Assembly: GCA_038496445.1 (NCBI GenBank) | Contig: JALMLS010000455.1 | Location: 868,001-932,000 of the forward strand | Length of the DNA stretch: 64,000 bases | Source of the DNA: Trichosphaerium sp. ATCC 40318 | Lineage: Eukaryota > Protista > Tubulinea | Direction of reading: 5' to 3' | Shown here: positions 1 to 64,000 of the stretch, in pieces | Position numbering within the stretch: position 1 is the first letter of the stretch | Layout of the letters: each line of letters begins with the position of its first letter | Notes under the pieces: generated by a model | Seen by the model: the letters and a program-made list of their open reading frames with translations, nothing else | Databases searched by the model: none | What the model was told of the DNA's origin: nothing | Translations under genes and position numbers: made by a program

Positions 1-258
1 AGAAACAAACGTAAACGAATGGAAACAAAAAATAATTTTGTTGCGCCCTTTACAAACTTTAACTTTTCGTATTTTCATCAGCTAAGCTGATAAGACAAAA
101 AAAAACTCCACTTGATATATCCCTAAAGCTCCGTATGGAAAACACGCACTAACGTTTTATGTACAATGATTTTTTTGTAAGAAAAAAACAAGAAAAAAAA
201 AAGGCTTTTCAATATCGTTGTATTCTTTGTTTGTCCTTGTTTTAAACCAAATTTTTAG

Positions 259-671
259 GTGATGATTCTATTGTTGTTGATGACCCAACAGAGGTCCAAC
301 GTATTATCAAGGAAGCTAGAGATAATGGAGGACATTCTAATTTATGCAATACTCTATCAAAGCAATCAATAGCTGTTTTTCAGCCATTCAATACTCTAAC
401 AAAGCAATCTGCTTTCCAACCATTTTGTATAAGTGAACTCGTGTACCATCAGTTTAGCAATAGAGTTGAGATTCCAGGTAAAACCCACTTTCTCACTAAG
501 TATGAAGGAAATCACGTGCCACCTCGTCAAAGTAGTATAAGAGATGAAGATAAGCATATGATGCGGTTTGTTGGTCCAGGGAGTCCTGGATTTGATGAGG
601 ATAATGATTTGATTTATGGTGCTTGTAAACCAGCTTCTTCGATTGATTCAAAGTCTTTCATCTACTGTTAA
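259..671 (+). CDS. Terminal exon of an unknown protein (gene begins upstream of or at the window edge)
   Basis: Acceptor tttttag at ~258 followed by an open frame (DDSIVVDDPTEVQRIIKEARDNGG...SFIYC*) to TAA 669-671; no recognisable domain. Confidence 0.55.
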
Positions 672-1198
672 GGGAGACTGATTTTGTAATTATAATAAAA
701 AATTATTAGTAAGTAAGACTGGTAAGAATCATCAGAACAAAAAACTTTGTACTTCTAATAAAATGTTCCTTGTGGCATTCACGACTCTCCTAGTTTGCAC
801 AACTTCTAACAGAACTCTCAAACTGACACTTTAGGAAAAGAACTGCAAGCAGTTGAGGTTAACCGGCTATCAAACCTAAACGGTTAACCGGTTTGTAAGC
901 GGAAAAGTAAGACCTCTTACTTAGAATTATCAATCACAGTTTGGTTACAAAACGGCGGTTTTGAATGAGGGTAACTCTTAGCGCATCTTTTCAAGAAAAG
1001 GTCAGTTATTTATTTCATTCCTCCACGTGTCCGAATTCTCCATTGTGCTAACATGCGTCTATGACGATGTCTCGTGTCGCAGTACTTTCAAACGTTACAA
1101 AGGCATCAAAATCGTGCTTTTTTCTTTAAAATTATCTGTACATTTATGGACCCACAGTCAAAACAGACTTAAAAAAAATGAAGGTGTCGAGTTAAGTA

Positions 1199-1272
1199 GC
1201 GGTGCTAGGGAATCGAACCCTTACTTCATAGTTTCGCCCAACGAAATGCGCTAACCATAGCAAATACACCAC
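1199..1272 (-). ncRNA. tRNA-like Pol III element (degenerate tRNA-Pro(TGG)-like or tRNA-derived ncRNA)
   Basis: Minus strand GTGGTGT...GCACCGC 7-bp terminal stem, GCTA/TAGC D-like stem, TTTCG/CGAAA hairpin around TTGGG, perfect B box GGTTCGATTCC, downstream T8 run (1171-1178). Confidence 0.5.
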
Positions 1273-1458
1273 ACTAATGGCCTTCGATTGTACAACTCTG
1301 GTGATCTCCATAAATCGTTGAGAACAACAGTTCGAAACAAAATTAGATTTTCTTTGAAAGCTGAAAACACATAAAGAACATAGTTGACTTTTTAATTAAG
1401 TGTTAGAACTGTTATTTCTGTTTGTAAGGTGTACTACTTGTTTGCTATAAAGTCAAAT

Positions 1459-2878
1459 ATGCAAGATACGTATGTCCTAGTATTTTTTATGGTGCACGTA
1501 GTATTTTAACGTTTGTTTTAGAGAACGACACGAAATTGCGTTAATTGACTTACCCGCAGAGATTTTAGTCGTGATATTAACGTTTCTGGACGATTCAAGA
1601 TTCGATGCTGCGCAAACGTGCTGGACGCTCGCAAACGTTATACATTATCACGTAGGATACGAATATATTACTATTAAATCACAGACAGCGTTTGAACTGA
1701 TTTGCGGAAGCCCAGTGAAAAATCTTTACAACACGATGGTTGCCTTCTCAACTGAGTTTGGTCGTACACTTACTGATCAAAGCTTTCAAGCTTTAAAGGG
1801 TGTTAAGAATATAGCCATTGAAGAGAACACTAAAATAACAAATAAGGCATTAGAAGCACTAGCAGGAGTACACACCATAAGGATTTGGGAGTGTCCTGGA
1901 ATATCGGACAATGGAATTAAAGCAATCGCTGGTGTTCACACAGCTGATATCTATGAATGTGATCTTATCTCTGATCAAGGATATGCCTACCTTGCAGGTG
2001 TACATACAGTAGATGTGAGTCACTCAAGTATCACAGATGTTGGCTTAAAGGCGCTGAGCGGAGCTTATTCTATAAATGTGAGGCATTGTTTGCATATAAC
2101 CGATGAAGGTATAAGTCAGCTCAAACATGTTCATGAGCTTAAACTGAAGAGTACAAAAGTGACAGATATTGGGATAGAGGCATTGGCGACAGGAAATGGG
2201 AATGTTTTGCATCAAATAGGTCTTTCAGGTACTTCTATTACAGACATTGGAGTCAAACATCTTGCGGGTATACAAAAGGTTGATTTGTCTGGTTGCAAAC
2301 ATATTACATCAAATGGTGTAAAATACTTGGCAGGTGCAAAGTATATTAACCTTGCTCGTACAAAAGTTACAGATGAAGGTATTAAAGAGTTATCTGGTGT
2401 TTTTGATATTGAATTACAAGATACGAAAGTGAGTGATGAAGGTCTTGTAGCTCTTAAAGGTGTTGAGAAAATAAACCTCAAAAACTGTATGAATATCAGT
2501 GATAAAGGTATAAAAGCTATTTCTGGTAGTGTACGTACAATCAATATATCAGGAACACATGTAACTGATGAAGGTCTTAAAGAACTTTCAGAAGCTATTG
2601 ATGTTTGTTTGAGTAATTGTGTCAAGATTACAGATCAAGGTCTTAAACATCTCACTTCAGTTACAAAACTTAATGCCTCGGATACTAATATTACTGATGT
2701 TGGGTTAATGTCACTTAAGGGTCTGAAGATGCTCACTTTATTGAATTGTGATAGTATTACAGACAATGGGATTAAAGATTTAAAGGCTCTTGTGTACTTT
2801 TATACAAATAACCAAAAAATCACAAAACAATGTACTGATTCATTACCTAATCTCCAGCGCTTTCTCAGAGATGACTGA
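1459..2878 (+). CDS. F-box/LRR (FBXL-like, AMN1-type LRR) protein
   Basis: ATG 1459, intron 1470-1521 restores frame giving MQDTERHEIALIDLPAEILVVILTFLD (F-box), then ~14 LRRs of type ITDxGLxxLxGVxxIxLxxC. Confidence 0.9.
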
Positions 2879-3737
2879 AGTTGATATCCAATACATAATA
2901 TTAGCTAAAAATATAACTTTGTTTATCAATAAATCTATTAATATTTCTCACACAGATGTACTTGTCCTATTTAAGCTTTGCGATAAAGTATTTTGTGAAA
3001 ATGTCAAGTCCAGTACTTCTATGTCATGTCCTGTTGCTTTCACAAATTTCTTGAACTCTGCAGCTGTCATAGAGAGTGTGTAGTAATTAGTCAGAGGATG
3101 AAACAAAAGCTATTGGTCATCAGTTGTAACAAGCTTCTCACTAAAATTAACTAATTTGCAAGCTTGCAGATTTTGTTTCGTTGAAAAGAGTTGGCAAACA
3201 GATCCTTTTCTTACACCTACGCACTTGTCAAATTTGTAAAGAATTATTCCAATAGATATGATTTAGTGAAATATTAAGGCTGTATTGGTATGCTGTAAAT
3301 CAATGAATCAACCTAACTTTTGTTGATGTTGTAGAAACTGCCGAACTTGCTGACTAATGTAAAAATATGATGCAAATTAAAACCAAAAACTCTACTTAAA
3401 ATAGTTTCTATCTCCCCTACTTACTTGAGATTGATGAAAGATTAATGAACGCAATATGAAAGATTGACAATGAAAAAAAGAATAAAATCACGTGCTTTGA
3501 CTTTTTACATCTATTTTGTTTCCAAAATAGTCTGTTTTATTAGCGCCTACCAGCCCCTGCTACGCTCCACCTGAGCACGTTTTCTAGCTTGTTGAGCATT
3601 TTCTATTATTTAGCGGCTCTAGTGAGGCTGACATTGCGTGTGCATTTTATCGCCAATCACGTCCCAGTTAAATCTGTCACTGTCCAGTTTTCACAATTGT
3701 ATGTCATTGACAGCTACTCATTGCTTGTTAGTGACTC

Positions 3738-4103
3738 AATAAGCCTCAAAAAGAGAAGGTTTAGGGATTTTACTTGAAACGGACTTTTGATAGCAGTTCT
3801 GATAGTTATGGATTACAATACAAAAAAGTCCTTGGTTTTATGTACCTGTAATGAGATCACTAATAGAGTGGGTCTTTGAATACATTGATCCAAGTAAGGT
3901 CTAAAACCAAGGACCAAGGATTCTCTCCTAGTCTACAATGCTAAGAAATGGCACGTGTCTGTAACATAGGGCTATACAATAAAGTTTCGTCACTAAAAAC
4001 ACTATGAACTTAGACCAAGCATTCAACAATTTTCTCGTGTACCTCAATAGTTGCCAGTACTTCTAGGGTGTTCCTAATAGCGTTCTTTTGGTCATCATTA
4101 TAC
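3738..4103 (-). pseudogene. Collapsed remnant of a paralog of the Zn2Cys6 transcription factor gene at 12256-14770
   Basis: 3738-3955 aligns with indels to 12415-12633, and 4030-4103 is nearly identical to 13220-13293; the ~580 bp between those blocks in the intact gene is missing here. Confidence 0.75.
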
Positions 4104-4448
4104 AAATGAGCTATTAGAAGGTTTTAATACTCACAGCAACGGCATTGCAACTAGGAAATGGAGTGTTAAAGTTGATGAAGAAAAGGGAAGTATACGAATA
4201 CATCCTGCTTCTGCCAGCCTGGTATTTAAAAAAACTGTAGTGAAAACTCGTAACAATTGAAAAAACTGCTACGCATGTCAGGTTTATTGGAAGCTGGCTT
4301 GAGTAGGAAATGAGTTATAAGTTGAGAAAGGTCCTACCTTTACAATGTAGCTTGGGAAATAGTGCAAAGATATTTTCATCACGTGATTTGCAATAAACGT
4401 CATACTTGTTCTCAAGTGAACAGTTGCTTCTAATTTTCCACGTAGGAC

Positions 4449-4737
4449 TAGAGGTGGTCGTGGTCCGGTCCCAGCAAAGCCTGCTACCAAAATCTGTAAT
4501 CGGCTAACCGTTTAATAATATGAGATTTTGTTGGTGTTGTAACATGCCACCACAGCCTTAACAGCCGACAAATAATTATTTTTGGCGGTTGTCGCAAACA
4601 GACAGCGAAACAGCACAGAAACAGCATGCTTTTTTTAAGTTCTACAAAAAGGATGAGTTTTCCCTTCTTGCCAACTATAACCGGTTCCCAAAAATTTAAA
4701 CGGCTGACTAGCTATAGTCGTTTGGCGACCACCTCTA
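4449..4737. mobile_element. hAT-type MITE, 289 bp
   Basis: 12-bp perfect TIR TAGAGGTGGTCG/CGACCACCTCTA; 8-bp target-site duplication CGTAGGAC (4441-4448) / CGTAAGAC (4738-4745), one mismatch; no ORF. Confidence 0.85.
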
Positions 4738-5474
4738 CGTAAGACTCATTTGATGCCAATCATTTCGCTCATAGTACCTGATGAAAAATACACAATAAAC
4801 TTGTTTCACACGACAAAACCAACAAGTAGTTCAGTATTATAAAACGTTTCCCTACGCGTAAATCAGCCTATTGGGAGTACTCACAGAGGTTAGAAAAAAT
4901 GGCTTGCTTTTTCAAATAGAAAAGAAGCAGTTTTCGGACTTGTTTCAAAAAGATGATTGAAAAATTGGTCATAACCTTATAACCACATCCATTTCCATAC
5001 CTTATACTTTGTATGGCGATTGCCAGCAAGTTGAACTAAATATTTCTTGGTTGTTACAACCGTGCTATAAATGCCCACAATGAAACAAAAAAGATAACCC
5101 GGTCAACCCTTAATTGGCCAAACAACTCAATACGGAACTTGTCGGTGAAAGTAAAGAACCACTCTACTGTGTCGCTACAGGTTAAATATGCAATAACGTA
5201 TACCAAGAATAACAATATAAGGAGCCAAGTACGATAGTACTCTTTTGTTGAGGGAGTTTTCTTTCCTTTTTTTTGGAACTTTCAACACGAATCCAAAAAA
5301 AAAATAAATCAAAGCTACAACGAAGACTTTGCTTTAAAGTTTTACATGGCTATTTGTTGTCTGGTTCGAATCCTGACAAGATAGTCAGTACTAAATGAAG
5401 GGGAGTGGTAGCATAAAAGTCTAGTGAAATTGCAATGAGCTGTGATCTTTGTGTTTGCATAGTAGATTACTCAC

Positions 5475-8400
5475 TTATTTCAATGCTAACACATCTGCAG
5501 GATTGTCTGTGACTGAAACATTCTTGTATTTCTTTTTGAGAAACTTGGCACTCGCTTTGTTACCTAGATTCAAAATATGAGCAATGTTTAACATCAATGC
5601 AATCGATTTTTGTGTGACACACGTACCACAAAACACAAGAATAGGTATTTTACTCCATTTCTTATTTTGCTTAATTATACTTTTCACCAAGTGCTCTGCT
5701 GCATTCTCATCTCCATCACCTTTACGGTACCTGTTTGTTATAATACGTAGCCTGTTGTTACAATATCCTTTAAACTTTTGAAGCCATGCCAATACCTCTG
5801 AGGATGACTTCATTTCTATAACCTTTTGGAGTGTTAGTACCCTTCAACCTTCAACATATTATATTTCTTTGTGCCTCTGTTTTCCTTGGCCGAGCTTTTA
5901 ATAGCTTTACAATATTTTTGTTCTCGTCAGAGACGTTATCATCAACCCATAAGATGAGACACTTTGCATCTCTGTACTTGGTGTTGAACTGTGATAGATT
6001 AATAGTATTTGTGCTTTGATAATAAACAAGGTATCTCGGGAGAATCTTATCAAAAAAGTTAAATAAATAATAATTATGGCAAAAGTACTTGTTTGTTGGA
6101 GAATACAACAATCTCATCAAAGTCTGGCTTTTCGGTTTTTTTACAAGGATGGCAATTGCGAGCACTATTTGTTTTTTTAACAATAGCATAGTGTGAATCG
6201 TATCCATCCTATTTTTACATTGTTAGCCTAATTAATGGGTAATTTCAATGGATTACCTTGCATCCTTTTCCACAGAGACTGTTTGGATCACTAGGGTTTG
6301 GAACTTCGGTAGCTGGATAGGGTTTTCCCATCATCACCCACGATATCAACATACAAGGAGTATCTGTCTTGTCCCACTCAGCAAACACCTTTCCTACAAC
6401 AGCTCTATTAACTTCAATCACATGACTATAGACACATACCATAGTCTGGGTATTGTGTAAAGTAGATACCCTTCCCTTGGAAACACAGTAAGTTAAACAT
6501 GTACATGTTGAAAACAAAAGGTATTTTAAATGTTGGTACCAAAGAATCCTGGATCTTTCTGGTCTTTTAACTTTCCTGGCTCTCTAAAGTTGTGGGTCGC
6601 AATTAAGAAACTGATGTGCTATGTATGCGCATAAGTGGCATACTTAATATGATGATAGTACCTCTTTTGCGCCATGAAACCCAGCAATGAGATTGATTTG
6701 CTCATTACCAGAAACAAGGAGAATATAGTTTTTCAAATGGTTCATTGTCCGTTCTTGTGCTTCTAGTTTATCTTTATCGACTGTATTCAATTTGCTATCG
6801 CTAATATCTAAATGATGGATTAATAAGAATTGCTATAAAATGTTCTATCACTTACCTGAAGATTTAGATTGAAGTACTTTAGCAACAAGCTGTTCATATT
6901 TTTTTTGGAATGCAGCTTCAAGCGTTTGATTGTCAAAGAAAACAATCTTTTCCAGTGTAAAGAACGACTCACTCTCAGTACCCATAAACTTGTAGAACAT
7001 ATTGCGAGCTCTCAAGTACTCGTCACAACGTTCCTGTTTAGATCAGTCAGTAAAGATGATATCAAGTTGGAAAAGGTGTCAGACATACTTTGGTTGTTTC
7101 GTGGCTTGTGAGAGAAGTCCATCTCAAACCTGGATACTTTTTCTTATTCTCTTTCCAATCGCCTTGTTTTAAAAATTGCTCGCCATGAAGACTGCTCCAC
7201 AACCTATTGTGGCTTATTGGCAATACAGGAAAGCCCTTTTTCAAGTGAGAGGCAGTGACAATATCTCCTAGCAGATAGTTGTAAGTATAGTTGACCCTTC
7301 ACATTGTGGTTACCTGTTTGTTCAAACGTATATGGAGGTTTTGAAGCTTCAACAACACGGCCGTTTTGAATACTAACAGGGCATAGCTGTACTTGTTTAC
7401 CTTCCAATGGTGCTAAGTACGAACCAATACATTTCTAAACATATGTGAATGTGTTCAATACTTAACTATGATATTTGCTATCGTACCTTCCATAACCACG
7501 GCACTTTGCCTCTGATGACAATATTTATGGCAATGTTATTGTAGTACAGCACAATTGTGTTACCATAAAAATCATTCAATACAATCAGATTCGAAAATAG
7601 GCGGAACTCTTTGTTTCGGAACTCTAGATATTTTGTTAGTATAGCTAAAACGTTATTTTGGTGCTTACCTCTTAATCTTGTTTGCAAGTTATTAAATACG
7701 TCTATGGAAGTTTCACTGACTTGGTATGCTAAGAACTTTGAAGTGGTTGATAGGTGCTCATATATGTCAGGAAGTGACTAAAGTGTTTAGCAATATTAAC
7801 AACAATAAACAAGAAAACAAAGAAAAAATTGAGAAAAAACAAAGAGAACACGTGTTTCAAACGTACTATTTTTTGGGTATTTGGATTTTTTTTGATTGTT
7901 TCAATCGTCTTGGTCTCAAAGCTATCATCTTTTTTAGGTATGAATGATAGCAACCTCCACTCTGTTGGCAACTTGCTCAAGTAAAACACTTCAGAAAATA
8001 CGGATAATTCCTTGTTTCCTTTTTTAACTAGATTGATACTGGACTCCTTTTCTGTCACAGGCGGAAAGTATAACATATCAGCTTTTGGCAATAACGAAAT
8101 TATGATGTATCCGTCTGAGCCATAAACTTTCTAACAACAGTAAGTAAATAATGTACCAATAACAAAAACATGTTACTAAGTTACCTTTTCTTCTTTTGTC
8201 AAGCAAACACAAAACGACAGTTCAACCAAGAATCTCATTACTTGCTTCACTTGCTTCATTTGCTTGTCTTCATCCTTTGTACGCAGTTCAAATACTTTCG
8301 AGATGCGGTAATGGGCCTCTGCATCTGTGAATACAGCACAGTGATTTCGAGACTCATCATTCAGCAGTCTACTCAAATGTTCTGTAGGAGCAACAAAGAC

Positions 8401-11400
8401 ACTCATAATACGAGATAGAATCGGAGGGTCTAAACACAACATATATGATGACTAGAAGATAATTAAATCAAGTTCAAGCTCATAGAAAACGTTTTAGGCT
8501 AGCAGAAGTACCTCGTCAAACATAATGCTACCAATAGAGTGAAGGTAATTTAACGAAGCAACCAACTCAATTGGAGCCATTTTACAAGTCTTGGGCAATA
8601 GTTTGATGGCTTGTTCACTATTTCATGTTATTCATCAGCGTTTCTGTAAATACAATCAACGTACAATGATATGATGTTACCCTCCAATCTATCTTTGCTC
8701 ACAACTGCTTTCGTCAAGGCTTTTTGTACTTCGTAATAAAGAGTTGGTACTTTTGGGTATTGCGACTTTATGTATTTTGCCTCACGCTTCAATTTCTTCA
8801 CAAGATCGGGAACACCTGTTAAAACGGCATTAGGATACTTGCTTAGTTTAACATAAATCAAGTACCATCAAAGCAAAATGTAAGGTACATTGACGACATC
8901 ATATTGAAGGAGGAAAGCGCTTTTTTAGTAGCTTCTAAGTCTCCTGCATGAACATCCAACTTGGATCCATATACTATCACTGAGTAGAGTTTTGCGTCTT
9001 GGCCACGCAAAAACTTACTAAGGGTATGAACCCAGTGTTTAAGGTGCTTCTTTTGTTCCATAATTGATAGTGATAAGTCAATCTAAAATAAATATTGATA
9101 AGAAAGTGATAGTGATGTGTTGTTAGGATCTTACAACAATGATGTAAACGGCAAATTGTTTAGTGAAAAAATACTTGTGAAGTCCTTTGTATTCCATCTG
9201 TCCAGCAAAGTCTAACACAGAGAACGATAAATCGCCATATCTACATAAGTCAGTATAACATCTAGATATTTTTATCAAACAAACTCACAATAGAGAAGAG
9301 GTATCAAAGCCAATTGTTGAATCAACGCTATCATCTTTTTCACCTGACAACTTTCTTACTAAAGTTGTCTTACCTAATATTTATGTCAATGTATAAGCAC
9401 AAAGTTTTATTGTACCTGATCCTCCGTGACCCACAACCAACAATTTTGCATTAAGTTTCTTTATGTATTCATATTCTGTGTGATCCATACCGGAAGCAAT
9501 AGTTGATGGGTTTTTTTGAGGGGACAACGATCTGTAATATTCAGCTTGAAATTGTTCCTTTGTAATGTCGTTCATCTTTATTGGTATCACACGTGCTCCT
9601 GGAATCTCACGTGCTATAGTTGTAACTATGTTATTAATGTGAGCACATATTGATAAATAAGACATGTTATTGGTACCTTGATGTAATGATATATCAGGGT
9701 CAGGTAAACATAGATCATAAACAAATATCACATCACTCAATAAATTGCGTCTTCTTGTCCATTCAACAAAGTGAATGAAATCGTCTCTTGAAAGGATCTC
9801 AAAAATTAAGGATCTTTGATGTGATATTTGGATAAGGTTATTCAGAGAAATAAACATGGAAGCTACAAACCAGTCATTCAGCTTCTTGAAATACTTCAAT
9901 TCTTCTGAATATACAGCCACATCTTCAATGTCCATGGATGTACTTTTAGTGCAAATTTTTGCCATTTTGAAAAAAGAGAGTTGATTGGGTTCGTCAGAAA
10001 TCTTGGTATCTGCCGGCTTAAGAAACTTATCTGGCCGATAAAACTCTCCTTTTCCTGTTCTCTTGCCATCCACAACATCGCCAATGTATTTGTTACCATT
10101 TGGCCAATAAAACTCTCCTTTCCCTGTTCTCTTATCATCCACAAAGTCGCCAATGTATTTGGTACCATTTGGCCAATAAAATTCTCCCTTTCCTGTTCTC
10201 TTGCCATCCACAAAGTCACCGATGTATTTGTTACCATTTGGCCAATAATACTCTCCTTTTCCTATCATCTTGCCATCCACAAAGTCACCAATGTATTTGG
10301 TATCACCTAGCATATGATACTCTCCTTTTCCTGTTCTCTTGCCATCCACAAAGTCGCCAATGTATTTGTTACCATTTGGCCAATAATACTCTCCTTTTCC
10401 TATCATCTTGTCATCCACAAAGTCACCAATGTATTTGGTACCACCTAGCATATAAAGCTCTCCTTTTCCTGTTCTCTTGCCATCCACAAAGTAACCGATG
10501 TATTTGGTACCATTTGGCCAATAATACTCTCCTTTTCCTGTTCTCTTATCATCCACAAAGCCACCGATGTATGTGGCACCATCTGGCATATAATACTCTC
10601 CCTTTCCTGTTTTTTTGTCATCCACAAAGTCACCGATGTATTTGGTACCATTTGGCCAATAATACTCTCCTTTTCCTGTTCTCTTGTCGTCCACAAAGTC
10701 ACCGATGTATTTGTTACCATTTGGCCAATAAAACTCTCCTTTTCCAGTAAACTTGCCATCCACAAAGTCACCAATGTATTTGGTATCATTTAGCCAATAA
10801 AACTCTCCTTTTCCTGTTCGCTTGCCATTCACAAAGTTGCCAATGTATTTGGTACCATTTGGCCAATAGATCTCTCCTTTTCCTGCCATCTTGTCATCCA
10901 CAAAGTCACCGATGTATTTGTTACCATCTGACCAATAAAACTCTCCTTTTCCTGTTCTCTTATCATCTACAAAGTCGCCAATGTATTTGTTACCATTTGG
11001 CCAATAAAACTCTCCTTTTCCTGCCATCTTGTCATCCACAAAGTCACCGATGTATTTGTTACCATCTGACCAATAAAACCCTCCCTTTCCTGTTCTCTTA
11101 TCATTCACAAAGTCGCCAATGTATTTGTTACCATTTGGCCAATAATACTCTCCTTTTCCTATCATCTTGCCATCCACAAAGTCACCAATGTATGTGGTAC
11201 CACCTAGCATATAAAGCTCTCCTTTTCCGGTTATCTTGCCATCCACAAAGTCACCAATGTATGTGGTACCATTTTCATGGCCTATGTATTGTTGGTAATC
11301 ATCACAAAAAACACTCTCTTACCACTAAAATTGTTATCACCATACCATGTCTGTTCGCCTTTGCCATGTCTGATACCATTTTTTAAAGTCCCTTTGTAAA

Positions 11401-11521
11401 AACAACCTTCATCCAGAATGAATATTTTACCTACATAATGACTATTGATAAACTAACAACTTCAAAAAAAAAGCCGCTTACCAAAAACCAAAAGATCGCC
11501 ACACACGGATTTACTTTCCAT
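5475..11521 (-). CDS. MORN-repeat / Roc GTPase / COR / PARP-like ART / receiver-like protein, copy 1 (multi-exon)
   Basis: Spliced translation: ~19 MORN repeats; KLLVVGHGGSGKTTL (G1), STIG (G2), LDFAGQMEY (G3), GSKLD (G4); COR-like LNYLHSIGSI...LCLDPPILSRIM; GFHG, FGKGIYFT, DEIVVF...ILPRYLVYY (PARP H-Y-E); LILWVDD...IITN...IPILVFCG (REC-like). Stops I checked fall inside GT-AG introns. Confidence 0.88.
10030..11272 (-). repeat. Coding tandem array of 18 near-identical 69-bp MORN units
   Basis: 23-aa unit xxGxKYIGDFVDxKxxGKGExY(W/M) repeated 18 times with very high DNA identity. Confidence 0.95.
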
Positions 11522-12255
11522 TGTTTACGATCAACCGCAAATAACACAAAACTACTGACTGTGCTTTGTAGTTCGCTAAAGAAAAAAAAACGTTAGCTAA
11601 GCCGAAAAAAAATTCACAAAAAATAAATGTGCACTGAACGTTTACGAAAAAAAAAGTCTTTTCCAACGCTGGCTAAATAACTTGTACATAGTAAAACGAT
11701 GTGTTTAAATGCTTGTACGTACGTTAAAAGCGTCTAAGTTGGTCACGTGAGGATATACGCCAAAACCCTACAGAGCGTCAGAATGGAGTTTGCATCGCCC
11801 GCCACGTAACAAGAAGTGAAGCGCGACAGAGTTCTAAAATACTAAACCACGCAAAACCACAAGACGAAGATAAGTGTTTAAATTTTCAAGCGTACCTTGA
11901 ATAAGACTTCAAACCAATAGAGCGCGTTTGCTGTTGTGGTTACGTGTAATCACGTGATTTGTTTACTAAAGTTGACGGCTCGACCAAAACGGTTCACGCT
12001 CTGTGTACTAAATTATTGAACGCGTCTATGTCGTATAAGGTTCCACCATACTCCAGAGTGAGTGTGTTAATACGTTTTATATAACGTAGTGGTTAATACC
12101 GACATATAGGGATTTATTTTCGAAGCTATTGTTTGTTCATTCGAAAATAGTCACTTCGGAGTTTTTTTTGAAAAAGGAAATATCCTGTTTACGCCATTTT
12201 TATTACGCTGTTTACGCGTAGGGAAACGTTTTATAATACTCATATTCCCAAACTT

Positions 12256-14770
12256 TCAAAAAAACTTGAAAGGCGAGTGAAAACTCTTGTCTTGAAACTT
12301 GGTCGTTAGTTGTAGTGTAGATTTACAAGTTGCATTAAGTGCAGATTTTCTTTTGTGAAAGAAAGACACACTTGCTTCAGTAAGATCATCTGACATGAGA
12401 TGAGTAGTGTTCCACATAAGCCTCAAACAGAAAAGTCGCAGGATTTTACATGAACCAGACTTTTGATACACAGGTGGCAACTCAGAGAGTAACAGTTCTG
12501 ATAGTTATGCTTACTACACAAAACTGTTTTGGTATTATGTGGTAGATGGGGTCTTTGGGTACATTGATCCAAGTAAGGTCCGAACTGAGGGTCACGGATT
12601 CTATCGTATTTCTGCAATGCTAAGCAATGGCACAAGACATAGTTGAATACAGTTTTATTTGAGTTGACTTACATTACCCTTGTCTCTTATCTACGCCTAC
12701 ATCTCTGCAGGACATAGTTTATTGTAAGTACCATTCTTTATGTCCTATCAATAATAAATTCAAGGGCCTTGCAAGTATACAAAACAAATAAACGTACCAG
12801 CAAGTTATTCGAAATTACAGGATAAATACTGCTTAGTTTATCTAAAGTTTGGTGAACTGATGAGATGTGTTCTCCTTTAATGTTGTACTCTTTGTATGTA
12901 TGTAAAGCCTCACCAATGGTAAAAGCGATAAACGGGTATAGAGGTCGATTACCAAACTTGTTCTTAAGCACACAGTCAATGATAAAATCTGCTGAATTCA
13001 GTGATTGCTTTATCAATCCAAGTTCCATATAAATTCTCGTTGCTGTTCCATTACAGTAAAACTTACTAATCGGAGGATCTTCCTCCATACTCTCTGCAAT
13101 ATTTAGAGCTTCTTCAATATAGTTTAAAATATTTTCACGTGTAATTGATGAAGGATGAATAAGGTAGAGCTCGCACTAAAAACAATAAGTACTTAAACCA
13201 AACTTGTTGCATTCAAAAGTTTTCTCGTGTACCTCAATAGTTGCCAGTACTTCTAGGATGTTCCTAATAGCGTTCTTTTGGTCATAATTATACAGTGTTG
13301 AAGTACGCAGAGACTCCAAAGTTGACAAAAGAATAGCTTTGGCTTCATTCGCCTCAACAATAAAGTTGTTTGAAGAGTTCCTAGATGTAGACACTTGTAG
13401 TCGTATTCTTAAGGTGCAAAGTGCTTTTGAGAAAGCGGTTTGCTGTTTACTATCTCTGGCTTAACGCAAAATACGTTAGTGAAAGTACAACTACCCTTGC
13501 ATGTCCACGTGATATCCATTCTCATCAAAAATAATTTTTTTTGTGAAGAAAATAGTACCTTGAAACCGAAGCGCTTTTACAGCGCTTAGAAATTTACAAA
13601 TACAATCAGCCATTTGAACACACTGTCTGGCTTTTTGAAGTTCATTTATAGCTACCAAGTACATTGATAGTAATATTAAACCAACTAAATGAAAGTTGCA
13701 TGAGTAAAGTGCATAAACATACAAACTATTTTCTTACTTGCTGTGTCAAAGTTTGGTTTATCAATCAGAGACTCCTTACACTCAATAGCAAAAGTTCCAA
13801 AGTCTCGTGATCTCTCCATGTTTTTAAAATATAGCTGTTGTAGTGCTAATATTGAATATGTCTGAAAATTCCTTGGAGATACTGTAATACAATGAGTTAG
13901 TTGATCTTAACAAGTAATTAAAAAAATCTACTCAAAATTATTTTGAACGGCAAAGACTTAGATTGATTGATTGATCTTTGCACAAAGAGTAAAAGGCTAT
14001 GTTATATATGGGCATTAATGTTCAGCATGTTTCTACTATTTCAGACCGCGTAGATGTCACGTAAATATGTTACTTACCTTTCCTTGTTTTAAACTCATTC
14101 ATGTCAACTCCTGAGAGCAAAAATGATGGTAGATCTGCACCAATAAAACCAAGGAAGCTATCAATACATGTATGAACAATAAGACTGTTGTTTATCCTTG
14201 CTGTTGATATCGAAAAGGCGTTACTCTGAGATAGAAATTAGGAAACAATCCTTCTAGCTTAGTTTCAGTGAAGTTTTTTTTCAAAAAATGACGTTTCGTG
14301 CGGGATGTTTTTTTGTTGAAGTGTAAAACACGTGCCGATATTATTTTACGTTTTTTAGAATAACTATTAGCGTATGTAGAGTAAGACGCCATTATTTCAT
14401 TTTTAAGTAGTTGTTGAGCGGCTTTTTCTTTTTTTATCTTATTTTCAAGTGAATTCACCTTTTCTTTCAATGACAATGTCTTCGAGCCTACATGTAGCAA
14501 TACTATATTAATAAAATACCAATAACACGTTCTTAAAAGAATAATGATCTACAAGAGATAATAATTCTCTGTAAGCACCTTTTTTCCTTCCTCTACGCTT
14601 AGGTTTAACATATACACATTGTACTTTATATTTTAGGCAGTTCGCTAGGAAAGATTGTCAAATGAAGCTATCACAGGGTCTACAAACGATTTAAAAAGGT
14701 ATGGATCCATACAGCAAGGAGTTTGTTTGTTACATCTAATATGTCGACCTCTGCAAGAAGAACACGACAT
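12256..14770 (-). CDS. Zn(II)2Cys6 binuclear-cluster transcription factor (multi-exon)
   Basis: Spliced N-terminus MSCSSCRGRHIRCNKQTPCSNCLKYKVQCVYVKPKRRGRKK matches C-x2-C-x6-C-x5-C-x2-C-x6-C plus basic tail; helical downstream exons. Confidence 0.8.
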
Positions 14771-15390
14771 CACGCGATGAAGAAAATAAAGTTGAAAACG
14801 TCTGACAAATGAAAAAAAAAACCCGTTTAAAACTTGACAGCTTTGTTTCACAAAGCCTTAGAAACAAAGCTGTCCAAAGAAGTAACCTTGTAGAAAACTA
14901 GCTCCGCGCTTGACTGAAATTAATAAGTATAGCACTGAACTGTGGAAGATAATTCTCAAAAAACACTAACAAATAATTCTATAAAGACAAGAAAACGATG
15001 ATGAATCAAATAGCGATGCGTTTTAAAGTGTACCATAGGCCAAACATGGCATTTCATTTCTCATTAGAGGTGTTTGTGATACCCTTGGCATTTTTATAAG
15101 TTGCAATAGAGCTCATGGAGTCGTATTTTTAGAAAGAAAATAGCTATTGCAACCAAGGTTCAAAAAAAACCAGCGGATATGAAGCAAAAAAACAAGGTAT
15201 TTTATTTAAAATAGTTTGAATGAAGCTTTTTTGGCTTGAGTTGCTTGTTGGCATTCGGTTGGTATCTAAGAAAAAAATCAGCAAATAAGAATGTGAAAAT
15301 AAGAAGAGACGAAGGAGGAAAACGAGGAATCCATTCCAGAATTTCAATAAAATAAAAAAAAAAGAGAGAATGATTCATTGTGTTTAGTGG

Positions 15391-16300
15391 CTAAGTGGGT
15401 ACCTTAACATCAGCAGCTGTTGGTGTTGGCAATACTTTGGTAACAGCGATTTGTTGTTTAACTTCTGATCCTGGCATTGCGATATCGTACATGATAGACT
15501 CAATGTCACCAGCAGCATCAACAAATACGGCAGCAATAAGAGTATATTCAGGTCCAGAGCAAGCTAGAGTCCATTCAGATCCGGTCTAAATATTTTACTA
15601 TTAGTATATTCATAACTGACGCAGACACTGACGCTGGAGTAGCAACAGAGCTTTCGTTGCTTCAACAACAACAAAAAAACAAGATGCAAATTCAGGAATT
15701 ACGCACGTGAGACCATGAGTCGCATAGTGGGAGATCAGAAGTTGATTCAGTGAAAACAGAGCATTTCCCACTGTAAATTGAGTATGAAACTTCCTATATT
15801 AACATATAAATAAGAAATCAAAGCAACCAAAAAAAGAACTCCAAATTCCTACAAAAACAAAATAAAATGGATGTCACCGCTGTACGTACTGTTGTTGAGT
15901 TAAACGTTGTCAAGCCAAAAACTGGAGTTACTGAACCGTCTTGGTCGGTAATAGTAATGTTAGAGACCTAAAACAAACAAAGGTCAGGAACGGGAAAACG
16001 AAAAAAAAGAACTTTCTGCGTCTTCTTCCTTTTGAATTTTGAAGGATGAAAGACTGTATAAACGCTAAAGTATTGATGAAACAACTGTTTGTGCGTTAAA
16101 ATGAGCAAAAGACGTACAGAGCTAGTCAATTCTTTTGTGCGCAAGAAAGCGAGGCTACCAGAGAGCTTCCCGGTGCCTGCTGGGCTAGTCATTGTACCAA
16201 TAAACTCAAATGCAACTGCATCGAAACCTGGTGGGAACGGGACGACTTGAGAGAGTGAAACAGCTACGAAAGCGAAGATAAGAACAGTTGTGAGTTGCAT
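15391..16300 (-). CDS. Small secreted beta-rich hypothetical protein (4 exons)
   Basis: Signal peptide MQLTTVLIFAFVAVSLS; exons join in frame to TAG at 15391-15393. Confidence 0.7.
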
Positions 16301-16600
16301 TGTTCAAGTTTGTTGTTAAAAACAGGAGAAACGGAGGAGTTAAGGCAAAAAGAACTTAAAGCAGTTTCTCCGCGTTTTGTATTCACTTTCGGTTCAAAGT
16401 CGATCAAAAGGAATAAGCAACCGCGCCATGCATGCGTGTATCATTTGTTATTCTTGATAAATATAGCGAAGGTCATTTCGATGCTCTGTAACAGAAATAT
16501 GGTACAAGAAACATTTTTTTTTTGGGTGTTGAAAAATATGGAAGTTCCAAAAAAACCCAGTTTTTGTTGATCGAGTGCAGTGACTGTGACTGTGTCTAAT

Positions 16601-17980
16601 TTATTCTAAGATACTACAATACCATTACCTTGCATTGGTCCTTGTATTGGTGGAAGGGTGAGAACCTACAAACAAGTGAGTGAGGATTGCTAACAATAAT
16701 CATAGTTACCTTCATATATTTTGACATCATCTCTGTTGTAAACACTTCCATCATCATATCTGAATTCACACCCATCGCATCCCATTCTTTAATTGATTCA
16801 GGGGAGCTCTCAGCGTATATAACAGGTACAACATCTGCATAATCACCCTAAATAAAAAGAAAGACTCGTAAGAACAACTCTTGTCTGGTGAATTTTTTTT
16901 GAAATTCAAGTGACTTGATAGTCATGGCTCACCATGTATGCTCCATACTTTTGCATTGCTCTGGCAATAATCTTTCCCTCACGCGAAAGAGATGATCCCT
17001 CAATATCAAAGTCCTCTGAGAGGCGTACAAGGCCACCACAAGGAATACCACGTGTATCAGTACAATTTCCAGGAACTGTACCTTGCGCAGTAGAAGCAGG
17101 ATAAACAAAATGATTGCTCATACAATAAGGATATGCGAAAACAAGAGCGTGATCAATAACTCCTAAAGTGATATAAGATAACAAAATGAGATCAGATGAG
17201 CAGAAGAAGAAAAAAAGCCGAAAAAGCAGAAACAAAGTTAAAAGTTAGAATGCAAACCTGCTTTCATTTCTTCAACACGAATTAATCCTGCTATCAATGG
17301 GAACCCACAAGCACGTGCGCCTACAGCAAGAGTCCAAGGATTCGCTTTATATTTAGATGGACGTGAACCAGACCCAGAGAGATCAGTCGTCGCTCCAACT
17401 TTGCATGTCCAACCTAAAATCAATTAAAAACCGAATAATATACGCGCAACTGCGAACCTTCTTGTTCATCTAAAGTGTACCACATGTCCCATGATTCCTT
17501 AATACCGATATCTGCGATGCACATATGTTTGTCCGTACCAGCTGCAGGTGTAGCACCAGCTGGAATTGGCACCTAAAAGGGTAAGCAAAGTTGGAACAAA
17601 AAAGCTGACAAAAAAAACTTCTTACAACTTTTCAGAACTCACCATTGGATCTGGGTTAAAACCTTTCCCAGCCAATACTGTTGGGTGTACTTTAGTTTTT
17701 GGGACCGTGTTGTTGACATAGTACACAGGGATACTATAAGTTTTTATATTTAAAGCCAGGTGGTTGAAAGAGAATCCAAAAGGTCCTTTTATAAGAGAAT
17801 CAGATTTAGGATCAATTGTGGCGTTTTTTGGTATTGGAGTATTCCAAGGGCTTATATCGTTAAAAGGACGCCATACGGATACAACACACGCGATATTGAG
17901 TAAAATAAAGGCCTATTAGAGCATATTAGCGCTTATACATAACAAGCGAAGTGTACGGCTACTAATGTATGATTAATCAT
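16601..17980 (-). CDS. Secreted protein resembling an uncharacterised bacterial family
   Basis: Signal peptide then WRPFNDISPWNTPIP...IDPKS, GTDKHM, GARACGFPLIAGLIRVEE...GVIDHAL, ARAMQKYGAYMGD; multiple short introns. Confidence 0.75.
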
Positions 17981-18445
17981 GTATTTATTTAGTGCCTTTT
18001 ATAGGTGGTAATCTTTGAACGTTTTGATAACCGTTGGCTTTGAAAATAACGGAATTTTCTGACTCAGTCAAACTTCCGTTGACAAAACGTCCTACATAAA
18101 GATATGCTTTCTTCTTGCTATTTTCGTAGAACTTACAATGCTGAGTCTTGTCTCGTTTATACCAGTTAACGTTTTTGAGTTTGTTGCTCCGAGCAAAAAT
18201 TGTCGTTCATGCGAGGTCCATGATATGAGCTAGCTCCTCTTTGTCTGTGCTGTTGGCTTGGTTGGTTTTCTCATTTTTTTCTTCATGTTGTTACAATTAG
18301 CGATTGTTGTTGACACGTGACAGTACTTTTTCCGTTTGTATTAGGGTTTTTGTACATCAAGCAGGCAATACTGTAGATAAAATTTGCTTTGTGGCCTTGA
18401 GAAGTAACCTGTTTTTCGTCAGAATGTGGACTCTTAATTGTTTGT

Positions 18446-20463
18446 TTACCTCTGTTTTGCCGTCTTGCTTACTGTCTCAAATTTGTGCCACTCAAAATTG
18501 AAGTCAGGTTCTATCTTTGATAAAACATGAGGCCAATGTGGGAGTAAGGATCGACCGCCATGATCAACAATATAGCAAAAACCAATACGATACCTGATGT
18601 CATGTTAAAAACAAACTGTAAAAACCCAGCATTTTTGACGCTACAGCAATTGTTACTGTGTCTGCGTCGCTACTAGTTTGGAGTCTAAAAATAGAATTAC
18701 GTACCATACTTCTGGTGAAGTTACATGAAGTTCTGTTCGTAACTTATTGAGAAAATTTGTTTGAATATAATCTTGTTGCCATATAAACGAATTACTTCTC
18801 CAATGAAAATAATCGTCTTTCCATCCAAATTCAGGATAGATTATTTTTAAGCACTTTCTCATGGATCCATTGTACCTTATCAATCATCAGTCACACTTTC
18901 TAGAAGATTCAAAGAACAAACAGTCTGTACAGAAAGCAGACAAAAAAAAAAAGAGAAAAACAAAAAAAAGATATCAACCCGGTGTTCAACTACAGTTCAT
19001 CGCAGTGCTTCAAAAAGTAAGCCATCGCTTTTGTAATATCTTAAGTTTGCGGTAATGTCCTTAAAAAGTACACTTTTGGTCCATATGGACAATCACGAAC
19101 AAAAGGGAAAAGATTAAAAATTGGGAAATCGTTAAGTTACCTGTGTAACATGCCACGTAACATGTATATCATCTCTTCAGTCTTTCTTGCTGCATACCAT
19201 TCATCCATTGTTTTCATACCACTGTGCTTCTCATACAGCCTTAGAGCACGTTTGTGGTTATCAAGATCGTCCCAGTGATGCATAGGAGAGCACCTGATTT
19301 AATTTAATGTCGTCGAACTTAACTCCTCATAAACTACAACGTACTTGAACTTGTATGGTACCCAGTCATGATATGCATATATATGCGCAAGACACGCAGA
19401 TATAGACCCACTGTAGTAATTTCTAAAGAGTGTTAACTAAGTATTTGCTACAAAGAAAAAAAAACCAAAAACTATTTTTTTCTACTCTCAAGTATGCTAC
19501 ATACAGCGTTCCAGGTGACACCAAATCGTGTATTTTTTGTCTTGGTATATTGTACCAATCATCTAAATGCTTAACACCAAGAATAGCGCCAATTTTATTG
19601 AATTCTACCTTTGGTTTATTCATCAAATCCCTTGCCATAATCAGCAAAAGGTAAAATGAGCAACACGTGTTTGTCCTTATAATTCGTACCAATAGGAAGC
19701 ACTCCTTTTGTAATAAAAAGTCAGCAAAACACGTGACGTAAGGAACGTGCGCTTTTGTTTAGCAACAAACCAAAAGGTTTTAATTCAATGGAGAGGGAGA
19801 CCCCTTGTTTGAATGAAAAAGATGTAAAAAAATACTTTAGTGATTGTAGCGGTTGTGGTGGCGTACTTGAACCGATTTTCTATCCAATCGTAATCAGGGT
19901 ACAATTGCATTATACAATTAGCCAGGGAGCCGTCATAGTCGCGCCTACAAGGTTTTTTGGTCAGCAGTCGTTTAAAAAGTCTTGTTGTGACGCGAAATTG
20001 CGATCATACAGTAGTGCGTGGCCGTGGTGGTCGAATTGGCGCCTTCTGACTTTATACCAACCGTCTAAGGTTTTAACGTTTAATTTCTCTCCTATAACGT
20101 CTATCTCTTCTATTGTAGTTCGTTGGGGCTAATAAAAACATAACAATAAATAAAAAGCTTAATAAAGCGTTAACATTACCCCTAGTTGCGCCAACCATCT
20201 TTGAGTGAACCATGTTGCCATTTTTTCATTCCTAGAGTATATTGAGACCAATATCAAAAGAGTCAAAAACCAAATTTGGTCAATGCTAGTCTCATTATTA
20301 TCAGATAACTGTTCTCCTGTCTGTACATAGCAGATTTCGCGGGTTAATGAAAAAACTGATGTTAAAAAAAGACTAATATTTCAGAACGAAACTTGTTTTT
20401 ATTCTTTATGTTTAAATTAGTACAACGAAGCTTTAAGTTTAGCAAAGTCTTTTTCATATGCAT
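18446..20463 (-). CDS. Trp-rich repeat protein of unknown function (ends approximate)
   Basis: Repeated motif L...LDxWY...YxGS...(L/I)YP(D/E)xxW...F across exons (KTLDGWYKV, QLYPDYDW, HLDDWYNI, IIYPEFGW); basic N-terminus. Confidence 0.65.
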
Positions 20464-21427
20464 ACCTGTAGGTGAGGATCACCAAACTCTTCAGTAAGGA
20501 GGCCTTGAGAGCAATCTGTATGTCTATTTATTGTGATATTACATTTGTTTTTTGTATTGAATGAGTTGTCCAATTATGGATAAATGCGGTCTCATCATGA
20601 TGGTATGATTATTGTCAACACCAGTATTACAAGAAGAACTGCAACTACAACTACAGTCACTACTGGCAACACTGGGAAATCAGAGCCACTGTCTGATTGT
20701 GTTGAGCAGGATGAAGAAAACAACACAACTAAACTTCCAATTGTATCTGTTTGGAGATTAACTACACTTTCAGCTTGTTGTTATTATGTACTTTGTTTAA
20801 AGCATGAGTTCGTGTCTGAGTGATATGTTATCAGATGCAATCATCTAAAGTTCATCAATGTCAACGAATCATGGTTTTTTATTTTTTGTGGGGGCTGACA
20901 TGAAGTTGTTGATATGCAGGGTTTCATTAGGTTGTAAGTGGTCACAAAGCGCTTCAAATACAGCAAATAAGCAGTAGATAACATCTTTGGAATATAGAAC
21001 AAACCATCACTAAGCTTGCCGCAGATGGTGTTTCAAATAAAGTTGTCACATGCTTTATACCTTTGGTGAATGGTTGTGTTAACTTCCTTTTGTTGTTCCA
21101 ACCTTGGCACACAAGTCATGTGTGTGTTTGTTTCTGTCAACTAACAAAATACAGACTTTTACAAAGAGTGCACTGGAAATGCTCCATACAGGAGGTGGAA
21201 GATTTTGGGTCTTTTTCTAATCTTCCACTGTCTAAGTACATTGAGCGCAAATACATTTCATGAAAGAAGTTATTTTGAAAATTAGTCCTAAAGAATGGAG
21301 ATAATAGTAAGTTTTTCTTACTGATTAATAGAACTTTATAGAGCAACAACTGCTTACATATTGCACATGATGTGAAATAATTTTGCTGAATATTTCCTAG
21401 CTAATTAATTTTGCACTGCACTTATTC

Positions 21428-22384
21428 CTATAGCCGTAATTGATAGATAGTGTGTGCACCTGCCAATGCCTTCAAACCTTCATCTGTTACATTTGTATAT
21501 GCTAAATCAATCTCATGTACACCTGCCAATGCTGCAATGCCATTGTCTGTTATTGACTCACAATAACGTAGGCTGATAGTGTGCACACCTGCCAATGCAT
21601 TCAAACCTTCATCTGTTACATTTGTAAATGATAAACTAATCTCATGTACACCTGCCAATGCTGCAATGCCATTGTCTGTTATTGACTTACAACAACGTAG
21701 GTTGATAGTGTACACACCTGCCAATGCCTTCAAACCTTCATCTGTTACATTTGTAAATGATAAATTAATCTCATGTACACCTGCCAATGCTGCAATGCCA
21801 TTGTCTGTTATTGACTTACAACAATATAGGTTGATAGTGTGCACACCTGCCAATGCCTTCAAACCTTCATCTGTTACATTTGTATATGCTAAATCAATCT
21901 CATGTACACCTGCCAATGCCGCAATGCCATTGTCTGTTATTGACTTACAACTATGTAGGTTGATAGTGTGCACACCTGCCAATGCCTTCAAACCTTCATC
22001 TGTTACATTTGTAAATGATAAACTAATCTCATGTACACCTGCCAATGCCGCAATGCCATTGTCTGTTATTGACTTACAACTATGTAGGTTGATAGTGTGC
22101 ACACCTGCCAATGCTGCAATAATGTCGTTTGGTATCTTACATCGGCTGAGATCAATAGTCGTATTGTGGAGTAATGGACTACCAGAAAGCATCTGAACTG
22201 TATTTGTGTTTTTAGTACGGATATGACCATACCCAACGTGGTTGTGAACAATATCTCGTAAAAGATGGCACGTTTGGGCTGTACGAAGCGTATACGACCC
22301 TTGTTTGAGAATATGGACTATTAACTCAATTGGTAGCGCAATAAGGTCGAATACTTGGTTGAACTGTGTTTGTTGTTTTTCCAT
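21428..22384 (-). CDS. Intronless F-box/LRR protein with a recent tandem LRR expansion
   Basis: ATG 22384; LIALPIELIVHIL F-box; paralogous to 1459-2878 (AQTC..L..(I/V).H.HVGY); LRR pairs repeated. Confidence 0.9.
   Translation of the reverse strand: MEKQQTQFNQVFDLIALPIELIVHILKQGSYTLRTAQTCHLLRDIVHNHVGYGHIRTKNTNTVQMLSGSPLLHNTTIDLSRCKIPNDIIAALAGVHTINLHSCKSITDNGIAALAGVHEISLSFTNVTDEGLKALAGVHTINLHSCKSITDNGIAALAGVHEIDLAYTNVTDEGLKALAGVHTINLYCCKSITDNGIAALAGVHEINLSFTNVTDEGLKALAGVYTINLRCCKSITDNGIAALAGVHEISLSFTNVTDEGLNALAGVHTISLRYCESITDNGIAALAGVHEIDLAYTNVTDEGLKALAGAHTIYQLRL
21450..22120 (-). repeat. 147-bp (49-aa, two-LRR) coding tandem repeat, ~4.5 copies
   Basis: Unit HTINLxxCKSITDNGIAALAGVHEIxLxxTNVTDEGLKALAGV with near-identical DNA. 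Confidence 0.92.
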
Positions 22385-22699
22385 TGTATGATCACGGTTG
22401 TCTTCGTTAAGCAAATGTTATAAAGTAAAAGGAGAACTTGAGAGATTAAATGCGTTTAGCTGGGTGATATTAAACACTTAAGGAGCTCTATCAGAAAATT
22501 CACTGCAGAAGAATTACGTGTAAACGACAAGTCATAGTACTTGTACGCAACCGTTCAAGTGTTCGTGGCTATCGCAGAAAGTGTAAGCAAATAAGACTAC
22601 AGGCACGCAAGAGATTTACGATGTACAATAAAATGGTTTAAAGCGCTAATCTTTTTTGATACTACTATTCTGTAAGAAATAACCGTTTTTTCGCACAGT

Positions 22700-23393
22700 G
22701 GAGATGCATAGGTTTCTGGAAGGTTCCGGAAATTCCCGTTTTTCCGGAAATTCTGCTTGTTCTGCAAATTCTACAAGAATATTTCCAGAAGAAAGTTCCA
22801 CAAGAATGTTTCCATTGGAAGGTTCATTTAATTGTATTTTTAGAGAGTTCACATAATGACTGAAGTGGCTTATTACACTCACCAAACCGAAAAAATTAAA
22901 TATCATCATATTTACTTTATTTCTTTACATGGCTTTGCCTTATTCCTAGATTTTTGACAAAGCTTATACCTCGAGTCTGTTCTGTAGGGGTGAGTTCTTT
23001 CTTACCCCTAAATACTTCAGCTATGAATATTGCGTGTAAGGTGCAGTTTTTACAAAATTTTAGTACCAAACACACGTACGACGTCAATATTGTTGGTACT
23101 GGTGTTGTTAAGCGCTAGCGAATGAGCCATAGTGTAGGAGTATCACTTAGACATGCTGTCTTGCGAACAGCACAGTGAGCAACTGAAAAACTTAAGTACA
23201 TGTGATTGTTTACTAGTCCACAGTGCTCTAACAACATGTTCTCAAAAAATATTGTGAAGCCGTACCAGAATTTCCAGAAGGTGCTGTTCTACCAGAATTT
23301 CCAGAAGGTTCTGGAAGTTTCCAGAAATTCCACATCTTCCAGAATTTCCCGTAATTCCCGATTTCCAGAAGTTTCCGGAAACCTATGCATCTC
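22700..23393. mobile_element. ~700-bp MITE-like element with subterminal repeats
   Basis: TIR GGAGATGCATAGGTTTC(T/C)GGAA at both ends, many TTCC(A/G)GAA motifs inside both ends, 20-bp internal direct repeat; absent at the paralogous site near 36055-36065 (empty site). Confidence 0.8.
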
Positions 23394-23541
23394 CCTATAT
23401 CCTGAACCGCTTGCGAAGTGTTTTACAACCAGTTTGACACTTATTAAAATTGATTTGAACCACTTCAACCGAGATTCTGTTTATAAAAAAATCACGTGTT
23501 TTGGTCGTGGCCACATTTTTACAAATTGTTTTTTGATAGGT

Positions 23542-23613
23542 GTGAGGTGGTCGCTAAACGGCGATGAGTTTCTTAGCCGTCGGTTAACCGGGACCGGACC
23601 ACAACCACCTCCA
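23542..23613. mobile_element. ~72-bp minimal derivative of the 4449-4737 MITE, inverted orientation
   Basis: GAGGTGGTCGCTAAACG and GGGACCGGACCACAACCACCTC match the two ends of the 4449 element; flanks ATAGGT/ATAGGG resemble a decayed TSD. Confidence 0.7.
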
Positions 23614-23902
23614 ATAGGGTTTGCACTACTTTCAAAAAGAGGATTCTATTGTATTTCAATAAATCACGTGCTTGGCTTTTTCAAAAACAGGTCATTAATT
23701 GGCCAAACAGCCATGTGTTAAAGTAAAATTGCGATTTTTAAAGTGGTTACAAAAATCACATAACAAACTGGTCGTAAAACACTTTTTTGGAAGCGGTTCA
23801 AGGGTAAGTGTATTACCTGTATTCGAAATCATACAAATCATTTTATTTTGTACTCGCCTAAATGAAGTGGCAATACTAATATGAGTTGAAGGAAAATTAA
23901 CA

Positions 23903-24949
23903 ATGACATCAAAGCCTGGGCTATACTACCAAAGCAATATTGCAACCATTAGTATACTGGACATTCCACGCGACATTCAACGTTATATAACCACATTTAA
24001 TGAGGAAACGTTTAAAAAATATCACATGCTATCTAAACAAGCTTCAATGAACACCCAATACAATAAGAATCTTGAAAGAAATGGGAACTGGATAGAGTGG
24101 TTTAAATCAGGTAGAATACATAAACAGTATTTTTATGTTGATGGAAAGAAGAATGGTGTCCACAAAGAATGGACTAAGAGTGGACAGCTCCACAAACAAT
24201 GTGGATATGTCAATGATGGGCGTAATGGTGTGTGTAAATTGTGGTGTGAGAATGGAATGGTTGCACAAGCTATCTTTGTTGATGATATAGCGAATGGTGA
24301 ATTCAAACAGTGGTACCCATGTGGAAATTTATTCACAAAAAATACATACGTTAATAACAAAAAGAATGGTGAACACATAGAATGGCATGAGAATGGAAAT
24401 TTACTTAAACAATGTACCTACATTGATGATAAATTAAATGGCGATTACAAAGAGTGGCATGAGAATGGAAATTTGGTTAAACAATGTACATATGTTGATG
24501 ATAAAATAAATGGCAAGCATAAACAATGGTACAAGCTTGGTCGCAGGGAGTGTTGGTTTAGAAATGGTAAATGGAATGGAAGTTACAAAGAATGGTATGA
24601 TAATGGACAACTTTTGCAATCACGTCAGTATGTTGATGGTAACGGACATGGTGAAGTCAATTATTGGCATCCGAATGGAATATTATCCCATCAATATACT
24701 CTTATTCATGGTAAAAAGAGCGGTGAATATAAAGGCTGGTATGCTAATGGAATATTATCTTCACAATGGACCTACATTGACAATAAAATGAATGGTGAAT
24801 ACAAAGAGTGGCATGAGAATGGAAATTTGTTTATACAATGTACATACCTTGATGGTAAAAAGAATGGTGATTACAAAGAGTGGCAAGAAAACACACAGCT
24901 CCTAAAACTATGTGTATGTGAATGGCATGTTAAGATCAACACTATTTAG
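23903..24949 (+). CDS. Intronless F-box-like + MORN-variant (YwqK/MORN_2-type) repeat protein, copy A; last ~10 codons frameshifted
   Basis: SILDIPRDIQRYITTF then repeats of NGxYKEWHENGxLxxQCTY; a 2-nt loss in a TG run near 24910-24920 relative to copy B, whose stop aligns to 24960-24962. Confidence 0.88.
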   Translation: MTSKPGLYYQSNIATISILDIPRDIQRYITTFNEETFKKYHMLSKQASMNTQYNKNLERNGNWIEWFKSGRIHKQYFYVDGKKNGVHKEWTKSGQLHKQCGYVNDGRNGVCKLWCENGMVAQAIFVDDIANGEFKQWYPCGNLFTKNTYVNNKKNGEHIEWHENGNLLKQCTYIDDKLNGDYKEWHENGNLVKQCTYVDDKINGKHKQWYKLGRRECWFRNGKWNGSYKEWYDNGQLLQSRQYVDGNGHGEVNYWHPNGILSHQYTLIHGKKSGEYKGWYANGILSSQWTYIDNKMNGEYKEWHENGNLFIQCTYLDGKKNGDYKEWQENTQLLKLCVCEWHVKINTI

Positions 24950-25146
24950 TTTAGAAGAATGATAGCATTGCCGAATGTTGCCTGTTGTTTATAAAATTTA
25001 ACTAGCATTAAGCCATTTCCATTGTTTTTTTTCTGATAATTTGAAATGGAGCTTTTTAATAAAGTTGTCACTGAAGGTTAAAAGGACACCGAATAGGTTA
25101 CCTTGTATTTTACCTGATCTGATAGACATGACTCGCCTTCACAACT

Positions 25147-25213
25147 GCACCAAATCAAAGAAAGACATGCCTTGATTAATGATGGTACCTTTCTTTCATG
25201 AAGAAGTAGACTC
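25147..25213 (-). pseudogene. Short remnant of a copy of the GHL15-like gene
   Basis: Reverse complement matches 33285-33352 (TCTACTTCTTCATGA exact, then AAAGAA.G.TACCAT...TAATCAAGGC and GATTTGGT). Confidence 0.6.
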
Positions 25214-25570
25214 CGCCGTTGTCAGTTTTACCAAGTGGTATGCCGAACCCAAAGGCTGTTCCGCATGACGCTTATTGTCTTTTTTAATAAACGTATCCCT
25301 TAAAAGTGGCTTGTTTGACCAAAGGCTATTTGGAGAGCTTTTAATAGCGTAAATACACGTTTACATGTAGCGTTACATTGTACGATATGTCACGAGTTTC
25401 GTTTGCGATTGAGTTGATTAGAGCTCTAATAAACTATGTGACATGCTTGACGTGTTTACAACGTAGCGTAATACGTACTACGCGATTCACCGAGTCTGTT
25501 TCGCCGTTTGAATTTATTTTACTACAAAGTTGTTTCTGTTATTTCCGAAAACGTTTGGTGTTGTACCAAG

Positions 25571-27989
25571 ATGACTGATGATGATGCGGAGGTTGTAGAA
25601 ATGGTCAATCTCAATACTACAAGCAAAGATGGATACGCGGAAACACTTTTAAGCTCAACTATACAAAACAATGATAAATACGATGGCATTCGACTTGAAG
25701 ATGACGATGAAGGCGTAGATATCGAGTTGGCACCTCGCTCGTACAAAAGTCAATGTACTTGGTCATTAGTACCTGTAATCGCCGTTTCCGTGTGTGGAGG
25801 GCTCCTTTTCGGCTATGATATAGGTATTTAAAACAGTATACAATTAAAAGCTCTAAATTCACTATAGGTGTCATTGCTGGTTCTCTTCCGCGTCTAAAGG
25901 TACGGAAAAATACGTATTCGTATACTTCACGCGAAATGTCGACAGTTTGAGTGACCTATTCAACAAAATAAGAATTTTTTTTTTATTGATTGCAAGTTTC
26001 TTCTTTAGGACGTGTTCAATCTCTCGACGCTTGAAAAAGAATTAGTTGTATCAATGATGGTATTTGGTGCTTTTTTCGGATCTATAAAAGGTAAGTACAT
26101 CGCGTGTTTTTGTCAGAGTGAGCACGTGATTACCAAATCAATAAACGTTTTTTTTCCTTTTTTTTTTGAAGATGTTAACTCTTTTTTACTAATATAGGCG
26201 TTTTCATCAATGATTTTTTTGGTAGATGGTATGCAGGTGTAATAACAGCGTTATTATACATTGTTGGGTCTTCGGTATGAATTCTCAGCTTCCTTCTTTG
26301 GGACCTTTTTTGGGAAAGCTAATATTGTTTAATTAGATCATGGCTTTCTCTCCTATAGGCACACCGGCGTATTTGATGGTAGGTCGACTTGTTATAGGCT
26401 TTGCTGTTGGCATAGGTACGTTACTATTCTTCGCTCTTCTACTTATTTATTGTCGGGAATAATGTCATTTTTTTACTTTCATTTTATTTGCTGTTGCTTT
26501 GTCTATAACCTTTAATTTGTATTCAGGGACGGTCACTACACCATTGTATATATCTGAAATATCACCGAAGGCATGGAGAGGATCTTTGGTATCTCTGAAC
26601 GAGGTACATTTTTACTTTGATAAATGGCTATTGATATTTGTTTTTCGCGCAAAGCTTGTCATCGTACTTGGGATATTGACGTCTTTCCTATTGAACTATG
26701 CGTTCATCAAATATGAAAGAGGCTGGAGACTTGTATATAGCATTGGTATAATTCCAGCCTTACTACAAATAGCAGGTATCCATGAAATGTTTTTTGGAAA
26801 AACTTGAGTTTTTCATTTCAAGTTTGTTTACCTCCTTCCTGTAGGTTTTATATTCCTCCCTGAAAGCCCAAGGTGGTTAGTTTATAAGAATAAAACGGAA
26901 AAGGCATTAAAGGTTATGAAAAGACTCAGGCCTAATGGCGAAGGAGAGGAAGAAATAGAAGAAATAAGTCGATCTCAACACTCAGATTTTAACAGTCTTA
27001 AAAAATTAGCGTTAGTCTTTTTCCTCTTTATATTCGCGATCTCTATATGCCTTACAGCTTAATATTAGATCTCTATTCTCAAAAAAGGGCTATAGACAGT
27101 TTATTCTAGCTGTAGGATTAGCTGTGTTTACACAGGTAAGTTTATGGGTTTTTTTTGTATGGCATGATTAATTGACTTTCAGGCTTGTGGTCAACCAACT
27201 GTGTTGTACTACTCAACTACAATAATCGAAACTCTGCCTGCTTTAAAAGGCGCATCTTTACTTGCTTCTCTAATACCAGTAACAGCAAAGGTAAGTCTTG
27301 AGGTAATAAGTAAAAGAGACTTAAATACAAAGTAGTTTTTTGCGACGTTTATTGCAATTTTTTTGGTAGACAAGCTTGGACGTAGGATTTTAATGCTGTG
27401 TGGAAGCAGTACGCTGCAATATTGTCGTCTTTTGTCTTACAGTTTTTGTAGCATTTATGGTTGCTTCTCTTGTCACCATAGCTTTATCTTTATCATACAA
27501 AACGAGTGCAAGTGCTTACATGGCAATAATTGGATTATGTTGTTTTTTTATTTCCTTCGCTTTTTCTTTCGGACCTCTAACATGGGTCATATCATCAGAG
27601 GTATGCTCGTTTAATATTCTCAGTAACATTGCTAACTCATGTAAGATATTTCCACCAAGCTTACGTGCGGCTGGTATGGGTGCAGCAGGACTTGTTGGAT
27701 GGGTTGTTCATGCTATTTTGGCTCTTACTTTTTTATCAATGTCAAATGTACTGTCGATTTACCTCTTTACTGTTACTTATTTTACTGATTTTAGAGCATT
27801 GGATTGACTGGTACATTCTTGTTTTATGCTGCTATAACATGCTTTGCTTTTATATTCATGTTCTTTTTGTTACCTGAAACAAAAGGAAAGTCGTTAGAGT
27901 CTATTTCTAAAGAGTCATTTATTGTTCGTACAAACACATGTAAAAAATTGATTTGTTGTAAAAAATAACTACCACCACAAAAGCCCTAG
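25571..27989 (+). CDS. MFS sugar porter (GLUT/myo-inositol transporter-like)
   Basis: GGLLFGYDIGVIAG, GRLVIGFAVG, PLYISEISPKAWRGSL, LPESPRWL, VDKLGRR, GPLTWVISSEIFP, LPETKGKSLE motifs across many exons. Confidence 0.93.
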
Positions 27990-28493
27990 TGTTACAACAT
28001 TGAATGTGGAGGTTAAAGAGTCTACAACTTTCCCATACATTGCTTCAAATTCAGCTTAATCACTTCCAGTTTGTGTAAGCTACCACCAAAGAAGGGCGCA
28101 CGTGATAGGACAATGAACAAGTTAATATTTGATGTCATAGCATGTTATACATGGGCATCAAACAAGGTCATTTCGAGTCGCCACACCATTAAAAACAGCG
28201 CTCACGTGCTCATGGATACAAAAAATTAGAACAGAACATAGGTATTTTGCAAGAGCAACTTTGTACATGGCAAGATGGACAGTGTAAACAGAGGCATGGT
28301 GTTAATCTAAGCACTCAGCGGTATTATGTAAACAATGCTATCAAAGGACTACAATAGTTTCCTGTTGAACTTCGTTAGAGTTTATTGAGGGCTACATAGA
28401 AACTTTGGCAAGTTTTCATTTTTTTTAGCCGTTTAAGTTAACTATCGAGATTTTTGTGTATCAAGTGACTACTTTGTCGGTACACTCTCGAAA

Positions 28494-31400
28494 ATGGCCA
28501 CAAGTCATTCCGCCGCAAACGCAAAGGAAAAAAGGCTATGGCACGTGATATCATCATATTACAATACTAACATTTTGTTTTGTTAGGGAAGCTTGTAATA
28601 TAAACGATTTAACAGCTGTTAAGAAGTTACTTGATACTCCAGAGGGATTAGGTTTACTTGAATCAAAATACGAGACAAGAGAGTTATATGAAGTAACACC
28701 ATTGGGTATAAGTTCGTACGTCGTTATTATTATTTCTCACGTGTTACGAAGAGGTTTTTATTTTTTTTATTTTTACCCTTTATTTTTATCTTTTATGAAT
28801 GAATTCTTTGCTAGGTATAAAGGCCATCTTGATATTGTAAAGTTGTTATTAGCACATAACGCATTAGTAAACGCGGGAATAAAAGGAGGTAAAAATATTC
28901 TGTGTTTAGAAAGCGCCAATCCACAAAAAAAACCCAAATCATGATTTCGTAGTTGTTCTAACGCTTTACAAGGAGAGACTGCTTTTCTATGTGCATGTAC
29001 AGCAGGACATTACGTACAATGTGTCGATAAGAAGTAAAAACAAATACTAAATGGATTAACTAGGACGTGGCGAAGTTGTTGCTTGAGAGTGGAGCAAATG
29101 TTGATGTTAGAAAGTACAAAAAAAAATCTCCAAACAAAAGCAACGCTGTTTTCTCGATTTCTTTTCCCAAAAGAGGTTTTTATGGTTTATCCTTAGTTCT
29201 TATCATGTATTTAAGCCCAAACAAAACCACACCAGCAATACTTAGCTCACAGAATGGGCACTTGGATATAATATGTTTACTTGTTGAAGCCCACGCAGAT
29301 TTCTCTTTACAGAACCGTCATGGCGAAACGTGCGTTTATTTTTCTGCAGTATTATGCATATATAATATTTACAATTCTACACAGATGCTTATACAAAGCT
29401 GCTGAAAACGGTAAGAATACAACAAAATGACGCGTCAAAACTTTTTCTGCACCCAAAAATGATTCCTTTTTTTTTTTTTGTAATTATTATCTTATAGCGC
29501 TCTTTAGGTCATTATGACGTCGTTCATACAATATTAGAAGTACGTATTACTGGCTTATCACGTGTTTTTTAAGTATAATTTTTAATATTTTTAATAGGCC
29601 AACAGTGGTATTGTAAATACACCAGAAGGTTTGTTTTAGAAGTAGAGTCAACATCTGAAAAAATCTTGACATTATTTTGTTAACACAGAGGACGGCATGT
29701 GTCCGATTCACATTGCGGCTCAGGAAGGATACTCCAACATCGTAGCAAGACTCATACGGTAAGTAATATCCAGTCGTCAAAGTGTTTATTGCTATGATAG
29801 TTCTGGTGCTGATGTAAACCTAAAAGATCACGATGGTTCAACACCACTCGAGATGGCTTCATTAACAGTATGACACGTGATAGTTACGTTGTTTATTAAT
29901 GATCTAAGGGGCACTTACATGTTGTTGATGTTTTATTACTAGCAGGAGCTAATGTAGACTCTACTAATAACCAAGGTCATACAGCAATGTGGAAGGCAAT
30001 ATCTGGCGATAAAGTACAACAAAACGCATATTCAAGTCGATAACATTAACCATTCTTCAGACAAGTGTAGCGCTTCGACTAGCGTATTTAATGGATGCCA
30101 ACACCAACTGGACACCGTAAGCCAATTTTTAGTCACCGTTAAAGCGAGTATAGAGCATTAACGACTTTAAATCAAGATACATCGAACATGCTAGGCTTAA
30201 ACAAGTTTATGATGTAAGAGCGTTTTTGAGAAACTTAGATTTATCAAATGGTCTTGTTTCTAAAAATCCATGGGAGTTTTGCCCGAGATTGTATTATCTA
30301 CCTCAATGGAAACGCCATTATCAAGAGGTACACTTGAAAGAAAAAAACCTCAGTGTTGAGGTTTAATCAGTTAAGATGTCGCTTACCATTTTTTTCTTTC
30401 CACAGGGTCACCCTTTAACTACAGACTACAGAACTTTGGAATTGACATCTGAAACCCTTGCTGATTGTGAACCAGTACAATACGAACTTAAGAAAGTCAG
30501 AAACTTATGTGCGTGTGCGACTACGAACCACGTGATTTTTCACGTGACTACTTGAAAAAAAAAGAATATGAAGTTTTTGTTTACTTTTTTCTTATTTTTT
30601 GTTCAATTAGTGAATCAATTGGATGGAAAGGCATTTGATATTATTAAAGTAGTAGCAATAGATAATTCTGGTGTTGTTGGTAGATTCTCAAATGCATTGA
30701 ATACTTTAGCTGATAGATACAAGTACGTTTTTGCATCATTCAAAAGTATTCACAGAATATCGTTAACGATATTGTAGTAAGTTTCCTCTTCTATTTGCGA
30801 AAGACGATTGGCGATTAATGCAAGATGCTAAAGAAAGACAATCAACTATAGATGCTGTATCCAGCAAATATGATATACTACCTTGGAACAAGTCTGCGGT
30901 AGTAAAAGGTAAAACGCTGACTTGGTTTTTCTTTTCGATGTTTGCATTCTTATGTTCTATTTGTAGTGCTTCCTACTATACATGCAACGAAAGAAAGTGT
31001 AGTACCAGCTTTATGCAGCGGAGGATTTGGCACGGTTGCTTCAATGGGTACCCACCAAACTGTTTATTCGCAATTTTTTCTCGCTTGTTAATACTAACGT
31101 TTTATATTAGATCCTGGATGGTACTCCTCTTTGGTTTGCTAGTTCGTTCTACTTACCAGTATATATTAGGTTCGGGCAAGGTATATATTTTACGACAAGT
31201 GTTCGATACGCTGCAAAATACTCTACTGAGACAATCAAAGGTAAAAGGAACAGAAGTTTGTTGCGAGAAAAAAAACCTTAAAACCTTTCTTCGAACTCTC
31301 TTACTAATTGTCTTATTTTAGCTTGTGTTGTTTGTTTAAATGTACCTGGTAATATTTTTCCTGTAATTGAAGATCCTTTCGGTAGAGAATCAAGGATTGG

Positions 31401-32461
31401 GGAACCTATACGTGCAGGATATCAGTCACATTATGCAAGAGGTAAAAAATCTTACAATCAAATAATGACTGGTTTTTTTTCTCTTAATTGTTTCTTACTT
31501 TACTATTAATAGTAAATAAAAACGGACGTCCTCAATTAAAAAAAGGCGAGACAGTATATGATGAACTTGTTATTGGACAAGGTATGAGGGTGTAATGAAG
31601 AATTTAAGACGAGAAAAAAAGTTCGGAACTTTTTTTTTTAACTTGTTTTCAAGATGCACAAGCTGTCCCAAAATATGTTGTTTATCTCAAAGCAAACCAA
31701 AATCGCTTGAAAACTAATCCCAAAAAAGAACGAAAGACCAGAAAAAAGGTACATATAAACTACATTTCTACAAAACTTAAAAAGAAGAAAAGTAATGTTA
31801 TTTAGAGGCGAAAATCCGCTCAAATGAAGACCACTAGTACTGAAGATAACGACCCAGAAATAGCTAAAGCTGTTAAAAAGGCAAAGGAGGTTGCTTCAGG
31901 TAGTGAGCTAAAGTCAGAATCAAGTAGCAGCAAAAGTAAAAGTGCGTCTCACCTTTTCTTGTTTTTTTCGTAAGTCTCGAGACAAAAAAAGTTAACTAAT
32001 CTACAGGACGACCAAAGAAACTTTCACCTCCCAAAGATACAGAAGAAACGTCTCTTAACTCTGAAGAAGACTCAACTGTATCAGAAAAAGACGAATTCTC
32101 CGATGACGATGAGGACAAGTTTCTAAAAACAAGAACTTTATGGGGTCAAACAGCTACTGGTGCTTTTAAGTCTAGGACAGAGAAGCTGTATGAAAAAATT
32201 GATAAACTAGAGGTACGTTATTACTTTTAACACTTTTGGGTTATTCATGTAACCCAATACAAGAAAACCATGACCTCTGGATGTCAACGATTAACCACAA
32301 ACCAAAACTTTTATCTAAAAAATCAATCCTTTTTTTTTTATTTGTTCGAACGTTTGTTTGTGTTTATGCTTACTTTTGAAAAGGGAACAATATCAACTTT
32401 ACAAGATGAGATTACAAAACTCCGTAAAGAGAATGAATCTCTAAAACAACTCAAAGACTAA
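28494..32461 (+). CDS. Ankyrin-repeat + PARP-like ADP-ribosyltransferase protein with acidic/coiled-coil tail
   Basis: Ankyrin repeats (GHLDIVKLLL..NALVN, GHLDIICLLVEAHAD, GADVNLKDHDGSTPL); spliced ART core LPTIHAT...DPGWFGQGIYFT...GYQSHYARV...YDELVIGQDAQAVPKYVVYL. Confidence 0.85.
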
Positions 32462-32737
32462 TAATAATAAAGAGAACAAATTTAATCGAGTGCTGTTCTA
32501 GTAGTGTTAAAAAGTCGACGGACATACTTTCGGGTTGTGTCGTTTAACATCACTGTTCTCTACAGAAAGGGTTTTATGTCAGCAGGTTATTAGTATTTGC
32601 TGGTCATTGCAGAAGTGCTAATGTTATCACGTGTTTTCATATTCAAAAATCCTTTTTCATTAATACCTCTTTCCGCAAAATTACTTGCGAGTTTAACGAA
32701 CAGGACAAACTTAAAAGAAACGCCTATCTGTAGAAGA

Positions 32738-34509
32738 ATGCTTGTTCTTCGTCACGTTTTTGTACTCATCGCTTTATTATCTGCCATGGTTTGCTGTAGG
32801 GAAGAACCAACTCTTAAAAGCTTTCCTGAATTCAGTTGGGACACTGTCCCCGTGTTTTACCATTCACAAAACTCAACAGGACCAATGCCAGAGTCAGAAG
32901 TAGATTATATAACGTACGGAAAAGTATGGGTGATTTTCACGCTAACACACGTGACAGACGGTTTCCGTTGGTGACGTTTGAGAAGGCTACATCAGGTAGG
33001 TACCCACCGGTCGGTACAGGGGCCGAAAGTACGCACTAGAAAAAGAAAAGGAGAATAAAGATGAAAAGTTGTTCCGCTTACTAATTCTCCTTTTCTAAAG
33101 AGAAAATCGTTGCTGCAGCGAAGCAAATTAAAATGAAGAAGCCGTCAGTGAAGGTACTATTTTATTTAAACTCTGTGATGGATTGGGAGATGTATGACTT
33201 GCATACGTATCTTCAACAAGTACGTTAAACATTGAAAGAAAAAAACACCGAGAGATTGTTTCCTTACCTGTGCTAGCATGAGACTCTACTTCTTCATGAT
33301 CAAAATGGAAAGAAGGTTACCATTTTTAATCAAGGCGTATTCGATTTGGTACGATGATCACGTGACTTTTTTTTTCTCACTGTAATCTTAGTCACAAGCA
33401 GAAATGAGGTGCTTTGTATCTTGTTCACTTGAACATACTCTAACAATACACCAAGAACGCTCTGGGTAAACGTAGTTAAAACCGCTAAAGAATCAGGATA
33501 CATAGATGGTATATTCGCAGATCGTGGTACTGCAAATGGTACGTGAAGAAAAAATTACAATGTCATTTTTAAGTGAAACAAGTTACCACAATGACAGCTT
33601 TTGTAATACAACTTTTCGCTACAAATATGTTGCTACATGTTACGTAAATATTAAGAATCTTTTGTAACGTCAGTTTATTACAACTTGTTTGTTATCAAAC
33701 AAGAGGTGACAGTCAAATACTGTATCAATGTACTAATTATTGCTTTGTTTTTTAATCTCTTTTTTTTAGCGGCTTATGGTAACCTTACAGAAACGAAGAA
33801 GGCTGCATTCATAAAAGGGCATGGTCTTCTACTTCAAGAAGCCCAAGAAGTTCTTGGGAAAGACTCTGTACTCATTTCAAATAACCAAGATTGGGATGGA
33901 ATAACAGGAAGAATGTTCGAAAACTTTGGTGCTACAGACTATGATCATCCAAAGTCTTGGCTGAGTGTACGCTTCGTTTACCTTCAAAAATCCAGTAGGG
34001 TGTCTTTTAAAATCACTTGCCTTAACCTCGAGTTATTTGAGATGTTTGATGCTACATACAGGAGACTAAAGTTACAAATAGGACATTGAAACATTACAAA
34101 AGGAAGCATCTGCTAACCGCATTGCTGAAGTTCATGGAGAGCCTTGTACATCTGAAAATTTTAATAATACACTTGCTGGGTTCCTTGTAGGAGCAGGACG
34201 TTATTCTTACTATGGATGCTCTACTGGTTGGACAGACACATCAGGTGCAAAAGTCATCTTAGTTTTTGAATATATTGACTAATATATTTCTAAGGTTGGA
34301 ATATTTGGTATCCAGAGTATTCTAAACCTCTTGGAGAACCTCTTGGAGATGCAAAGAAAGTAACAAATGGTGATATAGTAACTTTTTCTAGAAGTTTCAA
34401 GTCTGGCACTCATGTAACCTTCAAAATTAACACAAAAACAGAAACGGTTACTCCTTGTATTTACTGGTCTGACGGAACGTTTACTGGTTCGAATTCTTGC
34501 ATCGCATGA
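32738..34509 (+). CDS. Secreted putative glycoside hydrolase (GHL15-like TIM barrel)
   Basis: Signal peptide; FPEFSWDTVP, FPLVTFEK, KVLFYLNS, DGIFADR, RMFENF, LAGFLVGAG, WYPEYSKPLGEPLG, FSRSFKSGTHV. Confidence 0.8.
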
Positions 34510-36240
34510 ACCTTTTCGGCGCCCCTTTAACCTTCAGCGACAATAAATAAAACCTCCATTCACCACAAAGGCTCCATTTCAAAAAATAAAATAGCGATGG
34601 AAGCTGTTTACACGTGATTTGCAAAGAATTTGCAACATTTTAACTTCATGTTTAACCTGAATGATTCGTACACACCTTAATTGTTTTACAATAATATTAC
34701 GCTATCTCTATGTACTCTAATACAACATTGCTCATACTAAGTAATTACTTTAATGCAAGTTAAATTATACAACTAGTAACAACACTCAGCCTTGCTATCA
34801 TTCTTCTAAACTAAATAGTGTTGACCTTAACATACCATTCTTATACACACATAGTTTTAGGAGCTGTGTGTTCTCTTGCCACTCTTTGTAATCACCATTC
34901 ATTCTATCATCAAGGTATGTACATTGTTTAAATAAATTTCCATTTTCATACCACTTTTTATGCTCACCATTCCTTTTACCATCAACGTATGTACATTGTT
35001 TAAACAAAGTACCATTCTCATGATACTCTTTAAATTCACCATTCATTTTATTATCAATATAGGTGCATTGTGTACATAATATTCCATTCTCATTATACTC
35101 TTTATATTCGCCATTCTTTTTACCATGAATAAGGGTGTATTGATGGGATAATATTCCATTCTCATGCCAACAATTGACTTCACCATGTTCCTTACCATCA
35201 ACAAACTGAAGTGATGATTTAACTTGTCCATTGGCATACCAGCCTTTGTAATTTCCTTCGCGTTTATCATTTCTAAGCCAAGACTTGCTACGAAGTTGTC
35301 CATTCTCATACCATTTTTTATGTTTGCCATTCTTTTTACCAGCAACATGTGTACATTGTTCTAACAATTTTCCATTCTCATGCCACCTTTTAAACTTACC
35401 ATTCCATACACCATTGATGTACCCACATTGTTTATGGAGCTGTCCGCTCTCATACCATTGTTTGTAGACACCATTCTTCTTTCCTCCAACACATGAATAC
35501 TGTTTATGTATTCTACCTGATTTAAACCACTCTATCCAATTCCCATTTCTTCTAAGATTCTTATCGTATTGGGTGTTCATTGAAGCTTGTTTAGATAGCA
35601 TGTGATATTTTTTAAACGTTTCCTCATTAAATGTGGTTATATAACGTTGAATGTCGTATGGAATGTCCAGTATACTAATGGTTGCAATATTGCTTTGGTA
35701 GTATAGCCCAGGCTTTGATGTCATTGTTGATTTTCCTTCAAACTCATATTAGTATTGCCACTTCATTTAGGCGAGTACAAAATAAAATGGTTTGATTACG
35801 GATACAGGTAATAAGACAGCTCTTTTCAACTATCATTGAACCACTCCCAAAGCGATTTATCCGGTTGATTGATTTAAACGCGATCCGAAAGGTGAAAAAA
35901 AAAGTAATTTGAAATTTCAGAATTTTCGACGTGTGCATTGATTTGTCGTAAACACGTGATTTCTTACAAACCCGATTCTTGGTGCAAACCCCTTTCGAAT
36001 CACCGGTAGTAAGTTGTCAAAACTGGTTGCTAAATACTTAGGGAGCGGTTCAGACGTAGGTGTGAAAAAAAAAGATTAGCTTCAAACCATTTTGTTTTAT
36101 ACATCCCTAACTTCTTTCTAAAACTCTTGCGTGCCTGTAGACATATATTTACGTAAAACTTGGTGTTATTGCCAAGAACACTTAAACAGCTGGATGCACA
36201 GTACTGTAGGTTATAGTGGTTTTTCACGCACGTAATTCTC
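34510..36240 (-). repeat. Inverted segmental duplicate of ~22500-25100
   Basis: Gene B, 3' flank (GAAATGGAGC...GAAGGTTAAA..GG..CCGAA) and promoter blocks (CTACAGGCACGCAAGAG, AAATGGTTT.AAGC, CTGAACCGCT) are homologous in inverted orientation. Confidence 0.8.
34798..35724 (-). CDS. Intronless F-box-like + MORN-variant repeat protein, copy B
   Basis: First ~75 aa almost identical to 23903-24949; repeat region diverged and 40 aa shorter. Confidence 0.9.
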   Translation of the reverse strand: MTSKPGLYYQSNIATISILDIPYDIQRYITTFNEETFKKYHMLSKQASMNTQYDKNLRRNGNWIEWFKSGRIHKQYSCVGGKKNGVYKQWYESGQLHKQCGYINGVWNGKFKRWHENGKLLEQCTHVAGKKNGKHKKWYENGQLRSKSWLRNDKREGNYKGWYANGQVKSSLQFVDGKEHGEVNCWHENGILSHQYTLIHGKKNGEYKEYNENGILCTQCTYIDNKMNGEFKEYHENGTLFKQCTYVDGKRNGEHKKWYENGNLFKQCTYLDDRMNGDYKEWQENTQLLKLCVYKNGMLRSTLFSLEE

Positions 36241-36529
36241 TAAATGAGACCAGCATGGACTAAAGTATTTTTTTGTTTTGTACTTTGTTATTTTACGCCA
36301 CAACTACGTTTGATGTAACCCACTGGGTTCACATATGCGCAAATAAAATCGGTGTGCTGTTTTCGGGTACAATTAAAAAAAAAAGAGAAAACTAAATGGG
36401 ATTTCGCTTTAGTGCGGGTTTTGTTCATTCTATGACCGTGAGAGCATTAATATACGTTTTTGCCTACAAGGTAAACATGTAACTAAGATATATTGGGCTG
36501 AAAGTGAAATTTTATTAGTTGCTGTGTCC

Positions 36530-37539
36530 TAATATAAGCGAGTCTTCGAAATTGGTGTTCCCTGAATTTTTGTAAGTAAAAAAAAACCAAGTCTCACAGC
36601 AGAGGTCGTACACTGGCATGGCTTAGAACAATCAGTGTTTGCTGGCAAGTCAAAGAGAGATGTAGATTGAACTTCGCTAATCCATGTGTTAAACATAAAG
36701 GCTATAGAACCTGGTACGAATGCAAGAGGAATAGGTTTATCATCAGTAGTCTAAACAAGTTGTAAGAAAAAACCTTCTGAACACTCCAAGATGGTATACA
36801 CACCTCGTAGTAATTAGCACCACCAAAGTCCTTGAACTGATGTGCCGGAGTATCATAGTAACGTGTTTCTCCAACATAAGTAGCATTCTGAAGCCTTAAT
36901 AGTAGATATCAGAGCAACGAAACAAAGGAAGTCGACATTGCATTGGAAAAAGATGTGGAAAAGTTTTTTGCTAATGAGGCCTTCTGTGAAAAACAGAAAG
37001 TGATGCTCACCATGTTGGTGGTGTTAGAATGAAGTCATCATGCCATACACAACAGAAACGGTCCTCGCTGTATGCATACAACTAAAAAACAAAAACTGTA
37101 AGAAAAAAGTAACGAAAAAAATGCCGTTCTGTGTCACGTGCCGTGTTATCCCTGCTCACTGCTGTACATGAAATATTGCGGTTGTTAGGGCACTTAGCAT
37201 TATCCACACGCATAAATTCATTTCCGTTACCCCAGTTGTAGTAATAAGTTCCCCAATTGGTCTAAGACGCTGTTAGGGACACTTTTAAGCGAATATAAGC
37301 GCTTACAAGGACCATTGAAGGTAATTCAACAAAGTTAAATTCACAGCGCCAATCGCTTGGCCATATTGGTGCTGGAATAGCTAAAGGCGTATAAGAAAGT
37401 GAGAAGCGGATAATTAGGCGGAACAATAGGTCAGAAAAATAGATGGAAGATTTTGAGTGTTGGTATTTACTTCTAAAGGCGTACCCAAAGCTACAGAAGC
37501 AATACACAAGCAAAGAATCAGTTGAGGTGCTAATGACAT
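36530..37539 (-). CDS. Secreted ependymin-related / At4g14100-like protein (3' end approximate)
   Basis: MSLAPQLILCLCIASVALA signal; PIWPSDW, WGTYYYNW, MRVD, FCC, PPTWLQNATYVG, YYE, LFDLPANTDC pattern. Confidence 0.65.
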
Positions 37540-39338
37540 CACAAAATCTCAAAGAAAAGAAAAGCTTTGACATTATTGTATCTTGTGTAAGTAGGCCAAC
37601 AAGTAAAAGATACACTGCTTCCTGAGAAGCAATGAGCGGTCGCTGTCTTCACAATACGTACTAGCTTACAAGCAAGGGTTTTATGCCTATGAGCCTCCCA
37701 AAGAGTTGAAGTAACTGGAAAAAAATGAGAAACAAGTCATGTTGTAACGTTGAATAAGACAGTGTCAGAAAAAAGAAAGAAATACAATGATGATAACAAA
37801 TGTCAGTTCCATTATTTTTATTCCTAACCCCCACAAGTTTATATAAGTTAATAAGCCCATGCAAGAGCTTCTTCAAGAACTTCAGCACGTGCTAATGTGT
37901 CGCTTTCATTTACACGACGAATAACTTCCTTAGAGCTCGTTTCTTGTTGTTCTCCTGATAATATACACTCATCTAGAATAACATATACCTAGTACGTAGT
38001 AAGATTAAGATAGTTTAAACGCAATAACAAAAGAGAGAACGCTAAAAAAAAAAAGTTCTGAGTTTTTCAAATAAACTGAAATAAAAAACGAGCTTGATGT
38101 TACAATCTGATTTCTTTGTTCTTGTAGTAACAAATTGGGTATAATACAACGTATGAAAATAGTTTTGTGAATTTCTGAAGGTGTTCGGCGTAAATTAAAT
38201 TAAATGCGCAATAAAGCGATAATACGAGTTGCTTTATATTACCGACGCATAAGAGATTGTATTTAAGTGATAAACAAGCGTTTTGGTTCAAAAAAAAATA
38301 AAAGAAATTCCAAGTCTTTTTGTGATGCTCAAAAGAACATAAGAGGTGTATTAAAATAGTGGTATTACCTTATCAAAATTGAATATAAGGTCTAACTCGC
38401 ATACATTGCCGAAGTGCTTATCTAAGACGACACAAAAGAAATGCATAACTTCTAATGAAATAAGCTCGTTATCTGTTTTATCTATGCAGAAAACGAAATA
38501 GACGCTCGCGTATCTATATTTGCTCTCTCCGTTAGTTTTGTATGAATTATTTTCATTATAGATCGTTTATATGGCTCTACCTGCGATATATGATCTTAAA
38601 CTCGCGCCATTCAATAAAGTTACACTGTTTTGGCGTTCTATTCAATACTTTTTGCGTAATCTCCCTTAATATTACGTTAGCGGGTTATAACACGTACTAA
38701 TAGTGCTATTTATTACGTTCCGAGCGTACCTTCCGATCTTACTTTGTTCTTTTTGCGTATATGGTGACCACCACTTATTTAATCGCATTTTACCTTGCCT
38801 GTTTATCAACAGGAAGAAGTGGAACTTTAAAAAATCGTTAATTCAATCTAGTGTCGTTTTTTACGTTACCATAATGACCACTAATGCGTTGGTTTTATAT
38901 TAGACCGAATTAACGCTTAATGTACAAAGAAAACAAAAAGTCAACGGAAAGTCGCTTGTATGACGTTCATGAACCATCCAAGTGCATTAATTGTAACTTC
39001 CCTTATTCTTACACACGAAATGTAAGGTTATTGCTTCGTAGTTATTTTTGTCGTGGCTGCAGCCTGATTTTTCGGGACGGTTTGTAAACATAGGTAGTAT
39101 TTTGCAAGCTGTACCATTGGTGTATCCGTATGTATTACTTTACATGATTTCAAGAACAGAAAGTCACGTGCATGCTAGTAATCGGACTAACCAATAAAAA
39201 GGTGTACTGCATACGCCATTAAGTGAGCACCCATACACATTTTACTCAAATCGCTGGCATACACATATAGTGTAAACAAGCATAGCTGATATCTATATAA
39301 AGACCTTGTACGAATAGTAATCAGGACTGAGTAAGAGC

Positions 39339-41697
39339 CTACTTTTCGATTTGGTACACCTCAGTATCAGCATAACCACCCAGTAGTATAAGAGTTGCTC
39401 TATGAGGAGCATAGTGTCTGAAATGGCTACTTTTGATAAACAGAGGCAAAATAATATCTCATGTTTTATTCACTCAAGCTGATACTCTTACAATGTCGTT
39501 ACTTTCAATAACTAGTTGTGATACAATAGAATTAGCTAGTAGCTTACAATCATCTCCACCTTTTAAATTAAGTTCGCGAACTTGAGAATCAGTTAAAACA
39601 AGCACATCATCTGATGCTCCTCCGTATAGATTAAAGCTACCAGTTGCATTATTAAAATCAAAGCAAGATGAACCATCACCACCTTCAATAAACATGTGAG
39701 TATCACGTGACAAAAATGATTAACATACCGATGATTTCATTAAACACATAAACATCTGTAAGACCAATACAGTTCTCTCCTGTTCCAGTGTTTATGAATT
39801 TTGTAGATGATGTATCAGCTATCAAGCAGTTGTTTCCTTGGGTCATTTCTATACTTTGAGATACGCTAGTGCCACTAATTGTAACACAATCATCGTCTTC
39901 TCCGAGGTCTATGAGTTCAATTGTTTGGACACCTGTAGCATCAACAGCGTCGAATCCTGCGTCTAATAAAGAGTTAACACGGTTAATTGAAGCGTTGTCA
40001 GGTAAGTACCTCCGTAGATTGGTGGAATGTAAGCACTGTTTGTAGCTTCTAAGCAATCATCTCCACCCAATAGATGAATATCATGGACAATGGATGCACC
40101 TGACATTACTCTAATACAATCATTTCCTGAAGATCCAATGATACCATGATCAAGAGTCACATCTTCGCTTATAATAACACATGGTACTGATAGAGTTGAC
40201 ATGTCAATCTCTAATACTGTAAAGAGAAAAGGGAGTAAGTATTATGTGAATTGAACAGATTTAAGGCGTACGAGGTACATTACTTGTTGTAATGGTAAGA
40301 CAAAGAGGGTTTGTAAAATCGCATGCATTGCATGATGTTATAGCGCACTCTGTACATTGATCGGAAGATTTTGTACACGAGCAGTCAGAGCATGTATCTA
40401 GTGGTCTTGTAGGTGCAAGAGTTGTCGGAGACATGGTTGTAGGAGATTGTGTTGTTGGCGGATTTGTAGTTGGTGGTAAAGTAGTTGGAGCTCCTGTTGT
40501 TGGTGGAGCGGTAGTAGGTGGTGTTGTTGTTGGTGGGAGTGTTGTTGGTGGCAGAGTTGTAGGTGGTAATGTTGTTGGAGGCTCTGTTGTTGGTGGCTAT
40601 GAGAATATTAGTATTTGTAGATAGTTACAAGCAATGGTACCTCAGTTGTAGGAGGTTCTGTAGTAGGCGGTAATGTAGTTGGAGGGAGGGTTGTCGGTGG
40701 TAATGTAGTTGGTGGTGCTGTAGTAGGAGGCTCCGTGGTTGGAGGCAGCGTAGTAGGCGGCAGAGTTGTTGGCGGTTCTGTAGTTGGCGGCAAAGTAGTT
40801 GGCGCTTCTGTTGTCGGTGGCTCTGTTGTAGGCGATTTGGTTGTCGGAGGTAGTGTTGTAGGCGATAAGGTAGTTGGCGGAGCTGTAGTTGGTGACAGCG
40901 TTGTAGGTGGCTCGGTTGTAGGTGCCTTTGTAGTTGGAGGCAGTGTTGTAGGTGGCTTCGTTGTTGGTGGCAGAGTCGTTGGTGGTAATGTTGTTGGAGA
41001 TAGCGTTGTAGGTGGTTCGGTTGTAGGTGCCTTTGTAGTTGGAGACAGTGTTGTAGGTGGTTTCGTTGTTGGAGGTAGAGTCGTAGGTTGCAATGTCGTC
41101 GGAGACGCTGTTGTTGGTTGTATTGTTGGAGCTACAGTAGGCGTTGGAGTTGGAGGCAACGTGGAAGGAGGAGGTGGTGGCGAGTTACAAATACCTATAC
41201 GAGTAACAGTGTTACATGTGTTGTATCCCCAACCACCTGGCTCCCTGAACGTTACGCGTGAGGCAGCAATAGCCAAACAATCAGCTCTATCTGAGTTTTG
41301 TCTTCCTGGAACGGCAGTAAAGAATGTGTATGCAGGAGATTGAATTATTTCATCGTCTCTCCATCTGAATGTTCCTTAAAACAAAGGTGAACAAACATAC
41401 GATAATAGAACACTTTTTGAATGGGATAAAGTGTGTACCTTCTACTACTTCGTCTGTTCCACCGATCCAACAAAGAAGTACACCTGAAGCATCACATTCT
41501 GCTACTACGAGGTCATTCTCTGCTTCAGATGTTATTTTAGCAAGGTCTGTTCCGTGGACTGATTGACACTCTGCCTGAGCTGCAGTGGCTGTCATTCTAG
41601 TTGGAAGAGCGATGAACGCTTGAGCGCTAGCAAATAATATTGCAATCAAAACAATGATCTAAAGAGAAGACTGTGAGCCATAAACAATACAACGCAT
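39339..41697 (-). CDS. Secreted C-type lectin - Pro/Thr mucin stalk - Cys-rich - Gly/Asp beta-roll-like protein (3' end approximate)
   Basis: Signal peptide; AQAEC...LAKITSEAEN...CWIGGTD...GTFRW (CTLD); PTTxP repeats; GSSGNDCI / LGGDDCL / GGASDDVL repeats. Confidence 0.75.
40420..41150 (-). repeat. 15-bp / 5-aa PTT(L/E/K/A)(P/S) coding repeat, ~40 units, split by one short intron
   Basis: Directly visible in the translation; codons are diverged between units. Confidence 0.9.
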
Positions 41698-42945
41698 GGA
41701 GAGAGTTTGTGTTTGAAGAAAGACAATTCTTGGACGCTCGTACTACTTGAGATTTGTTTGAGGTCAACATGAGGTTATGTTGTTTTGTATAAGTGTAAAC
41801 CCAAGAGGTGTTGTAGTAGTGGTGTTTTAGTGTTGTGATGATTAAGCAAAAACACAGTCCACGTTTTTTTCCGACGAACACTTCGTATCGTGATTTTATG
41901 TGTTCGTTCGTGTAATCTTTACCAAACGTAGATTTTACGTTCATACATCAAATCTAAACACGTGATTTGTATCATTGTTTCTACTTTTTTGAAAACACGA
42001 CTTTTTTGTTTTCACTCTGTTTCTCTTTTGTTGTTTGATGCAGTGCGACTAGTAATACACTTTTGGCGATATGTTGACAATGCTACACGATCGCTTTATA
42101 TGACACACGAAATCACTCGCCAATTCTACGGTTTAGTATGTGATACGATAAAAAATACCCTCTCTATCGTTCTCCATTGCAACTTTGTAAGCTGTAGACA
42201 CGACAATCCCGAGTCGCTCGGGCTCCATCACGAAAAAAGCGTGGCTAGTCCCAGTTCTTGAGGAAAGAGTAGTGCGGAGTCTGCATGAGTGTCCTTCTCA
42301 TGGCAAACTACATCTTGTGGTTTTTTTGCCACATACTGGCTTTAGTTTATTGACACGGAGACATAGGGTTGCTTTTTGCAAAGTGATTATAACATGGCTT
42401 CTGTCCTTCTTGACAAAACGAAATGTTGCTCCAAACTTCTCGCTGCTGAATGACTCATACGTTACTGCCAACAAACTCTACATTGAGAATGCACCAAGTA
42501 GGTACATATGTACTGGATAATTCAACCAACATAGTTTTTGCGGTGAGGCTTTTCTGCAAATGAAGCAGCCAGCAAAGTGCTATGCAATAATATTCCAATG
42601 GTGTTTTTATTGCTTAAAACATGACTTTGTCATTTTTAAAACGTGTGCTATCGAACGAGGTTCTGTGAAAACTACATAAAATAAAAACATGTTTTTTACA
42701 ACATCAACTTTGTTTTATAACCAACACTCCAACCAAATAAGATGTGACTTGTTGCCAACGGTTTTTAGTGATGAATAATTTATATCCATGTTTTCAGTAA
42801 AGAATTGTCCCTATTATACTTCCCACGCTATTTGTAGGCGACTGAGACGTGTTAATTCAGAATTACTTGATAAGTCAGTAGCTGCCGCTTATCAAAAAAA
42901 AAAAGTGAAAAACAAGTTTATGTGACCGTTTGCACCTAAGAGGTC

Positions 42946-45900
42946 ATGAGCAATGGTGGCAGCTTCACGCCTACATCAGGCCGGCGTAAAGGTGCTAATG
43001 CAAGCTCAAGGCGTTCGAGAACTGGAACGGCGACATCGTACCCAAATCCACACAGGCCATCTAATACCAATTCGACTGGACCAAGAGCAGGTTCTTTAAA
43101 TGCTGGCACAACACGCAAAGGCGCGCATTCTTTACCAGCAGACCCGTACGTATTATACTAGCATACAAATTGCGAGGTTTCTCTCAACGCAAGCCAAACT
43201 AGAAAAGTTCTTCCATAAACGTGTAAATTGCTTCACAGCGTTCGAAATGCGACGCCAAGCGCGTTAGAATGCATAAAGAAACGGCTCTATTTAAAAAACA
43301 TGCAATACGGGTTTACACCATTAATGCGGTAATAGGGTAGCGCAAAAGCAGTATTTTATCACAGAAGGCCATCTCCTATCTAAGCAGGGCATGTACAAAA
43401 AAGCAATAGAGTACTTCGACCAAGCACTTGTCGTAAGACCTTCAGATCGCGATAAAGACGCTCTGGCTTTAAATAACAAGGGTATTGCTTTATACCACCA
43501 ACGGCACTATTCCAATGCTATCGAATGCTACGATAGAGCACTAGTGATTAACCCAGGCTATGATGTGGCACGATACAACAAGGGTGTACGTCTAGGAAAA
43601 CTTGGGCGTAAATTTAAAAAAAAGTACCTGTGACTTGCGTAAACCCACAAACGTTATCGCATACGCATGCAAACCAAGGAGTAATAGTTGTTATACCATT
43701 TTATTTTCAATTCATACTAAAAAGGACAAACAATGTTTAAAACTTCTTTCTTTCGGCTAAGCGCTCTTTTACTGTCACTTCTAACGCTACAAACGCTCTG
43801 TTTTAATTTACGCCTGTGTTTTTTTTGTTGAAATTTACACGTTCCCTATCAGGTTGCATTGCATCAAATGGGTAAATATGACCAAGCTATAAATTTCTAC
43901 AACAAGAATTTAACATCAAATACATCAAAATATGACATGGCTTTGTATAACATGGGAGTCGCTTTACATCAACAAGGAAGGTTCGAAGAAGCTATACAGT
44001 ACTACCAAAAATCACTAGAGATTAATCCAAAGGTAAACAACAAAGCGTTAATCGAATCTATTCAGAATTCTTGGGTTTTGCGACATTGTTGGAAAATACT
44101 CTAAAAAAATACTTACAAAGCTGTTATTTAGGACGCTTGGGCTTTGAATAATTGGGGATTGGCTCTTGTGAAGTTAACTAGATATGAGGATGCTATTGAA
44201 GTGTACAAACAAGCTCTTAAAATTGATGTTGGTTCAAAACGTGTTTTGCATAATCTCAACAAGGCTCAATCTCTTCTGAGTACGTATTAAAGCGAAGAAA
44301 ATAGCGTAACGATAAAAGACGGCACATCGGTTAAAAAACAGTTTAAACTTGATGATTTAGTTTGCTTACGCATGTATTGTAGGTACAACACCTCGAGAGC
44401 GCACGCGTAAACGAGCTGAATCTATGGTGCCGAGAACAAATCGCTCAGATACACTCAGCGGTAGCCCAGTACAACGTAAAAAGTCGTTCTTTAAAACAAT
44501 CCGTCACGGCATGAAAAAGAAATTAAAAAAATCAAGAAAGAAGGGAAAGAAGGGACGTACAGCTCATCCTTTAGATAGACCTAGTTCAAAACAACTTGAT
44601 GTGCGCTTCCAACAACTTATGCAACAACTGGAGATTCCAAAAGACCAGCAAGCGCTCTTCCGCACTTTTTCTCCCGAGAAGAAATGGATGCTCATAAATC
44701 AATATGAGGTTGCTCAAACAGAGAGAGCTAGGCCTACAGTATCTCCTGAGGATATTATTGAACAGCTTAAAACTCATCCAACTGCTAGAGTTGTAAGGAC
44801 TCTTGTCATTTCGCTTACAACTGAAAATATCAACTGGGCAGAAAGGTTTATCGCTTTAGAGGGTACAGAGATATTATCAGATATCTTAAAGCTTGTTCTG
44901 GACAAAAAAACGTACGTTTATATCTAAGTATCAATATGAGCCTTGGTGTTTCATTGAAGTGTCAAGGCCAAAAATCCAAAATTAGAATTGGCAGAAAATG
45001 ATTGTTTTGTTTGAAGTTTTTTCGGAAAGGTCGTTTTTTTGACCGTACCGCCGCCAACAGAAAAATATAACAACAATAAGATGGTGTAGCCAGTTGGTGA
45101 AAGCAGCTTGATTACTAACCAAGTGCCGTTACGGCTCGCAGGTTCGAATCCTGTCGCCATCGATTTTTCTCAGTTTTTTTTTTATTTGTTCACTTCAAAA
45201 ATTGCCTTGGGTTCGCAAACCGCAAGAGGAAAACTAAATTTTTCTTCTTTTATTTGTTATTCACAACGCTTACCTTTCTTTTAAAGTAAAACTGAAGAGG
45301 ATGTTGCTATCATACAACAATGTGTATTAGCATACAAAGGAGTTTTTAGGTCCCAACAGGGACTAAAAGCAGCAATATCAGCTGATGGTCTAATTGATAT
45401 GATTATTCAAGCGTTTGAGTTTGTTGAAAGTAGAGTTAAGATTGTTATTTGTCAAATCCTATCTGTTTTGGCATTATTTGATGTTGGCATGAATAGGTAC
45501 GATTTAATCTTTTTCGTCAGTAACCAAAAAAAAACATTGTAAACTCATTACATGTTTTGACTTTTTTGCGTCCTTCTGATCCGTTTGTGTTAGTATTATT
45601 CTTGAGTTGATAAGACCTAAAGCAGAAGCTCTTCTTGCACTACTTTCTGGAACAAGTATTGAGCTTAGAGTTGCTGTTTTGACCCTTCTTAACTCTTTGA
45701 TTCATCAAAAGTTTAATGATACAAATACAGCTTCTCGGTATGCCTTGAAGTCTATGTTATTCCAAGGTGGCTTGGCACTTCGTATCAAAGAGCTTAAGAC
45801 TATTGGTGGACGTTATGAGGCTCTAGAAGCTCAGTTAGATGTTTTTGATGATGCTGTTGATCAAGAGGAACTAGCTGGATTTACTGCTGTTGATATTGAA

Positions 45901-48651
45901 AAGATTAATGTCGATGATGTTTTTAGGCAGTTAAAACAACAGTTACAAGGGACTAAAGCTGAGAAGTACTTTGCTTCATTACTTTCAAATCTATTATCTG
46001 TTCGTAAGCATGCAAAGGAAGGCGCTATTTCATGGTCTATTCTCGATTTATTCGCAAAAAGTATAGCACAATCAAGAGATAAAGATCTGGAAACACATAC
46101 AGTTGGTATGATTTGTTTTGTTTTTTTCTTATTCTTGTCTTCTGCGCACGTGCTAATATTTTGTTTGCCTAGCCTTCAAAGCTATCATAGACGATGTAAA
46201 AGCACGCTTGGATGGTGGATCAGTAACTAGAGATGTATCAGATACAGAAGACGACTGGTCTGAAGTTGATCCTGCTTATTTCGCTACAGAGCAACTATCT
46301 GTACCTCGAAACGCTCTTGATGTTAAAAAACCGGACTTACCACCGCCTCCTCCTGGTGTAGTAACTGTTGTTTCTGTTGCTCCGCCTGGACCAGGTATAC
46401 CTCCGCCTCCACCTATGCCTGGTGCGCCTGGTATGCCTCCTCCTCCACCTCCACCTCCTGGAATGGTACGTTCAAACATTTTGTTCATGTAACTCTTCTT
46501 TGCTTTGTTTGGTTGTCTAACAGTTTTTGTAGGGTGGTCCGCCACCTCCTCCACCTCCTGGAATGTCTTTAGCCCCAAGAAAGAAGGTTATTATCCCAGG
46601 AACAAAGATGAAGATCTTCAATTGGAAAAAGATTATTCCACTAAAGATCAAAGGAACTTTTTGGGATGGTGTAGATGATGAGAAGATTAAAATTGACTCT
46701 AAAGCCTTGGAAGACTTATTCGCTGCCTTGCCACCTGGCAAGACTAAGAAGAGTACGTGTGATATATGTTCTCTTCAGTATACCTCTGACATCTTTGAAA
46801 TAGAGACTACAAAAGCAAAGGCTAATCTTCAAGTGTTCTCAATGCAACGTTCTAACAATATAAATATTTTCATCAAGAAAAGATTTGAAGGATTCACTCA
46901 TCGTCAAGTTGGTGAAGCTATAGCTAACCTTGATGATGATGCTGTATCTTATGATAATCTACAACTATTAATGAACTTACTACCTACTGTTGATGAGCAG
47001 GCTCAGTTAAGGCCGTATCAATCTAATGTCCCTAAGAACTTGGGAAGAGCAGAAAAGTTCTGTTTGGAGGTTCGTTAGTTTTTTTAGTATTCTTCTTCTT
47101 AGTGCTCACATTGATGGCTTCTAGATGATGCGTATACCAAAATTCGCATCACGTGTACGTGCTTGGGAACTCAAAGGTGGGTTCAACCCAAGGTTGAGCA
47201 GTGTGAGAGATTCAGTAAAGAAAATACGAAGAGCTTGCCGTGAGATTAAGTCTTCACAAAAATGGGCTGATCTGCTCACTTTTGCGCTTGCTCTTGGTAA
47301 TTATATTAATGGTAATACGAACCGAGGAGGAGCATTTGGTTTTAAGCTTGGATCTCTTATAAAGGTAAGAAGCGAGAAACTTTTAAGGCATCATCGTTTG
47401 TGTTGACTTTTTTTTTCTTTGTTTAGATGTTGGATGTAAGATCTTCTAAAGAAGATCACTCAAGTGTCACTCTGATACATTATTTTGTAGAAGAGATTGA
47501 TAAACGCATAGGAGAACCTTTTATTCTTAAAGAGGAGATGCCAAATGTACAACTAGCAGGAAACGGTTAGACTTTAGATCCTTTTAAGTTTGTCTTTGTG
47601 TTACTGATTTCTCTGATTTTAGATCTTACTCTTGGTGTACTTTGGAAAGAGACTACAGAACTTAAAGCTGGTGTAGATGAAATTGCTGAAGCTTTAGATA
47701 CTGCTGATGCTAGATTTAAAGAAGTCATGTTTGTGCGTCATTCATTGAGGAGCTGTGAAGCTTTTTTTTTGTTTTCTTGTTAAGTTGCAGGCGTTTTAAG
47801 TATTTTATCAGGAATTTGTTCAAGATGCTCAAAAGAAGCTTGATGTAGTTAGAGCTGGTATTAAAGAAGCCCGTGCTATGTATTCTCAAGTATTGAGTGC
47901 TTTTGCTGAAGATGCATCGAGTACGTTGTTAAAACAAAGATACAACTTTTTTTAACTTGTTTTATCAAGCAACTTCTGATGTTTTCTTCCAATTGGTTGA
48001 TAAATTTGGTACTGCCCTTGATAGAGCACGTGAAGATAATGCTAGAAGAATAAGAGAGGCTGAACGTGCTCGTAAGGCAGAAGAGCGAAAACAAGTACAT
48101 CAACTACTTTTCTTATTTTTTTCTTCTATTTTTTTTTGGTTTCTTATTAACCTTCTCTTCTATAGAAACTCAGTCAACTCAAAGCTAAGAATCCAAAGAT
48201 GCGTGCTGTTGATAATAATGCAACAAATGAGTTGGAAAACTTCCTAGACGATATACATACAGGAACAGCGTTCAAACGTAATCTTGATTCTCCACAACCT
48301 ATTCCGACAGATATTAAGCGTGGAAAGGTTAAACGTGATGCTGTTATGACACCTATGCAATCTATAGGAGAACCGCCACCACTGAGTTTCCCACCACCTA
48401 ATCCAAACAGAGGATCTTCACTTCTTGCTCCTGTAAGAGGAGAAGAAGAGGCATCATCAAAGGCACCTCCTGAAGTTGTTATACCTCCAAATATGCCTAC
48501 TGGTATGCCAGAGCTTGCTACTGGTATGCCTGCTACAGCTGATGATGAGTCCATATCTATGTTTGAAGACTTTAGTGATGATACTGATGAGAGCGATTTT
48601 TCATCTGATGAGTATGGAGATGATTCTGGTGATGAGTCTGGATCGTTTTAA
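42946..48651 (+). CDS. Diaphanous-related formin (GBD-FH3-FH1-FH2-DAD) with N-terminal TPR repeats
   Basis: TPR exons (ALNNKGIALY...YDRALVINP); phase-1 intron 44280-44382 joins them in frame to the GBD (SPEKKWMLINQ); poly-Pro FH1; FH2 (FNWKKI, GTFWD, GNYING...GAFGFKL); DAD-like LENFLDDIHTGTAF. Confidence 0.88.
45080..45162 (+). tRNA. Atypical Ser-type tRNA, anticodon ACT, inside a formin intron
   Basis: GATGGTG/CGCCATC acceptor, G73, long variable arm GCCG-TTA-CGGC, GCAGG-TTCGAAT-CCTGT T arm, TTTTT terminator; anticodon stem GCTTG/CAAGT closes a 9-nt loop ATTACTAAC. Confidence 0.75.
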
Positions 48652-49194
48652 TATACAAAACAAAACAAAGTTTGAAGAAAAAACTAACAGGTTTTTTTTG
48701 GTATTCCTCGTCAAACAAGTTTTTTCAATATCGCCAAAAAAAGGGTATGGCCTTTTATTTAAGGATTAGAAAGCTTTTTGAGATGGTTTTTTGTAAAATG
48801 TAAAGAAAATAAAAACATGAAGAAAAATATTTAAATGTAAAAAAGGAGTAATATTTATGGATGTGGGAGGTTGGTGACTTTATATACAAGCCAACAATCT
48901 ATAGGCAATTAAGCAGTGACTATGAAGTATTGTGACTTTGAATAAAATACGTCTATCATTGGTGTGGAATAAGTCGTTTTGTGAAGACGTCATTTTTGAT
49001 CAGAAAAAAAATTCACTTCAAGCTAAAACGAAGACTTTGGTTTATTAAAAAGGTGAATATTAGTTTTTTCGTCCTGCTCAATTTCTGACAAGCTAGTCGG
49101 TACTCAATGAAACAGATTTGTAGCATAAAGCCCAGTGGAATTGCTATGAGCTGTGATAGGTTTGTACATTACAAGTAGTTAAACTTGCACGTGT

Positions 49195-52100
49195 TTACAA
49201 AGCTAATACATCTGCAGGACTGTCTGTGACTGAAACATTCTTGTATTTCTTTTTGAGGTACTTGACACTTGATTTATCTCCTAGAATAAACGGGATGAGT
49301 ATGCTACGATTGTTGTTTGTAAAACACATACCACAAAACACAAGAATAGGTATTTTACTCCATTTCTTATTTTGCGTAATTATACTTTTCACCAAGTGCT
49401 CTGCTGCATTCTCATCTCCATCACCTTTACGGTACCTGTTTGTTATAATACGTAGCCTGTTGTTACAATATCCTTTAAACTTTTGAAGCCATCCCAAAAC
49501 CTCTGAGGATGACATCATTTCCATAACCTTGTAGATTTTTGTTAGTAACCCTGCAACACCTGTGATATCTGATGTGCCTCGGTTTTCTTAGGACGAGCTT
49601 TTAATAGCTTCACAATCTCTTTGTTCTCATTGGATAAGTTATCATCAACCCATAAGATGAGACACTTTGCATCTCTGTACTTGATGTTGAACTGTTCCAG
49701 ATTGATAGTATTTATGCTTTGATAATAAACAAGGTATCTCGGAAGAATCTGTTAAAACAGAAAGTTAGAGGAAAACTGCCAAAAGGAGTTATTAACAAGA
49801 ATGTGAGGTTCATACTTGTTTGTTGGAGAATACAACAATTTCATCAAAGTCTGGTTTTTCATGTTTTTTACAAGGATAGCAAACGCGAGCACTTCCTTGT
49901 TTTTTAACAATGGCATAGTGTGAATCGTATCCATCCTATTTTTACATTGTTACACCACAACTAATGTGTAATTTCAATGGATTACCTTGCATCCTTTTCC
50001 ATACAGGCTGTTTGAATTGTTTGGGCTTGGAACCTCAGTAGCTGGATAGGGGTTTCCCATCATAACCCACGATATCAACATACAAGGAGTATCTGTCTTT
50101 TCCCACTCAGCATACACCTTTCCTACAACAGCTCTATTAACTCCAATATACATGACATTATAGACAAGTACCGTAATCAGGATATTGTGTAAAGTAGATA
50201 CCATTCCCTTTGTAATACAGTAAATTAGACATGTGCACATTGATAGCAACAGTATTTTAAACATTGTACCAAAGAATCCTTCATCTTTCTTGTCTTTTGA
50301 TTTTTTTGGGTCTCTGAAGTTGTTTGTTGCAATTAAGAAACTGGTATCCTATGCGTGCGTATAAGTAGCATACTTAATATGATGACAGTACCTGTGTTGT
50401 ACCATGAAACCCACCAATGAGATTGATTTGCTCATTACCAGAAACACGAAGAGTGTAGTTTTTCAAATGGTTCATTGTACGTTCTTGTGCTTCAAGTTTG
50501 TTTTTATCTATGCTGCCATTGTGTGAATCTAGATCACAGATTAGTATGATGAGTGACTATTTTTACACATGACGTACTTGAGTTTTTTGCATGTAGTACT
50601 TTGGAAACGAGATCATTATATTTTTCTTGGAATGCAGCTTCAAGTGTTTGATTGTCAAAGAATACAATCTTTTCAAGTTTAAAGAACGACTCACTCTCAG
50701 TACCCATAAACTTGTAAAACATATTGCGAGCTCTCAAGTACTCATCACAACGCTCCTTTTTAGATCAGTCAGCAAAGACGAAATAGCAAGTCAGAAAGTG
50801 TTACACATACTTTGGTTGTTTCGTTGCTTGTGAGAGAAGTCCATCTCAAACCCGGATACCTGATCATGTCTTCTTTCCAATCACCTTGTGTTAAGAATTG
50901 TTCACCATGGAGACTGCTCCAAAAGCTATTTTGGTTTTTTGACAATACAGGAAAACCTTCTTTCAAATGACACAAAGTGATGATGTCTCCTATAAATAGT
51001 TGGTGGCGTAGGCAAGTTCATATGGGGTTACCTGTTTGTTCAAACTTATATGGAGGTTTTTTAGCAACAACAATATGACCGCTTTGAATGCTTACAGGGC
51101 ATAGTTGAACTTGGGTACCTTCCAACAGTTCTAAGTATGATCCAATACATTTCTAAACTTATGTGAATGTTTTCAATACTTAAACATCATGCTGCTATCG
51201 TACCTTCCATAACCATGGCACCTTGCCTCTGATTACAATATTTACAGTGTGGTTATTGTAGTACATCACAATTGTGTTGCCATAAAAGTCATTCAATACA
51301 ATCAGATTTGAAAATAGGCGGAACTCTTTGTTTTGGAACTCTGTGATTTGCATTGTAAGTACAACATAAAAAGTTAGTTGTATGTACCCCTTAACCTTGT
51401 TTGTAAGGTATTAAACACATCTATTGATATTTCTGGGGAGGCAAATTGATAAGCCAAGAACTTTGGTACGGTTGATATGTGCTCATATTTACCAGGAAGT
51501 GACTATGCAAATTAAAAAAGAACAAACCAAAAAAACTTCCCATGGAAAAACCCTGAATGAACACATGTTTAAACGTACTATTGTTTGAGTCTTGTCATTT
51601 TTCTTGATTGTTTTAATCGTCTTGATTACAAACCTATTGTCTTTTGTAGGTATGAATGATAGTAACCTCCACTTTGTTGGCAACTTGCTCAAGTAAAACA
51701 CGTCAGAAAATATGGATAATTCCTCCTTTGTGTGTTTAACTAAATCAATACTGGACTCCTTTTCTGTCATTGGTGGAAAGTACAACATATCAGCTTTTGG
51801 CAATAATGAAATTATGATGTATCCATCTGAGCCGTACACTTTCTAAACCACTGTAAGTGGATAACATAATGTAAACTAATAAACAAGTGTTACCTTTTCT
51901 TCTCTTGTCAAGCGAACACAAAATGACAGTTCAACCAAGAATCTCATCACTTGCTTCACTTCAGCCATTGTACAGTTTTTGAATATCCTTGAGATGCGGT
52001 AATGAGCCTCTGCATAAGTGAATACAGCACAGTGATTTCGAGACTTGTCATTCAATAGTCTGTTCAGGTGTTCTGTAGGAGCAACAAAGACACTCATAAT

Positions 52101-54596
52101 ACGAGATAGAATGGGAGGGTCTAAACACAACATGTACGATGACTAGAGGATAATTAAATCAACTTCAAGTGTATAAAAAAGGTTGTAGGCAAGCAGTACC
52201 TCATCAAACATAATACTACCAATAGAGTGAAGGTAATTTAACGAGGCAACCAACTCAATTGGAGCCATTTTACAAGTTTCAGGTAATAGTTTGATGACTT
52301 GTTCACTATGGAAATGTTATTCATCTGTGTGATACTTCAACGTACATGGATATGATGTTACCCTTCAATCTATCTTTTTTCACAACTGCTTTCTTTAATG
52401 CTTTTTGTACTTTGTCATAAAGAGTTGGTACTTTTGGGTATTGTGACTTCATGTATTTTGCCTGACGCTTCAGTTGCTTCTCAAGATCAGGGACACCTTT
52501 TGAAACATTAGTATACTTGCTTATATTAATCTTAAATAACAGGTACCATCTAAGCAAAACACAAGGTACACTGACGATTTCATCTGATTGAAAGAGTAAA
52601 GCACTTTTTTATTGGCTTCGAAGTCTCCAGAACAGATGTCCAACTTGGATCCAAAAACAATGACTGAGTAGAATGTTGCATCTTGTCCATACAGAACCTT
52701 GCTAAGGGTATGAACCCAGTGCTTAAGGTGCTTCTTTTGTTCCACAATTGATAGTGATAAGTCAATCTAAAATAAATATTGAGAAAGGTTTGAACACGTG
52801 GTTTTTAGGATCTTACAACAATGACGTAAATGGCAAGTTGTTTTGCGAAAAAATACTTGTGAAGTCCTTTGTATTCCATCTGTCCAGCAAAGTCTAAAAC
52901 AGTGAATGATAAATCACCATATCTAAAACAAACGTCAGCATAACATCTCCTATCATTAAACACACAATAGAGAAGAGGTATCAAAGCCAACTGTTGAATC
53001 AACACTGTCATCTTTTTCGCCTGACAATTTCCTTACTAAAGTTGTCTTTCCTAATATTTACGTCAATGTAAAGAAACTCACATTGTATGAACGTACCTGC
53101 TCCTCCATGACCCACAACCAACAATTTTGCTTTCAATTGCTTCGTGTATTCATAATATGCGTGATCTATACCAGAAGCAACAATTGCTGGTTTTTTTTGA
53201 CTGAATCCAGAATATACAGCTTGAAATTCTTTTCTCGATGTATTGTGTATGTCTATTGGTATCACACGTGCCCCTGGGACCTCACGTGCTTCAGCGGTGA
53301 CTAATAGTGTTATAAGTATAAAGGATACAAGGGAGTTGTTGGTATGTACCTTGATGTAATGACATCTCAGGATCACATGCACAAATATCATAAACAAATA
53401 CCATATCACAACCGCAATTGTTGTTGTGTACATCTTTGTGCAGTTTTAAGTTTTTAACAATTTCAGCAAATGTCTCCTTTGAGTGGATGATAAAAATATA
53501 ACGTCCGTTACAAGTTATCATTTTGAAACCGTCTAGTAAAGGTGAATCAATCATATGTACTTCACACTTGCTAGTTATCCAGTCAACCATCTTGTTGAAA
53601 TACTTCCTTTCTACATACAAAGCTTTAATATCCTCGTATGACTTATCCTTAGAATTGTTACGAATAGATGGCATTCTGTTCATGTTTTTAACAAACGTGT
53701 CTTGATTTGGTGTTCCAGAAATCTTGCCTTCTTCTATTTTAAGAAACTTATTGTTTGAGAAATACCCTATTTCTTTATATCCACTTGCTGAATAAAACTC
53801 TCCAATACCATTCCTCTTTCCATTCTCAAATTGGCCAATATACTTGTCGCCATTAGGCCAATACAACTCTCCAAACCCTGACATCTTACTATTGACAAAG
53901 TTGCCACTGTATTTTTTACCACTCGGCCAATAATACTCTCCAGAACCACTCCTCCTTCCATCCAAAAATTCACCAGTGTATACCTCTCCATTTACAAAAA
54001 CCATCTTCCCAGTGCCTGAACTCTTGCCATCCACAAAGGTGCCAAAATAATTTTTACTCTTCTTCAAATTAGAGTGTGTTGAGATAATTTCTTTTTTGCT
54101 CTTCACAGAGGCTGTTGGTTTTTTTAAACGAGAAGAACCAAAGTTAAAATTATTCTCAACTGGCCAATAAAACGCTCCACTACCTGTTCTTATACCATCT
54201 AAAAAGTCACCAATGTATTTACTACCATCTCGCCAGCACAACTCTCCATGCCCTGACATCTTACCATCCACAAAGTCGCCATCGTATGTGCTACCATCAG
54301 CCCAATACAACTTTCCACGCCCTGTCATCTTACCATCCAAAAAGTCACCAATGTACTTTTTAACCTTCTGTCGGTCTTCTACGTCTTGTTTGTACCATAT
54401 TTGTTTACCTTTACCATGTCTGATACCCGATAAGCTTTTTATAGTTCCTGTGTAAAAACAACCCTCTTCAAGGATGACAAGTAGTTTTTTACCTAGCGTT
54501 CAAAGAATGAATAAAAACTGTAACGCAACAAATAAATCCCGACTTACGATAAACCAAAAGAGTATCATTATCATCAGCGCATTTACTATTGGCCAT
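49195..54596 (-). CDS. MORN / Roc / COR / PARP-like / receiver-like protein, copy 2
   Basis: Colinear with copy 1 with largely shared intron positions; ~8 diverged MORN repeats; GHGGAGKTTL, LDFAGQMEY, GFHGT, DEIVVF, LILWVDD. Confidence 0.88.
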
Positions 54597-55288
54597 TGTT
54601 TAAACGAAGACGACTTTGACAAGAAAAACCGACTTTGAATCTAAGAAAAGAAGAAATTAGCGAAAGAAGAAAACGATGCAGCGACAAGCAAAAAAAAGCT
54701 GAGTCTGTTGTTAATATGTAGTAACAAATCCCATTAGTACCTTGAAAGTATCTAACGCGGTAATCAAAGGGTTTTCGTTAAAGGTAAAGCTGAAAACTCT
54801 ACAAGACGTCAGTCATTGGTTTTAGTCACGTTGAGCGCATGTAACGAAAGGGAAGTTCACAACGCTCAAGGGAAAATAACAGCAAACCCTTTATGCGTTC
54901 AAAAGTTCAGGCGTACCACTAAATAACACATCAAACCAGTAACCAGTTTAATTTCTGTTTGTCACGTGATTTTTTGTTTACTACAGTTGACGCTCGCCCA
55001 AAATCGGAATACAGAACACAGACTATAATTTCAATCTACTCTTGATGACGCGTTTGTGGTACGGTCTTTGGCTAAGCCGTCTACTAAATTCTTAACTCAT
55101 TTGTTGCAGAAAATAATGTTACACAACTTGTTTTTCTTTTTGACAATGTTTGCTTCACGGATTCATGTATGTCCCTTTGGTTATATGCAATAACATTGCT
55201 GTAATTTAAGGAGTACTAAGCTTCCATCATGGAGTCAACTGGCAACGTACTATTTACAACATGCTTTTACTACTGTTTTGGTTTTTCA

Positions 55289-55902
55289 CTATCTTTCTAC
55301 ATCAATTGCGCCCATATTTAGACATTTGGTAGCAAATGGTACTGCTTCCTCATTCACGTTACCATTGTCGACTACTAGGCGCTACCGGAAGAAAGCGTAA
55401 TTAGTGAAGACGTCCGTTAAAATAATCGTACTTGTTGACACATCGTAATTAAAGGAACACTGGTCATTACAACACATACAAGGAGGAATATAGTGCCTAT
55501 TGTTGCTATACCCCAAAAAAGAACTGAAGTAACTATTTTACAAGCCAAACTACACGCGCTATTGCCTTTGAAACGACAAAAACGTGTTAACGAAACGACA
55601 CGTTGCAACAGGAGTTTTTTCTCGAAAAAAGAAGAAAACGAATTTAGGAGAAGGGGAATGTATTGTTTTACCTATGAGTGTGTTGTGCGCGCTTGATACA
55701 AATAAACCAATGGTGCCAGTGATAACACAGCCAACACCGAAAAGAAAGAATAGACATGCTGTTTTAATACAAGTGTTGTTGTTAGCAAGAATGTGACGAA
55801 CAAGTTGCATCGTTTTTTTTGGTATTGCAAGAAAAAAATTGACTTGTGTGCGCCTATTGCAAAAAGTCTTGAACTTTTATCATAACACGTCGTGCACGTC
55901 AC
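55289..55902 (-). CDS. Small multi-pass membrane protein (boundaries uncertain)
   Basis: Hydrophobic exons CLFFLFGVGCVITGTIGLFV and IVTSVLFWGIATIGTIFLLVCVVM separated by GT-AG introns. Confidence 0.4.
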
Positions 55903-56183
55903 ATGGTTTCAATAATAAAAACCACAAGAGCGACACGTATTATAGAAAAGAAGCTGAAGCACACAAAGAAGAGTAATCAGTACGTAAGGGTACAAGACAT
56001 CGCATTGCACAGTGGAGTAATATCAGATGACGCAAGGAGTCAGAGCATTGACAGGTGCAGGTAATATATTTTAGATAGATACTGGCTTCTTTGTGTTGTT
56101 AACAGCTGGTTGGCGGAAGTGTTACAAACTAGCTACAATGAAACAAGTGTAACCCTTTTTTGCTTCAACGTTTTATTTTTCAT

Positions 56184-57995
56184 TTATTCTTCCTCAACTC
56201 CGTCTAAAAATAACGATAAAGCTTCTCTTTCTTCTTCATCATGTGCTCTTTCTAAAAGAGTTTGTTTTGATAGTCCAGCCTTAACTGCTAAATTGATCTT
56301 TTCTTCAGCACTTTTTAATTTTGTTACAAGACCTTCCAAGCATATATTGCCCTAGGATTAAAACAGGACTGTCAATAACAAGGAATACTATTAAAGATTT
56401 CAACGTGTTATGTAAATGGTTTGAATGTATTTGTTTTATAAACACGTGGTATGAACGTGCAGTCAAAGTGGAGAGAAATGAGAAATGGTTTTGGTTTTTT
56501 TTGTCGTTTTTTTTGTTTTTGTTTCACAAAGAAATACCTCATGATCTATAATCCAAACTTGTATATCAAGATCTTTTACCGAAGCCCCTACTTTGAATGT
56601 ATTTGAAACAAATACAGGTCGAATCTAAATTGTGTTACTTGTGAGTTTAAAAGAAAGACGAACCAAGCGATATTCAAAAGATTCTATTTCATAGTCAGAA
56701 GGTATTGATCTTTCCACGAGGTTTAGAGCAAACTTCATAAGTAAAGGTCCATGTACAACAAGATCTATGTAACATTTAAAAAAGTTTGGAGAGATTTATA
56801 AATACCTGGGTAACCTTCCTCTTGGCAATACTTCAAGTCTACTAAGTGTTAGCATAAATGTAGAAAAAAATAAAATTTGTTTGCTGTGGTTTTACCGTAG
56901 TGTATGCGGTGTGCGTTATATGTGAGTGCAGAATATTGAAATAACATTACTATATCAGGTGTTATATCCATACTTACTGCAAGATCAGTTGGTGCTAGAT
57001 GAAGGGTAAACAAAGTAATTTTCTTATTTAATTCTTAGGTCTACCTTTCTTGACTGTAGCGTTTTCAGGTGACCATTTATTACTCTTATAAATGATATTT
57101 ATACTCTCTGATACATGCATACCCTTAATAGAAACAAAAGCGTAGTTATGCTCTCGAAGAATAATTGTATCATCGCTGGACTTTAATTTTTTTTCAATGT
57201 CATGTTGAACTTGACGTCTTTCTTTCAACGTTTGCCCAATGAGTACATCGTCTCTAAAATTAAGTTTACCACCTCCCCATACCCTAAATATAACAGTAAG
57301 TACATACTCACAAAGCTAGAAATGAGGAGAAAGTGACACAAGCAGATTTTACGGAAAAATCGTGTTGACCTGTCTAAACGGCTGTAAAACATTTTATTAC
57401 CTATGTGGATGCGTTGGCGGTGCGTCATTTAGATGTCCGTCTACGCCAATGTCTTCACGCTTTGCTACATTGTGTTCTCTGTAATATAAGTGATGCCATC
57501 CTTTTTATCGTTGTTAGAGCGTATAAGAAGCCTCACTAGTTGTACCTTTTGGTATTGGCGTATTTTCTTCCCATTTTGTCGTATTGTGGTTTAAAACATT
57601 GGCTAGTGCTATTACAGGCTCTTTGCGAATGAATTCATCGGTAATAGTGACAGGGGGAACTGGTTTTGGTTTTCTATGTACGTGCCTAACATAAGGACCT
57701 TTTTATAGTGGTCAGAGGCAATCAATTGTTGATTTACGAGAAAAAAAATAACTTACGCGTATTTACTGCTCTATAGCATCTATTTAGCATAATTATACGT
57801 TAAGGAGAATACCTGTATGATTACTAGCCTTTGGAACAAGTCAGGTACTGTTTAGGGTTTTCGGTGTCAAACAGGTTTTGCCTACCAAAATCGTTTTACA
57901 GTGTATTGTGATTCCACTCTTCCAAAAGTCGTATTACTGCTGTTGTTTACTAAGCTGCATTTCAATTAAAAATGCTGAGAAAGTCCTCACCGCAT
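56184..57995 (-). CDS. HTD2 / mesaconyl-C4-CoA hydratase-like (MaoC hot-dog fold) dehydratase
   Basis: PDIVMLFQYSALTYNAHRIHY and LVVHGPLL motifs, FEYRLIRPVFV; start position tentative. Confidence 0.8.
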
Positions 57996-58164
57996 TCAGC
58001 TCCTATCACGTGCGTTTATTTCTTAGTTTAGCAGGCTGGATTATTTTTAATAGTATTTTTGATGTAGAAGGAAGAAGAAAAGCCGTCATTCTAAGGGCTC
58101 TAAAAATGATATAGATAGTAGCTGGAGTTTAGCATTAGCTATTCCAAAACAGAGGCAACGTACA

Positions 58165-58824
58165 ATGTCCCTTGGGGACGTTACATTACCTTCTAAGCAA
58201 AAGAGAAGCAGAGACTCAACAGATGAAGTAAAAATAGCTTATGGGATTGTTGAAAAGCTAAAGCGTGAAAAAAGGGCCTTACAATCACGTTTTCTTGACG
58301 TTACCGAAGCTTTGAATAAAGTCCGGAAGGAGAACGCTATTCTTAGAGAACAAGCCGCCAAGTACACGTGATATCAATCAAACATAGCTGCTAACTACTT
58401 ACAGTCACGCTACGGAGTTAAAAGCAGTACACAGAGCAACGAAGGCTGAGCGTAGTAAAGCTTCACGTATTAGGGATGAAAGAGAGGCTCTTGAAGGTGT
58501 TATTGAACATATGAAGCTTACTGAATCATACGGACAGAAAGTTTTGTGTAAGGTAGTAAAACGTCTTTTAGATTTTTGTATTGCATGTGATACTTATTGG
58601 TATTTTTCTAGAATTGCTGTGAGTTGCCTGTTGACGCTATTTATTTGCCTTGCAAGCATGTACAATGTACGTTATATAAAAAGAAGTAACTTAACGGGAC
58701 GGGTTTCTAACTAATTATATAGTTGCTACAAGTGTGCAACACATTCGCATTCAAAAAAGTCAAGATGTCCAGAGTGTTTGCAGTCTGCTACAGTCGAACA
58801 ATTCTTTCCTCATTACCTAAATGA
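58165..58824 (+). CDS. Coiled-coil + C3HC4 RING finger protein
   Basis: Spliced CKNC...YLPCKH..CCYKC...CPEC after a coiled coil. Confidence 0.8.
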
Positions 58825-59005
58825 CGACCTATCTGTAATGTAACTTTACAACAATAAAAAGTGTATTTGTAGTTGCTTGTAAAATAAACTTCGAAGGAGT
58901 AGCGTAGAAGCGAAGATGAAGTGGGTTCAAGCGAATAAAAAAGTCATCACGTGATATCAAAGACTCCGTTAAGTAACAAGAGTCGTTGTTTTTGCTTGAT
59001 AACCT

Positions 59006-60517
59006 ATGAAACGGCAGCTAGAGAATAGCGAGAATGGCAACAAGCCCGTGAAGCGCCTCAAAACAGAAGATAAAGATAGTAATCCTCATATAGCTCAATA
59101 TACATCATGCTTTGGTATAAATGACGAAAGTGATGTTTGTGAACGCGTCGCGAAGCGTGTGCTTATTCTAGGCGATGGTGATTTTTCATGGGCTGTTGAA
59201 GCAAAGAACAAGGTATTCATGCACCAAGACGTTGTTGCTACAGGATACGAGAGCGATAGCATTGTTTTTGTAAAATACGCCACAGCAAAGGCAAATGTTG
59301 ACATATTAAGGTAAGAAGCATTTTTACGCGTACGAAGCGTGTAGGACTTATTTCTGTTTAAAACTAAATAAAAGCGGTGAAAATAACGATAAAATGCTGA
59401 CAACATGCTAGAGAGAAGGAAGTAAAAGTAATACATGGCGTAGACGCTACTAATCTACAACTCGATCAGTTTTCTGATAAATTCGATATAATCGTCTTTA
59501 ACTTCCCTCATCATGACGGAAAAGGTATAAAAAACTACAATAGTACATTTTAAGATTATTCTAGGCAAGATTCACCTCAATAGAGAGCTGTTATTGAAAT
59601 TTTTTAAAAGCGTTCAAAATGTAATGTCGTCTGGCGCCAAGATCCTTGTCGCTCTAGCTCAAGGTCAAGGTGCGTTAAACAAACTCCAAGGGGTGTGATT
59701 GTTAAGATTTCTAACGTTGATGGTAAGGTGGTACGCCAGTGGATAAGCAGAGACCAAAACCAGGTGATCATTGGCAAATAGTTGAACAAGGAGCGATGGT
59801 TTGTTGAAGTCTATGTTATTACTACCTCACAATTTGCTTTTAGGCTGGTCTTGTTCTTATTAAAGTATTACCATTTCCAACTAGCATATTTTGTGATGTA
59901 TATAAACCAACAGGGAGACATGGCACGTGATTTTGTTGACGTAAACGAATTCTTTAAAAACAAGAATTTTTTTGGAAAGAAGTCTTCTTCATGGAACCAG
60001 TTAAAGATTTTTCGGTAAATCGATACCTTTTTCTATTATTTAAAACATTAGGGTAAAAGAAAACACTCATGCACGTTTAATTTTCTACAGCGTCTTGTTT
60101 TTTTTTGTTGTTCTTTTTTAGAATTAATTGCTAAATTTAGGACGTGATTCCTGTTTTCATATCGCAAAGAGTTTGGTACACGTTCTTGTATCTGAAAACC
60201 TCGGCCTTCGTTGTCTATATCCTGGTAAATATAAACACCATATAAGTTTCTATATAAACAGTGGAGAGGTTACAAAAGAATCATTCAAAGAATGGATTAC
60301 AAAAACAGTTTTCAAAAAAAACGTTGTTGGATCACTTACACTCATTGATACATATAAATGTAGAAAATCAGGACGCAATAGCCAAACATATGAGATTATT
60401 TATTGTGGTGAAAATACAGCTGTATCAAAATTAAGCTCTGATTCACTTAATGCATCATTAAGATCTGCCATTAATCTAAGAGATGACTTGGACTTACGAG
60501 ATAGGCTACAGGAGTAG
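59006..60517 (+). CDS. FDXACB1: BMT5/DUF2431 methyltransferase + ferredoxin-fold anticodon-binding domain (FDXACB1-like)
   Basis: RVLILGDGDFSWA, VIHGVDAT, FDIIVFNFPH; C-terminal YKHHISFY...LIDTY...GRNSQTYEIIY...LR. Confidence 0.8.
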
Positions 60518-60994
60518 CCAGCATGCTATTTACGACTTTGGCTGCCCTCAGGATTACATTGATTCTGTAGATACTACTTCTACTGTTCTTGTGAATAAAA
60601 AAAAGTAAAGTGTTTGTTGTTGACTGATAAGTGTAATTACTAAACATTGTACAGTCACAAAGTGCTTGCCTCCTTTGACGAAAATCTAAGCTAGGCTTGA
60701 ACAGTTTGTATATCGTAAAGGATTTCACTTGAAATAACGCCATTGTATTGTAGCGCTAAGCCTACTTTGTAAAAGGCCACCATCGATTTGTAGCACGCAC
60801 GTGACTTTCTGCTTGTATACTCACGTGAAGTACTTCATAAGGATACACCAACGGTGTAGCTTGCAGTTGCACAAGGTTACCTATGCTCACAAACCATCCT
60901 GATTTTTCAGGCTTAGCGCTAAAACAAAATAGCGTTATTTCGGGGCAAATCTTGCTAGGAGGTAACAAATACAGCTGCCCCGTTCTTTTCATCT

Positions 60995-61327
60995 TTATTT
61001 TACATCTTTTGGTTTGTTATCCTTCATTTGCATGAGAAAGTGTACTCCGCTGGTGCGTGGGTATATTTCGAGCTCCGATACTGTTTTTGAGCCCATGCCG
61101 CTTGCCATTGGTATTATAGCTATTCCTCTGGCCTTATGAGTGCCTGAAGGAGGGATTCCCATTGTTACTCTTATTTTATTATCATCAAAACAAGGCCATT
61201 TTGATTTGTATAGCGTAGATATCTCATTCAGTGTCGTGTTTGGAGTAATATAAAATCCTTTAGACATAGAGCACGAAAGAGGCCCACAATACATCCATTT
61301 CTTATCTTCTTCACCTTTATCAGTCAT
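60995..61327 (-). CDS. 110-aa intronless hypothetical protein, possibly ubiquitin-like fold
   Basis: Clean ATG-TAA ORF with A-rich start context; ITPNTTLNEI...KTVSELEI....VHFLM spacing resembles Ubl. Confidence 0.5.
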   Translation of the reverse strand: MTDKGEEDKKWMYCGPLSCSMSKGFYITPNTTLNEISTLYKSKWPCFDDNKIRVTMGIPPSGTHKARGIAIIPMASGMGSKTVSELEIYPRTSGVHFLMQMKDNKPKDVK

Positions 61328-62230
61328 TTGTTGTTATTTATGGTTTAAAAATAGTTATTAAATATACATCGTTGCCTTAATTAACAAATATAACTCTTTT
61401 CACTGAACAACGTTAAAACTGATTTTATTTATGTGGATCGCAGAAAAAGTGTGTAAGACTCGCACCGAAAATCAGTAACTGTCGTTTTTACAAACTATGC
61501 TATTTACCCAGTGTTAGAATTAATGTGCTGAAGTGAGTGCGCATAGAAAGCTGAAACTGGGATGTTCCTGTAAGTTACAACATGGAATTGACTGGATTTA
61601 TTGATCCTAACTTACGTGGCTATTAGCTGCTCCGTGTACGATTATTATTGCGTACAGTTTACATACAAACTGTAGGCGGTACATTACGCGATATGAGTTC
61701 TATTGATGGTAATCTGAAAAGATGTGAAGACTCAATAACTTGCAGTTCTGCAATGAAATTACAAATAGTCAACGTATCAATTGTAAATAACGAACACAAA
61801 TAGCTTATGGTGTTCACTGTCCTTATCCATATGAAAGCTAATCAAATACAAACCGTCTAGCATATCTGTATATTTAGTGATCCTAAAAACACAGTTAAAC
61901 AAGGACTTTGTATCTGGCCAGGGACAATAAAGGAACCTTGGAGAACGTATTTTATACCTGTGACTATGTTGTTGTGGTTGCACATGACTTTTTTGTGAGA
62001 AGGTAGACTTGTAATGCAATGTTCCCCTCGCGTCACACATTCACGAGATAGAAAGCGATCGCTTACTAACGCGAAAAGGAACAAAACATACACTTGTACA
62101 CCAATCCAACCTACAGAAACTGTAGACCATTCATGTTTCCGCGTACTTACGTGGATTTTGTTTTTCCATACATAGCAGTGATAGGATCAGTCAAATCTTG
62201 CAGTTTTTAACAGATCAAGAACTAACAAGA

Positions 62231-62369
62231 TCAGTCAAGTTAGTCAACTAGGTATTTCGTCAGTAATTGTTCGCTCTGGAAGCACTTTATTCGTGTTGAA
62301 GTACAACCATTGGAGCACTTTTTACGAGAAAAATAACTGACGAAATAAGTAGCTGACTAACTTGACTGA
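62231..62369. mobile_element. 139-bp foldback/MITE-like element
   Basis: 38-bp terminal inverted repeat TCAGTCAAGTTAGTCA(A/G)CTA..TATTTCGTCAGT with 4 mismatches; internal TGG(A)AGCACTTT direct repeat; no clear TSD. Confidence 0.7.
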
Positions 62370-62429
62370 AACGTACAATATTTCCATTAGCTAAAGTTAC
62401 CGCAAGAATATGTAGCAGTTAAGCCAATA

Positions 62430-64000
62430 CTATAACATGTCCATCAAGAGATTGAAAGTCCGGTATTGAGTCTGTAAAGAGAGTGTTCTGTATTCCGATT
62501 TTCTGAAACCGTCAACTCCAGTAAATCAGAAAATCACGTGACAAACAGAAATTAAAACTGGTTATTTGTTTGAGGTGCTATTAGCGGTACGTCTGTAACT
62601 TTTGAACATACACATAGATTCTCAAGGGCTACTTTTATCCCTAAGCGTTGTGAACTTCCCTTTCGTTACATGCGCTCAGCGCGACTAAAACCTAATGACT
62701 GATGCTCTTGTAGAGTTTTCAGCGTTACCTTTAACGAAAACCCTTTTATTACCGCGTTAGATACTTTCAAGGTACTAATGGGGTTTGTTACTACATATTA
62801 ACAACAGACTCAACTTTTTTTTTGCTTGTCGCAGCATCGTTTTCTTCTTTTGCTAATTTTTTCTTTTCTTAGATTCAAAGTCGGGTTTGTAGTCTTCGTT
62901 TTAAACAATGGACAATAGTAAATGCGCTGATGATAATGACACTCTTTTGGTTTATCGTAAGTCGGGTTTTATTTGTCACGTTTGTTGCGTTACAGTTTTT
63001 ATTCATTCTTTGAACGCTAGGTAAAAAACTACTTGTCATCCTTGAAGAGGGTTGTTTTTACACAGGAACTATAAAAAGCTTATCGGGTATCAGACATGGT
63101 AAAGGTATACAAATATGGTACAAACAAGGTGTAGAATACCGACAGAAGGTTAAAATGTACATTGGCCACTATTTAGATGGTAAGATGACAGGGCGTGGAA
63201 AGTTGTATTGGGTTGATGGTAGCACATATGATGGAGACTTCTTGGATGGTAAGATGTCAGGGCATGGAGAGTTGTGCTGGCGAGATGGTAGTAAATACAT
63301 TGGTGACTTTTTAGATGGTATGAGAACAGGTAGTGGAGCGTTTTATTGGCCAGTTGAGAATAATTTTACCTTTGGTTCTTCTCGTTTAAAAAAAGCAATT
63401 GTCTCAACAGACTCTGATTTGAGGAATAAAAAATATGTTGGCAAATTTGTGGATGGCAAGAGTTCAGGCACTGGGAAGATGGTTTTCGTAAATGGAGAGA
63501 TATACGCTGGCGAGTTTTTGGATGGAAGGAGGAGAGATGGTTCTGGAGAGTATTATTGGCCGAGTGGTAAAAAATACAGTGGCAACTTTATCAATAGTGA
63601 GATGTCAGGGTTTGGAGAGTTGTGTTGGCCTAATGGCGACAAGTATATTGGCCAATTTGAGAATGGAAAGAGGAATGGTATTGGAGAGTTTTATTCAGCA
63701 AGTGGATATAAAGAAATAGGGTATTTCTCAAACAATAAGTTTCTTAAAATAGAAGAAGGCAAGATTTCTGGAACACCAAATCAAGACACGTTTGTTAAAA
63801 ACATGAACAGAATGCCATCTATTCGTATCAATTCTAAGGATAAGTCATACGAGGATATTAAAGCTGTGGTGTATGTAGAAAGGAAGTATTTCAAAAAAGT
63901 GATTGACTGGATAACTAGCAAGTGTGAAATTCATATGATTGATTCACCTTTACTAGACGGTTTCAAAATGATAAATTGTAAAGACAGTTATATGTTTATC
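62430..64000 (+). repeat. Inverted duplicate of ~53480-55050 (promoter + 5' part of copy 2)
   Basis: Near-identical promoter, exon 1, intron 1 and MORN exon in reverse complement. Confidence 0.92.
62908..64000 (+). CDS. MORN-Roco-PARP family copy 3, 5' part (runs off the window)
   Basis: ATG 62908, intron 62957-63020, exon 2 open to the window end; close paralog of copy 2. Missing from the ORF track because it has no stop in the window. Confidence 0.85.

Follow-up and report, generated by a model that had tools for sequence, protein, structure and literature searches.

The gene at positions 5475..11521 (minus strand) of the 64,000-nucleotide stretch of Trichosphaerium DNA analysed here (the window) almost certainly encodes one protein that joins a repeat array, a Roc-COR unit, an ADP-ribosyltransferase (ART) with the H-Y-E triad and a pseudo-receiver. 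We read this gene, gene A, as encoding a Roco-family switch with a PARP-type ART output which works as an intracellular defence receptor similar to NLRs, and we give this reading a probability of about 0.5. The ART output on a Roco protein appears undescribed, as no description was found in the freely readable literature, while the repeat-Roc-COR-effector design has been published previously (PMC8195603; PMC11378527). The first-pass annotation had proposed a sensor-switch-effector design and knew of no description of the architecture; the design fits a constrained core behind a variable N-terminus but was already known for Roc-COR proteins, and the novelty lies in the ART and not in the MORN repeats, which are a lineage-specific accessory and not a defining part of the Roc-COR-ART-receiver family.

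Gene model and splicing

Gene A runs from an ATG at 11521 to a stop at 5475-5477 with an intact frame, and its 24 exons, separated by 23 short introns, encode about 1618 aa in the domain order MORN, alpha/beta domain, Roc, COR, ART and pseudo-receiver. In the hand-placed model the frame stays open across 22 introns of 41-89 nt each (21 with GT-AG splice sites and one with GC-AG), and the 23rd intron, which is in-frame, 63 nt long, located at 5625-5563 and missed in the first-pass annotation, was revealed by RNA contigs. The RNA contigs skip predicted introns and so contain the splice joints, but most derive from paralogues instead of gene A, and none spans Roc to ART. The exons of gene A align collinearly with two intronless metagenomic relatives, L012 and L016, and the claim that one polypeptide results when the short introns are removed was borne out by the open hand-placed frame together with these single-ORF relatives. 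The reading of Roc-COR and ART as separate genes was rejected, since in relatives a single frame without stops covers the two.

Roc and COR

The Roc GTPase (8780..9450, minus strand) carries the motifs G1 GHGGSG|KT, which is interrupted by an intron at 9415-9374, G2 STIG, G3 DFAGQ and G4 GSKLD. The exon with G3 matches Pfam Roc (E 5e-4) and ranks LRRK2 first, as a weak match, in a PDB search, while Pfam Roc is matched by all eight relatives. The family Roc-COR profile, which the exons of gene A and gene B match in order, has LRRK2, 4wnr and 3dpu as its top PDB matches, with prokaryotic Rocos and LRRK2 above Rabs, and LRRK2 is the best match of the family Roc profile (E 6e-22).

No PARP or COR match was obtained by Pfam on single exons of gene A, and since these exons are too short for Pfam, the two assignments were made through relatives. 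COR, as COR-A followed by COR-B, lies directly after Roc (7314..8780, minus strand) by this route. The family profile gave 42 bits on exon 8451-8185 and 14 bits on exon 7623-7487, and Pfam matched COR-A (E 1e-6) and COR-B (E 2e-7) each in two of the eight members, the COR-A match of L016 scoring under the Pfam cut-off. The Mastigamoeba relative was placed at 0.95 in COR-A/COR-B clusters by Atlas.

ADP-ribosyltransferase domain

The PARP-type ART domain of gene A occupies 6020..7033 (minus strand), with the catalytic His at 6674-6676, Tyr at 6462-6464 and Glu at 6113-6115. The Trichosphaerium transcript protein P0001, from a paralogue, shares 92% identity with the last exon of gene A and scored 38 bits against Pfam PARP (PF00644), above the cut-off of 26.7 bits, which the relatives P0014 (40 bits), P0036 (55 bits) and L012 (35 bits) also exceeded. 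The nearest solved domain was ZAP/PARP13, a weak PDB match (E 0.085), and the ART half of the AlphaFold model, built from a shallow alignment, has a pLDDT below 50. The positions that we take to be equivalent to PARP1 Lys903 and Ser904 (aligned by eye) read Tyr-Gly, and the presumed Tyr907-equivalent is Phe in gene A. Because of the Tyr-Gly pair and the nearest solved domain, the ART would not be a polymerase but a mono-ADP-ribosyltransferase or an NADase, and it is probably catalytically active in genes A and B. The domain resembles the clade-3-like mono-ARTs (PARP7/12/13/14) in its PF00644 score above cut-off, its H-Y-E motifs and its nearest structure, and differs from them in its fusion to Roc-COR and in lacking the domains WWE, macro, zinc-finger and WGR.

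The triad is intact in A, B, P0001, P0036, L003, L005, L012, L016 and L035. The catalytic His is replaced by Trp in the L019-L041 clade and by Arg in L017/L043 and Mastigamoeba, where Glu is also replaced by Gln, so that His was lost in at least three lineages which retain the domain. The ART tree is mostly unresolved and no order of events was drawn from it.

Pseudo-receiver

The C-terminal domain (5478..5964, minus strand) was modelled with pLDDT above 90 as a (beta/alpha)5 CheY fold, in agreement with Atlas, and its Foldseek match was Rcp1 (E 4e-4). The phospho-acceptor Asp after strand 3 is replaced by Asn, as judged from alignment and secondary structure, Cys stands where Thr or Ser is expected after strand 4, and no Lys follows strand 5. 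By these residues the domain is a pseudo-receiver, which could not be phosphorylated at the usual Asp. It has a family-specific motif, NRYR..DG, whose R and D are invariant. DENN and RhoGAP proteins carry the same pseudo-receiver as a fusion. All five domains named in the first-pass annotation (MORN, Roc, COR, ART and receiver) hold by Pfam, profiles, relatives and AlphaFold with Foldseek, the Roc motifs G1-G4 that it named are present, and the ART His, Tyr and Glu lie where it had put them.

MORN array, pre-Roc domain and selection

The MORN array (10020..11261, minus strand) consists of 18 near-identical units of 69 bp (23 aa), which all occupy one exon; Pfam PF02493 recovered 16 MORN stretches (E 7e-86), and one further, degenerate unit precedes the array in exon 2 (11323-11430, minus strand). 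Between MORN and Roc is an alpha/beta domain of about 170 aa (9441..9965, minus strand), doubly wound in a low-confidence model (pLDDT 53), which the first-pass annotation did not report. It has no sequence match in Pfam or PDB, and its structure matches (VIA) are tied between the HflX GTPase (Z 7.6) and a receiver (Z 7.5); the model suggests that it may be a degenerate small-GTPase or a receiver-like fold.

The full paralogue, gene B (49195..54596, minus strand; about 1422 aa), has an open frame, the same intron positions and phases as gene A, an intact H-Y-E triad and 8-9 diverged MORN units in comparison to the 18 of gene A. Outside the MORN part the two proteins are 80.5% identical. The core, with dN/dS of 0.22-0.30 (0.29 for the ART), is under purifying selection, in comparison to 0.54-0.75 in the MORN and pre-Roc parts: repeat-to-repeat dN/dS is 0.54 for MORN overall, and exon 4, with the pre-Roc domain, is fast-evolving at 0.75. 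A dN/dS of 1.6 was obtained only at MORN positions picked for their variability, a circular selection of sites, and we make no claim of positive selection there.

Relatives in other organisms

The architecture search that had been suggested showed that the Roc-COR-ART-receiver core is not confined to Trichosphaerium: it also occurs in Mastigamoeba and at about ten metagenomic loci, of which two encode it as single intronless ORFs, namely L012 (Roc-COR-ART-REC) and L016 (Ras-LRR-Roc-COR-ART-REC, beginning with a Rap-like Ras domain), of 950 and about 1485 aa; in L009 the frame from Roc to ART has no stops, and Roc lies upstream of ART in all metagenomic loci with sufficient 5' DNA. The ART output is constant and the core architecture fixed over distant lineages, while the N-termini of the relatives are LRR or Ras plus LRR, with MORN seen only in the Trichosphaerium genome.

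In the family members scanned, neither a kinase domain, in whose place ART and receiver follow COR, nor a STAND (NACHT/NB-ARC) ATPase was matched, the NTPase being Roc. Nothing indicated that the family exists in viruses or prokaryotes: no relative was found on viral contigs, phage gave one partial match (26%) and bacterial MAGs one weak match. NCBIfam returned small-GTPase and LRR-type matches only. A word-seeded homolog search with the Mastigamoeba query returned only itself and is uninformative about absence.

Comparison with known systems

The NLR/STAND receptors with TIR or SIR2 effectors follow a sensor-switch-effector logic with an NAD+-consuming output, and Roc-COR-ART is analogous in its logic and NAD+-using output but is not a member, its switch being a Roc GTPase and not a STAND ATPase. 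Similar to LRRK1/LRRK2, Dictyostelium Roco4/GbpC (Roco group 2) and DAPK1, the protein has N-terminal repeats, Roc followed by COR-A/COR-B, and an enzyme after COR; its repeats are MORN, and its output is a PARP-type ART with pseudo-receiver instead of their kinase/WD40. A review of Rocos recognises three groups, which do not include Roc-COR-ART, and mentions neither PARP nor MORN (PMC6337361).

The prokaryotic LRR-AP-GTPase-COR-variable effector proteins of Kaur et al. (2021; PMC8195603), described as counter-invader proteins, share the repeat sensor, Roc-COR switch, C-terminal effector and multiple paralogues, whereas gene A is eukaryotic and intron-rich with its effector fixed as ART plus receiver, in comparison to 24 interchangeable effectors in the bacterial system. 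An exact-string check covering about 2,700 of the AP-GTPase+COR entries listed there found none with COR+PARP, COR+ART, COR+REC or MORN+. The brown algal LRR-ROCO proteins, candidate immune receptors (PMC11378527), have likewise expanded and carry repeat arrays that vary; they have one exon per LRR with exon shuffling and mostly no enzyme output (some have a peptidase or DUF900), in contrast to the single MORN exon and the ART after COR in gene A.

Proposed function and alternatives

By analogy with kinase control in LRRK2 or DAPK1, control of the ART by Roc through GTP is somewhat favoured: the GTP/GDP cycle would alter COR-mediated dimerisation, as Roco biochemistry suggests, and so release or restrain the ART, on which the pseudo-receiver is probably a lid, either allosteric or for docking. 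The N-terminus is best read as a swappable MORN or LRR sensor ahead of a constrained core. The least supported steps are that the repeats would bind invader molecules or report damage, and that the resulting ADP-ribosylation or NAD+ loss would restrict intracellular bacteria or giant viruses. Genes have moved extensively between Trichosphaerium and giant viruses (PMC10521059).

A defence role for Roc-COR-ART proteins is evenly poised. In its favour are the constrained core with variable N-terminus, the several paralogues, the published precedents of counter-invader Roc-COR proteins and of brown algal Rocos as candidate immune receptors, and the gene exchange with giant viruses; against it are the constant effector, unlike the interchangeable bacterial ones, the loss of catalytic His or Glu in some relatives, no match in PADLOC, the DENN/RhoGAP fusions and the developmental roles of Dictyostelium Rocos (PMC6337361). 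Several of these same observations favour the main rival, which we regard as rather unlikely, namely a housekeeping Roco enzyme that converts small-GTPase or membrane cues into ADP-ribosylation of trafficking or cytoskeletal targets, much as LRRK2 links Rab cues to Rab phosphorylation, with MORN as a localisation or scaffold module. The fusions, the Rap-like start of L016, the possible degenerate GTPase ahead of Roc in gene A, the constant core and the Dictyostelium roles would suit it, but many paralogues, differing repeat numbers and an exchangeable N-terminus would be expected of conflict genes more than of such an enzyme, and catalytic decay in several lineages also argues against it. It is improbable that the ART is mainly an NAD+/ADP-ribose-binding or self-modifying regulatory module (a ZAP-like pseudo-enzyme), the output being a Roc-COR scaffold or the pseudo-receiver: retention of the domain despite His loss and the Phe at the Tyr907-equivalent are consistent with this, yet the triad is intact in A, B and seven others and the ART is constrained.

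Returning to the defence receptor, we consider as a tentative possibility, somewhat less probable than not, that microbial eukaryotes widely possess these proteins as a class of intracellular immune receptors not described before, with Roc-COR gating a PARP-type enzyme behind interchangeable LRR/MORN sensors. If so, they would parallel NLRs with a GTPase as the switch, signalling or killing through ADP-ribosylation or NAD+ depletion, and the GTPase would control a PARP-family enzyme in cis, of which no report was found. A defence role, if it holds, would offer a handle on the poorly known resistance of amoebae to giant viruses and intracellular bacteria. The ART adds an enzyme class to Roco outputs and links LRRK2-type switches with ADP-ribosylation, and with the compact intronless relatives one could test directly if Roc-COR controls whatever enzyme stands behind it, with a simple NAD+ read-out replacing a kinase assay.

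Duplication within the window

The first-pass annotation had counted three copies in 64 kb; A and B are complete, and gene C (62908..64000, plus strand) contributes only its 5' part, MORN and the pre-Roc region, before it leaves the window ahead of Roc. Gene C duplicates the beginning of gene B in inverted orientation, with about 90% DNA identity. Gene A is enclosed by a perfect 30-bp inverted repeat (4833..4862, plus strand, and 12211..12240, minus strand; 0.01 expected by chance), at which no target-site duplication was found; there are no similar arms at gene B or C and no second copy in the window, and a transposon is not claimed. The last exons of A and B are almost identical at silent sites, which suggests gene conversion. 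Passive spread of a single-function gene by mobile-element capture or segmental duplication, an expansion that would be silent on immunity, is suggested by this repeat, by the B and C duplicate and by the possible conversion, but is very improbable, as the repeat stands without target-site duplication or similar arms and the several paralogues, present in the window as well as among the RNA contigs, are spliced and expressed and evolve under purifying selection.

Gene models and expression

The genes analysed here belong to a Roco protein family with an apparently new output module, an ADP-ribosyltransferase (ART) followed by a receiver-like domain; the family is real, expressed, constrained and spread across microbial eukaryotes, and its function is a predicted one. 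Gene A (11521-5475, minus strand) was rebuilt by hand from the six-frame translation, and in this model it is stop-free once 22 introns of 41-89 nt are removed. Gene B (54596-49195, minus strand) matches gene A in intron places and phases, and the two proteins are 80.5% identical past the MORN part. Copy C starts at 62908 on the plus strand and exits the window before Roc; it shares ~90% identity with the beginning of B. The GC content of the published Trichosphaerium genome is 37.7% and its introns average 75 nt, values with which the window is in line (PMC10521059); together with the transcriptome match of the last exon given below, this makes Trichosphaerium or a close relative the very likely host. 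The joined protein of A was used solely for the frame check and the A/B alignment; every search was run with single exons, natural reading frames or proteins from databases as queries.

Contigs from four public runs, evidently RNA, were used as expression evidence. Among the joints listed, they skip the predicted gene A introns at 7313-7268, 7088-7034, 6855-6808, 6661-6619, 6539-6476, 6439-6394, 6256-6209, 6088-6046 and 5874-5823, with a further joint near 9676-9626. The intron at 5874-5823 is of the GC-AG type and is common to both paralogues (49577-49528 in B, minus strand), the contigs giving a matching 52-nt net skip, and a 23rd, in-frame intron of gene A was uncovered at 5625-5563. Most contigs are 85-99% alike, indicating that several paralogues are expressed. 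None of the contigs from the four runs bridges Roc and ART.

Domain architecture

The first-pass annotation had read a MORN array, a Roc GTPase with G1-G4 motifs, a PARP-type ART with His, Tyr and Glu, and a receiver-like C-terminal domain from the DNA, and each was recovered. Pfam found 16 MORN stretches; a single exon of gene A holds 18 near-identical units of 23 aa, and B and C have 8-9 diverged ones. Roc motifs G1 to G4 are all present in gene A, and the G3 exon matches Pfam Roc and, weakly, LRRK2. The last exon of A best matches a 302-aa Trichosphaerium sp. ATCC 40318 transcriptome protein (92% identical), which maps onto A exon by exon and clears the Pfam PARP cut-off, and the ART triad is intact in A and B. 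Since the AlphaFold model of the transcript protein is poor over the ART half, the ART fold rests on profile evidence. The modelled receiver has pLDDT above 90 and Foldseek matches to Rcp1, CheY and NtrX; Asn at the phospho-acceptor position makes it a pseudo-receiver, with an invariant Arg and Asp of its own. Between MORN and Roc lies an extra alpha/beta domain (9965-9441, minus strand), whose weak model leaves GTPase and receiver folds tied.

The proposed COR-like region gave no match with single exons of A as queries, but COR-A and COR-B are matched by the part of the relatives that is collinear with it, and nine exons from each of the two genes fall in order on the relatives' Roc-COR profile, four at E 0.002 or better and the others weaker. 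This profile ranks LRRK2, 4wnr and 3dpu above Rabs.

Relatives of the family

In Mastigamoeba balamuthi m51a1_g4989, Roc, COR, ART and receiver align with A in the same order. Scanning metagenomes with the ART as query returned 37 loci, and Roc is present wherever upstream DNA suffices (L012, L013/14, L016, L017, L021/22, L023/24, L026, L027, L035 and L043), in loci spanning 32-62% GC. Locus L012 is a single 950-aa Roc-COR-ART-REC ORF (REC, receiver), L016 (93-4580) is a single intronless ORF of 1496 codons encoding Rap-like Ras, LRR, Roc, COR, ART and REC, and L009 has no stop from Roc through the ART Tyr. These loci settle the Roc-to-ART fusion as a real protein design, in agreement with the single polypeptide originally proposed. 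The Ras of L016 is apparently intact, giving two GTPases in one chain. Most relatives have an LRR N-terminus, MORN having been seen in the Trichosphaerium genome only. Most metagenomic loci have introns, suggesting eukaryotic sources; no relatives were found in the viral contigs searched. Stops occur in L001 and L004.

The pseudo-receiver also terminates proteins of the DENN and RhoGAP types, and a Clydonella protein has two copies of it (database proteins P0019, P0028 and P0007); it is an unnamed eukaryotic receiver-like family. Rotifer ART proteins carry similar folds.

Selection and likely gene conversion

Between A and B, dN/dS was 0.28 for Roc, 0.22 for COR, 0.29 for ART and 0.30 for the receiver, in comparison to 0.75 for the pre-Roc exon; the N-terminal exon gave 0.70 between B and C. 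Mutual comparison of gene A MORN units, whose pairs are non-independent, gave 0.54 overall. These values mark the core as constrained, with a relaxed or diversifying N-terminus. They do not amount to evidence of positive selection: the value of 1.6 comes from MORN positions picked for being variable, which makes it circular. In the receiver exon (A 5626-5822, B 49333-49527) dS was 0.03 against about 0.35 elsewhere, with closely matching RNA contigs, and these near-identical silent sites likely reflect gene conversion among paralogues.

Predicted function

By-eye alignment indicated that the ART has lost the equivalents of PARP1 Lys903 and Ser904, and among solved structures it matched ZAP/PARP13 weakly; on these sequence features we favour a mono-ART or NADase. 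In Roco proteins the Roc nucleotide cycle alters COR dimerisation and thereby regulates an enzyme in the same chain (PMC6337361), and by analogy it would shift COR dimerisation and so regulate the ART.

A candidate role in defence, to which we give a probability of about one half, is favoured by the expansion, by the swappable repeat N-terminus, by catalytic decay that has recurred, and by the giant viruses with which the host is in contact. A less likely role is small-GTPase signalling, towards which the output fixed across the family, the Ras of one relative and the sharing of the receiver with DENN/RhoGAP proteins point. In three lineages Trp or Arg stands in place of the catalytic His, and in Mastigamoeba the Glu has become Gln; action of the ART by binding only is considered improbable.

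Novelty of the architecture

Searches of the text of openly accessible papers found no Roco protein that carries a PARP or ART domain, and the combination is unmentioned in the Roco review (PMC6337361), the text of the brown-algal ROCO paper (PMC11378527) and a survey of PARP distribution. At least 24 effectors have been described on LRR-AP-GTPase-COR proteins, ART not being named among them (Kaur et al. 2021, PMC8195603); the exact strings COR+PARP, COR+ART, COR+REC and MORN+ are absent among the entries listed in those tables. The architecture, of which the first-pass annotation knew no description, thus follows a known repeat-GTPase-COR-effector design principle, while its ART-receiver output appears to be new.

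Genomic surroundings

A perfect 30-bp inverted repeat encloses gene A (arms 4833-4862 and 12211-12240), with target-site duplication absent. Passive spread as the source of the copies is considered very improbable. The flanking genes outside the repeat (about 3700-4150 and 12400-13300) are paralogous fragments in the same direction. A second ART type in the window is encoded by a separate intron-rich gene (28366-32480, plus strand), in which ankyrin repeats precede a PARP-like domain bearing His, Tyr and Glu motifs, with a coiled coil as the tail. Two related intronless LRR genes (1502-2878, plus; 21428-22414, minus) show, respectively in one and the second, a weak F-box match and near-identical 129-bp repeats, and MORN_2-repeat genes form an inverted pair (23700-25000, plus; 34500-36000, minus) with protein identity of about 56%; among the giant-virus-like genes of the Trichosphaerium genome, those of the F-box and MORN kinds are the most frequent (PMC10521059). 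A Diaphanous-type formin (GBD, FH3, FH2; 44424-47078, plus) adjoins gene B, a proline-rich, extensin-like repeat ORF lies at 40400-41300 (minus), and an imperfect palindrome of about 140 bp (62231-62369) lies upstream of gene C.
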